Part shown: in pieces, positions 1 to 64,000 of the stretch
Numbering within the stretch: the stretch's first letter is position 1
Layout of the letters: the number at the start of each line of letters is the position of its first letter
Assembly (NCBI GenBank): GCA_964344485.1
Contig: CAYFNF010000001.1
Coordinates: 122,115 to 186,114 of the forward strand
Direction: 5' to 3'
Source of the DNA: an uncultured Gammaproteobacteria bacterium
GTDB taxonomy: Bacteria; Patescibacteriota; Patescibacteriia; UBA9570; XYC2-FULL-38-9
Length of the DNA stretch: 64,000 nt
Position numbers and translations under genes: made by a program
The notes under the pieces: model-generated
What the model was told of the DNA's origin: nothing
What the model saw: only the letters and a program-made list of their open reading frames with translations
The model's database searches: none

Positions 1-271
1 GCAGCACATGTCGTACCTCGCCCGCTACTGGCAGGAGCTCGTTCCAGGAGGTGAACCAAGAGCACAGAACGACGACAGCGACGGAGCTAGCGACGACGAC
101 CCGGAGGGTGACCCGACCCCCCAGCCGCGTGACGACGACAGCGCACCAAGTGCGACCACCTCGGTCACACTCGTGTTCTCAGCACCGGACGAGACCGACC
201 ACGGTCCAAGCGACCACGCAGGTGGACAGCGCAGCAGCGCACCGCGCGCCAGGCTACACCTGGTGAAGTGA
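1..271 (+). CDS. 3' end of a high-GC ORF running in from upstream, with an acidic low-complexity tail (D/E/P/S-rich); partial
   Basis: Frame +2 is open from the window edge to the stop at 269-271. GC is high, unlike the following region. Followed by the hairpin gcatcg-gcaa-cgatgc plus T8. Confidence 0.3.
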   Translation, partial: QHMSYLARYWQELVPGGEPRAQNDDSDGASDDDPEGDPTPQPRDDDSAPSATTSVTLVFSAPDETDHGPSDHAGGQRSSAPRARLHLVK

Positions 272-295
272 CGCCCCGCTCACAACTCGGAGGAT

Positions 296-322
296 GCATC
301 GGCAACGATGCGATTTTTTTTA
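296..322 (+). terminator. Rho-independent terminator
   Basis: Hairpin gcatcggcaacgatgc followed by T8. Confidence 0.6.
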
Positions 323-323
323 C

Positions 324-346
324 AAAAAATCCCCGGAAGCCCGGGG
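324..346 (-). terminator. Rho-independent terminator for the lysine-rich gene on the minus strand
   Basis: On the minus strand: ccccgggcttccgggg hairpin followed by TTTTTT. Confidence 0.6.
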
Positions 347-373
347 ATGGAATGTAATTCTTTGTAGGCGGCG

Positions 374-1063
374 TTATTGTAGCGACGTAATGTCCGCAAT
401 CTTCTCTACTACAGTTGAAGATGAGGCAGAGATCTGTTCAGTGATTGTAGAGATATACGGAATTTGCTCTGCAACATATTGCATGGGTGAAGCTGTGCCA
501 GTAACATTATATAAGCTCAACATCGCAATAGACCAATAGGTGACTCCGAGAATAACTAGTGAGAAGAATACTGTTGAGAGATAGATCTCTCCAACACTTA
601 CCAAGAATGGGACTTTTTTTGGTGCTTCATCTACAGGCTCGATGATAGGCTCAACTTCAATCTGCTCCTTTACCACCGGCGCGGTCTTCAGTTTTGACGT
701 TTCCTTGATTTTCTTATTCTTGATCTCGATCTCTGTGATGGTTGCTGCTTCTGGTGGTGTTGCAGCTGCAGTAATTGTCGTCTCTGCTTCTTGGATTGTA
801 ATTTTGCTTGTAACTTTCTTCTTAGCTGCAGGTTTCTTCGCGCGTGTTGTCTTCTTTGTCGGTTTTTTCTTAGCTGTTTTCTTTGTGGTGGTGCGCTTTT
901 TCGTTACTTTCTTCTTAGCTGCAGGTTTCTTCGCAGTTGTTTTGCGTTTTACAGTTTTCTTCTTTGTTGTCGTCTTTTTTTTACTTGCAGGTTTCTTCTT
1001 ACTCGCGGTTTTTGGTTTGCGAGCAGCCGAAGTTTTTTTCTTTGTATTCTTTTTTGTTGCCAT
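374..1063 (-). CDS. Histone H1-like / AlgP-like lysine-rich protein (AKKKP, KKKTTT repeats) with a C-terminal hydrophobic transmembrane segment
   Basis: Start MATKKNTKKK is preceded by AGGAGG 8 nt upstream. About 130 aa are K/A/T/P repeats, followed by an acidic/Thr linker and one or two predicted TM helices (VPFLVSVGEIYLSTVFFSLVILGVTYW). Confidence 0.7.
   Translation of the reverse strand: MATKKNTKKKTSAARKPKTASKKKPASKKKTTTKKKTVKRKTTAKKPAAKKKVTKKRTTTKKTAKKKPTKKTTRAKKPAAKKKVTSKITIQEAETTITAAATPPEAATITEIEIKNKKIKETSKLKTAPVVKEQIEVEPIIEPVDEAPKKVPFLVSVGEIYLSTVFFSLVILGVTYWSIAMLSLYNVTGTASPMQYVAEQIPYISTITEQISASSSTVVEKIADITSLQ
815..990. repeat. Intragenic tandem repeat (unit about 84 nt) encoding repeated TAKKPAAKKKVTKKRTTTKK blocks
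   Basis: Near-identical strings 'ctttcttcttagctgcaggtttcttcgc' at about 821 and 905. These cause the spurious + strand ORFs 642..1094 and 791..1099. Confidence 0.6.
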
Positions 1064-1158
1064 AGAGAGTTCCTCCTTTTTAAGTACAAAATAAAATGAG
1101 TGTTTCAAACGTTCACACGTCGTTACTCACTGTACCGTATTTTCGTGTTGTCTGCAAA

Positions 1159-3351
1159 TCACTCCCACTCAACCAATTCTTCAGGTAAGTCGTCTAGAAA
1201 GCGAGAAGGTGGGTTCACTTGTACATTACCGTACCGCATGCGTTGAGCTGCAAAGATGATCATGACACGTTCAATTGCTCGGGTAATAGCAACGTAGCAG
1301 AGCCGCCGCTCTTCTTCCATCTCTTGCGGATTCGTGAGTGAACGAGAGTGCGGGAACAACCCTTCTTCCATCCCCACAATGAATACCGTCGGGAACTCGA
1401 GACCTTTGGCAGCGTGTACGGTCATGAGCTTTACTGCATTATCTGACTCTTCAACTTCATCTTGATCCATGACTAATGCAACGTCTTCAAGGAACGCTTG
1501 CAGTCCTTCTTCACCGCGGAGGTTTTGAAATTTCTGTGTTACGGTTTTGAGCTCTTGCACGTTCTCCCAGCGAGCTTCAGCTTGTTCCTTAGTATCACAA
1601 CTGGTAAAGAGCCAGTCTTTGTAATCGATCTCTTTTAAAATACTGTCTAGCAGTTCTGTTGGATTCAGGTCCGGGAGTTGCTTTGAAAGTGATTTTAAGA
1701 CATCAGCAAATTGATAGAAGCTCTCTAAGCGTGCATTCTGGATGTCCGGAATAGCATGGTCTGCAGATTCAATCACAGTGAAGCTGCGTTCACGTGCGAA
1801 CTGTTCAATTTTATACCATGTACGATTTCCGATCCCTCGTGTTGGGATATTTACTATTCGTTCTAAAGATACCCAGTCACTTGGGTTAAAGATTGAACGC
1901 ATGAAGGCGAGTACATCTTTGATCTCACGACGCTCGTAGAATTTAATGCCACCGATAATTTTATACGGAATTCCGAACTTCAGAAATGACTCTTCAATTG
2001 CGCGTGACTGTGCATTGGTGCGGTAGAGTACTACGTACTGTGAGAAATCTATCTCTCGTTTTTTAGCTTCAACTTCTTGTCGTAGCTCCCCGTCTTCTTT
2101 CTGTTGAGTGAACTGCCGCATACCCATCACGCGATCCAAGATACTCTCTCCCTCTTGAATGACTTCATCCTCGGGGTCTGGTTGCGCATCTTCATCCACG
2201 TACTCTATTTCATCCGTTGTACCCGCGGTGTCCCACCCAACGATCTGTTCTACAATATATCGCCCTTCCGCTTCTTCATTCGCTACTTCTTTAATGCGGA
2301 TTTTTTCACCTGCCTGGTTTTCAGTCCAGAGCTTCTTCTTTTTTTGATTCTTATTCTTTTCAATGACCTGATTGGATGCATCCAGGATTGTCTGTGTGGA
2401 TCGATAGTTCTGTTCTAGAAATACTGTGGTTGCGTCTGCATAATCTTTTTCAAAGTCTAGAATATTTCGGATGTCAGCCATGCGCCAGCTGTAGATGGAC
2501 TGTGCATCATCTCCAACCACACAGATGTTTTTATGTTTGTCTGCTAGCAGCGTTACTAAACGATACTGTGCTTTATTCGTGTCTTGATACTCGTCTACTA
2601 AGATATGCTCCCAGAGCTTCTGATATTTCTTCAAAATGTCCGGATACTTTTCTAAAAGTTCGACTGTCTTCATGATTAAGTCATCGAAGTCGAGCGCATT
2701 GTGTTCTTTTAGGGATTTCTGATATTCAGGGTAGACATTGGCTGCAATCTCACTGATTGGGTCGTCCACAAGCTCCTGATACTGTTCCGGAGTGATCAGC
2801 AAGTTCTTGCTGTTAGAGATCTTCCAGTGAATGGCATTGGGTGCTATCTGTTTGGTATCAATACCTTGTTCTTTCATGAGCTTCTTAACCAACACCTGTT
2901 GCTCAGAGTCATCGTAGATAACGAAGTTGGATTTATATCCCAGCGCTTCAATCTCTTTTCGCAGTAAGCGCGAGCAGATGGAGTGAAATGTTCCCATGTG
3001 CGGGAAGTGTTGCTGTTTCTTTCCCAGCAGTGCGACCATACGCTCCTGCATATTGCGCGCAGCTTTGTTTGTAAAGGTTACGGCGAGTATATTCCATGGT
3101 TTTACCCCTTGCTCCGCTATCAAGTACGCGATGCGATGGATAAGAGTACGGGTTTTACCAGAGCCTGCTCCAGCCAAAATCAACACCGGCCCTTTTACCG
3201 TGGTGACAGCCTCTTGTTGCTTATCGTTCAATTCACGCAGGATCAAATCACCAGCGGTCACTGTGGTGTTTCTCTTTACGGGCTTCTTTTTAGGGCGTGA
3301 TGCAGTGTTCTTGGCCTTCCTTTTGGTTGCAGGCTTCTTTTTTTTCGGCAT
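1159..3351 (-). CDS. pcrA: ATP-dependent DNA helicase, UvrD/PcrA/Rep family, with a roughly 35-aa lysine-rich N-terminal extension
   Basis: Walker A LILAGAGSGKTRTL. Also VTFTNKAARNMQER, VDEYQDTN and a QNYRST-like motif. 730 aa. Confidence 0.9.
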   Translation of the reverse strand: MPKKKKPATKRKAKNTASRPKKKPVKRNTTVTAGDLILRELNDKQQEAVTTVKGPVLILAGAGSGKTRTLIHRIAYLIAEQGVKPWNILAVTFTNKAARNMQERMVALLGKKQQHFPHMGTFHSICSRLLRKEIEALGYKSNFVIYDDSEQQVLVKKLMKEQGIDTKQIAPNAIHWKISNSKNLLITPEQYQELVDDPISEIAANVYPEYQKSLKEHNALDFDDLIMKTVELLEKYPDILKKYQKLWEHILVDEYQDTNKAQYRLVTLLADKHKNICVVGDDAQSIYSWRMADIRNILDFEKDYADATTVFLEQNYRSTQTILDASNQVIEKNKNQKKKKLWTENQAGEKIRIKEVANEEAEGRYIVEQIVGWDTAGTTDEIEYVDEDAQPDPEDEVIQEGESILDRVMGMRQFTQQKEDGELRQEVEAKKREIDFSQYVVLYRTNAQSRAIEESFLKFGIPYKIIGGIKFYERREIKDVLAFMRSIFNPSDWVSLERIVNIPTRGIGNRTWYKIEQFARERSFTVIESADHAIPDIQNARLESFYQFADVLKSLSKQLPDLNPTELLDSILKEIDYKDWLFTSCDTKEQAEARWENVQELKTVTQKFQNLRGEEGLQAFLEDVALVMDQDEVEESDNAVKLMTVHAAKGLEFPTVFIVGMEEGLFPHSRSLTNPQEMEEERRLCYVAITRAIERVMIIFAAQRMRYGNVQVNPPSRFLDDLPEELVEWE

Positions 3352-3422
3352 AGTCGGCTTATTGTATCATATCAGCGCGGTGATGGAAATGATCTGAGCG
3401 TCATAAACAGTATAAAAACGGG

Positions 3423-3492
3423 TTGACATATATATGGTGTGTGTCAGTGTAGGAAAACAACGAACTGTGAGGTTACAAGAGGGGAAAGGAGG
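3423..3492 (+). promoter_or_regulatory. Candidate sigma70 -35 box (TTGACA at 3423-3428) plus strong SD (GGAGGTG) serving the high-GC ORF
   Basis: Perfect TTGACA. The -10 is unclear. aaaGGAGGTGgtcc precedes the ATG at 3499. Confidence 0.35.
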
Positions 3493-3498
3493 TGGTCC

Positions 3499-3942
3499 AT
3501 GAGGACCATGAACCTGGCTGTCGACCCCAGGATCCAGAATGCGTTCATGCGTGCGGCCATGCACGCGGTTCGGCATCACGTGATCCAGGCCACGAGCGCG
3601 CACAAGGAGGCGTTCGACACGCCCGCGTTCCAGGGCACGCTGATGCGCGTGGTGTTGAGTCCGACGAACCGGAAGTCCGAGCGGCGGATCGACCGGTGGA
3701 GCATGACGTTCTGGATCGAGGACGTCGGGCAGAGCCGTGACCAGATCATCGAGTCGGTCGTGGTAGCGCTCGAGAACATGGACATGTTCTGCTACGTGGG
3801 CAAGCGGGGTGTCGCCAACCCCGTTCCCACGGCGCGGGTGATGTTCATGGCCAAGATCCCGGCACGCGAGGGCTTCCAGCTCTTCCAGCGCACCTGCGAG
3901 TGCGGCGCCGTGCGTACGGCATCGGATCCGGGCCTGCTCTAG
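3499..3942 (+). CDS. Hypothetical protein, 147 aa, high GC (compositionally foreign)
   Basis: Starts MRTMNLAVD with a strong SD. GC is much higher than the flanks. No recognisable motif. Confidence 0.55.
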   Translation: MRTMNLAVDPRIQNAFMRAAMHAVRHHVIQATSAHKEAFDTPAFQGTLMRVVLSPTNRKSERRIDRWSMTFWIEDVGQSRDQIIESVVVALENMDMFCYVGKRGVANPVPTARVMFMAKIPAREGFQLFQRTCECGAVRTASDPGLL

Positions 3943-4004
3943 CGCAGAAGACCCACGGAGGAAGGGTTCTTTTTTATTTATCGAAAAAACTCGTCCTCGT
4001 ACGT

Positions 4005-4027
4005 TCAGGCGCCTGAGAAGTTTTTTA
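4005..4027. terminator. Bidirectional palindromic terminator between convergent genes
   Basis: 12-nt perfect palindrome tcaggcgcctga followed by T6. An A-run precedes it. Confidence 0.5.
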
Positions 4028-4879
4028 TGAAGTAAAAACTTTTTTTATACGATTGCGGATTTTCTCTGCACGTTTCTTGTCACGGCTGACAGTGAGGTGG
4101 GTGCGGCCAGGTTGCTCTACAATCTCCTGCAATTGATCAGGATCAAACTGTGATAGATCAGTGACTGATTCATAGACTTCGTCCATTAGGCCTTTTATAT
4201 ACTTGGGCATTGCAGTTTCAAAGATGTAATCTCCAATCACGACCACATAGTAGTTATCTTCGAACTCCTTTATAGGTGTAATGCTCACGCTAACGTTGTC
4301 TCCAGCAATGCATTGAGGCGTCAGGGAGTCTAGAAAAGACTCTGTCCCACCCACATGGTACAAATGCATGTTGTGCTGCTTGTATGCATCATTCAGTGCT
4401 TGCTCAGCGTTTGTACGTATCAACTGAAACCAGCAGTGGTCTACGTAGACATACGAGTTTGTATCTTTGTGTTCCTCTGTTGCGTAATACAGGATCACGA
4501 CGATAAGCGCGTGCCACCAAAAGTTGTCCATTGCGACCGGAGTGTCTAAGGTAAATGTTTTACTTTCTCCCTCTTTTAGTAGAATCGTGGCTGATGCTGC
4601 GCCTTGATCAAAGTAGTTCTGCTGCAGCACATTCGTGAAGTTTAGTAAGTTATAGATCCAGGAGCCGTCAATAGAGATCAGCTTTCCCTCTTTTACCAGA
4701 ACGCGCTGGTCTGTGAGTTTGTGAATTAAATTATAGAATCCCTGCAATGACATTCCTTTCCTATATCGCTTACTAAAGAAGCCGTAGAGATCCTTTACTG
4801 TCAGTCGTGGCTTATGTGCGAGGATGTCTAACACAATCGCAGTAGGGGAGGAGTCCGGTGATTTTGGGTCAGGAATCAT
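4025..4879 (-). CDS. Hypothetical protein with a winged-helix-like N-terminus (possible transcriptional regulator)
   Basis: The tracked ORF 4025..5530 is chimeric: its first roughly 217 codons are the antisense shadow of the high-GC HAD gene. Low-GC coding begins at MIPDPKSPDSS (ATG complement at 4877-4879). Confidence 0.5.
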   Translation of the reverse strand: MIPDPKSPDSSPTAIVLDILAHKPRLTVKDLYGFFSKRYRKGMSLQGFYNLIHKLTDQRVLVKEGKLISIDGSWIYNLLNFTNVLQQNYFDQGAASATILLKEGESKTFTLDTPVAMDNFWWHALIVVILYYATEEHKDTNSYVYVDHCWFQLIRTNAEQALNDAYKQHNMHLYHVGGTESFLDSLTPQCIAGDNVSVSITPIKEFEDNYYVVVIGDYIFETAMPKYIKGLMDEVYESVTDLSQFDPDQLQEIVEQPGRTHLTVSRDKKRAEKIRNRIKKVFTS

Positions 4880-4999
4880 AGTCAAGTAAAACTTTAAGAT
4901 TTTAAACATTTTAAATAAATATTGAAAATTTGTCAAGAGCACGATACACTCTGCTGTTCTCAGTTCGGAATGGACCGGATTGAGTGAGCAGGAGGAGTC

Positions 5000-5629
5000 A
5001 TGTTCTTTCACATTCTGCAGGCGTTCGTGGAGCTGGTCCGTGATGTGATCCGCAAACCCGTGGAGTTCATTCACGTAGAGATGAACTGGTCGGTGCTGAA
5101 CCCGCTGGTGTGGCTGCCGCATACTCTGTCTCCGGACATGACCATCTCTTCGCTGAGCGAGCTGGACGCGCAAGCGCTGGTGGATCTCGGGTACGAAGCA
5201 GTGATCATTGACTACGACGGCGTGATTGTGGACTACCACACCGAGGAGCCACCCGCGCCCGTGGTCGTGGAAGCGCTGCAGCGGTTGTCCAAGCACTTGC
5301 GCGTGCGAATTCTGTCGAACCGCCGCGGGAAGCTGCTGCAGTCGCTGCACGATGCGCTCCCTCAGTTCCCGGTAGTCCGCTCGTGTAAGATGAAGCCACA
5401 CAAGGAACCGTACCTGACCGCAGCAAAGACCTTGGGCGTAGAGATCACCAAGACGGTGTTGATCGAGGACCGGCTCGCCACTGGGATCGCGGGAGGTAAC
5501 CGCGTGGGGATGTACACGGTGTGGATGCATCCATCGCTGGGCCGTGATCGAGAGCCTTGGAACGTCTGGCTCTATCGCTTGGTTGAGGAGAAGCTACTCT
5601 CCTTGTACAACACGCTGCGTTTGACCTGA
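5000..5629 (+). CDS. HAD-superfamily IIIA phosphatase, YqeG-like; high GC
   Basis: Motifs VIIDYDGVI (DxD nucleophile) and CKMKPHKEPYLTAAKTLGVE...VLIEDRLATGIAGGNRVGMYTVW. GGAGG is 8 nt upstream of the ATG. Confidence 0.7.
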   Translation: MFFHILQAFVELVRDVIRKPVEFIHVEMNWSVLNPLVWLPHTLSPDMTISSLSELDAQALVDLGYEAVIIDYDGVIVDYHTEEPPAPVVVEALQRLSKHLRVRILSNRRGKLLQSLHDALPQFPVVRSCKMKPHKEPYLTAAKTLGVEITKTVLIEDRLATGIAGGNRVGMYTVWMHPSLGRDREPWNVWLYRLVEEKLLSLYNTLRLT

Positions 5630-5753
5630 AAAACCAAGCGTTTTTTTATCACCATCGTAATGGCCGCGCGTTTATTCATGATAGTTCGGCCCTTGATTTT
5701 TCAGTGATTTTTTGATACAATGACAGAGATAACAAGGTGATAAAGATATAGAT

Positions 5754-6209
5754 ATGGGTCGATGGCCAAAAAGACACTCCACGGAGCGACAAAGCACGCA
5801 TATCCGGCGACAGACCGCTGGAGAGTATGATCCGGATGAAAAACGTAGACGTCGAAGGCGACGTCCGCAATATGTACCTGATGACATACCCGCAGACCCA
5901 AGAAAGAGAACCGAAGAGCAGCGCCAGCGGATGCGCTGGGCTATGGATGCGTACGATGAAGAAGATTCAGATGCGCGAGAGAGGAGACGGCAAGCTGAAC
6001 GAGATGCTGATTGGGAGCCGCATCTACATACACAAGAACCAGTAGCATACGTACACCCTGATGATGACTCGCAGCAAGCTCGACAACAACGGGCAATGGC
6101 AGAGCGAGCAAGAAGGCAAGAAGAGGTGCAACAAGGCGGGCCAAGACAAGACGATCCAAGATCACGGACACGACGAAGAAGGCAGTCACGCACACGCAGA
6201 GCAGCATAG
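5754..6209 (+). CDS. Hypothetical highly charged Arg/Glu/Asp-rich protein
   Basis: 151 aa of R/E/D/Q low complexity with an AAGGTGA SD-like site upstream. It competes with the antisense Cys/Ser-rich ORF 5672..6304. The coding strand is uncertain. Confidence 0.35.
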   Translation: MGRWPKRHSTERQSTHIRRQTAGEYDPDEKRRRRRRRPQYVPDDIPADPRKRTEEQRQRMRWAMDAYDEEDSDARERRRQAERDADWEPHLHTQEPVAYVHPDDDSQQARQQRAMAERARRQEEVQQGGPRQDDPRSRTRRRRQSRTRRAA

Positions 6210-6323
6210 TATTTTTTCATAGTAATGAGTTGACAGTTGAAAGACCGTATGGTAGGGTAATTTTGGTTTAAAATTGTTGGCATGTAACGCAATACAGTCA
6301 ACAATTAATACAATAAAAAACAG

Positions 6324-6542
6324 ATGAAACTTATTCTTGATATCGTACAAATTGTAGTCGGTATATTACTGATGATTTCTATCCTTCTCCAATCCAAAGG
6401 AGGGGGACTTGGCTCTGCTTTTGGTGGCGGTGAAGCAATCGCAACCACTAGACGAGGAGCAGAGAAAGGAATTTTTACAATCTCGATTATCCTCTCAGTG
6501 ATATTTATAGGGCTTGCAGCCGCACGAATGTTTATTAGTTAA
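6324..6542 (+). CDS. secG: Preprotein translocase subunit SecG
   Basis: 72 aa with two TM helices flanking LLQSKGGGLGSAFGGG...TRRGAEKG, the classic SecG signature. Confidence 0.85.
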   Translation: MKLILDIVQIVVGILLMISILLQSKGGGLGSAFGGGEAIATTRRGAEKGIFTISIILSVIFIGLAAARMFIS

Positions 6543-6545
6543 TCA

Positions 6546-8513
6546 TTGTATTTTTCTTCAAATCGGATGAAACGTCCTTCTGAGGTGCTTTCGAAATCTT
6601 TTAGGCGAAGCACAGACAAGTCACAAGAAAAAAAGGAGCCAGAGCAGTTGGTGTATAAAACCACAGCAACCCGCAAGACGCCGACATTTGCTCATGCGCG
6701 ATATTTTACTCGGTTGCTAAAAGGCCAAGAGCGTATTGTATTTCTTATCGCTGCAGTAATTATCCTTGTTGGACTTCCGATTGTAGGTCTACGTTGGTAC
6801 TATCGCGCGACTGAGGTCGTGCCTGATTACGGTGGGAGCTACACCGAGGGAATAGTTGGAGCGCCACAGTATATCAACCCGATCCTTTCTCCGTTGTCTG
6901 ATGTGGATTCAGATCTGACTGAATTTATTTTCTCTGGGTTGTTCCGTTATACAGACCAACAAGAGCTAGTCTCTGACCTAACTACCAACTATGTCATCTC
7001 TGATGATAAGTTAACGTATACATTCTTCCTGCGTAGTGATGTGAAGTGGCATGATGGGGAAGATTTAACAGCAGATGATGTGCTCTTTACGATTAACGCG
7101 ATTCAAGATCCGTTGTATCAGAGTCCGTTGTATGCATCGCTTGCAGGAGCACAGACCGAGAAGCTAGATGACTACTCGTTTTCTATCACCTTACCAGAGC
7201 CGTACGCACCGTTCCTTTCAACTATGACCTTCGGAATCGTTCCGGAGCACCTCTGGTTTGATGTTCCAGCACAGAACGTTGCATTAACTGAATTGAATAT
7301 TCGCCCAGTCGGAACAGGGCCGTACAAATTTGAGTCACTCACTAAAGAGCGTACCGGAACCATGAAGTCGTTCTATATGGTGCGTAACGAAGAGTATTAC
7401 GGTAATAACGCATATTTAAAAGATATTACATTCATTTTCTATCCAGAGATCACTTCTGCTGTTGATGCGTTGAAATCTAAGAAGATTGAAGGATTGAGTT
7501 TTTTCCCAATCGTAGAGAGAGAGGATATTCAAAAAAAGAACAGCAACATTGCATTTACCTCACTACGAATTCCTCAGTACACCGCAGTATTCTTTAATCA
7601 GAAGAAGAGCGATGTGTTAAAACAAGACACAGTACGACGAGCACTCGCCCATTCCGTGAACCGTGATGAAATCGTCGATCAAGTGTTTTATGGTGGCGCA
7701 GAAGCCATCTACACCCCTATCCTCCCTGGGTATGTTGGGCATAATCCAGAGGTAAAGAAATTCGAATTTGATTTAGAAGAAGCAGCTCGATTACTAGAGA
7801 GTGAAGGCTGGGTGTTCCCAGAAGTAGCAGAAGAGGAGCCTGCTGAAGATGAGGCTGAGGTTACTGAGGAGGCTACTGAAGAAGGTGCGGATGAGAATAG
7901 TGACGAGGAGCCTGCTGAAGATACCGAATCTACTGATGATACTGTAAGTGAAGCGAACAGTGAAGTTGCTGACTATATCCCTCGAGAGAAAGACGGTACC
8001 AAGCTCGAATTTACTATTGCTACTGTAGACAATGAAGAGTACCGTAGTGTGCTGATGTTAATGCAGAAGAACTGGAAAGAGATCGGGATAAAAGTGAATG
8101 TCGACTTCTACAGTCCAGAAGATATTCAACAAGAAGTCATCAAGCCGCGTGAGTATGAAGCGTTGCTATTCGGTGAAATTGTTGGCACTGACCCGGATCC
8201 GTATCCATTTTGGCACTCGTCACAGCAAGAGCATCCAGGGTTAGCGCTCGCAATCTTTAGAGATCAGGAAGTCAATCAGTTACTGGAAGAAGCGCGACAG
8301 ACCTCGGATGAAGAGGAGCGCCGCTTAAAGTATCTTCACTTTCAGAATAATATTGCAGAAGAGGGTCCAGCGATTTTCTTGTATAACCCTCTATACACCT
8401 ATGGAGTACACGAAAAGATTCAGGGTATAAACTCCATGCAGTATATCACTGTACCGTCTGATAGATTTTCGAATATTACGAATTGGTATATCGAAACCAA
8501 GCGGGAGTGGTAA
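6546..8513 (+). CDS. ABC transporter substrate-binding protein, family 5 (oligopeptide/nickel type), with an N-terminal TM anchor and an acidic insert
   Basis: Length and motifs (DVKWHDG, TFGIVPEH, PFWHSSQ) are typical of the SBP_bac_5 family. An N-terminal TM helix is present. Confidence 0.75.
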   Translation: MYFSSNRMKRPSEVLSKSFRRSTDKSQEKKEPEQLVYKTTATRKTPTFAHARYFTRLLKGQERIVFLIAAVIILVGLPIVGLRWYYRATEVVPDYGGSYTEGIVGAPQYINPILSPLSDVDSDLTEFIFSGLFRYTDQQELVSDLTTNYVISDDKLTYTFFLRSDVKWHDGEDLTADDVLFTINAIQDPLYQSPLYASLAGAQTEKLDDYSFSITLPEPYAPFLSTMTFGIVPEHLWFDVPAQNVALTELNIRPVGTGPYKFESLTKERTGTMKSFYMVRNEEYYGNNAYLKDITFIFYPEITSAVDALKSKKIEGLSFFPIVEREDIQKKNSNIAFTSLRIPQYTAVFFNQKKSDVLKQDTVRRALAHSVNRDEIVDQVFYGGAEAIYTPILPGYVGHNPEVKKFEFDLEEAARLLESEGWVFPEVAEEEPAEDEAEVTEEATEEGADENSDEEPAEDTESTDDTVSEANSEVADYIPREKDGTKLEFTIATVDNEEYRSVLMLMQKNWKEIGIKVNVDFYSPEDIQQEVIKPREYEALLFGEIVGTDPDPYPFWHSSQQEHPGLALAIFRDQEVNQLLEEARQTSDEEERRLKYLHFQNNIAEEGPAIFLYNPLYTYGVHEKIQGINSMQYITVPSDRFSNITNWYIETKREW

Positions 8514-8523
8514 TACACTCTAC

Positions 8524-8607
8524 GCCGGAGTGGTGGAACTGGTAGACACGCAGCGTTCAGGTCGCTGTCCGCATTAGCGGGTGAGAGTTCAACTCTCTCC
8601 TCCGGCA
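8524..8607 (+). tRNA. tRNA-Leu (anticodon CAG)
   Basis: Acceptor stem GCCGGAG/CTCCGGC. D-arm GGTAGAC. Anticodon loop tTCAGg. Long variable arm. T-arm GGTTCAACTC. CCA is not encoded. Confidence 0.8.
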
Positions 8608-8688
8608 CAGATAAACTTTTTTATCGCGAATGCATCTACGCGGAATTGATCCGTAAGATGTGTTGGCACTTAAATCGTAAATTGTTAT

Positions 8689-10557
8689 ATGACACCAGAA
8701 CAAAAAAGTAAGAGTAAAACTCAGAAAAAGTCGCCAAAGTCGAAAAAGGCTGCTAACAGCAAGCGGACCAAGGCGACTCAAAAGAAGCAGAAAGGCAAGC
8801 CAAAGCGCGACCTTTCAAAGAAGTGGAAAAAAGCTTCAGGAGTACAAGGCAAGAAGAAAGGCCATAAAACTCAGAAGACTCCACGACACCAAACGTCTAA
8901 TAAATTACGTGTTGCTGTTATGGGCGGCGCAGAAGAGGTTGGACGAAACATGACCATGATTGAATATGGGAAGGATATTATCCTGATCGATTGTGGGCTG
9001 CAATTTCCAGAAGAGGAGATGCCGGGAATTGATTACATTATTCCGAACGTCTCCTACTTAAAGGGCAAGGAGAAGAATATCCGAGGAATTATCATAACGC
9101 ACGCGCATTATGATCATATCGGAGGCATTCCGCATCTTGCGCCAGTACTACATAATCCACCAATTTATTCTGCACGTTTGACACTTGGTATTATTGCTAA
9201 GCGGCAGGATGATTTTCCAGAATCACCAAAATTAGATCTGCGAGAGGTGGACATTGATGGGCAGTTACAGCTCGGAGATTTCATTGTTGAGTTTGTTCGA
9301 GTCAACCATAGTGTGCCGGATTCACTTGCAATCGTGGTACGGACTCCAGAAGGAATTGTGTTGCACACCGGTGATTTCAAGTTTGACTTAACACCGATCA
9401 ATGACCAAGTAACTGATTTTGCGAAGTTAGCTCAGATCGGACAAGAGGGAGTACTAGCGTTACTCGCAGACTCTACAAATGCTCCGAAAGAAGGACAGCA
9501 ACTCTCTGAGCAGCATATCGGAAAGACCTTAACTGAAATCATGGGCAAAGCAGAAGACCGTATCATTATTGGAACGTTTGCTTCGAATTTAAACCGTGTA
9601 CAGCAGATTATCTGGTCAGCTGAAGAGTTAGAGCGTTATGTGGTGCTGGAAGGGTACTCTATGAGAACGAATGTGGAGATCGCAAAAGAGCTTGGGTATT
9701 TGAAGGTGAATCCAAAGACTATTATCCCACCGCAAGAAGCAGTGAAGCTCCCCCCACATAAAGTAGTGATCATCGGAACTGGTGCGCAAGGTGAAGGTCG
9801 CGCATCCTTAATGCGTATTGCCACTGGAGAACACAAACACTTTAAGATAGAGAAGAATGATACTATTATCTTCTCCTCTTCGGTAATTCCAGGTAATGAA
9901 CGGTCAGTACAAGCACTGAAAGATACTCTTCTTCGAGAAGGTGCAAATGTAGTGCACTATCAGATGATGGACGTTCACGCTGGAGGTCACGCTCAAAAAG
10001 AAGATTTGAAGTTGCTGATTCGGTTGATCAATCCAAAGTACTACGTACCAATCGAAGGAAACCACCATTTGTTACATGACAACGCCTCTTGTGCCACTGA
10101 CCTTGGATGGCCTGATGAACAGATTTTCATCCCTGCGAATGGGCAGGTCATGACTTATGCGGGCGGAGAAGGAAAGCTCACTGAAGAGAAGCTGCCGGCA
10201 GATTATGTTATGGTTGATGGGCTGGGAGTCGGAGATGTTTCAGAGGTAGTGTTGCGTGATAGACAGTTGCTCGCAGAAGACGGTATGTTTGTGGTGATTG
10301 TAACTATTGATTCACACACTGGAGAGGTGGTAGGTTCACCAGACATCATCTCGCGTGGATTCATATATATGAAAGGGAATAAAGCTATGGTCGAAGATGC
10401 GCGCAAGAAAGTGAAGGAAATCGTACAGCCAGTCACTGAAGGAGAAGCGCAGAACGCCATGTATCTCAAGAATAAGATTCGTGATGAATTAGGACAGTTC
10501 TTATTCACTAAGATCCAGCGACGCCCAATGGTGTTGCCGGTTATTGTTGAAGTATAA
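8689..10557 (+). CDS. rnj: Ribonuclease J (beta-CASP metallo-beta-lactamase RNase) with a roughly 75-aa lysine-rich N-terminal extension
   Basis: HAHYDHIGG metallo-beta-lactamase motif and RNase J architecture. 622 aa. Confidence 0.85.
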   Translation: MTPEQKSKSKTQKKSPKSKKAANSKRTKATQKKQKGKPKRDLSKKWKKASGVQGKKKGHKTQKTPRHQTSNKLRVAVMGGAEEVGRNMTMIEYGKDIILIDCGLQFPEEEMPGIDYIIPNVSYLKGKEKNIRGIIITHAHYDHIGGIPHLAPVLHNPPIYSARLTLGIIAKRQDDFPESPKLDLREVDIDGQLQLGDFIVEFVRVNHSVPDSLAIVVRTPEGIVLHTGDFKFDLTPINDQVTDFAKLAQIGQEGVLALLADSTNAPKEGQQLSEQHIGKTLTEIMGKAEDRIIIGTFASNLNRVQQIIWSAEELERYVVLEGYSMRTNVEIAKELGYLKVNPKTIIPPQEAVKLPPHKVVIIGTGAQGEGRASLMRIATGEHKHFKIEKNDTIIFSSSVIPGNERSVQALKDTLLREGANVVHYQMMDVHAGGHAQKEDLKLLIRLINPKYYVPIEGNHHLLHDNASCATDLGWPDEQIFIPANGQVMTYAGGEGKLTEEKLPADYVMVDGLGVGDVSEVVLRDRQLLAEDGMFVVIVTIDSHTGEVVGSPDIISRGFIYMKGNKAMVEDARKKVKEIVQPVTEGEAQNAMYLKNKIRDELGQFLFTKIQRRPMVLPVIVEV

Positions 10558-10576
10558 GAAAACGTAATTCGTACTA

Positions 10577-10601
10577 CACGGGCTCTGTCAGCCCGTGTTT
10601 T
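10577..10601 (+). terminator. Rho-independent terminator after rnj
   Basis: cacgggc-tctgtca-gcccgtg followed by TTTT. Confidence 0.65.
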
Positions 10602-10704
10602 ACATTCGTAGTAAATAGCGACTGGATTTTTTTCAGGAATATTGTAGAATATAGGTAGTAGGCATATGCCGATTTATATAATTTATACAATAATTTAATT
10701 ATCT

Positions 10705-13700
10705 ATGATGATTACTATCACATGGAAGCAGTGGGTCCAGGCGTTTTGTGTTGGGCTCATTGGTTTAACGTGCATTGCGTTTTCCGCACATGCAGAAGAC
10801 ATTACCGCTGATGCTACGATTAGCGATGTTTCTTTTACGTCGACTTCGACTACACCTAGTGAGCCGACGACATTGACCATTTCATTTACCATTGCAGAAG
10901 AACTGGCAGAGCCAGAGCGGATCTATTTTCAGATTGAACCAACGGATTGTCAGGAAGATGATTCAGATAACTGTCGATATGATTTTTCTTCATTAACTGA
11001 TGGAGATCTTACTTTTAGCGGTCCAGGATCGTTAACAGTCGATCAAGCAAGTGAAGAAGGGAATTTCGAAGTACAGCTCTCGGAAAATCTATCAGCTGGA
11101 GCATATACTCTTTCTTTTAATGCAGTGAATCCGGCTGCAGAAGCTGCGCAGCGAATCCTTGCTCTGACTTCAACGTTTGACGGCTGTGAAGCAGAGACGC
11201 GATGTGGTACAGAAGATGAAGATGCGGTTGCAATCGGCACAGTATTAGTGACTGGAACTATTACGAACGGTGAAGGAATAGCTATTCAAACTCACGGGCA
11301 AGCACATGATGAGAGTTGGAGTCAGCAGGTGCACTTTAATTCAGGTCCGTATGGAAAGTATTGGATCTTCGGTGGCGGTTTTTCAAGCATCCAAGAGATG
11401 TATATTACGATCTATCCAGATCCAGAAGAGACTGGGGCTTCTACCCATACTGAGATCGTATCTTTAACCGGCGGAACCCCTGTAGTGCATAACTTCTCTC
11501 CTCCAGTAGCGAATAAGCATATTGTTGGATCTGTTACATATGAAAGCACTGGTGACCCTGTGACTGCTGTTTCATTGTATGTAAATAATGAAACCGGCGA
11601 CCATACAGGCGGTGATGTTGATGCAAATGGTGAGTTTGATATCTCCGTAAGCAGTGCTGGCCCACATGAGGTCTGTCTTTCGGATCATCATGAGTTGCAG
11701 ACGGATTGGTATACAGATAATTGGGAAGCCCGATGCAATACAGTTCAATTCACGGATGATGATTCAGAAGAGAGCGAGACTGTTAATTTTAAAGTAAAGA
11801 AAGCTGATGCGATGATCGTTGGAACAGTCTCTCCAACCCCATCTGAAGGTGGATGGATCTCTTTCTCAGCAGATGACCATTGGTTTGGTGGAAATGTCAG
11901 TGATACTGACGGTACATTTTCTGTAGCTGTTGTTGGAGGTGATACAACGATTTCAGCGACCACCTTGTTCGCTACTGCGGTATCAAGTACTGAGTATACC
12001 GTTTCGTATGAGGGATATGGAGATGATGATAACTACTATTTAAAAGCAGATCCTGTCACTGTTTCTGCAGGGGAGACCGTAGATGTTGGCACGCTAGCAT
12101 TAACAGAGAAAGACGTGACACTGACTATAACTGCCACTGATGGAGCAAAGCCAATTTCAGGAATGGATGTGAATGCATGGCAGCATAATGGAGGGTGGAC
12201 CAATGAACAAACAGATGATTCCGGTGTTGCAGTGTTAAAGCTATATGAAGGAACATGGTGGGTAGAGCCGTCTACGCATGACATGACACAATATACTAAT
12301 GAGGAAGGTGCATATGAGGTATCGGTGGTATCTGGAGATACTGGTACACATACGTTCACTCTAACTGCCACTACTCTTTCAGTAAATATTAGTTTGCAAG
12401 ACAGTGAGGGCGCTCTGTTGAATACGCTGCATGGATGGGCAGGATGTTGGGAGCCAGAGTCTCATCACGGAGGAATCGGTGGAAGTATTGATAACGGCGT
12501 AGCAACATTTGGTGCAGTTGCCGGCGACTATACTTGTAACGTGTGGGTCTCTGAGAACAGTCCATATCAATCAACCGGAGACCAGAACGTGACGTTTGTT
12601 GACGGAGAGGATGCGACCCTTCCATTTACTATGGTAGAGCGAACGTCAACATTGGTTGCGAACGTAAAAACTACTGATAATGAACTGGTGACAGACTCGG
12701 ATATGTACGTGTTTGCAGCAGGAACCACTGGTAGTTGGTCAGATGAAATTATTGGAGACGATGGGCAAGCAACGCTACTGCTCGCTCCTGGAACGTATCA
12801 TGTGGGTGTTCATAATCCTCACAAAGGAGGGGGAGGATTGACTGACTACATTCCATTAACTCAGTGGAATAGTGACCTTCAACTATTAGATGGAGAAGCA
12901 GTGAATACTACTGTGACCGTAGAAAGAGTTAATGCAACGGTAACCGCTACATTGACTGATCCTGATGGCAATCCAGTCGATTGGGCGCATGTAGGATGCG
13001 GCAACTGGCAGGAGATGGAAGGTGTAGTTCTAGCTGATACTGAAGGAGCGCGTGTTATTGAAAACTGGGCCCAGACCGGTTCAGATGGAGTAGCTGTTGT
13101 CGGGTTAGTGACTGGGCATGAGTATGAGTGCTGGGCCGGAGCGAGCAGTGATTCAGGATTTCTTAGCCCCGAGTCCCAACAAGCAAAATTACTTAACAAG
13201 GCTAATATCGATCTAACATTTCCATTCAGAGAAGCGGACGCCACTATCGAAGGAACAGTCAATGCACCCGGAGATGCTGAAGATTCAATCAGTGATCTCT
13301 GGTGTAATGCTTGGAGTGAGTCTGGTGCACATAGTCACAGCGGAAGTCATAATAAAGAGTTCTCGTTAAATGCCATTAAAGGCGACACATGGGGCATCTG
13401 GTGTGATGGATTTACTACTGCTGAAGATGGAACGCGCACGTGGTATCATTCAGAGGAAGATGAGAAGGTGGAGTTAAAGAAAGCCGGAGCGTCCACAGGG
13501 CATGAAGTGAAGTTAGTGGAGTCATGGTGGAATGCGTATGAAGGTGGAAGTTATACAGGTGACGGAACACAAGCAACAACTATTATTTTGCCAGATGGTG
13601 CAGAGCTATACATTCCGGCAAATGCGATTGTTAGCAGCGGAAATGAAACCATTACCTATGATCCAGTGTTCCATGCGTATCATTCATTTCAAGATTCACC

Positions 13701-14295
13701 GTTCGGTGTTCCATGGAATTTTGAAGCGTACGACGCCAATAATGTTCTTGTATCAGGCGACTTCAACTCTGCAGTTACATTGACCATTCCATATCGAGAG
13801 GAGGATCTGACAAAGATGGGTATTAATGAGGACAATGTTTTACCGAAAATCTATAATCCAGAGTCTGGTACCTGGGAGACGGTAGATAATGTGGCACAGA
13901 ATGAGGAGGCAAACACGATTACCTTTACTCTTTCGCACTTCTCCCAAGTTGGATTGGTCTATAACAAGCAGCGCGTTGGAACTGACTATAGCCCAGCGAA
14001 AAAGGTGAAGAAATTGAAGGTGAAAAAGAAGCTCCGCAAGAAGAAGCGAGTGACCGTGACCTGGAAACGTCACAAGTATCGAACGATCCTAAAGATCCAG
14101 AAGTGGAATAAGAAAAAGAAGAAGTACAAAAAGTTCAGAACTATTCGTGTGAAGAAAAACAAGAAGAAACGAATTGTGAGAAAATTGAAAGCAGGGACCA
14201 AGTATAGAGTCAAAGCGCGAAAGAGACGAACCGTGGATGGAGAGTACTACTTCAGTAATTGGACTAAGTGGGTGAAATTCAAGACTGCGGAGTAA
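10705..14295 (+). CDS. Large secreted or surface protein (1196 aa), Thr/Gly/Asp-rich, with a C-terminal lysine-rich fibronectin-III-like domain
   Basis: Signal peptide MMITITWKQWVQAFCVGLIGLTCIAFSAHA. C-terminus reads KRVTVTWKRH...KYRVKARKRRTVDGEYYFSNWTKWVKFKT. Confidence 0.7.
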   Translation: MMITITWKQWVQAFCVGLIGLTCIAFSAHAEDITADATISDVSFTSTSTTPSEPTTLTISFTIAEELAEPERIYFQIEPTDCQEDDSDNCRYDFSSLTDGDLTFSGPGSLTVDQASEEGNFEVQLSENLSAGAYTLSFNAVNPAAEAAQRILALTSTFDGCEAETRCGTEDEDAVAIGTVLVTGTITNGEGIAIQTHGQAHDESWSQQVHFNSGPYGKYWIFGGGFSSIQEMYITIYPDPEETGASTHTEIVSLTGGTPVVHNFSPPVANKHIVGSVTYESTGDPVTAVSLYVNNETGDHTGGDVDANGEFDISVSSAGPHEVCLSDHHELQTDWYTDNWEARCNTVQFTDDDSEESETVNFKVKKADAMIVGTVSPTPSEGGWISFSADDHWFGGNVSDTDGTFSVAVVGGDTTISATTLFATAVSSTEYTVSYEGYGDDDNYYLKADPVTVSAGETVDVGTLALTEKDVTLTITATDGAKPISGMDVNAWQHNGGWTNEQTDDSGVAVLKLYEGTWWVEPSTHDMTQYTNEEGAYEVSVVSGDTGTHTFTLTATTLSVNISLQDSEGALLNTLHGWAGCWEPESHHGGIGGSIDNGVATFGAVAGDYTCNVWVSENSPYQSTGDQNVTFVDGEDATLPFTMVERTSTLVANVKTTDNELVTDSDMYVFAAGTTGSWSDEIIGDDGQATLLLAPGTYHVGVHNPHKGGGGLTDYIPLTQWNSDLQLLDGEAVNTTVTVERVNATVTATLTDPDGNPVDWAHVGCGNWQEMEGVVLADTEGARVIENWAQTGSDGVAVVGLVTGHEYECWAGASSDSGFLSPESQQAKLLNKANIDLTFPFREADATIEGTVNAPGDAEDSISDLWCNAWSESGAHSHSGSHNKEFSLNAIKGDTWGIWCDGFTTAEDGTRTWYHSEEDEKVELKKAGASTGHEVKLVESWWNAYEGGSYTGDGTQATTIILPDGAELYIPANAIVSSGNETITYDPVFHAYHSFQDSPFGVPWNFEAYDANNVLVSGDFNSAVTLTIPYREEDLTKMGINEDNVLPKIYNPESGTWETVDNVAQNEEANTITFTLSHFSQVGLVYNKQRVGTDYSPAKKVKKLKVKKKLRKKKRVTVTWKRHKYRTILKIQKWNKKKKKYKKFRTIRVKKNKKKRIVRKLKAGTKYRVKARKRRTVDGEYYFSNWTKWVKFKTAE

Positions 14296-14357
14296 TATGC
14301 TGAGCTAGCATAGGCCGCCTCCTTGTGGGGCGGTCTTTCTTATGGTACAATCGCACC

Positions 14358-15341
14358 ATGAAACAACGAGTATTATCAGGAATTCAACCGTCCGGGGAGC
14401 TCCATTTAGGGAACTACCTTGGGGCGATTCAGCAGTGGATTGATATGCAGAAGAAGCATGAGAGTTTGTTTTGTATTGTTGATCTGCATGCAATAACAGT
14501 TCGGCAGGATGCAGAGGCACTCCGCGAGAACGTTCGACGCGTGGCTGCTTCGTATATTGCGTGCGGCGTGGATCCAGTGAAGTCAGCGATCTTCGTTCAG
14601 TCTCACGTGCATGAGCACACCGAGCTTGCATGGGTGCTTGGGACCTTTACTATGATGGGAGAGCTACAGCGCATGACGCAGTACAAAGATAAGTTAGCAC
14701 GCAAAAAAGAAGACAATTCTGGTTTGTTTACCTACCCAGTGTTAATGGCTGCAGATATTTTGCTCTATCAGGCAACCATCATTCCAGTAGGCGATGATCA
14801 AAAACAGCATATTGAGTTAACTCGCAACATTGCTGAACGTTTCAATAACCACTATAAACAAGATATCTTTACACTACCTGAAGGGATGTTTCCAAAGACT
14901 GGTGCTCGAATTATGGGGCTAGATGATCCAACAGTAAAGATGTCGAAAGGCGCGAATAGCACGATGAATTATATCTCTTTCTTAGATGAGCCTGATGTGG
15001 TACGCAAGAAAATCATGAAAGCTGTCACTGACTCTGGAGATGAGATTGTTGCGAGCGATGATAAACCTGCGGTCAAGAATTTGCTCACGATCTATAGCAT
15101 GTTGAGCGGTAAGAGTATTTCAGCACTTGAAAAAGAGTATTCTGGCAAAGGATACGGGGATTTCAAAACAGATCTTGCTGATGTTACTGTAGAGTGGTTG
15201 GCGCCAATTCAAGAACGCATTAATGAGCTACTACAAGATCCAGCGGAGCTAGATTCAGTGCTTCAGTCTGGCAAAGACCGGGCACAAGCGATTGCCGCAG
15301 AGACACTACAAAAAGTATATACTGCAGTTGGTTTACTATGA
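14358..15341 (+). CDS. trpS: Tryptophan--tRNA ligase
   Basis: SGIQPSGELHLGNYLGA (HIGH-type motif) and KMSKGANS (KMSKS motif). Confidence 0.9.
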   Translation: MKQRVLSGIQPSGELHLGNYLGAIQQWIDMQKKHESLFCIVDLHAITVRQDAEALRENVRRVAASYIACGVDPVKSAIFVQSHVHEHTELAWVLGTFTMMGELQRMTQYKDKLARKKEDNSGLFTYPVLMAADILLYQATIIPVGDDQKQHIELTRNIAERFNNHYKQDIFTLPEGMFPKTGARIMGLDDPTVKMSKGANSTMNYISFLDEPDVVRKKIMKAVTDSGDEIVASDDKPAVKNLLTIYSMLSGKSISALEKEYSGKGYGDFKTDLADVTVEWLAPIQERINELLQDPAELDSVLQSGKDRAQAIAAETLQKVYTAVGLL

Positions 15342-16369
15342 TGGATTTCTTCTCAACCATGACATCAGATGAATGGATATGGCCGATCGGCGCTGTACTT
15401 GCTGGTGTGGTTATTGGGTATGTCGCAGAAAAAATAGTATTAGCGAGCTTGAAAAAAGCTGCACTGAAGACAAAGTGGCAAGGGGACGAGATTATCATTC
15501 GGTCATTTAAGTACGTAACGTTTTTACTGTTTGTTATTCTGGGGCTGTATATTGCTGCGCGTCATACTCAGGTCATTGATAATTATATAAATCAGGTGTT
15601 AATCATCGCGGTCGTAGTGCTTGCCACGTGGACGTTGAATCGCATTGGCACAGGCTTTGTCGCATTGTATACAAATAAACAGGATCCACACGCTGCATCC
15701 TCATCTATCCTGAAGCACATTGTGCAGTTTGTGATACTTGGTCTCGGAGTATTAATCATTCTGCAGTCACTTGGTATTTCGGTGACGCCAATGCTCACTG
15801 CAGCGGGAATTGGTGGTGTGGCGATTGCACTTGGCTTGCAGTCTACTCTGTCGAACGTCTTTACTGGGGTGCAGCTTGTTGCATCCAAAAAGATCCAACC
15901 CGGAAATTACATAGAAATTCAGTCCGGAGAGCGGGGATACGTGCATGACATCACATGGCGATATACTACTATTAAAACGTTGGGGAATAACTTGGTGATT
16001 GTTCCAAATACTGAGATGGCAACAGCAGTAGTGAAGAACTACTCGCAACCGGGGAGTGATTTAACTGTGCGTGTGAGCGTTGGAGTGAGTTACGACAGCG
16101 ACCTAGATCATGTGGAGAGAGTGACGCGTGAAGTGGCGATCGAAGCTATGAAAGATCAAAATGCGGTGAAAGATATTGACCCTACGATTCGTTTTCACAC
16201 ATTCAATGATTCCAGCATTGATCTCACGGTTGCTATGCGTACTAGAAAGTTTCGTGAGCAGTATGCATTAAAGCATGAATTTATTAAACGATTACATAAA
16301 CGGTATCAAGCAGAGGGTATTGAGATTCCGTATCCGATTCAAGTCGTAGAGTTAGATAAAAAAGAGTAG
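15338..16369 (+). CDS. Mechanosensitive ion channel, MscS family
   Basis: Several TM helices followed by an MscS beta-domain-like region. The ATGA overlap with trpS indicates translational coupling. Confidence 0.7.
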   Translation: MMDFFSTMTSDEWIWPIGAVLAGVVIGYVAEKIVLASLKKAALKTKWQGDEIIIRSFKYVTFLLFVILGLYIAARHTQVIDNYINQVLIIAVVVLATWTLNRIGTGFVALYTNKQDPHAASSSILKHIVQFVILGLGVLIILQSLGISVTPMLTAAGIGGVAIALGLQSTLSNVFTGVQLVASKKIQPGNYIEIQSGERGYVHDITWRYTTIKTLGNNLVIVPNTEMATAVVKNYSQPGSDLTVRVSVGVSYDSDLDHVERVTREVAIEAMKDQNAVKDIDPTIRFHTFNDSSIDLTVAMRTRKFREQYALKHEFIKRLHKRYQAEGIEIPYPIQVVELDKKE

Positions 16370-16405
16370 CGTTGTGCAGTGACTGCAGCGCAACTGAGCT
16401 AGCGA

Positions 16406-17722
16406 TTATGCTAGTTTTTTGATTGCTTCTTGGAATTGATCGCCGCGGTCCTCGAAGTTCTTAAATACCGAGTAGCTTGGAGACGCACAAGAGAGCAAGC
16501 AGACTTCTCCTGGTGGTGTATGGGTGTAAGCAAAACGTACTGCCTCTTCCATGGAAGAAGTCTCTAGCACTTGTTGCGGCAGGTATTTTTGCGCTTGGAG
16601 TGCGTTGCGGATCTGCTTCCCTGTATCAGGAAAGAGAATAATATTTTGAATTTCGAGCTCTTTAATTTTTTCAGCAAGTGTAGAGAAGTCATATCCACGA
16701 TCTTGTCCGCCCAGTAAGAGTGTACTAACATTCGGCACAGCTTCTAGTGCAGCAAGTGTTGATTCCGGAGATGTTGAGATGGCGTCATCGATGAAAGTGA
16801 TCTCTTGAAATGTCCCCACGGTTTCTAGCCGATGTGAGAGTGGCGCAAACGTTTTTAATCCCTGAGCAAGTGAATCCACTGGAACATCAAGCGCGATTGC
16901 AAGAGTACATGCAGCTATAGCATTCATAGTGTTATGCGCACCGATCAACGGAAGATCTTCAAGATCAATAATATGTCGGTCAGTATAGTAGAGCGCAGAG
17001 CGTAATTCTTGTACTGAATGTGTAGACGGAAATGCATGCTTTTGGGCAGCAGTTTCTTGTACAAGTTCGTGCAGCTCTTCATCTTGAGAATTGTAATAGA
17101 CGTGTTGTTCTGCTGTTTGCGTGGTGGTAATACAGAGTTTGTCAGCATAGTACTGTTCAACTGATCCGTGATAATCGATATGTTCAGGGAATAAGCTGAG
17201 TAGTACAGCGTACTCCGGGCCTTGCTGCAGGCGACTTGTTTGATAGCTAGACATTTCAAACACGAATACTGTTTCATCTGTGTATGGTTGAAGCAGCTCA
17301 TCTAACGCCGGTGTTCCGATGTTCCCAACTAACCGTGCGTCACGCTCTGCAGTCACCAGCAGATGGTGTAGTAGTGCACTGGTGGTGCTCTTTCCCTTGG
17401 ATCCGGTGATACCTACGACCACGCCCGTACACTCTTCTAGAAATATATTCGTTGCAGTCCAGATCTCTTTTGCTGTTTTAAGCAAGGTTGTAGACGGAGG
17501 GATACCTGGGGAGACTACTGTCACATCCCAGCTTTTCAAAGAGTCAGGATAGTCGTCCCCGTATAGTTTCTTTGCTGTCCCGACATCACCTTCTACTTCT
17601 TCTATATCTGCTATGGTACAGGAGACTCCAGGATATCGAGTCGTCAAATACCGTGCTGTCGCTTGTCCCTCGCGCCCAGCACCGAGAATGAGATATGATC
17701 TTTTACTGTAGCTTTTTTTCAT
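16406..17722 (-). CDS. murD: UDP-N-acetylmuramoylalanine--D-glutamate ligase
   Basis: N-terminus LILGAGREGQATARYL and the Mur ligase P-loop GITGSKGKSTT. 438 aa. Confidence 0.85.
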   Translation of the reverse strand: MKKSYSKRSYLILGAGREGQATARYLTTRYPGVSCTIADIEEVEGDVGTAKKLYGDDYPDSLKSWDVTVVSPGIPPSTTLLKTAKEIWTATNIFLEECTGVVVGITGSKGKSTTSALLHHLLVTAERDARLVGNIGTPALDELLQPYTDETVFVFEMSSYQTSRLQQGPEYAVLLSLFPEHIDYHGSVEQYYADKLCITTTQTAEQHVYYNSQDEELHELVQETAAQKHAFPSTHSVQELRSALYYTDRHIIDLEDLPLIGAHNTMNAIAACTLAIALDVPVDSLAQGLKTFAPLSHRLETVGTFQEITFIDDAISTSPESTLAALEAVPNVSTLLLGGQDRGYDFSTLAEKIKELEIQNIILFPDTGKQIRNALQAQKYLPQQVLETSSMEEAVRFAYTHTPPGEVCLLSCASPSYSVFKNFEDRGDQFQEAIKKLA

Positions 17723-19053
17723 AGTTGGTCGATTTGAGAAAGGTATGTTTGGAACTGCTGTGGTATCGCGTGTTCATCCGATACTGAGAATACTTCTTTT
17801 TTTAGAGCATGCATACGATCTTCTACAGTAGGATAGATATCATCAGAGAAATACTTCATTATAATATCTGATTCATACTCTCCCTGTTTCTTTATCAGAG
17901 CAAATGCCACAATCATCTCCTCGGGTGTTCCTACACACTCAAATGGCTTCTGTTCACCAAACCCAAATAATTGTTGATACAGTGGAAATAACGTTTCGTC
18001 ATTAATCAAATTCTTGTTGAATATTTTTACTATATTCTCCTTCGGAATGAACGGGGCTAGGACCGAAAACACAAATGCGCACTTTGGGCAGTGTCCGCAC
18101 CACGCCTGCTTTGCTTTTTTGGTTATAGAGAAATTTGCATTACAGCTAGTCGTGAGAGGATGCCATTTTGTTTTTTGTGAAAAGATTTCAGCAATGCGGA
18201 TTTCATATAACGGTCGTAATAAACTGAAGTAGGTGATATCAGGAGTGATGTAGTCCCGGACGTACGTTTGAAATAACTGTTCGAATTGAAAGCTCTTACT
18301 CCATTGATGGTTTACTTCGGTTCCTAGGTGCTGGACATTCCCATAGTTGGAGCTGCGTTCATTCGAGACAATAATGTATGGATTCCCAGTAGCTGCAGCC
18401 TGAAAGAGTGCAGTAAATGCGTAGATCATGGATATGGGGACGTGCCCATCATAGACACCGTCACTATTCAGCTTCAGCAGCTCTGGAGAGATTTCTCGAT
18501 TAATGCAATGGTGTTTATTCTTTATTTTTCGAACTTGTTTATTAATAATACTATAGGAGTTCAGACTATACGTTTCAAACGGTTGATCCATCTGTTGTAA
18601 CAGATGAACTGAGACTAGCGAGTCTTTCCCTCCGCCGAGCGGTATGAGTGATGGGCCCGGCGTTTCAATGGTGTACGGATTTGCTCGAGCGTTCTTATGG
18701 AATGGGAACTTCACTAATTCGCGAAAGTCAATGTCGTTCGTATAGTAAAACTCTCCAAGTCCTTGGGTATACACTAACTCCCAGAACAGCGCTTGTCGTT
18801 TATCCAGCTGCCCTGATTCAATTTCAATCTGTGGTGGACAGTACGCTTTCCAATAGCTAATACCTAGCGCTATGTGCAGGTTAAACAATAGATGATGCAA
18901 CGCTCCCTCATGAATTGTGTTGGTCATGTGTTTGAGCTTCAGTGTTTCTACAAACTCTGGGCCGTGTTCATATTCATAATAAAACCGCGCCGTAGAATGA
19001 CGTTCATCAAAATCGTATCGTTTGAAGATGAAGGTGTCTGGTCGAAGTGCCAT
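17719..19053 (-). CDS. Two-domain protein: an N-terminal domain of unknown function plus a QueC-like PP-loop ATP pyrophosphatase domain
   Basis: PP-loop GGGKDSLVS. QueC-like SNERSSNYGN and C-terminal TSC...WCGHCPKCA Cys cluster. Its stop overlaps the murD start (ATGA). Confidence 0.55.
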   Translation of the reverse strand: MALRPDTFIFKRYDFDERHSTARFYYEYEHGPEFVETLKLKHMTNTIHEGALHHLLFNLHIALGISYWKAYCPPQIEIESGQLDKRQALFWELVYTQGLGEFYYTNDIDFRELVKFPFHKNARANPYTIETPGPSLIPLGGGKDSLVSVHLLQQMDQPFETYSLNSYSIINKQVRKIKNKHHCINREISPELLKLNSDGVYDGHVPISMIYAFTALFQAAATGNPYIIVSNERSSNYGNVQHLGTEVNHQWSKSFQFEQLFQTYVRDYITPDITYFSLLRPLYEIRIAEIFSQKTKWHPLTTSCNANFSITKKAKQAWCGHCPKCAFVFSVLAPFIPKENIVKIFNKNLINDETLFPLYQQLFGFGEQKPFECVGTPEEMIVAFALIKKQGEYESDIIMKYFSDDIYPTVEDRMHALKKEVFSVSDEHAIPQQFQTYLSQIDQL

Positions 19054-19077
19054 AAGGTGTTCAGTTGGTCGCGACTC

Positions 19078-20631
19078 TTACTCTGTCGCAGGAAGGATTA
19101 ATGATTGTCCGTTCATATCTTCCGGGATATCAATGCCTAGCAGATGTAGTACGGTCGGAGCTACATCACGCAGTGCTCCGGTTTCACGAATCTTAGCAGA
19201 TTTTTGCTCATCGTCAACTAGAATAAACGGAACAAAACTATCTGTATGATAGGTATGTGGTACTTCATGTTTTTCATCCCACATCACTTCTGCATCTCCG
19301 TGGTCTGCGGTAATGCACATGATCGCATGTTGTTTTTGTAGTTCTTCGTAAATTAGGCCCATTCCTTTATCGATAGCTTCACATCCAATGATTGCTGCCT
19401 CTTTATTGCCAGTGTGACCTACCATGTCTGCATTACAGATATTTGCAATGATCACATCATGCTTGCGCTCTCGTAGTTTCTCCGCGATCTGCTCTGCGAT
19501 AGGCACTGCTTGCATCTCTGGCTTGAGATCAAATGTTGCGATTTTGTCAGATGGAATCAGGTGTCGGTCTTCTCCCGGGAACGCAGTCTCTCTCATCGCG
19601 TTGAACACCTTGGTGAGGTACGCCCACTTTTCAGTTTCCGTGACTCGGAACTGTGTGAGGTTATTGTTGGCAAGTACTTCTCCCAGTGTATTCTTCATCT
19701 CAGTCTCTCGTCGTTCGAAAGCATACGGCGCATTCATGTTCTCATAGTACGGGAAGGTTGCTACGTAGTGTATCTGTGGTTGCACTTCTCTGATGAACGG
19801 TTCGAATCCCTGGTCGATTAACGCTTGAGTGATCTCTATCTCTCGGTCTACACGGTAGTTAAAATTAATCACTACATCATCATCTTTGAAGAAACCGTTC
19901 GGTTCAATCATAGTTGGTTGGATGAATTCGTCGTCCTCATCTTGTTTACGTGCAGCCTCAATAGCTTGTTCGATTGAGTCTGCGGTACGTTTTCCAATGC
20001 CCTGTGTGAGCATTCGGTGGGATTCTTCAATTCTCTCCCATCGATGATCGCGATCCATGACCCACCAACGACCCATGACACTCGCGATAGTTCCTACCCC
20101 GGCGCTTTTCATCTGTTCCTGCAAGCGCTCTACAAATACTGACAGAGATCGTGGAGGTGTATCTCGACCGTCAGCGAATATATGGATGAGGACTTGATCT
20201 TGTTTTAATCCATGTTCTGCTGCCATTTCTAATAATGTATGTAAGCATGCATCATAGGAATGCACCCCAGCGTCAGAGAGTAACCCAATAAGATGTAGCC
20301 GTGTTCCATTTTCTTTCGCCTTCTTTATACCTGCCATATACGCTGGGTTGTTTTTGAACTCCGCGCTTTCCAGTGATTGCTGGATGATCATCTGCGGAAG
20401 CATGACGTTCCGTCCTGCGCTGATAATAAGGTGCCCCATCTCTGTAGATCCTTGGTGTCCAGGGTTCAGTCCAATGTGCTCTCCTGCAGCTCCGATTGCT
20501 CCGTTTGGATACGTTGCTAATAAGTGGTCAATGTTCGGGGTATTGGCGAGAAATATAGAATTATGCGCGTCGTCTTCTCCGATGCCCCACCCATCAAGAA
20601 TGAGTAGCACAACTGCTCGTTTTGCGTTCAT
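19078..20631 (-). CDS. gpmI: 2,3-bisphosphoglycerate-independent phosphoglycerate mutase
   Basis: MNAKRAVVLLILDGWGIG is a canonical iPGM N-terminus. Start trimmed from 20760 to 20631 (ATGA overlap with the upstream gene). Confidence 0.85.
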   Translation of the reverse strand: MNAKRAVVLLILDGWGIGEDDAHNSIFLANTPNIDHLLATYPNGAIGAAGEHIGLNPGHQGSTEMGHLIISAGRNVMLPQMIIQQSLESAEFKNNPAYMAGIKKAKENGTRLHLIGLLSDAGVHSYDACLHTLLEMAAEHGLKQDQVLIHIFADGRDTPPRSLSVFVERLQEQMKSAGVGTIASVMGRWWVMDRDHRWERIEESHRMLTQGIGKRTADSIEQAIEAARKQDEDDEFIQPTMIEPNGFFKDDDVVINFNYRVDREIEITQALIDQGFEPFIREVQPQIHYVATFPYYENMNAPYAFERRETEMKNTLGEVLANNNLTQFRVTETEKWAYLTKVFNAMRETAFPGEDRHLIPSDKIATFDLKPEMQAVPIAEQIAEKLRERKHDVIIANICNADMVGHTGNKEAAIIGCEAIDKGMGLIYEELQKQHAIMCITADHGDAEVMWDEKHEVPHTYHTDSFVPFILVDDEQKSAKIRETGALRDVAPTVLHLLGIDIPEDMNGQSLILPATE

Positions 20632-21428
20632 ATCTTTACGTTGCGTATTAATGGTTTTGTTATTTTTCCGTTGGTTGCGATGACGTCTCTGGTAGTAGTC
20701 GTTGCAGGGTTTCCTTTTGGATCTATTAACTCTCCTCCGGCTTCTTGCACAATGCACCAACCTGCAGCGAAGTCCCAGAGATTGATATCAAGATTAATAT
20801 AGAAGTCCATTCCACCGCGAGCGACATTCATTAAATCAAATACTGCACAGTAATTCACTCGCATACCTTTAGTGCTCATAAGTAGCGGATTGGCAATTCG
20901 TTTATATTTATTTCGCGATGCATTGGTTGCGGTAAACCCGATAGAGAACATGCTTTGTTTCATGCGGGTCACAGACGAGACCTTACAGCGCAGTTTCTTT
21001 CCTCGGTCGTTGCCGACGTTCTGTGTTCGCCATGCACCTGACCCGGCTTCTGCCCAATACAGTTCTTGCAGTGCTGGCATGGAGACCACACCAAGGTATG
21101 GTTGGTTGTTATGTAGTAGAGCAATGGAGATGCCGAACATAGGTTCGCCCATGGTATAGTTAACTGTTCCATCAATTGGATCAATCACCCAGAGCCACTC
21201 TGCGTTTTTTTCGCTCCCACGACCGAGCTCCTCAGAGAAGATGCTATGTGAGGGGAACGTCTTGGTGATGACTTCTCTAATCGCTTTATCACATTCAATA
21301 TCAGCACGAGTAACAAGATCGCGCCAGTTTTGTTTTGTCTGTATTGCGATGTTTTTTCTCCAGTATTTTAGTGCAATAGAATCAGCTGCTTTTTGCGCTC
21401 GGAACGCTGTTGCAAGTGTTTTTGTCAT
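20628..21428 (-). CDS. Inositol monophosphatase family protein (SuhB-like)
   Basis: WVIDPIDGT metal-binding motif. 266 aa. Confidence 0.8.
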   Translation of the reverse strand: MTKTLATAFRAQKAADSIALKYWRKNIAIQTKQNWRDLVTRADIECDKAIREVITKTFPSHSIFSEELGRGSEKNAEWLWVIDPIDGTVNYTMGEPMFGISIALLHNNQPYLGVVSMPALQELYWAEAGSGAWRTQNVGNDRGKKLRCKVSSVTRMKQSMFSIGFTATNASRNKYKRIANPLLMSTKGMRVNYCAVFDLMNVARGGMDFYINLDINLWDFAAGWCIVQEAGGELIDPKGNPATTTTRDVIATNGKITKPLIRNVKI

Positions 21429-21481
21429 AAACGTAGTATATCATATATACTACTAGAGTACGGTATTAAGAATATTTCATT

Positions 21482-22366
21482 ATGAATTGGATAGTGCTGT
21501 CACTTGTTGCAGCTTTTTTATGGGCAATTGTCAATGTGATCGACAAGATTGTTATCACCCGTGAGTTCAATTACCCATCTCTGTATGTGATTATCTCCAG
21601 CTGTAGCGCAAGTATGGTATTCATTTTTATTAGTGCACTATTTGGCAGCGAGGTGTTAGCCATGCCATTCTCTTCAATTGTCCTTTCAATTATCATTGGT
21701 TTGGTACAAGGGTGTGCGTTGTTGCTGTATTTTACGAGTATTAGTAAAGAGGAAATTTCCAGGATCGGACCATTACTCGCGTTAGTTTCAGTGTTTACTG
21801 TGTTGCTTGCAGCGTTCATGTTTGATGAGCGCTTCTCTCCTATAGTCTATATCGGGATTCTGCTAGTCATCGGAGGGTCTTTTTTATTGTCTATACGCTC
21901 TTTGAATCCTCGGTTTTGGTTCCATAGCAGCATTTTGATTTTGATCGCTGCTACATTTCTTTTTGCCGTACGTAATGTGCTCATGAAATATGTTAGTCCG
22001 GAAGTGGATTGGAATGTATTCTTTTGGATGGGCCTTGGCCTGCTGTCTTTTTCCATCATCATGTACGCAGTAAAAAGACAGGACTTTCGCAAGATTCCTT
22101 TAGATGCTGCATTTCATATTGTAATGGCAGATGTGATTGCAGCTATTGCGTTTACCTTATTTGCATTAGCAATTATTGATGGACCTATTACGCTCGTGTC
22201 TATGATTATTGAGCTGCAGCCAGTGATGCTGTTCTTAATGGTGTTGTTATTACGCAGAAGGTACAAGAAGGAGTTTTACGAACCGTTGACGCGTGGAATC
22301 CTGATACAAAAGGTATCCGCAATTACGTTGATTGTATGTGGTGTTCTTCTAATAATTGCCCTATGA
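21482..22366 (+). CDS. EamA/DMT-family membrane transporter
   Basis: Ten predicted TM helices. The N-terminus MNWIVLSLVAAFLWAIVNVIDK is EamA-like. Confidence 0.65.
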   Translation: MNWIVLSLVAAFLWAIVNVIDKIVITREFNYPSLYVIISSCSASMVFIFISALFGSEVLAMPFSSIVLSIIIGLVQGCALLLYFTSISKEEISRIGPLLALVSVFTVLLAAFMFDERFSPIVYIGILLVIGGSFLLSIRSLNPRFWFHSSILILIAATFLFAVRNVLMKYVSPEVDWNVFFWMGLGLLSFSIIMYAVKRQDFRKIPLDAAFHIVMADVIAAIAFTLFALAIIDGPITLVSMIIELQPVMLFLMVLLLRRRYKKEFYEPLTRGILIQKVSAITLIVCGVLLIIAL

Positions 22367-22710
22367 CTATAGATTCATATACATTTGGCGAGATGATTAT
22401 TGATGGCGAGAAGTACTCCAAGGATGTGATTGTCTATCCAGACCACGTGTTTTCCCCGTGGTGGCGTGAAGACGGACATGATGTGGTTCCACAGGACATT
22501 CCAGCAGAGGTATTGGAGGGTAAGCCAGAGTGCATTGTTATCGGAAGAGGGCACTCCAAGAAAATGCGTGTATCCAAAGAAGCACAGCAGGTATTGGCAG
22601 AATGCGGTGCAGAGGTATTACTGTATTCAACGCGTAAAGCATGGAAGAGTTACAATAAACAAATCGCTGCGGGCAAAGCAGCGATTGGAATGTTTCATTT
22701 AACTTGTTGA
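22363..22710 (+). CDS. Mth938-like (DUF498) domain protein
   Basis: Start MTIDSYTFGEM in an ATGA overlap with the upstream gene. Size and pattern match Mth938-like proteins. Confidence 0.45.
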   Translation: MTIDSYTFGEMIIDGEKYSKDVIVYPDHVFSPWWREDGHDVVPQDIPAEVLEGKPECIVIGRGHSKKMRVSKEAQQVLAECGAEVLLYSTRKAWKSYNKQIAAGKAAIGMFHLTC

Positions 22711-22739
22711 CTGGTACGGTAGTGGTGAGAAGTGCGTGG

Positions 22740-24110
22740 CTATCCGCGGATGACCTCAAGCACTTCTTTAGTTTTCTGTTCACGAATCTCTGGTGTGGTT
22801 GCTTCTAAGTTGAGCCGAAGTTTCGCTTCTGTATTTGAAGCGCGTACATTGAACCAGTAGTCATTGTATTCGATGGTGATTCCATCAAGTTCAGAGTGGG
22901 AGATCGCGTCTGGTGCGAATAGATCTTTGATATTCTTCATGACCGCGTCTTTATCTTCGACCTCTGAGTTGATCTCACCTGAGTGGTAGTACTTGCGCAA
23001 TGGTTTTACTTGATCAGTGATGCTGTCTTTGTTCTTACTCCAGTGTTGGAGTAAGAGGAGTACAACAATGACCGGTGCTTCAAATAAGCCATGCTCCATT
23101 TTCACAAAGAAGTGGCCAGACGACTCTCCGGCAAAGACTGCGTCTTCTAACAGCGCTTGTTCTTTGATGAGTGAATGTCCAACTTTTGTGACTGATGGTT
23201 TCCCCCCAGCTTCTTCGATCATATCTCGAGTAATTCTGCCCGGACGGATGTCATAGCAGATCGTTGCGCCAGGGTGATTTTGGAGAATGATCTTTGCTAG
23301 CAACCCTCGAATGATTGCTGGGTCGATCATCTCTCCTTGGTTGTCTAGGAAAAAAATTCGATCCCCGTCTCCGTCAGTAGCAATGCCCAGGTCCGCGTCT
23401 TCTTCTTGTATGCGTTTGACTAACTCAACGTTATTCTCGTCTTTGAAAGGATCTGCTTCATGCGCAGGGAACGTTCCGTCAAGTTCAAAGTTCATTTCAA
23501 TTAATTTGCACGGGAGTTTTTCAAAGATGCCTTGTAAGAACGTTGCACCCATACTATTGGCTGCATCCGCGACAATGGTAAACGGTTCAATGTTGTCGAG
23601 TCCAGCAAATTCAATTGCAGTTTCAATGTGCGCTTGCACAATGTCGTTGCGAGTCTCCACTGTCCCTTGGTTCTCTGCTGGGGCGATCTCTTCTTCTGAG
23701 ATTACCATATCACGCATTTCATAGATGCCAGTTTCGCCACTAACAGGCAAAGCTCCAGGGCGTACCATCTTGATACCGTTATACTCTTTTGGATTGTGAG
23801 ATGCTGAGACCATCATACCGCCGCCGTAGCCGTATTTCGAAACTGCAAAATAGAATGCTGGTGTCGAGACCAGGCCCACGTGCATGACGTTCACTCCTTG
23901 CATGGTCAACCCTTGAATCACTGCATCTCGTAGCGATGGACTAGAGGTACGCATATCTTCACCTACTACTATTGTCAGGTTTTCTCTTTTTTGCTCGCGC
24001 TGCATGAGAATAGCAAACGCTTGAGCGGTTTTTTTCGCGACATCTTCAGTGAGCTGCTCACCATAAATACCGCGAATATCATACGCTTTAAAAATTGAAG
24101 CAATATCCAT
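22740..24110 (-). CDS. glmM: Phosphoglucosamine mutase / phosphohexomutase
   Basis: Active-site SASHNPKEYNGIK and metal-binding DGDGDR. Confidence 0.85.
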   Translation of the reverse strand: MDIASIFKAYDIRGIYGEQLTEDVAKKTAQAFAILMQREQKRENLTIVVGEDMRTSSPSLRDAVIQGLTMQGVNVMHVGLVSTPAFYFAVSKYGYGGGMMVSASHNPKEYNGIKMVRPGALPVSGETGIYEMRDMVISEEEIAPAENQGTVETRNDIVQAHIETAIEFAGLDNIEPFTIVADAANSMGATFLQGIFEKLPCKLIEMNFELDGTFPAHEADPFKDENNVELVKRIQEEDADLGIATDGDGDRIFFLDNQGEMIDPAIIRGLLAKIILQNHPGATICYDIRPGRITRDMIEEAGGKPSVTKVGHSLIKEQALLEDAVFAGESSGHFFVKMEHGLFEAPVIVVLLLLQHWSKNKDSITDQVKPLRKYYHSGEINSEVEDKDAVMKNIKDLFAPDAISHSELDGITIEYNDYWFNVRASNTEAKLRLNLEATTPEIREQKTKEVLEVIRG

Positions 24111-24121
24111 GTAGTTCTGTA

Positions 24122-25345
24122 TTATTTTTTAGAACGTGATTTTTTTCGTCGTTGTTTTGCTATAACTAGCACACCACCAACACCCCAGATACATGCGAGT
24201 GAACAGAAGAGCCAACCGATCCACGCGAGACTCATTATAATAGAGAGCACAAAGTATCCGACTACGAAACGCAAGAGTAGCTGTTTCTGCTTATCTTTGG
24301 CTCGGTCTCGATTTACCAGGAAGTAGCCCAGCGCCATTCCTGTAAAGAGTCGACCTAGGAGCATCATCAACACATAGAAGAACATCAGTAAGAACGATAT
24401 CGGGATACCGACAATAGTGACTGCGAATAGCAGTGCGAGTGTCGGTACAATGAAGAAGAATAGTAATCCGCGTTGCCAAGTCTCTCCCACTTTTTCTCTC
24501 ATTGTTTTTGAAACATCCTGTGCCCACTTCGGCCAGATGAGTATCAGCAGCACACCGATCATAGCAAACGAGAAAAAGGATATCAGCCAGCGGGAGAACT
24601 GTTTTTGGTATTTACTCGATACTTCTTCAGCTGTGGCAGGGTCAGTTTTTTGGTATTGGATTAAACTAGTGCCAGTTGCTGACGAATCTACGTCTAGAGC
24701 AAACGGTGAAAAGACTGTTACTTCTTTTGTGAATTCTGCATCCGACCCTACAGAGACTGCTTTACCTTGCACAGACACGGTGTCTTTCATAATTCCGTTC
24801 AGCACCACTTGATTTGCTCGTAGATCTACGCTTTCACCAACCGCACCGTTTATAAAAATCGTACCCGCATAGATGTTCGCCCCGCCTTGCAAGTACGCGT
24901 TCGCAGTGATATAGACAGTATTTGCAAAGATCAGCGTGTTCCCGTAGACAGTTCCGTTGATAGTGGCAGTACGTGCACCGATACGAACCGAATCTTCTAC
25001 ATCCCCGTTTACGGTCACGGTATTTCCTGCTGCAAACAAGTCTCCACCGACGGTTTCATTTACAGTTACGGTGTTTCCAGCAATAGCGACATCACTCTTA
25101 CTCTCTTTATTGATCAATACATCCTCATCTGCCTCGAGATAAATCCCACCAACTGGTTGTAGGTACTCGCTAGATATCTTTGAATTGGTCTCTGGGAAGA
25201 GTCCATTGGTTGCATCTGTGGTGGTACTGGTTTTTGACGCGCTACACGCTGCATTTCCTGGAGTAGTGAGCGCAAAGACCCCGATCAGAATAATAAACAC
25301 CGCGACAAAACAGAGCGCTGGTGCAATAACGAGTTGTTTTTTCAT
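24122..25345 (-). CDS. Membrane protein with a bactofilin-like / DUF4097-like beta-helical repeat ectodomain and a C-terminal multi-TM region
   Basis: Signal peptide, then repeated GNTVTVNGDV / GNTLIFANTV / GTIFINGAV units, then 3-4 TM helices and a KK-rich tail. Confidence 0.55.
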   Translation of the reverse strand: MKKQLVIAPALCFVAVFIILIGVFALTTPGNAACSASKTSTTTDATNGLFPETNSKISSEYLQPVGGIYLEADEDVLINKESKSDVAIAGNTVTVNETVGGDLFAAGNTVTVNGDVEDSVRIGARTATINGTVYGNTLIFANTVYITANAYLQGGANIYAGTIFINGAVGESVDLRANQVVLNGIMKDTVSVQGKAVSVGSDAEFTKEVTVFSPFALDVDSSATGTSLIQYQKTDPATAEEVSSKYQKQFSRWLISFFSFAMIGVLLILIWPKWAQDVSKTMREKVGETWQRGLLFFFIVPTLALLFAVTIVGIPISFLLMFFYVLMMLLGRLFTGMALGYFLVNRDRAKDKQKQLLLRFVVGYFVLSIIMSLAWIGWLFCSLACIWGVGGVLVIAKQRRKKSRSKK

Positions 25346-25431
25346 TTGTATATGTTTAACGTATTTGAATAGTGTGATTGTACCATGATTGTCCTTGGAA
25401 TCAAAGCGTTTCAGTGGTGTGCTCCCTTCGG

Positions 25432-26154
25432 TTACGGCTTCAAAAGTACAGAGACGAGATTGTGCGCTTTGTATCGTGGTACGTGTAGACCGTTGGTTTC
25501 ATAGTATTGGTCTGCAACAGTGAGTCCCACTTCTTTTGCAAGGTGTTTTATCTCTGACGGTTTGAATGCATGGTAGTATCGCTTGGTAATGGTCCGTCTC
25601 TTATTGTCACGCCACGGTACGAGCATGTCATTAAAGTCCATCTTATGTTGACCTAACAGTTTCATGAGCTTTGATCGATAGCGTAGAGATGCGTACTTAG
25701 TTTGCATGAGGTTCCAGTTGGTCATCAAGACAAATCCTCTAGAGCGGACTAGACGTTTAGCTTCTTCCAATGAACGTCGACGATACTCTTTGCTTGGTAT
25801 GTGATGAAAGCTTGCAATCATAAGTACATGGTCAAATGATTCATCTGGGAAGTCGGTCTGCATCATGTTTCCGACACGGAAATCATTTTTTGGTCGCAGT
25901 TGACGTGCAACATTGATCAGTTTTTCGGAAACATCCATGCCAATGTATCTCGCCTTGATTTCGTTGACTAAATCCGCTACTCTGCCGTTACCACACCCTA
26001 GGTCGAGTACGGCTTGTCCAGGTTCAATATACTGCTCAATGATATAACTGACCTCGTACCACTGGTTCATCCGAGTATGTGAAAAGTGCTCGGCGATAGT
26101 GTCGTAGCTTTCCTCAAGTTGAGTGAGGATTTGATCAGCGGTGCGTGTATCCAT
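25432..26154 (-). CDS. Trm9-like tRNA (cm5U34) methyltransferase, class I SAM-dependent
   Basis: AEHFSHTRMNQWYEV, VLDLGCGNGR, FDHVLMIASFHH, MLVPW and RYYHAFKPSEI resemble yeast Trm9 (APHFSQTRYKPW..., VFVPW, RYYHLY...). Confidence 0.65.
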   Translation of the reverse strand: MDTRTADQILTQLEESYDTIAEHFSHTRMNQWYEVSYIIEQYIEPGQAVLDLGCGNGRVADLVNEIKARYIGMDVSEKLINVARQLRPKNDFRVGNMMQTDFPDESFDHVLMIASFHHIPSKEYRRRSLEEAKRLVRSRGFVLMTNWNLMQTKYASLRYRSKLMKLLGQHKMDFNDMLVPWRDNKRRTITKRYYHAFKPSEIKHLAKEVGLTVADQYYETNGLHVPRYKAHNLVSVLLKP

Positions 26155-26160
26155 AGTATT

Positions 26161-27711
26161 ATGCAAAAAGCAATTCAAGAGATTATTACTCGCGCGATTC
26201 AGAAGAAGATTCAGACCGCGCAAGAGTTGAAGCGCGTGAAAGCAGATGTCGCGAAAGAGTTTGGTATTTCAATAGTTCCAAACGCTACTATTGTAGCAGA
26301 ATATCGGCGCATGATAAATCAGGGTGAGCTGGAGCGTGATGAAAAGCTTTGGACATTGTTTTCTAAACGAAAGATTCGGAACCTCTCTGGTGTTGCGGTG
26401 ATTACGGTTTTGACTAAGCCGTTTTTCTGTCCAGGTCGATGTATCTACTGCCCGACAGAAGCGCGCATGCCCAAGTCGTATTTAGCGAACGAGCCTGGGG
26501 CAGCACGGGCGTTGCGCCATGAGTTTGATCCATATAATCAGGTGAGTGCACGGCTGAAGTCACTGCAAGCAAATGGGCATAATACTGATAAATGTGAGTT
26601 GATTGTGTTAGGCGGGACGTGGTCTGCGTATGAGCATGAGTATCAAGAGTGGTTTATCAAGCGATGCTTCGACGCATTTAATGAGCAAGAGTCTGTTGAT
26701 TTGGATCAAGCTAAGCAAGTGAACGAGACCGCTGCACATCGGGTGATTGGTATGACGTTAGAGACACGACCGGATAGTATTACGCAAGATGAAGTAGAAC
26801 GGTTACGTTGGTTGGGGTGTACGCGTATGCAGCTCGGAGTGCAGACAATTCATCAAGATGTGTTGGATCTGGTGAAGCGCGATCAAACCAATGAACAGGT
26901 CGTGACTGCGACGCGGTTGCTGAAGCAAGCAGGGGTGAAGATTTCTTATCATATCATGCAAGGGCTGCCAGGATCTTCTATAGAAAAGGATATTGAGACT
27001 GCACAGCAGGTATTTACCAATCAGGACTATCAACCAGATCATGTAAAGATCTATCCTACAGTAGTGCTGAAGACCTCGGTGTTGTATCACTGGTGGAAGC
27101 AGGGGAAGTATACTCCGTATACAGATGAGGAGTTGCAGCAGTTGTTGATTGAGATCAAGAAGCTAGTGCCAGAGTGGGTGCGAGTAGAGCGTGTGATTCG
27201 GGATATTCCAACTGAGTCCATTCATGCCGGGAACACCAAGACGAACTTACGGCAGATCATGCAACGGCAAGGAGTAGAGTGCGAGTGTATTCGTTGTCGG
27301 GAGCCGCGATATACTGAAGCGACTATAGATGAAGTGGAGCTTGTGAAGCGAGAGTACAAAGCATCAGAGGGAAAAGAGCTTTTCTTAAGTTATGAGTCAC
27401 ATGACAAGAAGATTTTGTTTGCATTTGTGCGACTGCGTTTACAGAAATTAAAAGAGCATTGGATTTCAGAGTTGCAGGACGCTGCAATTGTGCGAGAGAT
27501 TCATGCGTACGGAGTGGTAAAACCTATCGATGCAGGGGAAGGAGCAGTGCAACACATTGGTTTAGGAAAACGATTGATGCAACAAGTAGAAGAGATTGCG
27601 CAGAAAAAAGGATATAAGAAAGTAGCAGTGATTGCTGGAGTGGGAGTGCGGGAGTATTTTAGAAAACTTGGGTATGAGCTACAAGGTGAGTATATGGTGA
27701 AGGAGTTGTAA
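26161..27711 (+). CDS. elp3: Elp3-family tRNA U34 carboxymethyltransferase (radical-SAM domain plus GNAT acetyltransferase domain)
   Basis: Radical-SAM CPGRCIYCP. C-terminal GNAT region IHAYGVV...HIGLGKRLM...YKKVAVIAGVGVREYFRKLGY. 517 aa from MQKAIQ. Confidence 0.75.
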   Translation: MQKAIQEIITRAIQKKIQTAQELKRVKADVAKEFGISIVPNATIVAEYRRMINQGELERDEKLWTLFSKRKIRNLSGVAVITVLTKPFFCPGRCIYCPTEARMPKSYLANEPGAARALRHEFDPYNQVSARLKSLQANGHNTDKCELIVLGGTWSAYEHEYQEWFIKRCFDAFNEQESVDLDQAKQVNETAAHRVIGMTLETRPDSITQDEVERLRWLGCTRMQLGVQTIHQDVLDLVKRDQTNEQVVTATRLLKQAGVKISYHIMQGLPGSSIEKDIETAQQVFTNQDYQPDHVKIYPTVVLKTSVLYHWWKQGKYTPYTDEELQQLLIEIKKLVPEWVRVERVIRDIPTESIHAGNTKTNLRQIMQRQGVECECIRCREPRYTEATIDEVELVKREYKASEGKELFLSYESHDKKILFAFVRLRLQKLKEHWISELQDAAIVREIHAYGVVKPIDAGEGAVQHIGLGKRLMQQVEEIAQKKGYKKVAVIAGVGVREYFRKLGYELQGEYMVKEL

Positions 27712-27731
27712 TTGGGTTGGACTTCATTGTG

Positions 27732-27750
27732 CAGGCAAGAGCCTGTTTTA
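27732..27750 (+). terminator. Rho-independent terminator after elp3
   Basis: caggc-aaga-gcctg followed by TTTT. Confidence 0.6.
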
Positions 27751-27754
27751 TAGT

Positions 27755-27778
27755 AAAAAAAATGAGGACAGGGTCCTC
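27755..27778 (-). terminator. Rho-independent terminator of the high-GC LOG-family gene
   Basis: On the minus strand: GAGGAC-CCT-GTCCTC hairpin followed by T8, overlapping the stop codon by 1 nt. Confidence 0.7.
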
Positions 27779-28545
27779 TAGACGCTAGCGCTTCGCAACT
27801 GCCCGGTCAGGGCACGTTCCGCCTTGGCGCGGTTGCCGTTGGCGTCCAGCACATGGGCGACCGCTTCGGCGGGCTCGTCCGTGAACAGGACATGGAACTG
27901 CTGCTTGCTCAGGGTCTGCCAGTCGCACATGTGCGACAGGTCGGCTCTCACGCACTTCCAGTGATCCTTGCCCAGCAGAGCCAGGGGGATGCGTCGCCCG
28001 ATCTCCTGACCGAGCTGCAGCTTCTGGATGAACATGAACAGCTCGAGTCGGGTCCCGATGCCTCCGGGCGGGAAGATTCCTCCGTCCGCCAGGATCTCCA
28101 TGATCTCGATTCGGGTGCCGAAGAGCTGGTTCGCGATGTAGATGTCCACTGCGGACGGGTCCATCATCTCGAACACTTGTCCATCGGCTTGCCGGATGAC
28201 GATCCGCACTCCGATCAGAGGCTGGGTGTGCGCGTGGACACGGTGCGTCCTGAAGGAGGTCTGCACGATCTCGGGCAGGCCGGGGCAGTGTCCGGAGATC
28301 TGAGCCGCTCCTTGCTCGCCGAGCAGGCGACCGGTCTCGACCATGTGGTCAGCGTACTGCGCATGCAGGCGCGGGGCCTCATCAGCCGAACGGGCGGATC
28401 CGAAGATGCCGATGACCGGCCCGATGTGTGGCTTGAGGAAGTCCGCGTATGCTCGCGTCGTCATGCCGAACTGGTAGACACCTTGCTGCAGCAGCGCCAG
28501 TTGAGCGACCGCTCGTGGGTCGCTGCTCCAAAACTCTCTCGTCAT
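27778..28545 (-). CDS. LOG-family protein (TIGR00730 Rossmann-fold nucleotide-binding; cytokinin riboside 5'-monophosphate phosphoribohydrolase-like); high GC
   Basis: PGGIGTRLELF matches the LOG PGGxGTxxE motif. Start MTREFW has GGAGGAG 8 nt upstream. The + strand ORF 27853..28605 is its antisense shadow. Confidence 0.65.
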   Translation of the reverse strand: MTREFWSSDPRAVAQLALLQQGVYQFGMTTRAYADFLKPHIGPVIGIFGSARSADEAPRLHAQYADHMVETGRLLGEQGAAQISGHCPGLPEIVQTSFRTHRVHAHTQPLIGVRIVIRQADGQVFEMMDPSAVDIYIANQLFGTRIEIMEILADGGIFPPGGIGTRLELFMFIQKLQLGQEIGRRIPLALLGKDHWKCVRADLSHMCDWQTLSKQQFHVLFTDEPAEAVAHVLDANGNRAKAERALTGQLRSASV

Positions 28546-28701
28546 GTTAGGTGCTCCTCCGTCGATTCTGCGACGAAACGATTTCTGGTTATCAACGTGG
28601 GTTGATGCCGATACTGTATGCTCTTTTCTGCTACTTGTCAAAGCGTGAGTGAATGCATGAAATGTGGTATACTACCACGCGTAAATAGTAGTAATAGTTA
28701 T

Positions 28702-29292
28702 ATGCTAAACTTCTTTTTTGAACTCGGGATGATGAAGCGAAACAAGCACGAAGGTGCACGTCTTTCTGGTGTAGAGAACCCTGAAAGTTTAGCTGATCAT
28801 ACTATGCGTGCAGCCGTGATTGCATATGTGTTAGCGCATGAAGAAGGCGCAGATCCACTGCGTTGTGCAATGATGTTACTCATCCATGATATCCCTGAGT
28901 GTCGAGTCTCTGACCAGCATAAAGTCGCTGCACGGTACTACGATGCAAGAGAAGCTGAAGAGAAAGCGTTTGAAGATCAAATCGCTTCGTTTCCAGAACC
29001 AATGAAAAAAGAGTGGGCACAGATGTTTCAGGAGTTCAATGACCGTTCAACCAAAGAAGGTACTATCGCCAAGGATGCAGATTGGGTGGAGCTAGCGATT
29101 GCAGCTCGTGAGTATATCGACCTGGGTTTTGTGGGTATGCAGGATTGGTTATTCAACATCTCTCAAGCAGTAGAGACCGAGACTGCACGCAAATGGATGG
29201 AGGAGATTCAGACCGCAAACCCAAACGAGTGGTGGCAACATTTAAAACAGATGACCTATACAACAAAAGAAGATGACGTAAGCACAGATTAG
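28702..29292 (+). CDS. HD-domain phosphohydrolase (YfbR-like 5'-deoxynucleotidase family)
   Basis: HxxR...LIHDIPE motifs. The exact start (MLNFF vs MMKRN) is uncertain. Confidence 0.65.
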   Translation: MLNFFFELGMMKRNKHEGARLSGVENPESLADHTMRAAVIAYVLAHEEGADPLRCAMMLLIHDIPECRVSDQHKVAARYYDAREAEEKAFEDQIASFPEPMKKEWAQMFQEFNDRSTKEGTIAKDADWVELAIAAREYIDLGFVGMQDWLFNISQAVETETARKWMEEIQTANPNEWWQHLKQMTYTTKEDDVSTD

Positions 29293-29345
29293 GGAGTGAC
29301 AGCGGCCGCGCTGATAACAACGGACCATAACTATTAGTTTTTATT

Positions 29346-30587
29346 ATGATTCAATACGACGATATAAAAAAAGCGGACCCAGAGATTGGAGAAGCACTAG
29401 AACAAGAGCTCAAGCGACAACAGGAGACGCTGGAGATGATCCCAGCGGAGAACTTTATTTCAGAACCAGTGCTACAAGCGTTGGGTTCGATTGCTACGAA
29501 TAAATACTCTGAAGGGTATCCAGGGAATCGGTACTACGGCGGGTGCCAACACATTGATGTGATTGAACAAGCAGCGATTGATCGTGCAAAAGAGCTATTT
29601 GGCGCAGAGCATGCAAATGTGCAGCCGTTATCTGGTGCGCCTATGAACGTTGCAGTGTACTCAGCGATCATGGAGCCCGGAGATACGATTCTTGGCATGG
29701 ATCTGTCGCATGGTGGGCACCTTACGCATGGACATCCAATAACGTACATGGCAAAGATCTATAACTTTATTCGATATAAGTGTGACCCAGATACCGGGGA
29801 GATCGATTATGAAGAGATTCGACGCATTGCACAACAAGAAAAACCAAAGATGGTGCTTGCAGGGTTCTCTGCGTACTCGCGTGAAGTGGATTATCAGAAG
29901 ATTCATGACATCGCGCAGGAAGTTGGAGCAGTAAGCATGATGGACATGGCACACATTGCAGGGTTAGTTGCAGGAGGGGCGCTGAATAATCCAGTACCGA
30001 TCATGGACATTGTGACTACTACAACTCACAAGACTCTGCGTGGACCTCGCGGTGGAATGATCATGTGTAAAAAAGAGTTCGCAAAAAAGATTGATAAAGC
30101 AGTGTTTCCTGGATTGCAAGGTGGCCCACATGAAAATCAGATCGCTGCACTGGCGATAGCATTGAAAGAAGCTGCAGCGCCAGAGTTTAAAGAGTATGCT
30201 GATCAGGTCGTGAAAAACGCTAAAGCGTTATGTGGTGCACTAGAGCAAGGTGGGCTGCGCATTATGTTCGGAGGGACAGACAACCATTTGATTCTCACCG
30301 ATGTGACGCCGCTGGACTTAACAGGCAAGCAAGCGCAAGAGATTTTAGATGAGGTGGGAATTACTGCAAATAAAAATATGATTCCAGATGATCCTCGCAA
30401 GCCAATGAACCCATCTGGCCTCAGGTTTGGTACTCCGGCACTCACCACTCGTGGTATGAAAGAACCAGAGATGGAGCGCATTGGAGAGATGATCATCCAG
30501 TTGTTACAGAAACCTGAAGATCAAGAGATAAAACAAAAAGCCCAGCAAATGGTTGCTGAGCTTGTGAAGGAGTTTCCTTTGTATTAG
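29346..30587 (+). CDS. glyA: Serine hydroxymethyltransferase
   Basis: YSEGYPGNRYYGGCQHIDVIE and the PLP-lysine region TTTTHKTLRGPRGG. Confidence 0.9.
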   Translation: MIQYDDIKKADPEIGEALEQELKRQQETLEMIPAENFISEPVLQALGSIATNKYSEGYPGNRYYGGCQHIDVIEQAAIDRAKELFGAEHANVQPLSGAPMNVAVYSAIMEPGDTILGMDLSHGGHLTHGHPITYMAKIYNFIRYKCDPDTGEIDYEEIRRIAQQEKPKMVLAGFSAYSREVDYQKIHDIAQEVGAVSMMDMAHIAGLVAGGALNNPVPIMDIVTTTTHKTLRGPRGGMIMCKKEFAKKIDKAVFPGLQGGPHENQIAALAIALKEAAAPEFKEYADQVVKNAKALCGALEQGGLRIMFGGTDNHLILTDVTPLDLTGKQAQEILDEVGITANKNMIPDDPRKPMNPSGLRFGTPALTTRGMKEPEMERIGEMIIQLLQKPEDQEIKQKAQQMVAELVKEFPLY

Positions 30588-31181
30588 TTATTCTGCTCGC
30601 TCGCGTGCAAGAATTTCTTGAAATGCAGCTCTCGCTTTTACAAGACGTTTTCCAACGCCCCCTTTTGAGATTCCAAGTTGTGCTGCTGCTTCGTCATACG
30701 TCTTTTTTTCAACATCTACTAATACCATAGTGTCGCGTAGATCCGGAGGCAATTGGTCTAAGCACCGATGGAGTAAAGCAGTGTCTTGCCTCACTGCTGC
30801 TGCTCGTTCTGGGCTCATTCCAAATTCAGCATGTGCATCTGCAGTTGCTTCCCAAGTCGGTGCGTCATCTCCTGCGTTTACATCTTCGTACCCCATGGTT
30901 CTTCGTACATCACGCATCCCCGCTCTTTTATGTCGAATATCATTAAGCGCAGTGCGTTCTACAATTCTACATAACCATGCTTTGACGTTACCTACTTCTC
31001 TCATCTTATCGCGGCTTTTCCACGCTTTCAGCATCGCATCCTGAAGCACATCAGCAGCGTTCTCTTCATTTTTCATAAAGCTCATGGCAATTCTATATAG
31101 CAGTGCCATATGTGGGCGTACAAGGCTGTCGAATTCTTGTTGGGTCATGGTTTGGACAACCTCAAGATCGGGTGCTGGCAT
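30588..31181 (-). CDS. ECF-type RNA polymerase sigma-70 family factor
   Basis: Region 2 (VLQDAMLKAWKSRDKM) and region 4 HTH (AAAQLGISKGGVGKRLVKARAAFQE). Confidence 0.75.
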   Translation of the reverse strand: MPAPDLEVVQTMTQQEFDSLVRPHMALLYRIAMSFMKNEENAADVLQDAMLKAWKSRDKMREVGNVKAWLCRIVERTALNDIRHKRAGMRDVRRTMGYEDVNAGDDAPTWEATADAHAEFGMSPERAAAVRQDTALLHRCLDQLPPDLRDTMVLVDVEKKTYDEAAAQLGISKGGVGKRLVKARAAFQEILARERAE

Positions 31182-31307
31182 ACTGTCCTCTGGTGGGTGC
31201 TCAGCTTGATCGCGTTGACCACCAGTGTCTGGTTCGACTGGCAGTGGGGTTGGACGTGCTCTACGAGCACTAGCTGTTCCTTCTGGTATAGATATATTGA
31301 TAATGAT

Positions 31308-32099
31308 TTATAATTCTGATGGTAGTTCAGTGAGAAGTTCTTGTAGTTTCTTTCTTGCATAGAACATGCGACTCATCACTGTTCCTTCTGGGATTCCTAG
31401 ACGTTGTGCGATCTCTTTATACTTCAACCCTCCAAATCGATGCATCTCATAGACTTGTCGCTGATCTTCAGGGAGCTGCTCCATGCAGCCACGAATACGG
31501 TCGAGCATTCGTTGTGCTCGAACAGCGCGTTCAGGGTCCATTCCATGCGCAGGTCGATCTGGATACGGTTTATCTGTAAGTTTAGCTGAGCCTTCCTCTC
31601 CGACATTTTCACTAATCTCTCTTCCGCGTCTTCGTGATCGTTTACGCCATAGATCCTTTGCCGCGTTCTCTGCAATTCGGAAAATATACCCTCGAAATTT
31701 TGCTGGTGAAGAGACCCTGGCAAGATTTCGATGGATTTTTATTAGAGTATCTTGAAGCGCGTCTTTTGCGTCTTGCTGATCTTGCAGGATAGCGTAGCAA
31801 CGTGCATAGAGAAGTCGTTGGTACGGTTGTACCAATGCTTCGAATGCACCTGGATGGCCTTGAATTGCAGCTTCGAGTAGTCGAGCAGTCTCTTCATCTT
31901 CCATTTTTTTTACGGCTTCTGCAGCACCTGCCTCTTCTGGTTCTACAACACGTAAATCAGGCTGTTCCTCTTCTTCAATAGAGGGAACCTGTAGATGCTG
32001 ATCGTCATCATCGTCCAAATCTCTTCTTGGGATTCGTACTGCTGATGATCGTGTTGGTCGAAATTCATTCATATGTGTACTTTGTATAATATAGAACAA
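31308..32099 (-). CDS. ECF-type RNA polymerase sigma-70 family factor with an acidic N-terminal extension
   Basis: Region 2 (ALQDTLIKIHRNLARV) and region 4 (IAQRLGIPEGTVMSRMFYARKKLQE). About 70 aa of D/E-rich N-terminus. Confidence 0.75.
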   Translation of the reverse strand: MFYIIQSTHMNEFRPTRSSAVRIPRRDLDDDDDQHLQVPSIEEEEQPDLRVVEPEEAGAAEAVKKMEDEETARLLEAAIQGHPGAFEALVQPYQRLLYARCYAILQDQQDAKDALQDTLIKIHRNLARVSSPAKFRGYIFRIAENAAKDLWRKRSRRRGREISENVGEEGSAKLTDKPYPDRPAHGMDPERAVRAQRMLDRIRGCMEQLPEDQRQVYEMHRFGGLKYKEIAQRLGIPEGTVMSRMFYARKKLQELLTELPSEL

Positions 32100-32159
32100 T
32101 AGATCCTAACACAAATTTTTCTCATTGTCAATACGAAATGCTTTTGCTACTCTAAGTAC

Positions 32160-33020
32160 ATGAGTGAACATGTTACGAAAATCCTCAACGGCGAAGGCTT
32201 GGCCACACAAGTACGCGCGTCGCTAAAAAAACGGATCATGGAATCAGGTATTCAGCCTGGCTTGGCAGTGATTTTGGTTGGACACGACCCTGCCTCGGAG
32301 ATTTATGTGCAGTTCAAAGCTGAAGCGTCTGAAGAAGTTGGCATGTATCTGGAAACGTATGAGTTTGAGGATGACATTGATGAACGAAAGCTACTGAAGT
32401 GCATCAATAAATTGAATAAGAATAAGAAGATTCACGGTATTTTAGTACAGCTTCCGCTTCCAGACCACATCAATACACATCATATTATGAACTCTATTGA
32501 TCCGATTAAAGATGTAGATGGATTTCACCCAGAGAATATCGGTTGGTTGTCTATTGGAGAGCCGGAGTTTATGCCAGCAACCACTCTTGGTATTTGGCAA
32601 CTGTTAGAATCAGCGCATATAGATGTAAAAGGGAAGCATGTGGTTATGGTAGGTGCGAGTAATATCGTTGGCAAACCCACTGCAGCGTTATTACAGAACA
32701 AAAAAGCCACAGTCACGGTGTGCAATAGTGCAACAGAGGATTTGGGTGCAATTACCAAGCAAGCAGACATTTTAATCACAGCAACTGGGAAGCCAAGCTT
32801 GATTACTGCAGATATGGTAAAAAAAGGAGCAGTAGTGATTGATGCAGGCATTGCACGCATTGAAGGAACGGTCTATGGAGACGTGGATTATGAAGAAGTA
32901 AGCAAGAAAGTAGATTATATCACTCCGGTTCCGGGCGGAGTCGGGCCCATGACGGTTGCGTCGCTACTGGAGAATACTTGGATCGCAGCGTGCCGCATTA
33001 ATGGAGTAGAAACAGAATAA
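32160..33020 (+). CDS. folD: Bifunctional methylenetetrahydrofolate dehydrogenase / methenyl-THF cyclohydrolase
   Basis: N-terminus ILNGEGLATQVRASLKKRI. NAD(P) region GASNIVGKP. 286 aa. Sits beside glyA (one-carbon module). Confidence 0.85.
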   Translation: MSEHVTKILNGEGLATQVRASLKKRIMESGIQPGLAVILVGHDPASEIYVQFKAEASEEVGMYLETYEFEDDIDERKLLKCINKLNKNKKIHGILVQLPLPDHINTHHIMNSIDPIKDVDGFHPENIGWLSIGEPEFMPATTLGIWQLLESAHIDVKGKHVVMVGASNIVGKPTAALLQNKKATVTVCNSATEDLGAITKQADILITATGKPSLITADMVKKGAVVIDAGIARIEGTVYGDVDYEEVSKKVDYITPVPGGVGPMTVASLLENTWIAACRINGVETE

Positions 33021-33089
33021 AAATCAGCAAGAACAAGCAGCGTAGAACAATCGCGGTTTTTTTGTGGAACATTTTTCACGCTTCAGGTC

Positions 33090-33118
33090 TTGACAAAAGC
33101 GAAAAAGTGCGCTAGTAT
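33090..33118 (+). promoter_or_regulatory. Near-consensus sigma70 promoter (TTGACA - 17 nt - TAGTAT)
   Basis: TTGACA at 33090-33095, 17-nt spacer, TAGTAT at 33113-33118. A roughly 200-nt structured leader follows before the high-GC small ORF. Confidence 0.6.
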
Positions 33119-33319
33119 GATCTGTTCTTTATATCCAAGAACTGGAACTGTCACGAGGAGAGAGTGACAATCCAACAACAGGGACGACCCAGAGACGCCT
33201 GCTAAGTATTAAATAAGACGCCGAATTTTTTGCAGCCTTATTTAGTAGCTAGCAGCCGTCCTGGACAAGTCGGGAATCGCCTACGGGCGTGAACCGCACG
33301 GTCTGCATCGGAGGTACTC

Positions 33320-33505
33320 ATGACCCTGACCCTGTCCCTGTCCGCCCTCGCCCTCACCGCCCTGCTGCTCTCGGTCCGCTCGCGCCGCATCGCGCGCGAG
33401 ACCGCCGCCGCGGAGTTCGAGGCCCGCTACGCCGTCGTCTACGACCGCCCGGTCACGATCGACACCGAGCGCTGGCTGACCGCCGGCATGGCCACGAGCA
33501 AGTAG
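33320..33505 (+). CDS. Small hypothetical membrane protein (61 aa), high GC
   Basis: GGAGG is 7 nt upstream of the ATG. N-terminal TM helix LTLSLSALALTALLLSV. The alternative overlapping ORF 33289..33633 is Arg-rich and less likely. Confidence 0.4.
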   Translation: MTLTLSLSALALTALLLSVRSRRIARETAAAEFEARYAVVYDRPVTIDTERWLTAGMATSK

Positions 33506-33622
33506 GAGCGCCTGAGGCGCAGAGGAGCGCCCGGCCAGGGTTCATCGCGACGCATACGCTCGCGACCTGGCCGCTCCTTCCCTGCAGTGTTACCCAACAC
33601 TTCAGAGAAGGAGTACAAAAAG

Positions 33623-33645
33623 ACCGCGTTTAAAGCGCGGTTTTA
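33623..33645. terminator. Bidirectional rho-independent terminator
   Basis: accgcg-tttaaag-cgcggt flanked by A5 and T4. Confidence 0.55.
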
Positions 33646-33789
33646 TAGTATTGCGTAATATGGAGTTTTCCCTTATGCTGAGCAAGTAATAATTGCAGAG
33701 CGCTACGTGATATTGCCTCGGACTAAAACCCGGCTCACGCCGGGCCAACCGTCCTGTGGTAATATCACCTCCGCGCTCTATAAAAGAAT

Positions 33790-34857
33790 ATGTCATTACA
33801 AGTCGGAATCGTTGGACTACCCAACGTCGGAAAATCTACATTATTTCAAGCGCTCACTCGCACTGCAGTGCCAGCTGAGAATTTCCCTTTTTGCACGGTT
33901 GATCCAAATGTCGGTGTGGTTGCGGTTCCGGACGAACGGTTAGCACCGTTAGCACCGTTAGTGAGCACCACCACAATCATTCCCACTACCATAGAGTTTG
34001 TCGATATCGCTGGCTTAGTCAAAGGAGCGCATAAAGGCGAGGGTTTAGGCAATCAGTTTCTTTCACATATCCGTGAAGTAGACGCGATTGCTGAAGTGAT
34101 TCGTGTGTTTGAAGATCCGGATGTCACGCATGTTGAAGGCCAGGCTGATCCTATGGCAGATATGGAGACCATTCACTTAGAATTGATGATGGCCGATCTG
34201 CAAGTCGTAGAGAAGCTTGTTGCAGCAGCAGAGAAAAAAGTGCGCGGTCAAGACAAGGAAGCCGCAGCAGAGCTTGCGGTGCTTCAGAAGTTTCAATCTG
34301 CATTAGAAAAAGAGAGCTTAGCCAATACCGTGGAGCTGACAGAAGAGGAGGAGGAAGTGGTCAAGCATGTACAGCTCCTAACGCGCAAACCGTTTATCTT
34401 CGTGGCGAACACTGATGAAGGCGCGACTGCAGCAGATATCCCTACAGCACTGCAAGATAAGAATCCTATTATCATCTCAGCGAAAATTGAAGCAGAGCTT
34501 ACGCAGCTCGATGAAAAAGAAGCACAAGACATGATGAAAGAGCTGAACATGCAGCAGACAGGACTTACAGCGTTAATCCAAAAAGGATACGAGACCCTCG
34601 GACTGATTACGTTCTTCACTGCAGGAGAGAAAGAGGTGCGCGCATGGACAGTACACAGGAATGCGTCAGCACCAGAAGCAGCGGGTGTGATTCACACAGA
34701 TTTTCAAGAAGGTTTTATTCGCGCAGAAGTGGTCGCGTATGATGATTTTATTTCATGCGGCGGATGGACGGGCGCTCGAGAAAAAGGAAAAGTTCGAATG
34801 GAAGGCAAAGAGTATCACGTGCAAGACGGTGACATCATGCATTTTCATTTTCAGTAA
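33790..34857 (+). CDS. ychF: Ribosome-binding ATPase YchF (Obg-family GTPase)
   Basis: GIVGLPNVGKSTLFQALT G1 motif. 355 aa with a TGS-like C-terminus. Confidence 0.85.
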   Translation: MSLQVGIVGLPNVGKSTLFQALTRTAVPAENFPFCTVDPNVGVVAVPDERLAPLAPLVSTTTIIPTTIEFVDIAGLVKGAHKGEGLGNQFLSHIREVDAIAEVIRVFEDPDVTHVEGQADPMADMETIHLELMMADLQVVEKLVAAAEKKVRGQDKEAAAELAVLQKFQSALEKESLANTVELTEEEEEVVKHVQLLTRKPFIFVANTDEGATAADIPTALQDKNPIIISAKIEAELTQLDEKEAQDMMKELNMQQTGLTALIQKGYETLGLITFFTAGEKEVRAWTVHRNASAPEAAGVIHTDFQEGFIRAEVVAYDDFISCGGWTGAREKGKVRMEGKEYHVQDGDIMHFHFQ

Positions 34858-34869
34858 TGCTATTAGCGA

Positions 34870-35622
34870 TTATTCAATGTCTGTGACAGGGACACGCCTG
34901 AACAGATCATTGCTTTCGCGGCTTGCCATATAAAACACCAACCCGAATTCTGTACACACCGCCTTATTGAAGTGAATGAGTTGCGCGAATTGATTTTCTG
35001 GACGAGCAACATCACTACCCAGATATTCCTCTCGTAACTGTTTTATTCTTCTTTCAACTTGGTCTTGCTCCAGATCATTTGGAGTGACTGACGTTTTTAA
35101 TACCATGAGTCGATAGTCATTGCCGTACGCAACTAGAATTGCTTGTTGTTCAGGTTCTGAGAGAAGGCTGATATAATCTTGTCCACTAAATCCATGTGAC
35201 ATATTGTGTCCGGATTCTGTTGGATGTGTATGAATTGTTGCGACAACAGACTGATGTCGTTCTCTGCCGGGCTGCTTTGAAAGACGAACATTTACTTCGG
35301 ACTCTGACCCTGCAGATATTTTCCCTGACATGAGAATGGTTTTCTTTTGCGTATCTGCTAACACTGCTCGTGCATGTTCGCGGTTTGATCTTGACGTCCG
35401 ATCTAAGAGATCATCAATAAATTTCCGCCATCGTTGCAGCTGTATAGTATTTGGGCAGTTTGCTGCTGGTATAGACTCACCATTTCCAACCGTTGCGAGC
35501 GCAACAAGGATTTGATTAAACTGCGTTGAATCCCAGGCACTTGATTCTGTCATTTGCCTAATAGCCGCAGCGTCATCTGGGTGGACGGTTCGTGGTCTGT
35601 AACCTTTGTGATCTCGAAACAT
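34870..35622 (-). CDS. Hypothetical protein; possible metal-binding His cluster (HTHPTESGHNMSHGFSGQD)
   Basis: No secure family assignment. The spacing to the downstream SGQD does not match a canonical JAMM motif. Confidence 0.4.
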   Translation of the reverse strand: MFRDHKGYRPRTVHPDDAAAIRQMTESSAWDSTQFNQILVALATVGNGESIPAANCPNTIQLQRWRKFIDDLLDRTSRSNREHARAVLADTQKKTILMSGKISAGSESEVNVRLSKQPGRERHQSVVATIHTHPTESGHNMSHGFSGQDYISLLSEPEQQAILVAYGNDYRLMVLKTSVTPNDLEQDQVERRIKQLREEYLGSDVARPENQFAQLIHFNKAVCTEFGLVFYMASRESNDLFRRVPVTDIE

Positions 35623-35688
35623 ATTTTTACTATTACAAAAAAAAGCAAAAATCGCAAGCGACAGGTACGGCGTTGTTTGCTGAACGTA

Positions 35689-36840
35689 CTATTGCGCAAT
35701 AATGATCTCACGTCCAACACTTTGCTGTGGTCGACGATATAGTAATGGAGGTCGCTGCAGAGAAAACCCCCCGTTAGAGATAATCTGTTTTATCGGTAGA
35801 TGATGTTCTTGGTTTTTGCTATACCAAAACGGAAGCGCTGCTACGATCACACCGTTTGGCGCAAGTATTGCACGGAACTCTTTAAAGACTTCGGCGTACA
35901 GTTGCTGCAGTTCTTTCTCTATAGAAGGTATCTGCTTGGGGTGCGGCGTAGGCGGTCCTAGATGGCCTTCAAAGATAATTCGGTCAACTGACTGTTTGTG
36001 TATAATACCGTTCTGCACTAGCAGCTCTGCTCGAGAAGCATGAATTGGCACTGGAGGCAGGTCCAACCACTGGAGATTTTTCTTGGTGTCTGTGACTGCT
36101 TTTCTACTGATGTCACTTCCGATCACTTGCGAATAACCGAGCAACAGCGCTTCTTGGAGTACGGTTCCTGAGCCACAGAACGGATCCAGGATCGTGGAAT
36201 CCTCTGTGGGTTGCGCTAGGTTGATCATCATGCGTGCAACTTTGGGTGGAAGCATGCCAGCGCGTACGTCTCGCTGTGGTCGGCCGTAGTCTCGCTTTGA
36301 GAACTTCTGAAACGGTTGAACTGCAAGCGTCTTGCCGAATACGATGCTGTTCGTATCTTTCAACAATACAATCTCCACTCCATTCTTCAGTAAGCGCTCT
36401 TTATGAACAATCACTGATGAGAGCTGTACTTCTTTAGACTCTACAAAACGTGAAGAGACCTCCGCATTCTTGAAGGATTTTTTCAACGCTAGCCCTAACG
36501 TTTTTATGTGCTTCCAGTGTTTCTTTAATTTGATCTCTGGTGAGAGTGCATACAGAGAAAAACCAAAATGGAACTTTGATGTTGGATCCGCTTGCTCAAT
36601 CAACCAGTCAGCAATAGCCTCTTCATCAAATTCACCGATAATCTCAACAATTTTCACAGTCCCGCCAAGTCGTTCCATGAGCGCAGCAGCGTCTAGCGGT
36701 TCTGTGCAGGCCACTAGTGCAACCGAGTGTTTCAGTTGTACATCAGTTACTGGCAGTTCTTGTGATTCAAATACCGCTATCAACTCAGCAAGCGATAACT
36801 CAGGGTGAGAACCAACGATACAAGCGTATTGATGTTTCAT
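35689..36840 (-). CDS. THUMP-domain class I SAM-dependent RNA methyltransferase (Trm14/RlmL-like)
   Basis: N-terminal THUMP-like region. Motif I ILDPFCGSGTVLQEALLLG. An LGPP (DPPY-like) motif IV. Confidence 0.65.
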   Translation of the reverse strand: MKHQYACIVGSHPELSLAELIAVFESQELPVTDVQLKHSVALVACTEPLDAAALMERLGGTVKIVEIIGEFDEEAIADWLIEQADPTSKFHFGFSLYALSPEIKLKKHWKHIKTLGLALKKSFKNAEVSSRFVESKEVQLSSVIVHKERLLKNGVEIVLLKDTNSIVFGKTLAVQPFQKFSKRDYGRPQRDVRAGMLPPKVARMMINLAQPTEDSTILDPFCGSGTVLQEALLLGYSQVIGSDISRKAVTDTKKNLQWLDLPPVPIHASRAELLVQNGIIHKQSVDRIIFEGHLGPPTPHPKQIPSIEKELQQLYAEVFKEFRAILAPNGVIVAALPFWYSKNQEHHLPIKQIISNGGFSLQRPPLLYRRPQQSVGREIIIAQ

Positions 36841-36887
36841 ATACGACTACAGTAGCATATTTTTGCGATTTCTCGTATCATATAGAC

Positions 36888-38582
36888 ATGAAGCAACCAC
36901 GCGCAGTACTCTATGGAATCGGTGTATTTATCATATGCGCAGGTATTATTATTGGTTTTCGGCACGATCACGCACTTGCAGCGCTCACTGGGTTGGGAAC
37001 TGACGCACTCGAATCCTGGTCGTGGATCGGCATGCCAGTAGACCAAGCAGGCAGCACCGTAGGCATCTCACCAGAGTCTGCATATGGATTTATCCATTTA
37101 AACTGTTTAAGCGACGCGTCGTGTGATCCAGTAACTGGAGATGACACAGACCCACTCACTGGACTAGTTGAAGATCCATATGTAGCAGTGGATTTTGATA
37201 ATTGTACGAATGGTTTATGTGAAGTCGACGGTTGGGCATGGATGGGAACCGGAGACGCAGATGTGCCAGGAACAGAGGAGAGCATTGGGTGGTTGAATTT
37301 TGACCCTGCTCCGCTGCCTTCGTCAACATATGCAGATCCAGCATGTATCGCCCTTGGTCCAGCATATTATTATCCAGCTGAGCCGTGCTATTCAGCAAAG
37401 ATCGATGAAACAAATCAAGAGGAGCTTTCGGGGTGGGCGCGTTTTGAAACGTTAGCAGAACATGGTGGTGGAGTGTTGTTTGGCGCCCCTTCTATTGTTG
37501 ATGGTGATTGGGGTTGGGTGTTACTGCGAGGAAATGTTGATCCATCAGCAGGCGGGGCTGAATACGGAGTGCTCTATCGAAATGACACACTCGAAGGATG
37601 GGCGTACTCCGGAGGCGGAACAGTAGATCCAATTGGTTTGGCCTATGACAACTCCGTCGGACTTGGGTGGTTAGACTTCTCATCTGGAGTTACGGGAACC
37701 GTCACAGGAACTGGATATGTCTCAACAGAACGAGGAGATGTGTATGTGCACGGAGGAATCAATAATACCGTAGATCCAACCACACTAACACCAACACAGT
37801 ATAACGCGACATTCTTAATTCTCTCCAGCGACAGTAACCCCATCGTAAATTTCAATAGTGAATACGCAGACGGTTTAGGCGGAGCTGACGGCATCTTTAC
37901 AGAAGAGGACTTTGAGACCATGCAGTTACCAACAGATGATCAACTCTACCGCAGTGAGCTCGGCCGTATTGATATGGATAAACTCACGACCGTTGTCTCA
38001 GGTACAGAGAATGTGTATGGCGAGACCGTCCAGAGTATCTCAAGCCTGAGCACACTTTCTGGCAACTTATTTCTTGACGGAACGGTTTATGAAACGTCCG
38101 GTGGCACTATTTCAAATGCTATAACATTTATCAGCGGTACATCATCAGACCCTTCATCTGGTGCATTTGATGCAAGCGGCACCATTATTGTAGACGGAGA
38201 CCTACGTATTGAAGCAAATACTTTCTATGAGACCGGCACCGCGCTGCTGCACTTAGCGAATCTCCCTTCTATTGCGTGGGTGGTGTTGGGAGATGTCACG
38301 ATCGCAGAAAATGTGACCAATGTGGTGGGGTCGTTCTTCATTTTTGGCGACGCCTCCACTGATGATGGGAGATTAATCACTGAAGCACCAGGTTCAGCGC
38401 AGTTACAACTCTTTGGGCTCACTATGGCGTACGGATTTGACTTGCAGCGAACGTATGAAGGTGTTCCTGGCGTGAATGAAGCAGCAGAACTCTTTTATTA
38501 TGACGGTCGAATCATCGCAAACACACCTCCAGGACTGCGAGATTACGCGTCGGTACTACCATTAATTGAATCTGAAGAGTGA
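36888..38582 (+). CDS. Large N-terminally membrane-anchored extracellular protein (564 aa); hypothetical
   Basis: Start MKQPRAVLYGIGVFIICAGIIIGF (TM anchor), then a Gly/Asp/Thr-rich ectodomain. Lies directly upstream of the pilus operon. Confidence 0.55.
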   Translation: MKQPRAVLYGIGVFIICAGIIIGFRHDHALAALTGLGTDALESWSWIGMPVDQAGSTVGISPESAYGFIHLNCLSDASCDPVTGDDTDPLTGLVEDPYVAVDFDNCTNGLCEVDGWAWMGTGDADVPGTEESIGWLNFDPAPLPSSTYADPACIALGPAYYYPAEPCYSAKIDETNQEELSGWARFETLAEHGGGVLFGAPSIVDGDWGWVLLRGNVDPSAGGAEYGVLYRNDTLEGWAYSGGGTVDPIGLAYDNSVGLGWLDFSSGVTGTVTGTGYVSTERGDVYVHGGINNTVDPTTLTPTQYNATFLILSSDSNPIVNFNSEYADGLGGADGIFTEEDFETMQLPTDDQLYRSELGRIDMDKLTTVVSGTENVYGETVQSISSLSTLSGNLFLDGTVYETSGGTISNAITFISGTSSDPSSGAFDASGTIIVDGDLRIEANTFYETGTALLHLANLPSIAWVVLGDVTIAENVTNVVGSFFIFGDASTDDGRLITEAPGSAQLQLFGLTMAYGFDLQRTYEGVPGVNEAAELFYYDGRIIANTPPGLRDYASVLPLIESEE

Positions 38583-38678
38583 TTGTTTCAATGTTATGAA
38601 CAGATTGCTTGTCATGGGCTATAAAAGATGTTATAATAGCAGGTGAACTGCTAATTATTTTTTTAGTAAAGTTAGCGT

Positions 38679-39821
38679 ATGTCACTATTCGGTTCGAATG
38701 AAAGCTATTTAGGTATCGATATCGGTAATTCAGCGCTAAAAGTCGTTGAATTAGAGAACGTGAAAGGCCGGCCAAAGCTGTTGACCTATGGGTATTTAGA
38801 GCAATCCAACGAGATCCTGACTTCTAATACAAAAGAGGCAAAAGATAAGATCATTTCAGGACTGGAACACATTCAGAAAGAGTCTAGGACCACTTCGCGT
38901 AACGTAGTTGCAGCACTACCGAGTTATACGGTTTTTACCTCGATCATCCATCTGCCCGAGATGCCAAAGAAGGAGCTAGTTGCAGCAGTGCAGTGGGAAG
39001 CTAAGAAGTTTGTACCCATGCCGCTAGAAGAGATGATTCTGGACTGGAAAATTTTAGAAGACACTAAAGTAGATTCCACTTTTTCCGCCAATGCTGCTGG
39101 TCAGAATGCAGCGCAACAGCAAGAAGCACCAGCACAAGCCGAGGGAGAGAGCCCAAAGATTAAGACTAAAGGCAAGAAGATTTTAAAGATTCTATTAACT
39201 GCAGCACCAAAGGACTTGGTGTCTCGTTATTTAGAGATCTTCAAAGAAGCAAAAATGAATTTAGTGAGCTTGGAGACAGAGAGTTTTGCACTGGAACGAG
39301 CGCTCATTGGTAATGATAAATCTCCGATTATGCTCATTGATGTTGGTGCAGTCGCTACCACGATTAGTGTAGTAGTAGATTCTGTGCCGCTCATTAACCG
39401 TAGTATTGATATCGGTGGACATACCATCACGAAAGCGATCGCGAATAGCTTGAATTTAGATGTGGCCCGAGCAGAGCAATTTAAAAAAGATTTTGGATTA
39501 ACCGAACAAGCAGGTGCAGCAGCAGGGCAGGTACCAAAGCGCATTGAGTTCATGGTATCGTCTATTATCAACGAAATTAAATACGTATTGAATCTATATC
39601 AGAGCCAGGGGCAGGGAAATATTGAAAAGATTGTGCTCGCCGGCGGTTCCGCATGGTTGCCGAATATCACTCAATATCTGAGTCAGGTATTAGGAGTTAA
39701 AGTATTTATCGGGGATCCATGGGCACGCGTGATGTATCCATTAGAGATGAAACCAGTTCTTCAACAACTTGGTTCACGTCTCGCTGTGGCAGTCGGGTTA
39801 GCAATGCGAGAGATCAGCTAA
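38679..39821 (+). CDS. pilM: Type IV pilus assembly protein PilM (actin-like ATPase fold)
   Basis: YLGIDIGNSALKVVELE N-terminus. 380 aa. First gene of the pil operon. Confidence 0.8.
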   Translation: MSLFGSNESYLGIDIGNSALKVVELENVKGRPKLLTYGYLEQSNEILTSNTKEAKDKIISGLEHIQKESRTTSRNVVAALPSYTVFTSIIHLPEMPKKELVAAVQWEAKKFVPMPLEEMILDWKILEDTKVDSTFSANAAGQNAAQQQEAPAQAEGESPKIKTKGKKILKILLTAAPKDLVSRYLEIFKEAKMNLVSLETESFALERALIGNDKSPIMLIDVGAVATTISVVVDSVPLINRSIDIGGHTITKAIANSLNLDVARAEQFKKDFGLTEQAGAAAGQVPKRIEFMVSSIINEIKYVLNLYQSQGQGNIEKIVLAGGSAWLPNITQYLSQVLGVKVFIGDPWARVMYPLEMKPVLQQLGSRLAVAVGLAMREIS

Positions 39822-39874
39822 TGCAGGTGTTGAGGAGGTGTTCTTTGTAAGCAGTATGTACCATCACTACGTCT

Positions 39875-41218
39875 ATGGGCGACATTGATTTTATATCATC
39901 AGACAAGGAGGAAAAACGATCACGGAAACGTCGGGATGATCGTGGTGTTGAGTATACGTCAGGAGAACGGCTCGACGCGCCTCCGAAAGAGAAGAAGCTC
40001 AAGGATAAGAAGAAAAAAAAGGATAAAAAGAAGAAGAAAGAGAAGACATTCAAGCAGTGGAAAAAGGAGAAAGCCAAGCAGCAGAAACCAGAGAAGACGA
40101 AAGGCCCGCAAGATCATATTCCAGAAGCACGAGAACGAGATGACGCTCCAGATTTACTGGATGATTTTGAACGTGCACAAGAGAGCACGCCAACAGTTCA
40201 TGACGCTCCAGAACGAGGAAAGGACGACGCGCCAGATTTATTAGATGCAGCAGCAGCCTCAGCGAAACCGGAGCCACCAGTACCGCAAGAGGACGAAGAG
40301 GTCGCTCCGGATCTATTACATGAATTCACCACACCAAAAGATATCGGGGAGCACCCAGCGCCGAAGCGCGATAAAGAAGAAGCAGGCGCTGAATTGCTTG
40401 CAGCAGTCACTACGGTTCATGATATTGGCGAGCATGAGGTAAAGAAGGCATTGCATAAAGACAGTGCTCCGGACATGACGCAAGTGCGGTCCGGGCCAGA
40501 GGTGCCAGAACCTGAGCGAAAAAAAGTACAGAAGAAGAGAAAGAAGCAGACGAAAAAGCAGGCGCAGCAACAGAAGAAAGGCGCTGCTCGCCCAATGTTC
40601 TCCTTAGGTGTAAATTTGATTCCAGATGAAGTGATTGCAGAGCTGGAGACACGCAATCGGTTGTTAGATTTGGGGTATACTGCACTCGGCTTGATTGCGA
40701 TTGTGTTGTGTGTGTATGGAGCGATGAATATTTACCAGCGTAAGATCGATATCGATATAGAAACCATCAAGCAAGAGATTGAATTAACGAACAGTGACAT
40801 TGAATCATTCCGGCAAGTGCGTACGGAAGCGCAGGATATGCATGATCAACTAGGCGCGCTTACTGATGTGATTGATCAACATGTCTATTGGACTCCGTTA
40901 ATTGAGACTGTTGAAGAATTAACCCTACCGACCGTGTATTATCGCTCTATGAGCGGCTCAGTTCGTACACGCAAGTTCACATTCGAAGTTGTAGGTACGG
41001 ACTACGGTCAAATCGAGAATCAAGTATGGGTATATGAACAGTCACCGTATGTACAGTCTGTCACCACTAGTGCTGCGTCGCAGTATTCTCCGTCAACAGA
41101 GATAACGGAATCCGGAAACGAAGAAGCTGAGACCGAAGAAACCGATGAAGAGCAGTACGTGTCGTTTTCTTTAGTGGTGGAATTTTCGCCTGAATTGTTT
41201 CACCGAGTAATACAATAG
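39875..41218 (+). CDS. pilN: PilN-like pilus assembly protein with a long disordered N-terminal extension carrying repeated acidic APDLL motifs
   Basis: K-rich segment, then three to four [DE][DE]xAPDLL[DH] repeats, a TM helix (LGYTALGLIAIVLCVYGAMNIY) and a PilN-like periplasmic domain. Confidence 0.6.
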   Translation: MGDIDFISSDKEEKRSRKRRDDRGVEYTSGERLDAPPKEKKLKDKKKKKDKKKKKEKTFKQWKKEKAKQQKPEKTKGPQDHIPEARERDDAPDLLDDFERAQESTPTVHDAPERGKDDAPDLLDAAAASAKPEPPVPQEDEEVAPDLLHEFTTPKDIGEHPAPKRDKEEAGAELLAAVTTVHDIGEHEVKKALHKDSAPDMTQVRSGPEVPEPERKKVQKKRKKQTKKQAQQQKKGAARPMFSLGVNLIPDEVIAELETRNRLLDLGYTALGLIAIVLCVYGAMNIYQRKIDIDIETIKQEIELTNSDIESFRQVRTEAQDMHDQLGALTDVIDQHVYWTPLIETVEELTLPTVYYRSMSGSVRTRKFTFEVVGTDYGQIENQVWVYEQSPYVQSVTTSAASQYSPSTEITESGNEEAETEETDEEQYVSFSLVVEFSPELFHRVIQ

Positions 41219-41220
41219 CT

Positions 41221-41877
41221 ATGAATTTTGATTGGAGAAAAATCTATCGAGCACTGAACGCATTTATCACTCGGTTTTATAAGTTTTTTCTTGTTGCTGA
41301 AGTGCTGATCATTTTCTTTATCGGCTGGCTAGTGTTGTTGCGCGGGGAGTACCGCATTATTCAAGAGAGCGGCGTGCTTGAGTATGATTTAGTGACTGAG
41401 CAATTACAAGATCAGCAGGATCGCCTGGTGGAGTTGCGATATCTAGAAGAGCAATATACCACATTGGATCAAGAGCGATTGCGACAACTAGAAGAGGTGC
41501 TTCCGCATTCCTACAATCCGACGGCGCTGATCACGACCATGAATCAATTTGCAGAGCAAGCATCCATTGAGATCGCAAGCATTGACGTAGCACAGACCGG
41601 AACTATAACCACTGAAACTACTAGTACTGCGACAACGGATTCTGGAGAAGAGGAGGAGACAATAGTGGAAGTAGCGAATCCTAATATCAAGACCGTTACA
41701 ATTACGATGAATATCAAGAACAATGAAGGGACATATGGAGAATTGAAGTATTTCCTCTCCGCGCTCGAGACCTTTGTACCTATTCTTGATATGCGACAGC
41801 TTTCATTTTCACCTGGAACCGACAGCATGGCACTACAGTTACAGACATACTATTTTAATTCATCCTCGGCATTATGA
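41221..41877 (+). CDS. pilO: PilO-like pilus assembly protein
   Basis: N-terminal TM helix, then a coiled-coil region and a small periplasmic domain. Position between pilN and pilP. Confidence 0.55.
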   Translation: MNFDWRKIYRALNAFITRFYKFFLVAEVLIIFFIGWLVLLRGEYRIIQESGVLEYDLVTEQLQDQQDRLVELRYLEEQYTTLDQERLRQLEEVLPHSYNPTALITTMNQFAEQASIEIASIDVAQTGTITTETTSTATTDSGEEEETIVEVANPNIKTVTITMNIKNNEGTYGELKYFLSALETFVPILDMRQLSFSPGTDSMALQLQTYYFNSSSAL

Positions 41878-42836
41878 CACCTTCGATCGAAGAACGAAAA
41901 CGAGTACGACGCCGGAAGAAGCAGTTCCGAACACACCATACATCTGGAAAGGAGATTGTATTGTTAGCATTGGTAACAGTGATCGGGGCCTTGGCAGTGT
42001 ATACATCTCAAGATAGACATACTGCGTTTGGCTTGATGGCTGAGTACGCGTACGCAGACGAGATTCCTATTATGACGTCGTTCCGAGTGGAGCCGCTCAT
42101 TAGCGAAGCTGTTCTTGAGCTGGATTTTACAGTAGGCGAAGACGATGTTGTGCAAACACAAGGAATTCTGGTTGACGCAACTAATCCCCCTCCAGTGGAA
42201 GAGGTGCAAGCGTTGAATACTCGTGTGGGAGGGGAAGTCGCTCTGTTCTGGATACGACCCGAGATCGTCTCCTCAGTAAATATCTATCGACGAGAGTTGC
42301 ATGCAGAAGAAGAGGAAGAATTTGAACTTATTCAAGAAAACAATACAGAGCTGTCCTATATTGACGAAGAAGTCAAGAACACTGTGATGTATGAATATCA
42401 GCTTTATTCAACTATGAAGTATGAAGGTGAGTGGCATGAATCCAAGAAATCGCTATCCATTGTGGTACAGCCAGCAGATGAGATTCCACCGTTCTCTCCA
42501 ACTGATATCACCGTGACTACGATAACGACAAAGAAGGGCGCTGCAGGACTTCAGATCTCCTGGGCGAATCCAACTGATGAGGATTTTGATCATGTAAAGA
42601 TATATCGATCCTCAGATTATGGTACGCGTGGAGAAGAGATCGTCACAGTGAAGAAAGGAAAGGATACTACCTATGTAGATACAGAAGCAGATACAAATGT
42701 GATTCAGTACTACACCGTGGTGTCGTACGATGTTGCAGGCAATGGGTCGAGTGAGGACTTCCAAATTCCACTTGCTGGCAACCAGAACCCATTTGCTCCA
42801 TTTCAAGATAATACTCAGCCGAATGAAGGACAGTGA
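41874..42836 (+). CDS. PilP-like / Fn3-like domain pilus assembly protein
   Basis: TM helix IVLLALVTVIGALAVY. Beta-rich C-terminal region. Operon context. Confidence 0.45.
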   Translation: MTPSIEERKRVRRRKKQFRTHHTSGKEIVLLALVTVIGALAVYTSQDRHTAFGLMAEYAYADEIPIMTSFRVEPLISEAVLELDFTVGEDDVVQTQGILVDATNPPPVEEVQALNTRVGGEVALFWIRPEIVSSVNIYRRELHAEEEEEFELIQENNTELSYIDEEVKNTVMYEYQLYSTMKYEGEWHESKKSLSIVVQPADEIPPFSPTDITVTTITTKKGAAGLQISWANPTDEDFDHVKIYRSSDYGTRGEEIVTVKKGKDTTYVDTEADTNVIQYYTVVSYDVAGNGSSEDFQIPLAGNQNPFAPFQDNTQPNEGQ

Positions 42837-44553
42837 TAAAGTAACAATCCTAGAACAGATACAAAGCCGACAGTTGTTATCTCCTCAACAGCTGACGGAA
42901 TTAGCAGAAGAGTCTCGTGCTTCCGGGACTGATATGTTGGATTTGATAGTCACACAGCAGTTGATTGATGAAGAGCAGTTTACAGAAGTAAAAGCTGAGG
43001 TACTTCGAGTTCCGTATGTGCATTTGGTTGATCAAGACATCCCTAATGATGTGTTAAATCTGGTGAGCCAGGATATTGCAGAGAACTACCAACTGGTTCC
43101 GTGGTCAAAGCAGGAAGGAGAAGTGTCGGTTGCAATGGCAGATCCGCATGATTACAAAGCAATCGAAGCATTAGATTTTATTGGACGTAAAGAGAATATT
43201 AAATGGAAGTACTACCTTGCCTCTGATTCAAGCATTTCGTCTGTATTGCGGCAGTACGCGGATCTCACAGACGAGGTCGCTGAAGCGTTGCAAGCTAGCG
43301 AAGAAGGGATGCACGAGGATATTGAAGAAGAAGTGGAAGACTCGGTAAAGAGCGCGCCGATCTCCAAGATGGTGGCAGTGATTTTACGTTATGCAGTGGA
43401 AGGGAGTGCATCGGACGTGCATATTGAACCGACGAAAGACGGTACTCGAGTACGCTATCGTGTGGATGGAGTACTGCATACCTCCTTGCAGATGCCCAAG
43501 AACGTTCACAATTCATTGGTGGCAAGAATCAAAGTACTAGCGAATCTAAAACTAGATGAGACGCGCTTACCTCAAGACGGACGGTTTCATAGTCAGATAG
43601 AAGGACGAGAGGTTGATTTCCGTGTCTCGACATTACCGGTACTTGGTCAAGAGAAAGTGGTGTTACGTATTCTAGATAAAGCAATTGGTATTCGCACCCT
43701 CGCTGAACTTGGGTTTCATGATCGGAATTTACATATGATCGAGAATCATTTAGAGCGTCCACATGGAATGATCCTGGTCACTGGACCGACTGGTTCTGGT
43801 AAATCCACAACACTGTATTCGATTCTACAGGACTTGAATCAAGAAGAGCGGAATATCATTACACTAGAGGATCCAGTAGAGTACAACATGCCAGGGATCT
43901 CTCAGTCACAGATCCATCCGGAGATCGGGTTGACCTTTGCGCGCGGTCTTCGTTCTATCTTGCGTCAGGATCCAGACATTATCATGGTCGGTGAGGTTCG
44001 AGACAATGAAACAGCAGAGCTAGCGATTCATGCTGCGCTCACAGGGCACATGCTCTTGAGCACGTTGCATACAACTGATGCGCTTGGTGCGATTCCGCGA
44101 TTGATTGACATGAAAGCAGAGTCATTCTTGATTGCTTCAGCGCTCAATTTGGTGATTGCTCAGCGGTTAGTGCGAAAGAACTGTGTAGACTGCGTGACAG
44201 AGACACAGCTACCAGTAAAAACAGAGAGTGAAGTATTGCGTGAACTACAATCTATTCCAGAGAAATCTCTTCCAAAAGACATCACCATGAAGTTACCGTT
44301 AACAGTCTATCACGGAGTAGGCTGTCCGAAATGTGAAGGGAGTGGATATCACGGTCGAGTTGCTATCTCTGAGGTGATTGAGATCACTCCACGGCTACAA
44401 GACATCATCGCTTCTGAGGAGATAAATCAATTTGAGTTAGTGCATCGAGAGCTGGAAGAACAAGGTATGGTGAATATGCGCCAAGACGGTATTATCCTTG
44501 CGCTTCGAGGTCAGACCACTATTGAAGAGGTGTGGACAGCAACAACTGAGTAA
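42823..44553 (+). CDS. pilB: Type IV pilus assembly (extension) ATPase PilB/GspE
   Basis: GSPII_E N-terminal domain. Walker A GPTGSGKSTT, Asp box LEDPVEY, Walker B DIIMVGEVRD and His box GHMLLSTLHT are all intact. Confidence 0.9.
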   Translation: MKDSDKVTILEQIQSRQLLSPQQLTELAEESRASGTDMLDLIVTQQLIDEEQFTEVKAEVLRVPYVHLVDQDIPNDVLNLVSQDIAENYQLVPWSKQEGEVSVAMADPHDYKAIEALDFIGRKENIKWKYYLASDSSISSVLRQYADLTDEVAEALQASEEGMHEDIEEEVEDSVKSAPISKMVAVILRYAVEGSASDVHIEPTKDGTRVRYRVDGVLHTSLQMPKNVHNSLVARIKVLANLKLDETRLPQDGRFHSQIEGREVDFRVSTLPVLGQEKVVLRILDKAIGIRTLAELGFHDRNLHMIENHLERPHGMILVTGPTGSGKSTTLYSILQDLNQEERNIITLEDPVEYNMPGISQSQIHPEIGLTFARGLRSILRQDPDIIMVGEVRDNETAELAIHAALTGHMLLSTLHTTDALGAIPRLIDMKAESFLIASALNLVIAQRLVRKNCVDCVTETQLPVKTESEVLRELQSIPEKSLPKDITMKLPLTVYHGVGCPKCEGSGYHGRVAISEVIEITPRLQDIIASEEINQFELVHRELEEQGMVNMRQDGIILALRGQTTIEEVWTATTE

Positions 44554-44566
44554 TTTTTTTACACAT

Positions 44567-45625
44567 ATGGACACAGCAGAACAACTCGCAATCCAAAAGA
44601 TCATCGCTATGGTAGACACCTACCGAGCGGCGTCTTTACATCTTTCGGTTGGAAATCCACCGATGATTCGTGTGGGAGAGAAGTTAGTGCCAGTTCCAGA
44701 GCAGTCCATTGTGACTCCAGAGTTTATGGAGCACATTATTGAAGCTTGGCTTGATGAGAAGAATACTGAACGGCTACAGGTGAATAAAGAATTGATTATT
44801 GCAAAGACATTCGAGACGAAGAAGCGGTTTCGTATCTCTGTGTTCTACCAGCAAGGGCACTTGAGCGCGACGTTGATTCCAATACCTGATGTACTACCGT
44901 CGATTGCAGAGTTGGATCTTCCATCTGAAGCGCAACAGCTCGTAAATTACAAGTCCGGACTCGTCTTATTTATTGGTCCATATAATTCACAAAAAGCGAT
45001 TACTGTCGCGAGCTTTATCGAATATCTTAATCAAACAGCACAGAAGAGTATACTGACGATCGAACACCCAGTTGAGTATCTGTTTAGCGATAACCAATGT
45101 GTGATCGATCAGCGCGAGGTTGGCAAAGATGTGCACAGTACTACTCAGGGGTTGGAATTTGCATTGAATGAGGATGCGGACGTGATCATGGTTTCAGAAT
45201 TAACGGACAGTGAAAGTTTCCAAAAGGTATTAGAGCTTACGAATACTGGTAAGGTGGTCTATGCACTACTGCATGTGAATACTGTACCTTCGGCTATTGA
45301 TACGTTTATTCATAGCTTCGATGCGTCGGATCAAGGGCAGGCACGTGCGGAGCTGGCTTCGAATTTAGTCGGTATTATAAATCAGCGTAGCTTGGTAAGT
45401 AGCACTGGAGATAAAGTGAGTATCTCGGAGGTGATGATACCGAATCAAGCAGTGCGCACGATTATTCAGAAAGGAGAGGTATATCAAATTAACAACATAC
45501 TGCAGACCTCTCGAGGTGAAGGCATGAGGAGTCTGGACGCAGCGCTGCGTTCAGCAGTGGAAGCCGGCAAGATCAGTCAAGCAGAAGCAGCAAAGGTTGC
45601 AGTAGACCGTTCACAGTTTCAATAA
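44567..45625 (+). CDS. PilT-like retraction-ATPase homologue with degenerate catalytic motifs (probable pseudo-ATPase)
   Basis: Aligns to PilT, but Walker A is GPYNSQKAIT (vs GPTGSGKSTT), the Asp box is IEHPVEY (D to H), and the His box is GKVVYALLHV (H to K). Confidence 0.7.
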   Translation: MDTAEQLAIQKIIAMVDTYRAASLHLSVGNPPMIRVGEKLVPVPEQSIVTPEFMEHIIEAWLDEKNTERLQVNKELIIAKTFETKKRFRISVFYQQGHLSATLIPIPDVLPSIAELDLPSEAQQLVNYKSGLVLFIGPYNSQKAITVASFIEYLNQTAQKSILTIEHPVEYLFSDNQCVIDQREVGKDVHSTTQGLEFALNEDADVIMVSELTDSESFQKVLELTNTGKVVYALLHVNTVPSAIDTFIHSFDASDQGQARAELASNLVGIINQRSLVSSTGDKVSISEVMIPNQAVRTIIQKGEVYQINNILQTSRGEGMRSLDAALRSAVEAGKISQAEAAKVAVDRSQFQ

Positions 45626-45631
45626 TACGAT

Positions 45632-46840
45632 ATGGCAGAGTTTGTATATAAAGCACGTAATAGAGCCGGAGACTTAGTTGAAGGCTCGCTTGATGCACCA
45701 ACTATGGAAGTGGTGCAAGACACGATTCGCGAAAAGGATCTGATTTTACTTTCTGTGCGTAAAATGTCTGACCGACAGGTGCTGCAGCGAGTACAAGAAT
45801 TAACGCGCGGCGTTAAAGCAAAAGAGATTGTGGTGTTTGCACGACAACTGTCGACACTCATCTCGGCAACAGTTCCGATTGTTCGGTCTCTGCGAATTTT
45901 AATAAAACAGACTGAGTCCAAAGTACTGCGCACGATCGTCACAGATATTGCTGATGAAGTTGATGGTGGATCGAGGTTGTCTGCTGCCTTGCATCGACAT
46001 CCACGTGTGTTTGACGACTTCTTTGTACACATGATCCGTGCTGGGGAGACCACTGGTCGTCTGGATGAGGTCTTACTTTACTTAGCTGAGCAGAAAGAGA
46101 AGGACTATCAATTAATGCAGCGTATTATTAGCGCATTGATCTATCCAGTATTCATTGTCCTTGCACTTATTGCAATCTTTTTCTTCATGATGATCTACGT
46201 TGTTCCGCGCATGTTAACGGTAGTGATAGAAAGCGGTGCTGAGTTACCGTTAGTTACTAAGATATTGATTACAGTGAGTGATTTTATGCAGGGATTCTGG
46301 TGGTTGTTTGCTATTCTTGCTCTCGCTGGGATCGCTGCGTACGTGATGATGAAATCTAATCCAATGAGTAGACGGTTCTTAGACGAACAGCGGTTACGTA
46401 TTCCGGTGCTCGGTAAGATTATGCACCATATTTACATTGCACGTATCAGCCGCAGCCTCGCGAATCTACTTGCTGCAGGCGTACCAGTAACACGGTCGAT
46501 CGAGATCTCTGCTGATATTGCGGGAAACTATCTCTATCGAGAGATTCTACTCCAAGCGCGAGAAGATGTGGAAGCCGGGCATTCGCTCTCTGAGTCATTA
46601 GAGCGGCATAAATGGGTTCCGCCTATGGTCACGCAGATGATGGGGGTGGGTGAAGAGACCGGGCGTATGGACCAGATCCTTGTTAAAGTTGCTGATTTCT
46701 ATATAGGAGAAGTAGACTCACTCACCAATGCATTAGTGAGCTTGATTGAGCCGATTATCCTAATTTTATTGGGCATTGGTGCTCTTATCATTGTTTCAGG
46801 AATCTTGTTACCGATCTACACGATTACGTCGCAGTTTTAA
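45632..46840 (+). CDS. pilC: Type IV pilus inner-membrane platform protein PilC (GspF family)
   Basis: MAEFVYKARNRAGDLVEGSL N-terminus. Two GspF repeats. 402 aa. Confidence 0.85.
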   Translation: MAEFVYKARNRAGDLVEGSLDAPTMEVVQDTIREKDLILLSVRKMSDRQVLQRVQELTRGVKAKEIVVFARQLSTLISATVPIVRSLRILIKQTESKVLRTIVTDIADEVDGGSRLSAALHRHPRVFDDFFVHMIRAGETTGRLDEVLLYLAEQKEKDYQLMQRIISALIYPVFIVLALIAIFFFMMIYVVPRMLTVVIESGAELPLVTKILITVSDFMQGFWWLFAILALAGIAAYVMMKSNPMSRRFLDEQRLRIPVLGKIMHHIYIARISRSLANLLAAGVPVTRSIEISADIAGNYLYREILLQAREDVEAGHSLSESLERHKWVPPMVTQMMGVGEETGRMDQILVKVADFYIGEVDSLTNALVSLIEPIILILLGIGALIIVSGILLPIYTITSQF

Positions 46841-46863
46841 AAGAAGAGAGGGTCTCTAGAGAG

Positions 46864-46892
46864 TTGTTGCGTATTTGTATCTATGGTATAAT
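46864..46892 (+). promoter_or_regulatory. Extended -10 promoter upstream of pilA (TGgTATAAT)
   Basis: tggTATAAT at about 46884-46892, with a weak -35 TTGTTG 17 nt upstream. Confidence 0.5.
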
Positions 46893-46943
46893 ACAGTATA
46901 TTCATTTATATATATAAATAATTAAGTAATAACGTGCGAAACC

Positions 46944-47465
46944 ATGCAAAAAGACAAAAAAGGTTTCACATTGATCGAGCTGTTAATCGTTATTGCGATT
47001 ATCGGTTTATTGGCGACGTTAGCTATTGTGTCATTGACATCAGCACAACGACGTGCTCGTGATACAAAACGTGTTGCAGATATGAAATCTCTGCAAACCG
47101 GTCTAGAATTATTCTGGAACGCTAGCTCTCGCTATCCGCAATTAGGCGTAGATGCTAATGACTGGGCAGGACTTGGATCAGCACTTGAGAGCTACATGAC
47201 TCAAGTTCCAACAGATCCAAATCATGCTGATGGTGATTTGTACTTCTACTATACCGATAACGGAACAGAATATTGGATTGGTTCAACACTTGAAAGCAGT
47301 AGTGAACAAGCGTTGACGCAGGATGTAGACGGAGCATTGAACGACGGAGCGTACTACTATATCACCTCCACTGGAGTGGGTGATGACATTGACGGTACTA
47401 TTGCTCCTGGTGATGAGCCAGACTGTACAGATGATGTCTATTGTCTCCACGGTACAGCATCGTGA
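46944..47465 (+). CDS. pilA: Type IV major pilin (prepilin)
   Basis: Leader MQKDKKG followed by FTLIELLIVIAIIGLLATLAIVSL, the class III signal and N-methyl-Phe site. Confidence 0.85.
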   Translation: MQKDKKGFTLIELLIVIAIIGLLATLAIVSLTSAQRRARDTKRVADMKSLQTGLELFWNASSRYPQLGVDANDWAGLGSALESYMTQVPTDPNHADGDLYFYYTDNGTEYWIGSTLESSSEQALTQDVDGALNDGAYYYITSTGVGDDIDGTIAPGDEPDCTDDVYCLHGTAS

Positions 47466-47510
47466 TACGGTAGTTATATACTACTCAAATCCCCGGTCAT
47501 TCCGGGGATT

Positions 47511-48329
47511 TTGTTTTATTCCTTGGGCAAAGCAGTGTATAATAGATCTATGCTTGAAATGAGCTTTGGAATAGTCATTTTCTTCTTACTCGGCACTGTT
47601 GTTGGGAGTTTCATTAATGCCACGGAGTATCGGCTCGCGCAGAGTAAGCGTGTATTCTGGGATAAGGGAAAAGGCTTCACACGAAGTGCGTGTACGCATT
47701 GTGATACAACGATTTCTGCTACGGATTTGATCCCACTGCTTTCGTTTCTGTTTTTACGTGGGCGATGCCGTTCTTGTAGAAAGAAAATTTCGTGGCAGTA
47801 TCCGTTGGTAGAGTTAGTGAGCGGGCTGTTGTTTGTGTGCGCTGCTGTTCGATTTGGCTATGGCCTAGAGGCGTTGGCGATCGCTTTTTTCTTCGGGATT
47901 CTGTTATTTATATTTCTATATGACTATAAGCATCAGTTGATTTTAGATGTAGTCTCTGTACCAGCAATGATATTTGCTGGTGCGGTTGGGGTGTTGCTTG
48001 GAAAAGAATTATTAGACTTGGTTATCGGTGCTGCTATCGGCGGTGTCTTCTTTTGGCTGCAGTACGCAGTGTCTCGCGGAAAGTGGATCGGCGGTGGAGA
48101 TATACGTTTAGGCATTCTGATGGGGCTGATGCTGGGGTGGAAGGTGACTATTGCAGCATTAGTTCTTGCATATGTTGGGGGCGCTCTTGTTGCTGTAGCG
48201 CTTCTGTTACAGAAAAAAGCACAGATGCAGTCACGCATTCCATTTGGTACATTTTTAAGCGCAGCGACGTTTATCTGCTTGCTATTTGGTGAAGAAATTA
48301 TTGATTGGTACTTTCAATTACTCATATGA
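47511..48329 (+). CDS. pilD: Prepilin peptidase PilD (A24 family) with an N-terminal Zn-finger
   Basis: CTHC...CRSCRK tetra-Cys and multi-TM aspartic peptidase architecture. The start may instead be MLEMSF at 47550. Confidence 0.8.
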   Translation: MFYSLGKAVYNRSMLEMSFGIVIFFLLGTVVGSFINATEYRLAQSKRVFWDKGKGFTRSACTHCDTTISATDLIPLLSFLFLRGRCRSCRKKISWQYPLVELVSGLLFVCAAVRFGYGLEALAIAFFFGILLFIFLYDYKHQLILDVVSVPAMIFAGAVGVLLGKELLDLVIGAAIGGVFFWLQYAVSRGKWIGGGDIRLGILMGLMLGWKVTIAALVLAYVGGALVAVALLLQKKAQMQSRIPFGTFLSAATFICLLFGEEIIDWYFQLLI

Positions 48330-48910
48330 AGGCACAACGAACAGCTGGGTTCACTATCATCGAGATGTTAGTAGTGGTGGCTGTTGTTGGGGTGGTCGCT
48401 ACGATTATTGCTGTGTCCTTTGTAGGTACTGATTCATCTCAACGGCTGACACAAGCGCGAACGGTCTTAAGTGCTGACGTACATACTGTATTAACGTGGG
48501 CACAGTCAGGGAAAATCGAAGAAAGTACTGGAACGACCCCATATGGGTACGGCATTGTGTTTTGGTTGATCTATCCCGGGCCGGATACAAAAGACTACTC
48601 TATATTTGCAGACCTTAATGATAATGGGGAGTATGATCCTGGAGAGCCGCTGATCAAAGAAGTGAATTTTGAACTAGACGAACTATTAGAAGACATTACA
48701 CTGATTGACTGTACTCCTACGAAGTCGCCTGGAATTGTCATGGGTCCTCCACCGCCACCAACACAGTGTGAATTATACGTCGAGACTCAGAGCGGAGATA
48801 TCACAGCCGTGGGTGCAGCAACCGGGGATATGGAGATAACTCTTCAGCATACAGCGACATTAGATCAAGAAGTAATATCAATAAACACTAGAACTGGTCA
48901 ATTGTATTAA
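48326..48910 (+). CDS. Minor pilin / pseudopilin
   Basis: MKAQRTAGFTIIEMLVVVAVVGVV prepilin N-terminus. Confidence 0.7.
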   Translation: MKAQRTAGFTIIEMLVVVAVVGVVATIIAVSFVGTDSSQRLTQARTVLSADVHTVLTWAQSGKIEESTGTTPYGYGIVFWLIYPGPDTKDYSIFADLNDNGEYDPGEPLIKEVNFELDELLEDITLIDCTPTKSPGIVMGPPPPPTQCELYVETQSGDITAVGAATGDMEITLQHTATLDQEVISINTRTGQLY

Positions 48911-48911
48911 T

Positions 48912-49610
48912 ATGAGACGTGCTCCAGGGTTTACATTATTAGAATCCATCATCGCGATCGCAGTGGTCCTCTTTGGATTGGTGAGTATTGTCGCGCTGAG
49001 CACTTCTTCTTTAATCTCTAGTGAAATCACAGAGGAGGAATTTGTAGCAGCAAACCTCGCTCGCGAGGGTATGGAGCTCGTTCGTCAGATGCGTGATTCG
49101 AATTGGCTAAAATTTGATACAACGTCGGACCCATTAATTGAATGGGATATGGGAATGCATCATATTGAGACAACAGGAAACAATGATTACAGCGCGGTCA
49201 TCACATTTCTTTCATCGTACACGTCGGATGCTTTATCCTTTGAACCTGATGCTCATGGTGACACCTGCACTGATGCAACAGGAGTATTCAATTGTACGAA
49301 TACCTGGATAGACACCACGGACAGTGTCTATTTCCAGTTAGGGTCAGAAGCGACATTTGATTCCACAGATCCACAGTATAGTGAAACGAAATATTCTCGT
49401 ATGGTATTTCTGTATCCAATCTGTCGAGATGTAAATAACTCTGCTGATGAGCAGATATTAACTGTAGAAGGAATGGACACGTGCAGTTCGTACTTTGGAG
49501 CGGATTATGAACAAGTAGGAATTGATGCAATTGTAGAGGTGCAGTATTCGATTCGCGGTGATACCAAGACCTATACATTAGAAGAATACATCTATGACTG
49601 GAAATTCTAG
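48912..49610 (+). CDS. Minor pilin (PilV-like)
   Basis: MRRAPGFTLLESIIAIAVVLFGL prepilin N-terminus. Confidence 0.7.
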   Translation: MRRAPGFTLLESIIAIAVVLFGLVSIVALSTSSLISSEITEEEFVAANLAREGMELVRQMRDSNWLKFDTTSDPLIEWDMGMHHIETTGNNDYSAVITFLSSYTSDALSFEPDAHGDTCTDATGVFNCTNTWIDTTDSVYFQLGSEATFDSTDPQYSETKYSRMVFLYPICRDVNNSADEQILTVEGMDTCSSYFGADYEQVGIDAIVEVQYSIRGDTKTYTLEEYIYDWKF

Positions 49611-50202
49611 AAAAACTCGACAACAAGGAATGACACTCATTGAAGTGCTGATTGCGGTTGCTGTTATTAGCATTACTATTGTGTTAGCAGTGAATATCTT
49701 TTTGTTATTTAGCGAGAGCTCTTCTGAGGCAACGAATCAGTTGCATCTTCAAGCAAATGCGCGGCAGATGATGTCGCTTGTTTCGGAGCGAACCCGTGAA
49801 GGGTTTGTTGATTATAATTTTTATACCGGCCCACCGTCAGCTGAGCCAGAATTCTTGGCGATGCGCGACTTAGACGGTATTCAAACAGTCTTCTGGTTTT
49901 ACAATGATGGCGTGGATACGCACGTCTACTTATGTGATGATATGCCGTACGACATGTCGTGCGATAAGACCGTGCCAGATCCATCAGTTGATCCTTTATG
50001 GTCTAAGATGAATGATGAGGATGTGTACTTAACTACTGGCTTCTTTACTATATCTCCGGATTCGGACCCGTATTTTAGTGGCTCGTTGGTTCCAGCTACT
50101 GATGATGCTCCATTAATTACAGTGGTGATGCAGCTAGAAAATGATATTGCTCAGTCTCAGTTGTTCCAAACTACATTAACGCCTCGATTCTATGTTCGTT
50201 AG
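49594..50202 (+). CDS. Minor pilin (PilW-like)
   Basis: QQGMTLIEVLIAVAVISITIVL prepilin N-terminus. Confidence 0.7.
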   Translation: MTGNSRKTRQQGMTLIEVLIAVAVISITIVLAVNIFLLFSESSSEATNQLHLQANARQMMSLVSERTREGFVDYNFYTGPPSAEPEFLAMRDLDGIQTVFWFYNDGVDTHVYLCDDMPYDMSCDKTVPDPSVDPLWSKMNDEDVYLTTGFFTISPDSDPYFSGSLVPATDDAPLITVVMQLENDIAQSQLFQTTLTPRFYVR

Positions 50203-51055
50203 GCGCTTACAACAGAAGTCGCAAGATGGTGCAGCAATGCTAGTAGTGCTGTTGTTGTTGGCTGCCTTTGTGTTAATTGGTTTTACACTCGCATCGTTAA
50301 CGTATCGGGGACTGAAAATTGCTCGTATGTATGAAGATTCCCTGCAATCTTTTTATGCTTCAGAAACTGGTATTGAACGAGCCCTAGACATTACACAACT
50401 TGGTCGAGTGGAGGGCGAAACACTGGATGATACAATCATGGAAATTGAGAATTATGCAGCACCAGCCGGGCCAGTCTCATTGTCTTCAGGTGTAGCAGAG
50501 TACTACATTGATGATGTTGCAACCTCTGACACCATAGATTCATTAACTGTTCCTGTTCCAACGTTTCGAAATACACAGATAGATCTATATGACCCAGACG
50601 CTCCATTCACCACGTATATGAATATTGAGTCAGCGCAGTTCTACTGGAATGAGCCAGACTGTCCAGTGGATTCAAATTTTGAAGTGAGTTGGTATGAGTT
50701 CGATGATGAGTATTTTGACATGATGGAGGATGCTGTCAGTAAGCAGGTCTTTACTTGTGTGTCCGGAGCTGGAGATTGGGATTGCGAGGCAATTTCAAAT
50801 GTACCTGTTCCAAATACGAACTACATCGCACGCTTGAAAGCATTAGAATGCGCGATTCTAGGCATGAATATTACGTTCTATGATGCAGCAGACGCTGGTG
50901 GAAGTGTTGAGGAAATACCGTCAGGGGTAAAAGTAGTTTCTATCGGAGAAGCACAGCAATCACAGCGACGGATGATCTCATTGAGTCAATGGAAGCCCAG
51001 TGCCTCAGGGCTAGTAGATTTTGTCCTGTTTTCTATAGAAGATATAGTGAAATAA
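50192..51055 (+). CDS. Minor pilin (PilX-like)
   Basis: N-terminal hydrophobic helix AAMLVVLLLLAAFVLIGFTLASL. Last gene of the pil operon. Confidence 0.55.
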   Translation: MFVRRLQQKSQDGAAMLVVLLLLAAFVLIGFTLASLTYRGLKIARMYEDSLQSFYASETGIERALDITQLGRVEGETLDDTIMEIENYAAPAGPVSLSSGVAEYYIDDVATSDTIDSLTVPVPTFRNTQIDLYDPDAPFTTYMNIESAQFYWNEPDCPVDSNFEVSWYEFDDEYFDMMEDAVSKQVFTCVSGAGDWDCEAISNVPVPNTNYIARLKALECAILGMNITFYDAADAGGSVEEIPSGVKVVSIGEAQQSQRRMISLSQWKPSASGLVDFVLFSIEDIVK

Positions 51056-51130
51056 GGAGTTTTTTTGCGTAGTCAGACCTTGACTTTTTTTATTGTCAGT
51101 GATATACAAGTGGCTTGAGGACGAAGGGAG

Positions 51131-51499
51131 ATGTACTGTATGCTGGACCGACAGTTGATTCAGCAGTTCGTAGAGAAGGGTTTCCGGTGGACCGTGGTGG
51201 TCACCCAGGACAGCGGTGGTCTCGAACCCGAGGCCGTGGCTGCGGTGGCCAACGCCAGGCGCATGGGATGCGCGGTCGGGTGCGTATTCGTGGGTGTCTC
51301 CGCGGAGGCGCTCGAAGCCGAGACTCGGGACTTCGGTCTGGCGCTCGCGCGCGCGTGCGACGAGGCCGAGCCGGTGGTCGAAGACAGCATCACCATGAGT
51401 GAGTTCGGCACGGACCGCAAGTTCACCCTGGTGATCTTCCCGCCGATCAATGCCGAGATCCAGGCCTGTTCGGATCGCGAGCCCGTAGAGCGCCCCTGA
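51131..51499 (+). CDS. Hypothetical protein, 122 aa, high GC (compositionally foreign)
   Basis: AAGGGAG SD upstream of the ATG at 51131 (or 51140). GC far above the flanks. No recognisable motif. Confidence 0.45.
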   Translation: MYCMLDRQLIQQFVEKGFRWTVVVTQDSGGLEPEAVAAVANARRMGCAVGCVFVGVSAEALEAETRDFGLALARACDEAEPVVEDSITMSEFGTDRKFTLVIFPPINAEIQACSDREPVERP

Positions 51500-51523
51500 T
51501 CTACCAACGCCTCATTTTTTTAT

Positions 51524-51546
51524 ACAAAAAAACCGCAGTAGCTGCG
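51524..51546 (-). terminator. Rho-independent terminator of the metallophosphoesterase gene
   Basis: On the minus strand: ccgcag-cta-ctgcgg hairpin followed by T8. Confidence 0.6.
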
Positions 51547-51557
51547 GCGCAAGTAGT

Positions 51558-52442
51558 TTATTTAAACGAAATAATATCTTGCGTCGGTTCAATAGAACCA
51601 TCCTCTGATTCATAGACAGTTACCAGTTGATAATGGTAGTATGCAACACTGTCACCACCAAGAATCGGTTGAGGTGCAGCGCCACCACCACCAGTGATAG
51701 TGACTGGAATACCGTCCATGGTGTACGTTAACGAAAAGTGGAGGTGTCCGTTATAGATACGGGTGATTGTATAGTCGCTAATCAGCTTCTTGAATTTTTC
51801 GTTCTGCGCGCGGGAATTCGGAGTTTCATCGTCACCGAACCATTGCTGACCTGGTACATCCAGCGGTCGATGATAAAACAAGAATGTATGATCTGCGTCG
51901 TTGTTATCCAGGTCATGTTCTAGCCAACCTAACTCCTCATCGGAGAAACCGATACGTAAGTATGAATTGTCTAGTAGCACGAAATGAGCGTTATTATAAT
52001 CAAACGATTGATAGGTCTTGTCGCCAAAGACTTTTTTATAGCTTTCTAATGTCTTGCGTTCTGTGGCCTCATCATAGACCAGGTCGTTGTTTCCTGGGAT
52101 GTAGTATGTGGGAAATGGCAGGGTATCGAACAGCTCTTTCGTTTTTCTCATCCCATCTACCCCTCCTTTATATGACATGTCTCCAACATGAATCACAAAT
52201 GCCAGGTCGCGAGTAGCCAGATCCTCTACCATCGTGCGTGAGATCGCTGGAAGATCTTCGGTATCACCAATAACAGCAAATTGCCAGGAATCAGCACTTT
52301 GTGTTTGAATTGTATCAATAATGTCCGAACCAGTGTTGGAAAGTGAAGAAATCGAGATAAATTCGTAGTGCCTATTCACAAACCAGGCTGCAGCCACTAC
52401 AATACAGAGTAGGATAATGAATAGAATAAAGAGTTTTTTCAT
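51558..52442 (-). CDS. Calcineurin-like metallophosphoesterase (purple acid phosphatase-like), secreted or anchored
   Basis: N-terminal TM or signal sequence. Motifs GDxxY-type (VIHVGDMSYKGG), GNNDL and GHLH. Confidence 0.75.
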   Translation of the reverse strand: MKKLFILFIILLCIVVAAAWFVNRHYEFISISSLSNTGSDIIDTIQTQSADSWQFAVIGDTEDLPAISRTMVEDLATRDLAFVIHVGDMSYKGGVDGMRKTKELFDTLPFPTYYIPGNNDLVYDEATERKTLESYKKVFGDKTYQSFDYNNAHFVLLDNSYLRIGFSDEELGWLEHDLDNNDADHTFLFYHRPLDVPGQQWFGDDETPNSRAQNEKFKKLISDYTITRIYNGHLHFSLTYTMDGIPVTITGGGGAAPQPILGGDSVAYYHYQLVTVYESEDGSIEPTQDIISFK

Positions 52443-54446
52443 ATGACGCGATCTGACGCAATAAAGCGAATTAAGACGTTAAAAAAGGAGATACAGCATC
52501 ATCGCTATTTATATCATGTTTTGGATAAGCAGGAAATATCTGACGCAGCCTTAGATTCGTTGAAGAAGGAGCTTTTTGATTTAGAGCAGCAGTATCCGGA
52601 TTTAGTGACTCCAGACTCTCCAACACAGCGTGTGGGCGGAGAGCCGCTTGAGAAATTCCAGAAAGTCACACATCAGGAGAGGATGTTGTCATTAAATGAT
52701 GCATTCGATCGTGCGGATATGGATGCGTGGGTAGAGCGGTTGCTGCGACTTGATCCAGATGCATCGCTCACATATTTTGCTGAAACCAAGATGGACGGGC
52801 TGGCGATTAGTTTGGTATATAAGGACGGTGTACTGAAGGTGGGAGCTACGCGAGGAAACGGGCGCGTAGGCGAGGATGTGACAAATAATATTCGTACTAT
52901 TGAAAGCATTCCTCTACAACTACATGATAATGCGTTATCCAAGCAGTCTAAACGCATTGAAGTTCGCGGAGAGGTCTATATGTCAAAAGAGGTCTTTGAG
53001 AAGATTAATGTTGAGCGAGAAAAAAATGGTGAAGCCGTATATGCGAATCCGCGAAATACAGCTGCTGGATCTATCCGACAGTTGGATCCATCTATCGCTG
53101 CAGCTCGAGACCTGCGGTTTATGGCGTATGCACTCATGACAGACCTAGGACAACAGACTCATGCACAAGAACACAAGATGCTACAGAAGCTTGGTTTTAA
53201 AACCGATCCGCAAGCAACAGCGTGCACCTCTATAGATCATGTTATGAAGTTCTATGACAAGGTCAATGCCAAGCGCGACGCGCTCGCATATCAAATTGAT
53301 GGCGTGGTAGTTCAGGTTGATTCTAATAAACAGTTTCAGCGGTTAGGTGTGGTCGGGAAAGCGCCACGTGCAGCGATTGCACTAAAGTTCCCAGCCGAGC
53401 AAGCCACGACAGTTGTAGAAGATATTCAGGTGCAGGTGGGGCGCACTGGAGCGTTAACACCAGTGGCACACTTACAGCCCGTACAGATCGCTGGCACTAC
53501 TGTACAGCGCGCCACATTACACAATATGGATGAAATTAAGCGCTTGAGCGTGAAGGTTGGGGACACTGTAGTAATAGAGAAGGCCGGGGATATTATTCCT
53601 GACATTGTACAAGTGTTAGAGAAGATGCGTTCTGGAAAAGAAAAAGCGTTTCGTATGCCGCGCACGTGTCCAGTTTGTGGATCTCCAGTGACACGACCTG
53701 AAGGAGAGGTGGCACATTACTGTACTAATAAAGAGTGCTTTGCTCAGCAGAAAGAGCAGTTCTATCATTTTATCTCTAAGAAAGGGTTGAATGTGGACGG
53801 GCTTGGCCCAAAGATTGTTGATCAGTTACTTGATGAGGGGCTTCTATCAACGCCCGCAGACCTATTTGAGTTACAAGAAGGAGATTTAGAACCGTTAGAA
53901 CGGTTTGCTGAGACTGCAGCAAAGAATGTGATACAAGCTATCAAAGATGCACGCTCGGTTCCTTTAGCACGATTCATCTATGCACTGGGTATTCGACACG
54001 TGGGAGAACAGACTGCTATTGATCTAGCGCAACATTTTGGTTCTTTTGCCAAGCTTCAACAAGCAACTCAGGAGGAACTTGAAGCCATGCATGATATCGG
54101 CCCAGCTGCTGCAGAGAGCATTGTACAGTACTTTTCAAACAACAAGCATCAGCAGTATATAGAGCAACTACTGTCTCATCTGCGCATTGAGAATCCACAA
54201 CAACCACGATCGAAGAAGCTGCAAGGCAAGGCCTTTCTGTTTACTGGTACACTCGAGAGCATGACTCGTGACCGAGCAAAAGAGGTGGTGCGAGAGAATG
54301 GAGGCACGGTGTTGTCTAGTGTTAGTTCAAAGCTAGATTATCTTGTAGCTGGGGAGAATCCAGGATCAAAAGTAGAGAAGGCTGAAGACAAGGACGTTCA
54401 AGTGATTACTGAGAATGAATTTTTTTCACTTATTACTAACGCGTGA
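52443..54446 (+). CDS. ligA: NAD-dependent DNA ligase
   Basis: KMDGLAISLVYKDG adenylation motif, OB fold, Zn-finger CPVCGS...C, HhH region and BRCT C-terminus. 667 aa. Confidence 0.9.
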   Translation: MTRSDAIKRIKTLKKEIQHHRYLYHVLDKQEISDAALDSLKKELFDLEQQYPDLVTPDSPTQRVGGEPLEKFQKVTHQERMLSLNDAFDRADMDAWVERLLRLDPDASLTYFAETKMDGLAISLVYKDGVLKVGATRGNGRVGEDVTNNIRTIESIPLQLHDNALSKQSKRIEVRGEVYMSKEVFEKINVEREKNGEAVYANPRNTAAGSIRQLDPSIAAARDLRFMAYALMTDLGQQTHAQEHKMLQKLGFKTDPQATACTSIDHVMKFYDKVNAKRDALAYQIDGVVVQVDSNKQFQRLGVVGKAPRAAIALKFPAEQATTVVEDIQVQVGRTGALTPVAHLQPVQIAGTTVQRATLHNMDEIKRLSVKVGDTVVIEKAGDIIPDIVQVLEKMRSGKEKAFRMPRTCPVCGSPVTRPEGEVAHYCTNKECFAQQKEQFYHFISKKGLNVDGLGPKIVDQLLDEGLLSTPADLFELQEGDLEPLERFAETAAKNVIQAIKDARSVPLARFIYALGIRHVGEQTAIDLAQHFGSFAKLQQATQEELEAMHDIGPAAAESIVQYFSNNKHQQYIEQLLSHLRIENPQQPRSKKLQGKAFLFTGTLESMTRDRAKEVVRENGGTVLSSVSSKLDYLVAGENPGSKVEKAEDKDVQVITENEFFSLITNA

Positions 54447-54453
54447 AATCATA

Positions 54454-55095
54454 ATGAAGAGCAGAATGAAGACAGCTATCAACTCCATGTGTAAACGATA
54501 CTCTTTCTTTCGCGTTGTCATGGATCTTGTGCGCCCGTGGTTTCGTATAGTTCTTAAAAAGGATACAGTCACAAATGATCATGTGGTTGGAACTAGAAGT
54601 ATAGGAAAGCTGGATGTTGAATATGACGAGTCTCTTTATAGAAACTATAAACAACTGATAGATACATACACTTCACCTGAGAATCGTCGCGTTATAATGG
54701 ATCTTGGGTCAGGAGATGGAGTCGTTCATGCAATACAGTTTATTGAAAAAGACGACGTGGAACATTTCTATCTTGTTGATATGTATATGTACCCAGAAGT
54801 AGTAGAAGCGCGCATTGATTCTTACACAGGGTCTGAACAGCGATCTGAACAGTTGAAGAAGAAGATTTCGATATTACAGTCTGATGTCAGTAAGATCGAT
54901 CAGATTTCAGACTCATCAGTTCATGTCATTATCAGCACTTCATTGTTAGAGCATGTTGACAAGGAAGATGTACAGAAAGTAGCGGAAGAGATCTATGCGA
55001 AGTTAACACCACAGGGCGTGGCAATGATTAGTGTTGACGTCAGAGATCATCATAATTTTGAATCCCCATTTGATTACTATAGACATCCAGAGTAG
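54454..55095 (+). CDS. Class I SAM-dependent methyltransferase, terminated by an in-frame TAG
   Basis: Motif I VIMDLGSGDGV and post-I LLEHV. The frame continues after the TAG at 55093-55095 into ORF 55108..55317. Confidence 0.6.
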   Translation: MKSRMKTAINSMCKRYSFFRVVMDLVRPWFRIVLKKDTVTNDHVVGTRSIGKLDVEYDESLYRNYKQLIDTYTSPENRRVIMDLGSGDGVVHAIQFIEKDDVEHFYLVDMYMYPEVVEARIDSYTGSEQRSEQLKKKISILQSDVSKIDQISDSSVHVIISTSLLEHVDKEDVQKVAEEIYAKLTPQGVAMISVDVRDHHNFESPFDYYRHPE

Positions 55096-55107
55096 CTATG
55101 GCGGGCT

Positions 55108-55317
55108 ATGAATAGAACTGGCTTAGGGTACACCAATCGCCTGCGACCCGTTGATTTTCGAAAGGTATTCTCAACTGTGGGCTTTAAAGAATTGCATATA
55201 GAAGAGGAGCCCGGAGAGCAAGCGTTACCGAAAAAACTCGCCAAGCAATTTCGAACGTATCCAGAGGACCAACTTCGTGCTGTACGACTGCTCGCGATAC
55301 TGCAAAAAACCAAATAG
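55108..55317 (+). pseudogene. Possible C-terminal continuation of the upstream methyltransferase, separated by an in-frame amber codon
   Basis: Same reading frame as 54415..55095. Only one TAG separates ...YRHPE* from LWRAMNRTGLGY.... Confidence 0.3.
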
Positions 55318-55391
55318 TGTTTTGGTGCAGTTCGCAGAGCAATAGTAATGCTTTGCGAGGTGCAACAAAGACGCACCTAGAGGAAGGCATC

Positions 55392-55583
55392 GTGGAATCA
55401 GCAACGTATGATTTCACATGGGTCCCGAAGGCTATCCTGGTTTCGAGCGGAACGCTCTGCCCTGGAGAGGGTTGCGGTAAGCCGTCCAAGGAAGCTGTCT
55501 CGATCACGATCTCGAACAACAAGGGGGAGAAGAAGCCCGCGCTTCAATGCAGGAATTGTCGAGAAGTCTACTTCCCAGCTTGA
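55392..55583 (+). CDS. Small zinc-ribbon protein (candidate)
   Basis: Paired Cys pairs (CPGEGCGK ... CRNC). GAGGAAGG SD-like site before a GTG at 55392. Alternative ATG at 55317. Confidence 0.3.
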   Translation: MESATYDFTWVPKAILVSSGTLCPGEGCGKPSKEAVSITISNNKGEKKPALQCRNCREVYFPA

Positions 55584-55671
55584 GTTGAGCAGGGATAATC
55601 GAGGCCACTTCAGGATCTTTTTTTATATAAGTTGCTTGAACATCCCTTGTGTACCTGTTACAATACCAAGC

Positions 55672-55980
55672 ATGAAATTAGATAAAAAAGCCATAGATCA
55701 TCTAAAAAAGTTGGCGAAGATGGACTTAACCACTGAAGAAGAAGAGGTCCTTCCGTCCCAGCTTTCAGATATCTTGGATTTTGTTGAAAAGCTAAGTGAA
55801 GTGGATACTGATAATGTTCCTCCAACGAGTCAGGTCACTGGACTGGAAGATATCATGCGCGCAGATGAAGCGACCTATACATTTGAAAAATCTGACATGA
55901 CGAAGTGTATGCCGGACACTGATGAGCAAGGTCATTTGCGTGTGCACGCAGTATTTACTGATGACAGCCCTAGCCATTAA
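55672..55980 (+). CDS. gatC: Aspartyl/glutamyl-tRNA amidotransferase subunit C
   Basis: 103 aa: MKLDKKAIDHLKKLAKMDLTTEEEE...DTDNVPPTSQV is the GatC pattern. Directly upstream of gatA. Confidence 0.8.
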   Translation: MKLDKKAIDHLKKLAKMDLTTEEEEVLPSQLSDILDFVEKLSEVDTDNVPPTSQVTGLEDIMRADEATYTFEKSDMTKCMPDTDEQGHLRVHAVFTDDSPSH

Positions 55981-55984
55981 TACT

Positions 55985-57433
55985 ATGGAGATTTCGAGCA
56001 TACGAGAGTTACGAAAACAATTGGATGATAAAAAAGTATCGGTCAAAGAAGTAGTAGACCATTACTTGAAGCGCATCACACAGACCAATAGTGATCTGAA
56101 TAGTTTTATTACTGTAGATACCAAGCATGCACGTGAGCATGCGGAACATGCACAAGCAGAAATCGATAACAATAATCAGAGCCCGTTGACTGGTATTCCA
56201 TATGCGGTGAAAGACATTTTCTGCACGCGCGGGTTGCGTACCACCGCAGGATCTAGAATTTTAAATGAGTACGTCCCTCCGTATTCAGCTACTTCAGTTG
56301 AGAGATGTAAAGACGCGGTGTTGTTAGGAAAGACAAACTGTGATGAATTTGCGCAAGGAGCATCGAATGAATACTCTGCGTTTGGTCCTGCAAAAAATCC
56401 GTATGATCTAGAGCGTGTTCCTGGTGGATCTTCTGGAGGTTCAGCAGTATCAGTAGCATCTGGGCAAGCGCTGTTTGCGTTAGGTACGGACACCGGTGGA
56501 TCCACACGTCTGCCAGCTGGGTTTTGTAACGTAGTAGGCTTTAAGCCGACCTACGGCCGTATTTCTCGATATGGAGTCATCTCCATGGCGTCATCTTTTG
56601 ACACTGTGAGCATATTCTCACGTTCTGTCGCAGATAGTGCATATGTACTTCGAGAGCTTGCTGGTGAGGATCCACTCGATTCAACAACTCCTCGTGTTCC
56701 AGTGGACGACTATGTGCATGAGATAGAGCAATCTATACAAGGACTACGCATCGGTGTACCAAAAGAGGCGATCGAATTAGAAGGGCTGGACCCGCACGTT
56801 CGTACGATCCATGACGAAACAGTCAAATTATTGAGCGGTTTAGGCGCTGAGGTCGTAGAAGTATCGCTTCCGCACATCATGAAATACGGGTTAGCCACAT
56901 ACTATATTCTCATTCCTTCTGAAGTGAGTTCGAATATGGCACGATTTGATGGTATGCAGTACGGAGAGCCTGCTGCAGGAGCTGAAACTCTAGAGCAAGC
57001 GTTTGTGCGCACTCGTCAGCTTGGATTTGGTCCTGAGGTACGACGCCGTGTCATGACTGGCACGTTTTGTTTGTCCGCCGGGTATGTGGATGCGTACTAT
57101 AAGAAAGCGCAGAAAGTGCGAACACTGATTCGGGAGGACTTTGCAGAAGCGTTTCGAGTGGTTGATTTACTATTCATGCCGACCTCTTCAACACCTCCGT
57201 TCAAGATAGGAGCACAGGACCAGGATCCAATTGCAATGTACTTAGCTGATATCTTTATGGTGCCTGCAACTCTTGCAGGAGTGCCCGCAATATCTCTGCC
57301 AGCAGGCGCAGTAGGTAATTTGCCTATCGGTATGCAGCTCATTGGCCCGCAGTTTAAGGATTCTGTGGTTCTCAGAGCTGCGCATGCATTAGAGCAGGAG
57401 ATTCCGGCCCCATCATGCTCATTAGCAGTGTAA
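55985..57433 (+). CDS. gatA: Glutamyl-tRNA(Gln) amidotransferase subunit A (amidase signature family)
   Basis: Amidase signature GGSSGGSAVSVASG. 482 aa from MEISSIREL. Confidence 0.9.
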   Translation: MEISSIRELRKQLDDKKVSVKEVVDHYLKRITQTNSDLNSFITVDTKHAREHAEHAQAEIDNNNQSPLTGIPYAVKDIFCTRGLRTTAGSRILNEYVPPYSATSVERCKDAVLLGKTNCDEFAQGASNEYSAFGPAKNPYDLERVPGGSSGGSAVSVASGQALFALGTDTGGSTRLPAGFCNVVGFKPTYGRISRYGVISMASSFDTVSIFSRSVADSAYVLRELAGEDPLDSTTPRVPVDDYVHEIEQSIQGLRIGVPKEAIELEGLDPHVRTIHDETVKLLSGLGAEVVEVSLPHIMKYGLATYYILIPSEVSSNMARFDGMQYGEPAAGAETLEQAFVRTRQLGFGPEVRRRVMTGTFCLSAGYVDAYYKKAQKVRTLIREDFAEAFRVVDLLFMPTSSTPPFKIGAQDQDPIAMYLADIFMVPATLAGVPAISLPAGAVGNLPIGMQLIGPQFKDSVVLRAAHALEQEIPAPSCSLAV

Positions 57434-57526
57434 TCCACTGTTTATCCATAGGATCGATTGGATCTATAGACGGGCATTGTATTCTATGTTATAATATGTA
57501 TGTAAGATTTCGAAAAAATTACCAAT

Positions 57527-57904
57527 ATGGCCAAAAACACTATTCTCCTCGTCGAAGACGACGAAATGCTTCACGCCATGTATACTCAGAAGTTTCAGAA
57601 AGAAGGATACGAAGTTCTGTCTACTTATAATGGAGCTGAAGGAATTCAGATGGCAGACGAGCATCAGCCTGCTGTTATCCTATTAGATATCATCATGCCG
57701 AAAATGGATGGATTTGTTGCGCTTAAGAAGATCAAGAAGAATGAAAAAACCAAAGAGATCCCAGTAATTCTGCTAACGAATCTCGGTCAAGAAGAGGATA
57801 TCCGAAAAGGAAAGGAGTTAGGAGCAACGGATTACTTTATTAAAGCAAACCACACACCGCAAGAAGTCGTCGACAAGGTAAAGGAAGTACTTGCTGGAAT
57901 GTAG
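57527..57904 (+). CDS. Stand-alone response-regulator receiver domain (CheY-like)
   Basis: ILLVEDDEML...ILLDIIMPKMDG...ILLTNLGQ. No output domain and no kinase nearby. An extended -10 TGtTATAAT lies about 35 nt upstream. Confidence 0.8.
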   Translation: MAKNTILLVEDDEMLHAMYTQKFQKEGYEVLSTYNGAEGIQMADEHQPAVILLDIIMPKMDGFVALKKIKKNEKTKEIPVILLTNLGQEEDIRKGKELGATDYFIKANHTPQEVVDKVKEVLAGM

Positions 57905-57982
57905 GCGGTGTTGTTCACATCAAGAATTTGCCCTTCGGGGCTTTTTTTGATATTAATAGAGTGCAATAATTAAAAGAAATGT

Positions 57983-58447
57983 ATGGAACGAACACTGATT
58001 ATCATTAAACCAGATGCGCTTCAGCGAAATTTACTCGGTGACATTGTGAGCCGATTTGAGCGTAAAGGGTTAAAGATCATTGGACTGAAGATGGAGCATA
58101 TCTCTGATCTAAAGATCGAAGAGCACTATGCGCATCATGCAGATAAACCATTTTTTCAGAATTTGAAAAAATTTATGCAGTCCGCTCCTGTAGTGCTTAT
58201 GGCGCTTGAAGGGCTAGAAGCAGTAGAGGCAGTACGCTTAATTACAGGCGATACAAAAGGGCGAGCAGCAGATGGCGGGACTATTCGAGGTGATTACGCA
58301 ATGAGCGTACAAGCGAATATTGTGCACGCGTCTGATTCTGTAGAGAATGCGAATTTAGAGCTAGAACGATTCTTTTCAGAAGATGAGCTGTTTGATTACA
58401 AGAAGATGGACTTTGAGTGGGTGTATTCAGAAGATGAGCGTGAATAG
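57983..58447 (+). CDS. ndk: Nucleoside diphosphate kinase
   Basis: MERTLIIIKPDALQRNLLGDIVSRFERKGLKIIGLKM plus the NIVHASDS active-site His region. Confidence 0.9.
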   Translation: MERTLIIIKPDALQRNLLGDIVSRFERKGLKIIGLKMEHISDLKIEEHYAHHADKPFFQNLKKFMQSAPVVLMALEGLEAVEAVRLITGDTKGRAADGGTIRGDYAMSVQANIVHASDSVENANLELERFFSEDELFDYKKMDFEWVYSEDERE

Positions 58448-58470
58448 CAGTTAATTTGTCGTATTGTTGA

Positions 58471-58495
58471 GCCGCCTCGCTATGAGGCGGTTTTT
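58471..58495 (+). terminator. Rho-independent terminator after ndk
   Basis: gccgcctc-gctat-gaggcggc-like hairpin followed by T5. Confidence 0.65.
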
Positions 58496-58764
58496 CATAA
58501 TGTATGCAATGGTGTGTCCTTGAAAAAAGCTCTTAAAAATGGTCTTACAGCTTGTGAGTGATGCAGTAATTACGTAAATATGCACTTATGCACAGAATAG
58601 TTGACAAACATGAGAGACTGCATTACTCTTACTGCTAATTATGAAACACGCAATCAGAACAACTCAGGAATGTGAACAGTATTACAGCCTTAGCTGGTAT
58701 GCTTTCTTTTTTAGCTTTGAGCGCCAGAAGGTTGATGTGTAATTAATTTCTATTTCTTTCACGA

Positions 58765-58796
58765 GCAGCCTTCTGGAACGAAGGCTGCTTTATTTT
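58765..58796 (+). terminator. Strong hairpin plus U-tract upstream of the high-GC GCS2-like gene (terminator, insulator or attenuator)
   Basis: gcagccttc-tggaac-gaaggctgc (9-bp stem) followed by TTTATTTT. No gene lies between ndk's own terminator and this element. Confidence 0.5.
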
Positions 58797-58907
58797 GTGG
58801 CTGATGTAGGCAGCGGTATATACTGCTCTCTACATTGGCTCCGAAATCAAGACGATTCGCAAGCCATACCATCACATCGACAGCAGCAGACGAGGAATAA
58901 GGAGGAG

Positions 58908-59777
58908 ATGAAACCGACTGCACTAATCCCGTATGAGGGAGTCGATGGGCCCGCCGCGTTCTTCGCTGCCTTGGAGCAGCGTTTCGAAAGAAACAGAAGG
59001 AACGGATACGGCACCGCGTTCGGCGCGGAGATCGAAGGACACCTGCACGTGGGGGACGACCCCATGCCCGCCCTGCGGGGACCTGAATTCCTTCAGCTCC
59101 GTGCGGAGCAATGCTCACCCGAGCGTCGCGCTCACAACGGATCGGATTCACTGTTCGCACCTGAGGTGCACCTCGGAAGGATCGAAGCACTCACGGTACC
59201 AGCACCGGACGTCGACGGCATGATGGCCGAAGTCACGCTCCGACTGCAGGAGATCGACGAGACTGCTGCCCGCATGGGTCTGAACTTCCGCTGTGATCCG
59301 ATCATCCCGATTCCGGATGACCATGAAACCGTGGTCCTCCCTGAACTGCTCGACTCCGAGCGCTACCAAGCACTGTCACCCCAAGCCGCTCGCGCGGCAC
59401 TCTCGGTCGCTGCACTGCAGTTCCAGAGGGGATGCCAGTCCATGGATCAAGCGCTCGGAATGTACGAAGCAGTCCGGCGTGCGTTGCCGGACCTACGTTT
59501 CATGGGAGATCTCACGGATGGTCGCCGACAGCGGCTCTACGAACTCTGGGTCGACCCAGAGATGGCTAGACCGCCGGTACTCCGGAATCGCATGCAAGTC
59601 TACGCGCACGCGAGACGCTACGGCTGGGTGAACGCGCCCAAGGGGTGGTGGTCCGACGTGAGGATCAACATGATGAACGGGACCGTGGAACTACGGTCAC
59701 CCGACGCATCGCGTGACCTCGCGCACATTCGGACTCTGGGCGAAGCCTTCGCTCACATCACCGCACCCTACGCGTAA
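58908..59777 (+). CDS. GCS2/YbdK-like carboxylate-amine ligase (short form, 289 aa); high GC
   Basis: AGGAGG precedes the ATG. TAFGAEIEGHLHVGD resembles YbdK FTLGIELEMQVV. GTVELRSPDAS resembles YbdK GTVEVRVMDTP. Confidence 0.5.
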   Translation: MKPTALIPYEGVDGPAAFFAALEQRFERNRRNGYGTAFGAEIEGHLHVGDDPMPALRGPEFLQLRAEQCSPERRAHNGSDSLFAPEVHLGRIEALTVPAPDVDGMMAEVTLRLQEIDETAARMGLNFRCDPIIPIPDDHETVVLPELLDSERYQALSPQAARAALSVAALQFQRGCQSMDQALGMYEAVRRALPDLRFMGDLTDGRRQRLYELWVDPEMARPPVLRNRMQVYAHARRYGWVNAPKGWWSDVRINMMNGTVELRSPDASRDLAHIRTLGEAFAHITAPYA

Positions 59778-59783
59778 ACTCCG

Positions 59784-59818
59784 AGGGGTTCTGGCCCAGC
59801 CCCTCAACCACTTTTTTC
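59784..59818 (+). terminator. Rho-independent terminator after the GCS2-like gene
   Basis: gagggg-ttctggcccag-cccctc followed by T6. Confidence 0.6.
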
Positions 59819-60025
59819 TAACTAATTCGTTTACATATAGTTGTACAACAGCACACTACGGTTATGAACAGTCAATTACAGTCTCACAGTTCAATAGAGA
59901 GTACCAATCGGTCATTCTGCGCCCGACAGTCTTTCTCATGGCAATACTATTACTACTATTCCCTAGTTTTTGGAAGGCTGTTTAGTGTGCCATAGAGATT
60001 TTCTTTATTACGTATCGCGATAAAA

Positions 60026-60052
60026 CCCTTCCAAGAACTGGAAGGGTTTTTT
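60026..60052 (+). promoter_or_regulatory. Conserved leader hairpin plus U-tract (copy 1) upstream of 460-aa paralog A
   Basis: cccttcca-agaac-tggaaggg plus T6, followed by the conserved block tcttgagaacg...cgacaacc. It lies about 135 nt before the ATG. Confidence 0.5.
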
Positions 60053-60187
60053 CTTGTCTACAGATTTTTCAGCGCGATTAGTTCATCGCAATAAAAGATC
60101 TTGAGATAAGGATTCACGAGTCTTGAGAACGCTCTTCACAAACAAAGCGACAACAACCAACAACCACAGCAACACACGAGGTACAAG

Positions 60188-61570
60188 ATGAACATTCTGG
60201 ACACGCACATCGAGCAGATGGAGTCCCTGGACCTGGGCGGGTTGGAGACCCGCAACATCCAGATGTCCCTGAGTCCGTTCGGGATTCTTCCCGGATACCG
60301 TACGGTCTACCCCCAGGTGGTCGTGGAAGCGCTGGCGAGCATCTTCACGGAGTTCAACGCAGCGTTCGCGCCCCTGATCGAGGCCAACCGCGAGTGGGAG
60401 ACCGACTACCAGTACTGCAACAACGGTGCTGGCCCGGTGAACTGGATCGTGCAGGTGGACATGGTCGGTCTGCCGCAACCGTTCCTGGAGCAGGCTGCGA
60501 GCATGCCCATGCCTGCCGTACGAGCGCTCCTGCGCAACCGCATCTTCGAGATGGAGAATTCCTGGGCCATGTACCAGTTCCTGGAACGGGCCTTCTCTCG
60601 AGATGGACGCGATAGCTTCTACAAGCAGCGAGTTCGTGCTCTACTCGACGCGCTGCGAGCGAAGTTCGGGCGTCCGATCGCCCTACTCGCGGTCACGCAC
60701 GAGAAGTGGCACGCCATGCGCGCGATCGAGTTCGGCAAGCAAGAGGGCGAGCCGCTCACGGACGAAGAGGTGCGCGAGCTGACCGGCTTCGATCGGCTCT
60801 TCGGCCCCGACGACTTCCGCGCGTACCTGGCTGCGAACCACGGCAAGTGCGACTACCTGCTCTACGCGCGCACCAGCGACCCGATCGAGAAGCTCAAGAA
60901 GCCGAACATCGCAGTCGACCACCCGCTGCTCGCGGACCCGGAGATGCGACGCCTGATCAAGGCGCACGCGATCACGTTCAACGTGGACAATCCGGAGTGG
61001 CCGACCGGCAGTTCGCGGCGGATCAACGACACCAAGTGGTACATGCCGCCCATGGGCATGGCGTACCCGGTCCGTAGAGATCAGGACTACCTGCATGCAG
61101 CGTTTCTGGAACACCTGTTCCGCGGCCGCGCGTACGATCAGTACGACGATGAGCGTCTGAGCTCGGACTTCGAAGCGTACCTGTGCCTGCAAGGAGTCGA
61201 CATCGCAGCGGTTCATGCGGGCCAGGTGACGATGCGGGCCAAACCCGCTCAGGGCGCGTTCGGATGCTATGGACACGTGGTCGGTCCACTGACCAGGGGC
61301 AAGATCCGCTCCAAGATCCGACGGAACCTGCAGAAGCGCGGACCGTACATGCTGCAGCCTGAGATGCGTACCCCCATGGTCCAGGACCAGGCAAGTGGTG
61401 CTCGGTATCTGTACATCGATCGGAACTTCTTCGGAATGCTGGACGGTGCACCCGTCTTCCTCGGAGGATTCCGTTCCATGATGCCGGTGGATGCGCACGA
61501 AGCGCACAAGGGTCGCAATCACGGGAACCACCACACGGTACACGCCGAGGTGATCTCGGAAGAGATGTAG
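60188..61570 (+). CDS. Uncharacterised 460-aa protein, paralog A; high GC
   Basis: Conserved blocks shared with paralog B: AANREWETDYQYCNNG, PIALLAVTHEKWHA, GPYMLQPEM, FLGGFRSMMPV-AHEA-K-RNHG. Confidence 0.6.
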   Translation: MNILDTHIEQMESLDLGGLETRNIQMSLSPFGILPGYRTVYPQVVVEALASIFTEFNAAFAPLIEANREWETDYQYCNNGAGPVNWIVQVDMVGLPQPFLEQAASMPMPAVRALLRNRIFEMENSWAMYQFLERAFSRDGRDSFYKQRVRALLDALRAKFGRPIALLAVTHEKWHAMRAIEFGKQEGEPLTDEEVRELTGFDRLFGPDDFRAYLAANHGKCDYLLYARTSDPIEKLKKPNIAVDHPLLADPEMRRLIKAHAITFNVDNPEWPTGSSRRINDTKWYMPPMGMAYPVRRDQDYLHAAFLEHLFRGRAYDQYDDERLSSDFEAYLCLQGVDIAAVHAGQVTMRAKPAQGAFGCYGHVVGPLTRGKIRSKIRRNLQKRGPYMLQPEMRTPMVQDQASGARYLYIDRNFFGMLDGAPVFLGGFRSMMPVDAHEAHKGRNHGNHHTVHAEVISEEM

Positions 61571-61728
61571 CACGCCGCACTCTCCAAGCGAGAAGTCCGG
61601 CTTTTTTTTGCCAACAATAGCATTTTCTTCATGAAAAAGCCTTTATTTTTAAACCGAAATATGATGTAGCGCAATAAACGCTTTTTTTCTAGCATTTTCG
61701 CCATTTACTATGTTTTTTTTGCTAATAC

Positions 61729-61756
61729 TTGACTTTTTTTCAAAAACCTTTATGAT
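61729..61756 (+). promoter_or_regulatory. Sigma70-like promoter (TTGACT - 16 nt - TATGAT) about 370 nt upstream of paralog B
   Basis: TTGACT at 61729-61734 and TATGAT at 61751-61756. Implies a long 5' leader. Confidence 0.45.
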
Positions 61757-61938
61757 ATGTTAAATTCAACCTAGGAAAAATGGACTTACAACGCCTTTCA
61801 ACAATGCATCAAAAACGAATTAGCTGGTTTTTTAGCCCTCTAATTCTCATTGAGGTGATTTATTTTTTCGGAATTATTCACCGATTGGAAGGCCGCTTGA
61901 CGTGTACTAGATAACAAACAACTATCGTTTCACAGCAA

Positions 61939-61963
61939 CCCTTCCAATCCTGGAAGGGTTTTT
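61939..61963 (+). promoter_or_regulatory. Conserved leader hairpin plus U-tract (copy 2) upstream of 460-aa paralog B
   Basis: cccttcca-atcc-tggaaggg plus T5, followed by cttgtct and tcttgagaacg blocks shared with copy 1. Confidence 0.5.
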
Positions 61964-62125
61964 GCTTGTCTTGAGATGTTTCCATACGACACTACAGCCG
62001 TATTGAAACATCTTAAGAGGAGTGCAAACAACTCTTGAGAACGGTTCATTGACAGCAAAACCGACAACCTCACACCCGCCTACTACACCCGCCCATCTGT
62101 TCCCTCCTGCTCATCAGAGTGAAAG

Positions 62126-63508
62126 ATGCCTACCTTCGACACGCACTTCGACACTACCCCCTCTCTCTCGCTGGGTTCGGTGCTCGACCTCGCCATCCAG
62201 TCCACCATGGGCCCGTTCCAGGTGCTGCCTGGCTTCCACGCCACCTACCCGCCGGTCGTGCTGCAGGCGCTCGCCAACCTCTACCTCGAGTACAACGCGG
62301 CCTTCTCCCCGCTGATCGCGGCCAACCGCGAGTGGGAGACCGACTACCAGTACTGCAACAACGGCCACGGTCCGACCAACTTCGGTGTCCAGATCGACAT
62401 GGTCGGCCTGCCCCAGAGCTTCCTGGACGCGGTCGCAGACCTGCCCGAGCCCGTGGTGCGAGAGCTCCTGCGCTACAAGATCTTCGAGATCGAGAACAGC
62501 CTGGCCATGTACCAGCTCCTGATGCACCTGTTCCCGCGCACCGGAAGTCCGCACACCTTCTTCGACACCCAGTTCCGGGCAGTCCTGGAAGACCTGCGTC
62601 GCCGTCACGGCAAGCCGATCGCGCTGCTCGCGGTCACGCAGGAGAAGTGGCACGCCATACGCCAGACCGAGTTCGGCCTCACCGGCGACCAGCCGCTCTC
62701 CAGCGACGAGGTCCGACGCCTCACCGGCTTCGACCACTTCCTCGGTCCGGACGACTTCCACGCGCACCTCGCGGCGAACCACGGCGACTGCCAGTTCCTG
62801 CTCTACGCCCGCACTAGCCACCCGGTGGCCAAGCTCCGGAAGCCGGCCACGGCTGTGGAACACCCCCTGCTCAGCTTCCCCGAGATGCGGCGCATGATCA
62901 AGGCCCTGGCCATCACGTACAACGTGGATGATCCGGACTGGTCAACTGGAGACCCTCGCCACATCAACGATAGCAAGGGGTACATGCCGCCTATGCGCAT
63001 GGCGTTCCCGCTCGACAGCGAGACCGACTACCTCACGCTGGGGCTCTGCAAGCACCTCTCCCGCGGTCAGCCCTGCCAGACGTACACCGGGCAGCACTTC
63101 ACCGACAGCTTCGTCCAGTTCCTGCGCTCGCACGGCGTGGACCCGGCTGCGGTGGCCAGCGGAGAGATCATGCTGCGGGCCAAGCCCACGATGTGCTCCT
63201 ACGGCTGCTACGGTCACGTGTCTGGCGCGGTCCCGAACTCCAAGTTCCGCGGAGAAGTCCGCCGCAACATGCGCCTGCGTGGCCCGTACATGCTCCAGCC
63301 TGAGATGAAGACACCCAAGATCGTCAACGCCGACGATGGGCAGATGTACACGTACATCGATCGAGTCTTCTTCGGGATGGTCAACGGCGAGCCGTCGTTC
63401 CTCGGTGGGTTCCGGTCCATGATGCCGGTGCACGCCCACGAGGCGCTCAAGCGCCGCAACCACGGGAGCAACGAAACCGTCTGGGCCGAGGTCCGCTCGG
63501 AGTCCTAG
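62126..63508 (+). CDS. Uncharacterised 460-aa protein, paralog B; high GC
   Basis: Same length as paralog A, roughly 55-60% identical to it by eye, with the same conserved blocks. Confidence 0.6.
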   Translation: MPTFDTHFDTTPSLSLGSVLDLAIQSTMGPFQVLPGFHATYPPVVLQALANLYLEYNAAFSPLIAANREWETDYQYCNNGHGPTNFGVQIDMVGLPQSFLDAVADLPEPVVRELLRYKIFEIENSLAMYQLLMHLFPRTGSPHTFFDTQFRAVLEDLRRRHGKPIALLAVTQEKWHAIRQTEFGLTGDQPLSSDEVRRLTGFDHFLGPDDFHAHLAANHGDCQFLLYARTSHPVAKLRKPATAVEHPLLSFPEMRRMIKALAITYNVDDPDWSTGDPRHINDSKGYMPPMRMAFPLDSETDYLTLGLCKHLSRGQPCQTYTGQHFTDSFVQFLRSHGVDPAAVASGEIMLRAKPTMCSYGCYGHVSGAVPNSKFRGEVRRNMRLRGPYMLQPEMKTPKIVNADDGQMYTYIDRVFFGMVNGEPSFLGGFRSMMPVHAHEALKRRNHGSNETVWAEVRSES

Positions 63509-63513
63509 AACCA

Positions 63514-63548
63514 CCGCGCCTCATCAGCGAGGTCGCGGCCCTTTTTTT
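63514..63548 (+). terminator. Rho-independent terminator after paralog B
   Basis: An imperfect GC-rich hairpin (ccgcgcctc...gaggtcgcgg) followed by T7. Confidence 0.5.
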
Positions 63549-63637
63549 ACTAGAACGCAGATACTCATCTGTTCAAGCATTGAACGATTGAGCTATCTGT
63601 TCTATTATAAGAACATTGTTTTTTTGCAAAAACTCGT

Positions 63638-64000
63638 ATGAAAAGCAACAGTGTAAAGGATATTCTTCCTTTAACAAAGAAATTCATCACCATTAAATCA
63701 AATCCAGAGAACGCTAAGGAGCTAGCGCAAATTTTAAATTTGTCATTAGCGCAACTACGAGGGTTTACCATTGAACGCTTTGAGCGCAATGGAGCGAAGA
63801 GCGCTTTAGTCTATAATACAAAAAAAAGACCTAAGAAATTCAAAGCACTACTGAACGGTCACTTGGATATCATTCCTGGCAAGGATTTTCAACACAAGCC
63901 ACAGGTCAAGGGTGATCGACTATACGGTGTGGGCTCGATGGACATGAAAGGGAACGTTGCGGCAATGATTGCGGTGTTTAAAGACATGGCTCGAACTGTT
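63638..64000 (+). CDS. M20-family metallopeptidase (DapE/ArgE-like), 5' partial; runs off the window end
   Basis: MKSNSVKDILPL...LNGHLDIIPG...GVGSMDMKGNVAAMIAV, the M20 His and Asp metal-binding motifs. Not in the ORF track because no stop lies within the window. Confidence 0.6.
   Translation, partial: MKSNSVKDILPLTKKFITIKSNPENAKELAQILNLSLAQLRGFTIERFERNGAKSALVYNTKKRPKKFKALLNGHLDIIPGKDFQHKPQVKGDRLYGVGSMDMKGNVAAMIAVFKDMARTV

What the first reader, a model, noticed from the sequence alone, without database searches (positions are those of the whole stretch)
44567..45625. PilT-like ATPase with degraded catalytic motifs inside an otherwise intact type IV pilus operon
The gene after pilB aligns along its length with PilT retraction ATPases, but the catalytic signatures are degraded. 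Walker A is GPYNSQKAIT where GPTGSGKSTT is expected. The Asp box is IEHPVEY (Asp to His). The His box is GKVVYALLHV.

The adjacent PilB keeps all four motifs perfectly. This suggests a non-catalytic PilT paralog, such as a regulatory or scaffolding pseudo-ATPase, or a pilus that is not retractile in the usual way.
Basis: partly seen in the sequence, partly recalled or inferred. Interest (0 to 1): 0.6.

Follow-up and report, generated by a model that had tools for sequence, protein, structure and literature searches.

The report
Catalytically dead PilT in pilus operon
In this Kerfeldbacteria-like (CPR) genome, the gene that normally encodes the PilT motor for pulling type IV pili back in is well conserved but has lost its ATP-burning residues, and it belongs to a large, apparently undescribed family of such "dead motors" that sit in the motor's usual place in the operon.

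Summary
Gene 44567-45625 (+, 352 aa) is a full-length PilT homologue lying between pilB and pilC.

- **Motifs.** Walker A, Asp box, Walker B surroundings, His box and AIRNLIRE are all substituted. The adjacent PilB is intact.
- **Not an artefact or a private pseudogene.** An independent assembly carries the same gene. At least 63 clusters (50% identity) form a near-monophyletic Patescibacteria clade with decayed catalytic residues. The replacements differ from member to member.
- **Still under selection.** The fold is predicted with confidence (pLDDT 93, TM 0.92 to PilT4). In one informative pair, dN/dS is about 0.06, the same as PilB.
- **Orthologue, not paralogue.** The gene occupies exactly the slot that canonical PilT holds in other Patescibacteria (pilM-N-O-x-pilB-[receiver]-pilT-pilC).
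- **Two tiers of decay.** Most of the clade keeps the P-loop shape with Lys changed to Arg. The Kerfeldbacteria subclade, which includes this gene, has lost the P-loop as well.

My best reading is a pseudo-ATPase that still docks on the PilC platform without generating force, acting as a brake, placeholder or adaptor. That mechanism is inferred, not shown. I could not determine whether an intact PilT exists elsewhere in the genome.

I rate it a new variant of a known kind, of moderate to high interest.

The parts
44567..45625 (+). pilT* : degenerate PilT-family gene (352 aa), the subject of the finding
   Evidence: Matches TIGR01420 over its full length at 283.6 bits, below the 319.1 cutoff. 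Best PDB sequence match is PilT 2ewv, E = 2.6e-61. AlphaFold2 pLDDT 93.3 and pTM 0.90. Foldseek TM 0.92 to PilT4 6ojx_A.
44975..45004 (+). Walker A remnant GPYNSQKAIT (residues 137-146)
   Evidence: Canonical sequence is GPTGSGKSTT. G140N, G142Q, S144A and T145I are substituted; the Lys is retained.
45059..45079 (+). Asp box remnant IEHPVEY (residues 165-171)
   Evidence: D167 is invariant in 157 canonical PilTs and is His here. E166 and E170 are kept.
45173..45208 (+). Walker B region DADVIMVSELTD (residues 203-214)
   Evidence: Canonical sequence is DPDVILVGEMRD. G210S and R213T are substituted. E211 is kept here but in only 9 of 24 subclade members.
45245..45280 (+). His box remnant TGKVVYALLHVN (residues 227-238)
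   Evidence: Canonical sequence is TGHLVFxTLHTN. H229K is shared by 22 of 24 subclade members. H236 is kept here but in only 7 of 24.
45449..45472 (+). AIRNLIRE-equivalent AVRTIIQK (residues 295-302)
   Evidence: R301 is Arg in 149 of 157 canonical PilTs and Gln in 20 of 24 subclade members.
42823..44553 (+). pilB extension ATPase, catalytic motifs intact. The listed ORF starts at 42730; the start at 42823 (MKDSDK...) fits the 574-588 aa called for homologues.
   Evidence: Pfam T2SSE 420.7 bits plus MshEN. TIGR02538 527.6 bits. Motifs read from the translation. Homologue lengths.
45632..46840 (+). pilC platform protein. Its start lies 6 nt after the pilT* stop.
   Evidence: Pfam T2SSF in two copies, 202.9 bits. 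NCBIfam PilC and GspF models. Junction read.
38679..39821 (+). pilM
   Evidence: Pfam PilM_2, E = 4e-46.
39875..41218 (+). pilN-position gene with a long Lys/Glu/Asp-rich N-terminal region
   Evidence: No Pfam hit. The position is syntenic in relatives.
41221..41877 (+). pilO
   Evidence: Pfam PilO, E = 3.2e-5.
41874..42836 (+). Conserved unknown gene between pilO and pilB
   Evidence: No Pfam hit here. The syntenic homologue in L003 carries an Fn3-type hit.
46944..47465 (+). Major pilin (class III signal, N_methyl)
   Evidence: Pfam N_methyl, E = 1.5e-9.
47511..48329 (+). pilD prepilin peptidase
   Evidence: Pfam A24_N_bact plus Peptidase_A24.
48305..51055 (+). Four minor-pilin-like genes (48305-48910, 48912-49610, 49594-50202, 50192-51055)
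   Evidence: ORFs with pilin-like N-termini. The syntenic genes in relatives have weak N_methyl hits.
38609..38637 (+). Promoter-like site upstream of pilM
   Evidence: Matches 11 of 12 consensus positions with an extended TG. It is the only strong + strand site in the operon.
47487..47511 (+). Terminator-like hairpin after the pilin gene
   Evidence: 10-bp stem with 6 GC pairs and a T-rich tail. No such site lies between pilB, pilT* and pilC.

Best explanation
pilT* is the positional orthologue of the PilT retraction ATPase that has become a pseudo-ATPase. It keeps the two-domain PilT fold and is co-transcribed with pilB and pilC, but it no longer hydrolyses ATP. In this Kerfeldbacteria subclade it probably no longer needs to bind Mg-ATP either.

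**Shown here**
- The catalytic positions are not conserved across a near-monophyletic Patescibacteria clade.
- The protein as a whole is retained under purifying selection.
- It sits in the operon slot that canonical PilT occupies elsewhere.

**Inferred, not shown**
- Like engineered ATPase-dead PilT in Vibrio cholerae, it still assembles and docks on the PilC platform, and it stays there instead of cycling.
- It would therefore work without force generation, in one of two ways:
  - as a placeholder, brake or clutch that competes with PilB. That would end extension and either lock the pilus as a static tether or allow slow, motor-independent retraction;
  - as an adaptor for an unlinked motor.

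**My probabilities**
- Non-catalytic, selected pseudo-enzyme: about 0.85.
- Acts by docking on the T4P platform: about 0.6.
- Specifically a PilB-competing brake or clutch with no other retraction motor in the cell: about 0.35.
For: **Loss of catalysis across the family.**
- Seven catalytic positions were scored across 276 PilT domains. 100 domains keep 4 or fewer, and 97 of those fall on one side of a single NJ split. The split is recovered when the motif columns are removed.
- The replacements differ between members. In the 24-member Kerfeldbacteria subclade, the Walker A Lys position reads Q10/R8/K3/M2/T1, the Walker B Glu position E9/D9/S2/A2/H1/R1, and Asp-box D167 Q7/H6/K4/E3/R2/D1.
- P. 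aeruginosa E204A and H229A mutants lose twitching motility (PMC6858323).

**Retention and selection.**
- At least 63 of the 150 listed 50%-identity representatives belong to the clade.
- For L005 versus L012, PilT* has dN 0.140 and dN/dS 0.058. PilB has 0.135 and 0.060, and PilC 0.142 and 0.116.
- The AlphaFold2 model has pLDDT 93.3 and TM 0.92 to PilT4.
- Residues shared with canonical PilT are still invariant or nearly so: R35, R87, G131, G137, N155, T164, E166, P168, E170, Q182-R183-E184, D188 and D203.

**Relaxed but not absent constraint.**
- Among Patescibacteria loci, canonical PilT is more conserved than PilB (55.1% against 48.3% identity; PilT higher in 96% of 210 pairs).
- PilT* is less conserved than PilB (42.3% against 51.6%; PilT* higher in 1% of 136 pairs).

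**Same slot as PilT.**
- The order pilM-N-O-x-pilB-[receiver]-pilT*-pilC is found in every PilT* locus examined that includes pilB.
- Canonical PilT sits in the same slot in P0037/L007, L015, L025 and others.
- PilB keeps its Walker A and Asp box in all 17 degenerate loci checked.

**Operon.** pilT* starts 13 nt after the pilB stop and ends 6 nt before the pilC start. There is no promoter-like or terminator-like site in between.

**Basis for the mechanism.** In V. cholerae, PilT K136A forms stable, PilC-dependent foci at T4P machines and bridges PilU to them (10.1101/2025.10.30.685630). Inactivated PilT variants also keep partial, PilU-dependent function (PMC6762196).
Against: - This particular protein still has the Walker A Lys, the Walker B Glu and the second His-box His. 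Residual nucleotide binding, or even feeble hydrolysis, cannot be excluded from sequence alone.
- Hexamer formation and PilC docking were not tested.
- I could not scan the rest of this genome, or any relative's genome, for a second intact PilT or PilU.
- The dN/dS estimate rests on one pair with saturated dS (above 2).
- The tree is neighbour-joining only. The exact split has low bootstrap support (11 of 100; mean Jaccard 0.95).
Confidence: 0.6

Rival explanations
1. Adaptor for an unlinked motor. PilT* is a dead docking ring that recruits a separate, active PilT- or PilU-type ATPase encoded elsewhere in the genome. Retraction would then be normal and powered, as with V. cholerae PilT(K136A) plus PilU.
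For: - ATPase-dead PilT supports PilU-driven retraction and bridges PilU to PilC (PMC6762196; 10.1101/2025.10.30.685630).
- Some database proteins fuse a degenerate N-terminal PilT domain to a canonical PilT domain (P0128, P0155). So pairings of dead and live PilT domains do occur in nature.
Against: - There is no second PilT/PilB-family gene in the 64-kb window.
- None lies within about 10 kb of the other degenerate loci read.
- No genome contributed both a degenerate and a canonical locus to the 80 GTDB loci.
- CPR genomes are small, and Nanosynbacter lyticus TM7x (Saccharibacteria) is described with a single PilT (PMC11623550).
Confidence: 0.2
2. Nucleotide-sensing regulator. PilT* still binds ATP, ADP or another nucleotide without hydrolysing it, and uses occupancy to gate PilB or PilC.
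For: - In the 77 degenerate members outside the Kerfeldbacteria subclade, the P-loop scaffold is almost invariant: G137 in 76 of 77, G142 in 76 of 77, and Ser or Thr at 144 in 76 of 77. The Lys is mostly Arg (48 of 77).
- That pattern suggests a phosphate-binding loop kept without catalysis.
- E166, E170 and R87 remain invariant.
Against: In the subclade that contains this gene the P-loop itself is decayed: G142 is lost in 21 of 24 members, Lys143 in 21 of 24, and R104 in 24 of 24. The query has G140N, G142Q, S144A and T145I. Nucleotide sensing is therefore unlikely to be the conserved function here.
Confidence: 0.12
3. Still an active retraction ATPase with unorthodox motifs.
For: The query retains the equivalents of K136, E204 and H229. 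The fold is intact.
Against: - The Mg-coordinating Ser/Thr and the Gly before the Lys are gone. So are Asp-box D167, R104, R201 and R213, all invariant in 157 canonical PilTs.
- Close relatives replace K143, E211 and H236 freely. Selection is therefore not maintaining a catalytic site.
Confidence: 0.04
4. Functionless relic: a pseudogene in slow decay that has not yet been deleted.
For: - It evolves faster than PilB, the reverse of the pattern for canonical PilT.
- The only 2 differences from a near-identical assembly are both nonsynonymous and both in pilT*.
Against: - The ORF is intact and full length in every member of a clade that spans down to about 30% identity and at least 63 clusters at 50% identity.
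- In one pair, dN equals that of PilB and PilC.
- About 30 positions are conserved specifically in the subclade, for example W61, F53, Y19, N30, P44, K229, D175 and P292.
- The predicted fold has high confidence.
- The genome is reduced and tightly packed.
Confidence: 0.04

Closest known systems
PilT retraction ATPase of type IVa pili (TIGR01420; structures 2ewv, 3jvv, 6ojx)
   Same: - Same length and the same two-domain fold (TM 0.92).
- Same operon slot between pilB and pilC as in other Patescibacteria.
- Many non-catalytic invariant residues are kept.
   Different: - Walker A, Asp box, Walker B surroundings, His box and AIRNLIRE are all degraded.
- N-domain D77 and R104, plus R201, R213 and R246, are lost.
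- It scores below the curated family cutoff.
- It evolves faster than PilB rather than slower.
Engineered ATPase-dead PilT (V. cholerae K136A; P. aeruginosa E204A and H229A) and the natural V. cholerae MO10 PilT variant
   Same: A PilT protein without motor activity that can still sit on the PilC platform and act as a scaffold (PMC6762196; 10.1101/2025.10.30.685630).
   Different: - Those are single-residue changes in otherwise canonical proteins, and they work together with a co-encoded PilU.
- Here a whole ancient clade has lost many sites, and no PilU is seen nearby.
PilU, the PilT-dependent accessory retraction ATPase
   Same: It belongs to the same PilT/PilU family and lacks a canonical AIRNLIRE motif. 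That PilU lacks this motif is my own knowledge and was not tested here.
   Different: [quoted passage not shown]
- The query matches P. aeruginosa PilU (9n32) less well than PilT: E = 8e-47 against 2.6e-61.
- PilU is normally encoded after pilT, not between pilB and pilC (for the position after pilT).
Saccharibacteria (TM7x) T4P-1 locus PilT
   Same: It is from the same superphylum, and the locus holds comparable genes (pilM, pilN, pilO, pilB, pilT, pilC, pilD).
   Different: The TM7x PilT is reported to have well conserved Walker A and Walker B boxes (PMC11623550). The Saccharibacteria loci read here also score 7 of 7.
ArlH/FlaH of the archaellum, a KaiC-like protein that binds ATP but does not hydrolyse it and regulates the motor ATPase ArlI (my own knowledge, not tested here)
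   Same: The concept is the same: a degenerate ATPase-fold protein kept beside the real motor ATPase of a type IV filament machine.
   Different: It belongs to an unrelated subfamily (RecA/KaiC-like, not PilT-like), sits in a different system, and retains its Walker A.

Membership tests
PilT/PilU family type IVa pilus ATPase (TIGR01420) | Full-length sequence homology at or above the curated NCBIfam cutoff | tested here: not met
   283.6 bits against a cutoff of 319.1. The alignment is nevertheless end to end: residues 9-348 against model positions 2-341 of 343.
PilT/PilU family type IVa pilus ATPase (TIGR01420) | Two-domain PilT fold (N-terminal domain plus RecA-like C-terminal domain, with no PilB-type N-terminal extension or zinc finger) | tested here: met
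   AlphaFold2 pLDDT 93.3. Foldseek TM 0.92 and rmsd 1.8 to 6ojx_A, with PilT, PilU and PilT2 structures filling the top 30 matches.
PilT/PilU family type IVa pilus ATPase (TIGR01420) | Walker A GxxGxGK[ST] | tested here: not met
   The sequence is GPYNSQKA. The Lys is kept, but the Gly before it is Gln and the Ser/Thr after it is Ala.
PilT/PilU family type IVa pilus ATPase (TIGR01420) | Asp box (IEDPIE) with an invariant Asp | tested here: not met
   The sequence is IEHPVE. Asp is present in all 157 canonical PilTs.
PilT/PilU family type IVa pilus ATPase (TIGR01420) | Walker B DxDVxxVGEMRD with a catalytic Glu | tested here: inconclusive
   The sequence is DADVIMVSELTD. The Glu is present in the query, but G210S and R213T are substituted, and the Glu is kept in only 9 of 24 close relatives.
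PilT/PilU family type IVa pilus ATPase (TIGR01420) | His box TGHxxxxTLHT with two histidines | tested here: not met
   The sequence is TGKVVYALLHV. The first His is Lys. The second His is kept here but in only 7 of 24 relatives.
PilT (as distinct from PilU) | AIRNLIRE motif near the C-terminus | tested here: not met
   The sequence is AVRTIIQK. R301 is Gln in 20 of 24 subclade members.
PilT (as distinct from PilU) | Encoded with the T4P machinery genes, next to pilB and pilC | tested here: met
   The order is pilB-pilT*-pilC with 13-nt and 6-nt spacers. Canonical Patescibacteria PilT sits in the same slot.
PilT (as distinct from PilU) | ATP hydrolysis that powers pilus retraction | not testable with these tools
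   This needs biochemistry and genetics. The sequence evidence argues against it.
PilB/GspE extension ATPases | N-terminal MshEN/N1 domain and a tetracysteine zinc motif | tested here: not met
   No MshEN hit. Pfam T2SSE matches only residues 122-274. The PilB and GspE models score 54-70 bits against cutoffs above 600.
Pseudoenzyme (pseudo-ATPase) | Fold conserved, catalytic residues lost and not conserved among orthologues, gene kept under purifying selection | tested here: met
   Fold. Variable catalytic positions. dN/dS 0.058, about the same as PilB. At least 63 clusters at 50% identity.

The most novel reading that the evidence does not exclude
A large branch of Patescibacteria has no retraction motor at all. 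It includes Kerfeld-, Komeili-, Buchanan- and Nomurabacteria-labelled genomes, plus many unnamed ones. The ancestral PilT was converted into a nucleotide-independent 'dead ring' that alternates with PilB on the PilC platform. Pilus dynamics (stop, lock or passive retraction) would then be set by competition between a live motor and a pseudo-motor, a mode of type IV pilus control not described so far. It could suit episymbionts that need long-lived tethers to host cells.
Probability: 0.3. Interest if true: 0.78.

Novelty: new variant of a known kind. Interest (0 to 1): 0.6.

Why it matters
**Why a specialist would be surprised.** PilT is usually the most conserved protein of the type IV pilus machine, and its ATPase activity is treated as its whole purpose. 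Here a broad, old lineage of ultrasmall CPR bacteria has kept PilT in its operon slot while letting the catalytic site decay. These bacteria are thought to rely on type IV pili for host attachment and DNA uptake.

**What it would show if confirmed.**
- PilT has a selectable function that does not depend on ATP hydrolysis. That would be a natural counterpart to the scaffold role seen with engineered dead PilT in Vibrio.
- Genome surveys that count a 'PilT' hit as evidence of twitching or retractile pili would be over-calling in these lineages.

**What it offers experimentally.** The family forms a natural series for dissecting which PilT surfaces serve docking and which serve catalysis: canonical, then P-loop intact but Lys to Arg, then P-loop gone.

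Tried and rejected
- **Exact-sequence look-up of the window protein** found nothing. The source genome was not identified. The nearest match is a 4.3-kb ENA contig.
- **dN/dS against that near-identical contig** is uninformative, with only 2 substitutions.
- **dN/dS among loci with DNA in hand.** Only one pair fell in a usable identity range (L005 versus L012), and its dS is saturated.
- **GTDB genome scan.** It therefore neither recovered the window's own genome nor settled whether PilT* genomes also hold a canonical PilT.
- **Matching 'longest contig' lengths** between degenerate and canonical hits, as a way to spot two PilTs on one contig, gave no matches. This is a weak negative.
- **Midpoint rooting of the NJ tree** split the degenerate clade artificially. 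I replaced it with an unrooted split analysis and a bootstrap with the motif columns removed.
- **High-scoring 700-1000 aa hits in the representative search** looked like PilT*-containing fusions, but most are tandem canonical PilT-PilT proteins.
- **Literature searches** for a degenerate or inactive natural PilT family, and for PilT Walker motifs in CPR or Kerfeldbacteria, found no description of this clade.
- **Rfam** found nothing in the window.
- **Pocket geometry.** Model coordinates are not exposed, so I could not inspect the nucleotide pocket.
- **Rejected readings.** A frameshift artefact is ruled out by the continuous ORF, the independent assembly and the family-wide pattern. PilU and PilB identities are ruled out by the family scores.
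Full report
**1. What is at the coordinates**

The window carries a complete, tightly packed type IV pilus operon on the + strand:

| Gene | Coordinates |
|---|---|
| pilM | 38679-39821 |
| pilN-position gene | 39875-41218 |
| pilO | 41221-41877 |
| conserved unknown | 41874-42836 |
| pilB | ORF from 42730, likely start 42823, to 44553 |
| the gene in question | 44567-45625 |
| pilC | 45632-46840 |
| pilin | 46944-47465 |
| pilD | 47511-48329 |
| four minor-pilin-like genes | to 51055 |

- A strong promoter-like site precedes pilM (38609-38637), and a terminator-like hairpin follows the pilin gene (47487-47511). Nothing of either kind separates pilB, the gene in question and pilC.
- The spacers are 13 nt after pilB and 6 nt before pilC.
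- The flanking genes (ychF, a methyltransferase, a metallophosphoesterase, ligA, an amidase) match the order in Candidatus Kerfeldbacteria relatives.

**2.

- The 352-aa product aligns end to end with PilT. It matches TIGR01420 over residues 9-348 at 283.6 bits, below the 319.1 cutoff. The best solved relative is Aquifex aeolicus PilT 2ewv, E = 2.6e-61.
- In that alignment:
  - GPTGSGKSTT becomes GPYNSQKAIT;
  - IEDPIEY becomes IEHPVEY;
  - VGEMRD becomes VSELTD;
  - TGHLVFGTLHTN becomes TGKVVYALLHVN;
  - AIRNLIRE becomes AVRTIIQK.
- PilB next door has all its motifs.
- No other PilT/PilB-family gene lies in the 64 kb.
- The reading is not an assembly artefact. An independent ENA contig (L089) differs at 2 of 4300 bases.
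- One nuance: this protein still has the equivalents of P. aeruginosa K136, E204 and H229. It has lost:
  - the P-loop glycines;
  - the Mg-binding Ser/Thr;
  - the Asp-box Asp;
  - the first His-box His;
  - several arginines invariant in canonical PilT.

**3. It is a family, not a one-off**

- *Word-indexed search.* It returned 168 hits. The closest about 35 (36-61% identity) include several labelled Kerfeldbacteria or Patescibacteria, and all have degraded motifs.
- *Profile search.* A profile of 41 such sequences was run against 1.84 billion 50%-identity representatives. Among the best 150, 63 belong to the degenerate group, so there are at least 63 clusters at 50% identity.
- *Scoring of catalytic positions.* I scored seven positions (Walker A Gly, Lys and Ser/Thr; Asp-box Asp; Walker B Glu; the two His-box His) across 276 PilT domains. 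100 keep 4 or fewer, and 167 keep 6 or 7.
- *Tree.* In an unrooted NJ tree, 97 of those 100, plus four intermediates, lie on one side of a single split. The same split is recovered when all motif columns are removed. Bootstrap support for the exact split is low (11 of 100), but the mean overlap is 0.95, so a few sequences wander. I treat the clade as near-monophyletic on NJ evidence only.

**4. The catalytic site is not under selection, but the protein is**

- The replacements differ between members. In the 24-member Kerfeldbacteria subclade:
  - the Walker A Lys position reads Q10/R8/K3/M2/T1;
  - the Walker B Glu position reads E9/D9/S2/A2/H1/R1;
  - D167 reads Q7/H6/K4/E3/R2/D1;
  - the second His reads N13/H7/S2/I1/E1.
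- Positions invariant in 157 canonical PilTs are also lost: D77, R104, R201, R213 and R246.
- Other shared positions stay invariant or nearly so: R35, R87, G131, G137, N155, T164, E166, P168, E170, Q182-R183-E184, D188 and D203.
- About 30 positions are conserved only in the subclade, for example Y19, N30, P44, F53, W61, D175, K229 and P292.
- The AlphaFold2 model is confident (pLDDT 93.3, pTM 0.90). It superposes on G. metallireducens PilT4 at TM 0.92 and rmsd 1.8 Å.
- In the one locus pair at a usable distance (L005 versus L012), PilT* has dN 0.140 and dN/dS 0.058. PilB has 0.135 and 0.060, PilC 0.142 and 0.116, and PilM 0.172 and 0.107. dS is saturated, so the dN values are the safer comparison.
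- Across Patescibacteria loci:
  - canonical PilT is more conserved than its PilB (55.1% against 48.3%; higher in 96% of 210 pairs);
  - PilT* is less conserved than its PilB (42.3% against 51.6%; higher in 1% of 136 pairs).
- Together these point to constraint that is relaxed and redirected, not absent.

**5. Two tiers of decay**

- *Tier 1.* The 77 degenerate members outside the Kerfeldbacteria subclade keep the P-loop scaffold: G137 in 76 of 77, G142 in 76 of 77, and Ser or Thr at 144 in 76 of 77. The Lys is Arg in 48 of 77. The Asp-box Asp, the Walker B Gly-Glu, R201, R213 and both His are largely gone. This looks like a phosphate-binding loop kept without catalysis.
- *Tier 2.* The Kerfeldbacteria subclade, which contains the query, has also lost G142 (21 of 24), the Lys (21 of 24) and R104 (24 of 24). 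Nucleotide binding itself seems dispensable there.

**6. It is the orthologue of PilT, not an extra copy**

- Every operon-type locus examined has the order pilM-N-O-x-pilB-[receiver]-pilT*-pilC.
- Canonical PilT occupies the same slot in other Patescibacteria (P0037/L007, L015, L025, L029 and others).
- PilB keeps its Walker A and Asp box in all 17 degenerate loci checked.
- Among the 80 best GTDB species-representative loci, 17 are degenerate. They carry Kerfeld-, Komeili-, Buchanan- and Nomurabacteria labels, unnamed Patescibacteria labels, and some 'uncultured Gammaproteobacteria' labels that look wrong for this operon type.
- The loci labelled Saccharibacteria, Sungiibacteriota, Giovannonibacteria and Spechtbacterales are canonical.

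**7. How it most likely works**

- *Established elsewhere:*
  - E204A and H229A abolish PilT function in P. aeruginosa (PMC6858323).
  - In V. cholerae, ATPase-dead PilT K136A engages the machine stably rather than transiently. It forms PilC-dependent foci and can bridge PilU to the platform (10.1101/2025.10.30.685630).
  - Inactivated PilT variants keep PilU-dependent function (PMC6762196).
- *Inference for this gene:*
  - PilT* still forms the ring and docks on PilC, but it cannot cycle.
  - It therefore either competes with PilB as a brake, lock or clutch, or recruits an unlinked motor.
  - No candidate motor lies in the window or within about 10 kb of any relative's locus.
  - I could not scan whole genomes.
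- *My estimates:*
  - about 0.85 that this is a selected, non-catalytic pseudoenzyme;
  - about 0.6 that it acts by docking on the platform;
  - about 0.35 for the specific brake or clutch model with no other motor;
  - about 0.2 for the adaptor model.

**8. Comparison with what is known**

- By fold and position it is a PilT derivative.
- By the family's defining features it fails the curated score, Walker A, Asp box, His box and AIRNLIRE.
- It is not PilU or PilB.
- The Saccharibacteria PilT studied experimentally has intact Walker boxes (PMC11623550).
- I found no paper in the searchable library that describes a natural degenerate PilT clade. That library is incomplete.

**9. Verdict**

- It is a new variant of a known kind. 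Interest 0.6.
- The main open point is whether these genomes hold any working retraction motor.

Noticed in passing
L005 9601-10014; L008 9410-9790; L090 9615-10001; L091 3708-4103; compare window 44553-44567: Many Patescibacteria loci carry a single-domain response-regulator receiver gene between pilB and pilT. It occurs next to both canonical and degenerate PilT (23 distinct loci hit). The Kerfeldbacteria subclade, including this window, has lost it: pilB and pilT* are only 8-17 nt apart. That is also the subclade with the most decayed P-loop.
   Followed up: partly
L013 654-2782; L016 10001-12120; L028 10001-12112: A sub-group of degenerate PilTs keeps the Walker A Lys and Ser/Thr but has lost the His box. 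It is encoded as a pilT*-pilM pair with no pilB or pilC within 10 kb. This suggests a second, orphan copy in some genomes, one of them on a 1.15-Mb contig.
   Followed up: partly
P0121-P0127 (700-1024 aa); P0128, P0155, P0140, P0205, P0214: The representative library holds proteins with two tandem PilT domains. Most have two near-canonical domains. P0128 and P0155 have a degenerate N-terminal PilT domain fused to a canonical one. I did not check whether these are real fusions or gene-calling read-throughs.
   Followed up: partly
window 60188-61570 and 62126-63508: Two tandem 460-aa ORFs are 57% identical to each other and have no Pfam match. They lie in a stretch where G+C rises to 0.55-0.58, against about 0.45 for the rest of the window. 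This could be a foreign or unusual segment.
   Followed up: partly
window 45545-45553 (codons 327 and 329 of pilT*) versus L089: The window and an independent ENA contig differ at only 2 of 4300 bases. Both changes are nonsynonymous and both lie in pilT* (L327Q and S329T). The sample is too small to interpret.
   Followed up: yes
window 39875-41218: The gene in the pilN position encodes a 447-aa protein. Its first roughly 230 residues are an extremely Lys/Glu/Asp-rich low-complexity region ahead of the membrane segment. It has no Pfam hit, and relatives match only its C-terminal 26-45%.
   Followed up: no
window 36717-38582: A 621-aa ORF with no Pfam match lies just upstream of pilM. A gene of 546-554 aa with no annotation sits in the same place in Kerfeldbacteria relatives, and a larger unannotated gene (1230 aa in L005) in a more distant one. 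It may be a pilus-associated surface protein.
   Followed up: no
window 42730-42836: The pilB ORF as listed (607 aa from 42730) overlaps the upstream gene by 107 nt. A start at 42823 (MKDSDK..., 576 aa) fits the 574-588 aa called for homologues better.
   Followed up: partly
window 51056-51557: About 500 bp separate the last minor-pilin gene from the metallophosphoesterase gene. The spacer holds only Arg/Gly-rich ORFs on both strands. In relatives the two genes are nearly adjacent.
   Followed up: no
L013, L014, L019, L023, L082 (record titles): Several MAGs that carry this Patescibacteria-type operon with a degenerate PilT are titled 'uncultured Gammaproteobacteria bacterium' in their records. 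The taxonomic labels are probably wrong.
   Followed up: no

Follow-up and report, generated by a model that had tools for sequence, protein, structure and literature searches.

Probable leader-peptide transcription attenuators upstream of three acid-amine ligase genes in a Patescibacteria-type genome

Why are three GC-rich ligase genes, beginning at positions 58908, 60188 and 62126, each preceded by a long AT-rich leader? The question is raised by a 64,000 nt stretch of DNA (the window), on the plus strand of which all parts of the three units lie. Gene 0 (58908–59777; 61% GC) encodes a protein of 289 aa with a glutamate-cysteine-ligase (GCS2/YbdK) type fold. Paralogs A (60188–61570) and B (62126–63508) each encode 460 aa, A having an ATP-grasp acid-amine ligase fold; they are tandem copies that are 57% identical in amino acid sequence. 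Modelled folds thus place the products among ATP-grasp- and glutamate-cysteine-type acid-amine ligase-like proteins, and the best fold matches of the ligase enzyme are to small-molecule ligases. The genes also stand out in codon usage, with GC3 of 0.82 (A), 0.90 (B) and 0.69 (gene 0) set against ~0.4 in neighbouring genes. Over 28 loci the ligase has, on average, a GC3 0.16 higher than its adjacent M20 gene. The non-coding gaps that a first-pass annotation had pointed out before A and B are indeed long, comprising 410 nt (59778–60187) and 555 nt (61571–62125) of ~40% GC between coding sequences of 62–65% GC. On the sequence analysis that follows, each of the three genes is very probably a separate transcription unit under a ribosome-mediated (leader-peptide) transcription attenuator. 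No promoter-like site was found between terminator and gene in any of the window's three units.

The leaders of A and B share one element, as had been claimed. Its 8 bp GC-rich hairpin is cccttcca-AGAAC-tggaaggg in unit A (60026–60046) and cccttcca-ATCC-tggaaggg in unit B (61939–61958). Extension of the stem to 12 bp in A (60022–60050, followed by T6), and to 61937–61960 in B (followed by T5), gives intrinsic terminators at 60022–60052 and 61937–61965 respectively. Behind both lies the sequence CTTGTCT, followed by a conserved block that begins with TCTTGAGAACG, a sequence found exactly twice in the window (at 60121 and 62033). The block was originally placed 60–130 nt before the start codon, but its end actually lies 28 nt from it in A and about 57 nt in B. 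This region is also structured. A long post-terminator hairpin (P2) occupies 60051–60112 in A, taking in CTTGTCT and the first CTTGAGA, and 61964–62023 in B. The conserved block (60121–60160 in A, TCTTGAGAACG...CGACAAC; 62033–62071 in B, TCTTGAGAACG...CGACAACC) contains a small hairpin, P3, formed by pairing of 60130–33 with 60146–49 in A and of 62042–46 with 62059–63 in B. The tract 3′ of P3 is G-poor in both leaders, being C/A-rich up to the Shine-Dalgarno (SD) sequence in A and C-rich in B.

The three leaders of the window all contain a terminator together with an upstream segment (segment 2) that can pair with the terminator 5′ arm and loop to give an antiterminator of 10–13 bp. The terminator stems have calculated energies of −15 to −19 kcal/mol, and termination is predicted. 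In A and B the sequence TTGGAAGG, located 45–50 nt upstream of the hairpins, is complementary to the 5′ arm plus loop. Segment 2 of unit A (AGTTTTTGGAAGG, 59965–59977) pairs with 60027–60039 with an energy of −23.4 kcal/mol (z −5.9), and that of unit B (CGATTGGAAGG, 61882–61892) pairs with 61940–61949 with an energy of −20.2 kcal/mol. In unit 0 segment 2 (GCCAGAAGGTTGA, 58723–58735) pairs with 58766–58776; the RNA from segment 2 through the terminator 5′ arm folds at −20.7 kcal/mol (duplex shuffle p<=0.005). The terminator here (58763–58798) has an 11 bp stem followed by a T-rich tail (TATTTTGT), with a post-terminator hairpin (P2) at 58804–58835. Comparing A with B, the extension of the antiterminator covaries with the terminator loop, i.e. 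GUUUUU:AAGAAC in A and GAUU:AAUC in B. The conserved TTGGAAGGC is read in the frame G-R-L in A and L-E-G in B, so that it is conserved as RNA. We note that the antiterminator, which is the decisive feature, was missed in the first-pass annotation, as were the 44-codon ORF of leader B and the entire third unit preceding the gene at 58908.

Each leader contains a short ORF. That of unit 0 (58641–58742) has 33 codons and encodes MKHAIRTTQECEQYYSLSWYAFFFSFERQKVDV, with an aromatic run FFF-F; its homologous counterpart in a syntenic relative (L065) is MNTHIRTNSFFFSFPGFSSAGVNFFVS. A promoter-like site at 58601–58629 (TTGACA-17-TACTCT) ends 11 nt 5′ of the ATG, a geometry that fits the family pattern, with a weak −10 hexamer (3/6). 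In unit A the ORF of 43 codons (59864–59995) encodes MNSQLQSHSSIESTNRSFCARQSFSWQYYYYYSLVFGRLFSVP, containing FSWQYYYYYSLVFGRLFSVP. Its Trp codon (59939–41) and five Tyr codons (59945–59959) form the cluster SWQYYYYYS, and a weak promoter-like site at 59830–59857 (TTTACA-16-CACACT, i.e. with −10 hexamer CACACT) ends 6 nt before its ATG. A 15-codon mini-ORF, MAILLLLFPSFWKAV, had been noted in this leader. It exists at 59938–59985, and the suggestion that a small ORF matters was sound, but the frame was wrong; it is the 43-codon frame that fits the family geometry, with the promoter 6 nt upstream and an antiterminator segment that follows the Trp codon by 26 nt and precedes the stop codon. The promoter TTGACT-16-TATGAT reported about 370 nt before the start of paralog B was recovered at 61729–61756, and the 44-codon ORF that follows (61780–61914; MDLQRLSTMHQKRISWFFSPLILIEVIYFFGIIHRLEGRLTCTR) has an AGGA SD sequence in front and aromatic codons WFF..YFF. 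Neither leader 0 nor leader A has an SD sequence, so their translation rests on assumed leaderless initiation. These parts, their geometry and their energetics were computed directly.

From them we infer translation of the ORF, termination at the hairpin and the direction of control, in the following scheme. A sigma-70-type promoter would fire just 5′ of the leader ORF of 33–44 codons, which in most family members would be leaderless or nearly so. A ribosome reaching the leader stop codon would pass over or adjoin segment 2 (within the last 5–9 codons); in A and B it should abut segment 2 rather than cover it, because the stop codon lies 16–20 nt past the core of the segment. The terminator hairpin and U-tract could then fold, and the transcript would stop ~110–170 nt before the gene. 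If the ribosome were instead to stall at Trp, Phe or Tyr codons 15–40 nt upstream of segment 2, that segment would be left free to form the antiterminator with the terminator 5′ arm and loop, and RNA polymerase would continue into the ligase gene. The earlier proposal of an attenuator or a riboswitch is thus well supported in its first part, and we consider it highly likely that the leader architecture is that of a ribosome-dependent attenuator.

An alternative account would be that none of this has a regulatory function, that A and B are alike as a remnant of tandem duplication, and that the hairpins are ordinary terminators for transcription arriving from upstream. A and B are indeed tandem paralogs; moreover their leaders are less conserved overall than the coding sequences (segments 48–62% identical, compared with 67% for the CDS), and the region is not enriched in terminator-like hairpins, five being found where 6.4 are expected from shuffles. 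It is the combination of features that is above chance, not the hairpins as such. When the window's 42 terminator-like hairpins were all scanned with relaxed settings, an antiterminator together with an ORF was found at these three only. Against this account, the stop codons of gene 0 and gene A are each already followed directly by a terminator (that of paralog A at 61574–61609; another lies downstream of paralog B at 63514–63545). Furthermore, the conservation between leaders A and B is limited to islands that coincide with helices, with compensatory changes, and the same architecture is found in the non-homologous leader 0 and in more than 30 leaders of unrelated sequence elsewhere. Considered within the window alone, the similarity of A and B could have been inherited from the duplication; other loci supply the functional evidence. 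The complementarity, leader-ORF, swap and strand-control tests described next strongly disfavour an absence of function, which we regard as extremely improbable.

Conservation in homologous loci had been set as the test of the element. It is absent at the level of sequence, because no close relatives exist, and present at the level of architecture: the attenuator layout recurs in homologous Patescibacteria loci though their sequences differ. This recurrence, with its locus-specific complementarity, was computed directly. Antiterminator complementarity at shuffle p<=0.005 was found for 29 of 41 leader terminators compared with 27 of 345 control terminators (Fisher 6e-19, Mann-Whitney 2e-16). 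When upstream regions were swapped among the 41 terminators, a terminator's own region was the best partner for 15 and among the top three for 28. An ORF beginning with ATG, of at least 17 codons and ending between −12 and +30 nt from segment 2, is present in 33 of 33 loci (in shuffles, 6.4 on average and 14 at most). A strict combined criterion selected 25 of 55 loci on the gene strand and 0 of 55 on the opposite strand. Promoters scoring at least 8/12 precede 28 of 32 leader ORFs (null 18%), and in 23 of those 28 the −10 hexamer ends 6–13 nt before the ATG; an SD sequence is usually absent. The ORFs of the family are typically of 20–45 codons and mostly leaderless, and a further 110–250 nt of structured 5′ UTR (P2, P3) lies 3′ of the terminator. 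About one third of the homologous loci have no unit under the criteria used, and covariation at the sequence level was not seen within close relatives, the sole alignable subgroup being invariant.

The ORFs carry a coding signature, with in-frame 3 nt indels in the pairs L008/L047 and L022/L038 and with six of eight differences between L015 and L052 at third codon positions. They might encode functional small proteins (membrane peptides, or RiPP-like precursors or substrates of the ATP-grasp ligases), a leaky terminator setting the ratio of peptide to enzyme. RiPP operons share the layout of promoter, small ORF, hairpin and ATP-grasp enzyme, and several of the peptides (e.g. those of L008 and L001) resemble single transmembrane helices. 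Yet this would leave unexplained the locus-specific complementarity of the 3′ end of the ORF to the terminator 5′ arm. The C-terminal part of the peptide is not conserved, and where its DNA is conserved between A and B the two leaders read it in different frames. Asp, Glu and Pro are depleted in the 39 leader peptides, Asp fivefold (to 0.19x) and Glu twofold (to 0.47x); the cross-links of graspetides need these acidic residues, which a precursor would carry with Ser/Thr/Lys in a conserved core. Unrelated genes carry the same upstream device: it precedes the non-homologous gene 0 both here and in L065, with FFFSF conserved, as well as fused forms of 850–970 aa and a 478-aa gene in L065. We therefore regard the small-protein explanation as highly unlikely. 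The specific pairing of a graspetide-type RiPP precursor with an ATP-grasp maturase was rejected on the same depletion of D and E, unconserved C-termini and unrelated downstream genes, together with the best fold matches of the enzyme, to small-molecule ligases.

If the leader is a ribosome-dependent attenuator, what does it sense? Trp is present in 35 of 39 leader peptides, with enrichments of 3.4x for W and 2.2x for F. F, W and Y make up 39–47% of the codons 18–30 nt upstream of segment 2 and 0–3% of those beyond 60 nt upstream. We infer from these codons that the signal is most likely a shortage of charged tRNA-Trp, tRNA-Phe and tRNA-Tyr. The element would then be a multivalent 'aromatic' attenuator. 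The full statement, i.e. a ribosome-dependent attenuator that senses aromatic aminoacyl-tRNA, seems to us probable, less firmly so than the architecture itself. Many family leaders contain a single W, a single F and a single Y with no run (e.g. MELRSQALFVWMIYLLKRGGLAAR); compared with classical multi-codon leaders this is a weaker pattern, and a peptide motif would fit it just as well.

The same terminator/antiterminator switch might be set by the nascent peptide and not by codon supply, a conserved Trp within an aromatic or hydrophobic stretch arresting the ribosome either intrinsically or with a small molecule, as TnaC does in sensing free Trp and SpeFL in sensing ornithine. Known arrest motifs contain hydrophobic or aromatic residues, as do the surroundings of the Trp here, and this single Trp is the most conserved feature of the peptides, many of which lack true codon runs. 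Moreover, at the stop codon the entire peptide of 18–45 aa would still be in or near the exit tunnel. However, no residue besides W is conserved in the leader peptides, and the stop codon follows the W at anything from 8 to 28 residues, whereas known arrest peptides require a fixed spacing to the peptidyl-transferase centre. The aromatic enrichment follows the distance to the RNA segment and not that to the stop codon, classical codon runs are present in leaders A (YYYYY) and 0 (FFF-F), and TnaC and SpeFL work via Rho and not via intrinsic terminators. On this balance we think a peptide sensor unlikely.

A general sensor of translation status, responding to starvation or to ribosome-targeting antibiotics with no amino-acid specificity, in the manner of erm-, cat- and vmlR-type leaders, is slightly less likely again. 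Leaderless initiation is condition-dependent (PMC9031893). A leader left untranslated would form the antiterminator by default, unless the upstream ORF region pairs strongly with segment 2, and in erm leaders ribosomes are stalled by hydrophobic motifs such as IFVI. In leader A, however, a strong hairpin encloses segment 2, which would make termination the default in the absence of translation. A general sensor also leaves unexplained why W, F and Y in particular are enriched at specific positions, and the regulated genes include no resistance determinants.

The selection between terminator and antiterminator might alternatively be made by a ligand or an RNA-binding protein and not by the ribosome. 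In favour of this are the length and structure of the leader, with its alternative hairpins and the additional conserved hairpins P2 and P3 3′ of the terminator. A search of the window against Rfam gave no match at the gathering threshold, and at E<=10 nothing beyond Phe_leader (RF01859) and noise. The best Phe_leader matches, of 35.5 and 29.3 bits, are on the minus strand and so on the wrong one; those on the plus strand (27.4 and 24.9 bits) cover the terminator hairpin alone, and all fall below the 55-bit gathering score. Across loci there is no conserved aptamer-like fold before the terminator, and what recurs there is the ORF with its promoter-ATG geometry. A ligand- or protein-controlled leader is accordingly extremely unlikely, and the riboswitch half of the earlier proposal falls away. 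A riboswitch or T-box leader in particular was rejected, as the Rfam search brought out no conserved ligand- or tRNA-binding domain and the region before the terminator is an ORF of sequence that is not conserved across loci.

Classical attenuation needs tight coupling of transcription and translation, and most descriptions of it come from Proteobacteria and Actinobacteria. To our knowledge most Patescibacteria (CPR) are uncultured and without amino-acid biosynthesis, and little of their regulation has been characterised. We found no report of classical attenuation in Patescibacteria/CPR in the searchable literature, and as far as we could find this is the first case of leader-peptide attenuation in the phylum. 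The ligase and the M20 peptidase form a phylum-wide pair to which neither a Pfam family nor an annotation is assigned. The apparent sensor of aromatic aminoacyl-tRNA offers a physiological handle on that pair, and points to a role under amino-acid shortage, e.g. in scavenging or in a gamma-glutamyl-type pathway. It also gives a searchable signature for mapping regulons in CPR genomes (TTGACA-17-TAnnnT, 6–13 nt, ATG, an ORF of 20–45 codons, antiterminator plus terminator). More speculatively, and with a low probability, one could envisage a phylum-wide 'aromatic ribulon', in which leaderless sensory ORFs of these symbionts would read the host-derived supply of Trp, Phe and Tyr and attenuation at intrinsic terminators would switch on a conserved module of gamma-glutamyl-type ligases and the adjacent M20 peptidase. 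The GC3-rich codon dialect of the ligases, restricted to the CDS, might then serve translation in starvation, and not reflect recent horizontal transfer.

Since the mechanism belongs to a textbook class, these leaders make up a new family and not a new principle. With the classical amino-acid attenuators of E. coli (trpL, pheL, hisL, leuL, thrL and ilvL) the family shares a short leader ORF containing codons of the amino acid(s) sensed, antiterminator and intrinsic-terminator hairpins that exclude each other, and regulatory codons positioned such that a stalled ribosome frees the antiterminator strand. Leader 0 resembles pheL (..AFFFSF..), and the mixed sensing of W, F and Y has a parallel in the Ile/Leu/Val-sensing ilv leader. 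Classical leader ORFs have 14–32 codons, compared with the longer and mostly leaderless ORFs here, and contain codon runs where many members of this family have a single Trp and scattered Phe and Tyr. Classical targets function in biosynthesis or tRNA charging; here they are acid-amine ligases by fold, apparently outside aromatic-amino-acid biosynthesis or charging. The structured 5′ UTR beyond the terminator and the Patescibacteria-type host are further differences, and no sequence or covariance-model similarity to Rfam Phe_leader exceeds threshold. Leader-peptide transcription attenuators have also been predicted in Actinobacteria (PMC1262725, PMC3082878).

TnaC (a sensor of free Trp) and SpeFL (of ornithine) likewise have a short upstream ORF in which Trp or aromatic residues are functionally critical, and ribosome stalling turns on downstream transcription, as is predicted here. 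They have fixed arrest motifs and spacing, in contrast to the variable spacing in this family, and they stall at or beside the stop codon and block Rho, where these leaders have intrinsic terminators and an antiterminator helix. The leaderless polycysteine ORFs of the mycobacterial 'Cys ribulon' (bioRxiv 10.1101/834739) respond to Cys and have targets in cysteine metabolism, in place of Trp, Phe and Tyr; they act on translation by unmasking the RBS, where the competing structure here is an intrinsic terminator with its U-tract. As proposed for our family, their first cistron is a leaderless sensory short ORF, the downstream RNA is remodelled when a ribosome stalls at codons of one type of amino acid, and several independent units per genome answer to one signal.

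Three consecutive plus-strand genes, encoding a 289-aa protein (gene 0, 58908-59777) and two 460-aa ligase-fold paralogs that are 57% identical to each other (A, 60188-61570; B, 62126-63508), have a GC content of 61-65%, sharply above the level of ~44% for the genome in the window. The surrounding genes are typical of Patescibacteria (gatA, 55922-57433; a response regulator; ndk), and AT-rich gaps of 410 and 555 nt lie between the three. Each of the three has its own terminator directly after its stop codon, so they form three separate units (termed 0, A and B) rather than one operon. The first-pass annotation described a structured leader, either riboswitch or attenuator, before each paralog, and all of the elements that it listed are present. 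These are the hairpins cccttcca-N5/N4-tggaaggg with their T-tracts (60022-60050 and 61937-61960), CTTGTCT 3′ of both hairpins, the TCTTGAGAACG block in exactly two copies in the window (60121 and 62033), the promoter-like TTGACT-16-TATGAT (61729-61756) and a 15-codon mini-ORF. The block is closer to the genes than the 60-130 nt claimed, with its end 28 nt upstream of the start codon in A and about 57 nt upstream of it in B. Conservation of the leaders holds for islands only; taken whole they are 48-62% identical, less than the 67% of the coding sequences.

Missed at that stage was a partner strand, TTGGAAGG, located ~45-50 nt upstream of hairpins A and B and complementary to the 5′ arm of the hairpin. 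In unit A AGUUUUUGGAAGG (59965-77) pairs with CCUUCCAAGAACU (60027-39) at -23.4 kcal/mol, and in unit B CGAUUGGAAGG (61882-92) pairs with CCUUCCAAUC (61940-49) at -20.2 kcal/mol, these energies being calculated by folding without the 3′ arm of the terminator. Where the helix enters the terminator loop there is a compensatory difference between the two units (UUUUU:AAGAA in A, GAUU:AAUC in B). These pairs were read by hand; alignment by MAFFT puts the 5′ arm out of register. The same design in unrelated sequence precedes the 289-aa gene, where the terminator lies at 58763-58790 and CCAGAAGGUUG pairs with CAGCCUUCUGG (-20.7 kcal/mol).

In all three units the upstream strand falls within the final 5-9 codons of a short ORF, with a cluster of aromatic codons just 5′ of it. 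The encoded peptides, each running to a stop codon, are MKHAIRTTQECEQYYSLSWYAFFFSFERQKVDV (unit 0), MNSQLQSHSSIESTNRSFCARQSFSWQYYYYYSLVFGRLFSVP (unit A) and MDLQRLSTMHQKRISWFFSPLILIEVIYFFGIIHRLEGRLTCTR (unit B). TTGGAAGGC is conserved in A and B yet is read in different frames, so the conservation is at the level of RNA and not peptide. A relaxed scan covering all 42 terminator-like hairpins of the window, on either strand, found the combination of antiterminator and ORF at these three units only. We rejected the small ORF as an independent gene because no promoter was found between terminator and gene. The 15-codon mini-ORF noted previously does exist, but was rejected as a leader peptide because its Trp codon lies within the 5′ strand of the antiterminator and it lacks the promoter geometry seen in the rest of the family.

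The best-supported reading of this arrangement is classical ribosome-mediated attenuation. Translation of the leader in full would allow the terminator to form, while a ribosome stalled on Trp, Phe or Tyr codons would leave the antiterminator strand free, so that transcription would read through. The parts, their geometry, energetics and recurrence are shown by computation; we infer that the leaders are translated and that the hairpins terminate transcription, as well as which way control runs and what the signal is. We are highly confident of the architecture; the full statement, including the sensing of charged aromatic tRNAs, we regard as somewhat more probable than its alternatives taken together.

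Homologs of the 460-aa protein number in the hundreds, nearly all in metagenome-assembled genomes of Patescibacteria, and they have no Pfam domain. The best protein match is 60% identical with none higher, so that comparison of leaders at the sequence level is impossible. The closest homologs are on contigs that end 63-115 nt upstream of the gene, and the exact paralog A and gene 0 proteins were not located on any contig. A metagenome scan using the hairpin pattern gave 77 matches, all of them generic terminators, and none with CTTGTCT or CTTGAGAA blocks. We therefore looked for the design itself, scanning the regions upstream of homologs in about 50 loci. Most loci that have a strong hairpin with a T-tract also have, further upstream, a strand complementary to the 5′ arm and loop of that hairpin. 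In most of these loci an ORF of about 20-45 codons beginning with ATG ends 0-23 nt past the complementary strand. Its peptide usually has one Trp in an aromatic or hydrophobic cluster (e.g. MNNLLFYYFVFGFWFTDLKSRLRF, ..AWFSYFFAFNN.., ..AFYFWFFGSF.. and MNINYSNNYWFFFHPLQREAVL).

The complementarity reached a shuffle p<=0.005 for 29 of 41 leader terminators, compared with 27 of 345 other terminators from the same loci and the window (Fisher 6e-19), and several of those 27 control positives are the same device standing before fused 850-970 aa versions of the gene. When upstream regions were swapped, a terminator's own region was its best partner of 41 in 15 cases and among the top three in 28, which amounts to covariation across loci. 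Within the one subgroup of leaders that can be aligned (L019/21/26/35/50) the helices are invariant, and no sequence covariation was found. A well-placed ORF was present in 33 of 33 loci (shuffle mean 6.4), and a strict combined criterion selected 25 of 55 loci on the gene strand compared with 0 of 55 on the opposite strand. Close pairs of loci exhibit in-frame 3-nt indels and third-position bias, i.e. signatures of coding. A sigma-70-like promoter was found at 28 of 32 leader ORFs (null 18%). Of these 28 promoters, 23 have a -10 hexamer whose end lies 6-13 nt upstream of the ATG, and a Shine-Dalgarno sequence is mostly absent, which makes it probable that the ORFs are leaderless. This geometry holds for units 0 and A of the window; in unit B the spacing is 23 nt and there is an AGGA Shine-Dalgarno sequence. 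The locus L065 is syntenic with the window (ligA-gatC-gatA-response regulator-ndk), and its gene 0 homolog is preceded by TTGACA-17-TATATT, the ORF MNTHIRTNSFFFSFPGFSSAGVNFFVS with its stop codon, an antiterminator and a weak terminator. The motif FFFSF is common to this leader and leader 0 of the window.

Trp occurs in 35 of 39 leader peptides (3.4x enriched) and Phe is 2.2x enriched, while Asp, Glu and Pro are depleted. Aromatic codons account for 39-47% of the codons that lie 18-30 nt 5′ of the antiterminator strand, falling to about 0-3% beyond 60 nt; the peak is at the position from which a stalled ribosome would free the strand. For the sensing step the chief alternative is arrest by the nascent peptide around the conserved Trp, to which the many leaders lacking real codon runs lend some weight. 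However, the spacing from Trp to stop codon is variable (8-28 residues), and no residue besides the Trp is conserved. Sensing by co-translational membrane insertion in the manner of SecM or MifM was rejected, since the peptides are too short and the hydrophobic stretch would still be within the exit tunnel at the stop codon. UTP-sensitive pausing of the pyrBI kind was also rejected, because it is the identity of the aromatic amino acids that is conserved and not U-tracts (the Tyr codons of leader A are TAC and TAT).

Beyond the attenuator proper, the leaders contain further structure. A long near-perfect hairpin (P2), with stems of up to about 23 bp, begins at or just past the terminator U-tract in all three window units (58804-58835, 60051-60112 and 61964-62023) and in roughly half of the family. 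Over the 100 nt that follow the terminator, the median folding z-score is -2.5, compared with -0.2 for controls (p=5e-6). A small hairpin (P3) with a compensatory C-G/G-C change lies inside the TCTTGAGAACG block in units A and B. Unit A has two CUUGAGA-like motifs and unit B has three (one of those in B being CUUAAGA), and alternative pairings are possible since the motif is self-complementary via G-U pairs. From the last hairpin to the Shine-Dalgarno sequence there are C/A-rich, G-poor and apparently unstructured tracts (60150-60187 and 62060-62125), with a GC skew of -0.25 to -0.34 near 61900-62300. Their composition is typical of Rho-loading sites or CA-type translational enhancers. Possible roles of these features include stabilization of the mRNA, processing by RNase III, and protection from or exposure to Rho.

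An M20 peptidase gene lies 3′ of the ligase gene in the window, in three other loci (L001, L061 and L062) and in 10 of 10 further loci tested. It follows that the units would control a putative gamma-glutamyl-type ligation module. We found nothing relevant to the ligase/M20 pair in the literature. The 460-aa ligase forms, in some lineages, the C-terminal half of a protein of 850-970 aa (L019 2468-5320, L021 2750-5305, L026 2417-5305 and L035 2387-5305), and the attenuator then stands before the fusion gene, with leaders such as MKINYSTNHFWFHFYPLNGEVVAVLNS and its stop codon. The N-terminal half of the fused forms has no Pfam match, and homology of gene 0 to it was rejected as there is no similarity. 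Only four homologs of gene 0 are detectable among 5.8 billion proteins, one of them identical. The identical paralog A protein was not found by an exact search, probably owing to a different start call.

The three genes belong to a set of nine sharply bounded islands of 59-64% GC, each a single ORF: 1-271, 3499-3942, 5000-5629, 27778-28641 (minus strand), about 33289-33633, about 51131-51499, 58908-59777, 60188-61570 and 62126-63508. Their boundaries are at start and stop codons, and the flanks are AT-rich with their own promoters and terminators. Two of the non-ligase islands encode a HAD hydrolase and a LOG-family (Lysine_decarbox) protein; among the islands only the three ligase genes have attenuators. 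The excess is not specific to the window. Comparing loci L004-L060, L061, L062 and L065 with window 60188-63508, GC3 of the ligase gene exceeds that of the adjacent M20 gene by a mean of 0.155, and by >0.1 in 17 of 28 loci (Wilcoxon 1e-7). The nearest relatives have a ligase gene of 58-59% GC and an M20 gene of 38-42%, and in L065 the homolog of gene 0 has 60% GC where the background is 37-40%. That the GC excess has lasted through 40-45% protein divergence speaks against a simple, recent horizontal transfer.

The same kind of attenuator is also found with other leader peptides. In L065 two tandem units (MQYINSTIISFILVYVLKKERGFLHG and MQSHNYPVIILNLIVIPYTAAMRM, each with a stop codon) at 8610-9070 precede a GC-rich 478-aa gene, which was rejected as a homolog of the 460-aa family, and L004 has an Ile-rich leader (MYQKNTTIISIIIETSEGREFLA and its stop codon) at 3217-3343. 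These different leader peptides suggest several amino-acid classes of attenuator in such genomes, an aromatic one and, as in L004 and L065, one for Ile/Leu/Val. Separately, two unrelated metagenome contigs of 40-42% GC carry the identical CCCTTCCA-N-TGGAAGGG terminator, again with TTGGAAGG upstream (L093 760-784 and L111 995-1019, both minus strand). In L093 TTGGAAGG is at the end of a 12-codon ORF (MRLFFRRRWKEK and its stop codon), and the two may be independent attenuators with the same helix.

Rfam gave no hits at the gathering threshold over the whole window, and at E<=10 only sub-threshold matches to Phe_leader, scoring 25-35 bits against a threshold of 55 bits. The best are on the minus, non-transcribed strand (61931-62037, 35.5 bits; 60017-60125, 29.3 bits). 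They arise from the palindromic hairpin pair, since the terminator and P2 read in reverse mimic a long hairpin with a short one after it. We do not count them as membership, and they are a trap for automated annotation. The element is outside every Rfam family, and is a new family with a known kind of mechanism. We found no description of leader-peptide attenuation in Patescibacteria/CPR in the literature; predicted attenuators have been described in Actinobacteria (PMC1262725). By mechanism the element is nearest to the trp, phe, his, leu, thr and ilv leaders, with leader 0 resembling pheL and the mixed sensing resembling ilvL. Another close system, the leaderless polycysteine short-ORF attenuators of mycobacteria, acts on translation and not on termination (10.1101/834739).
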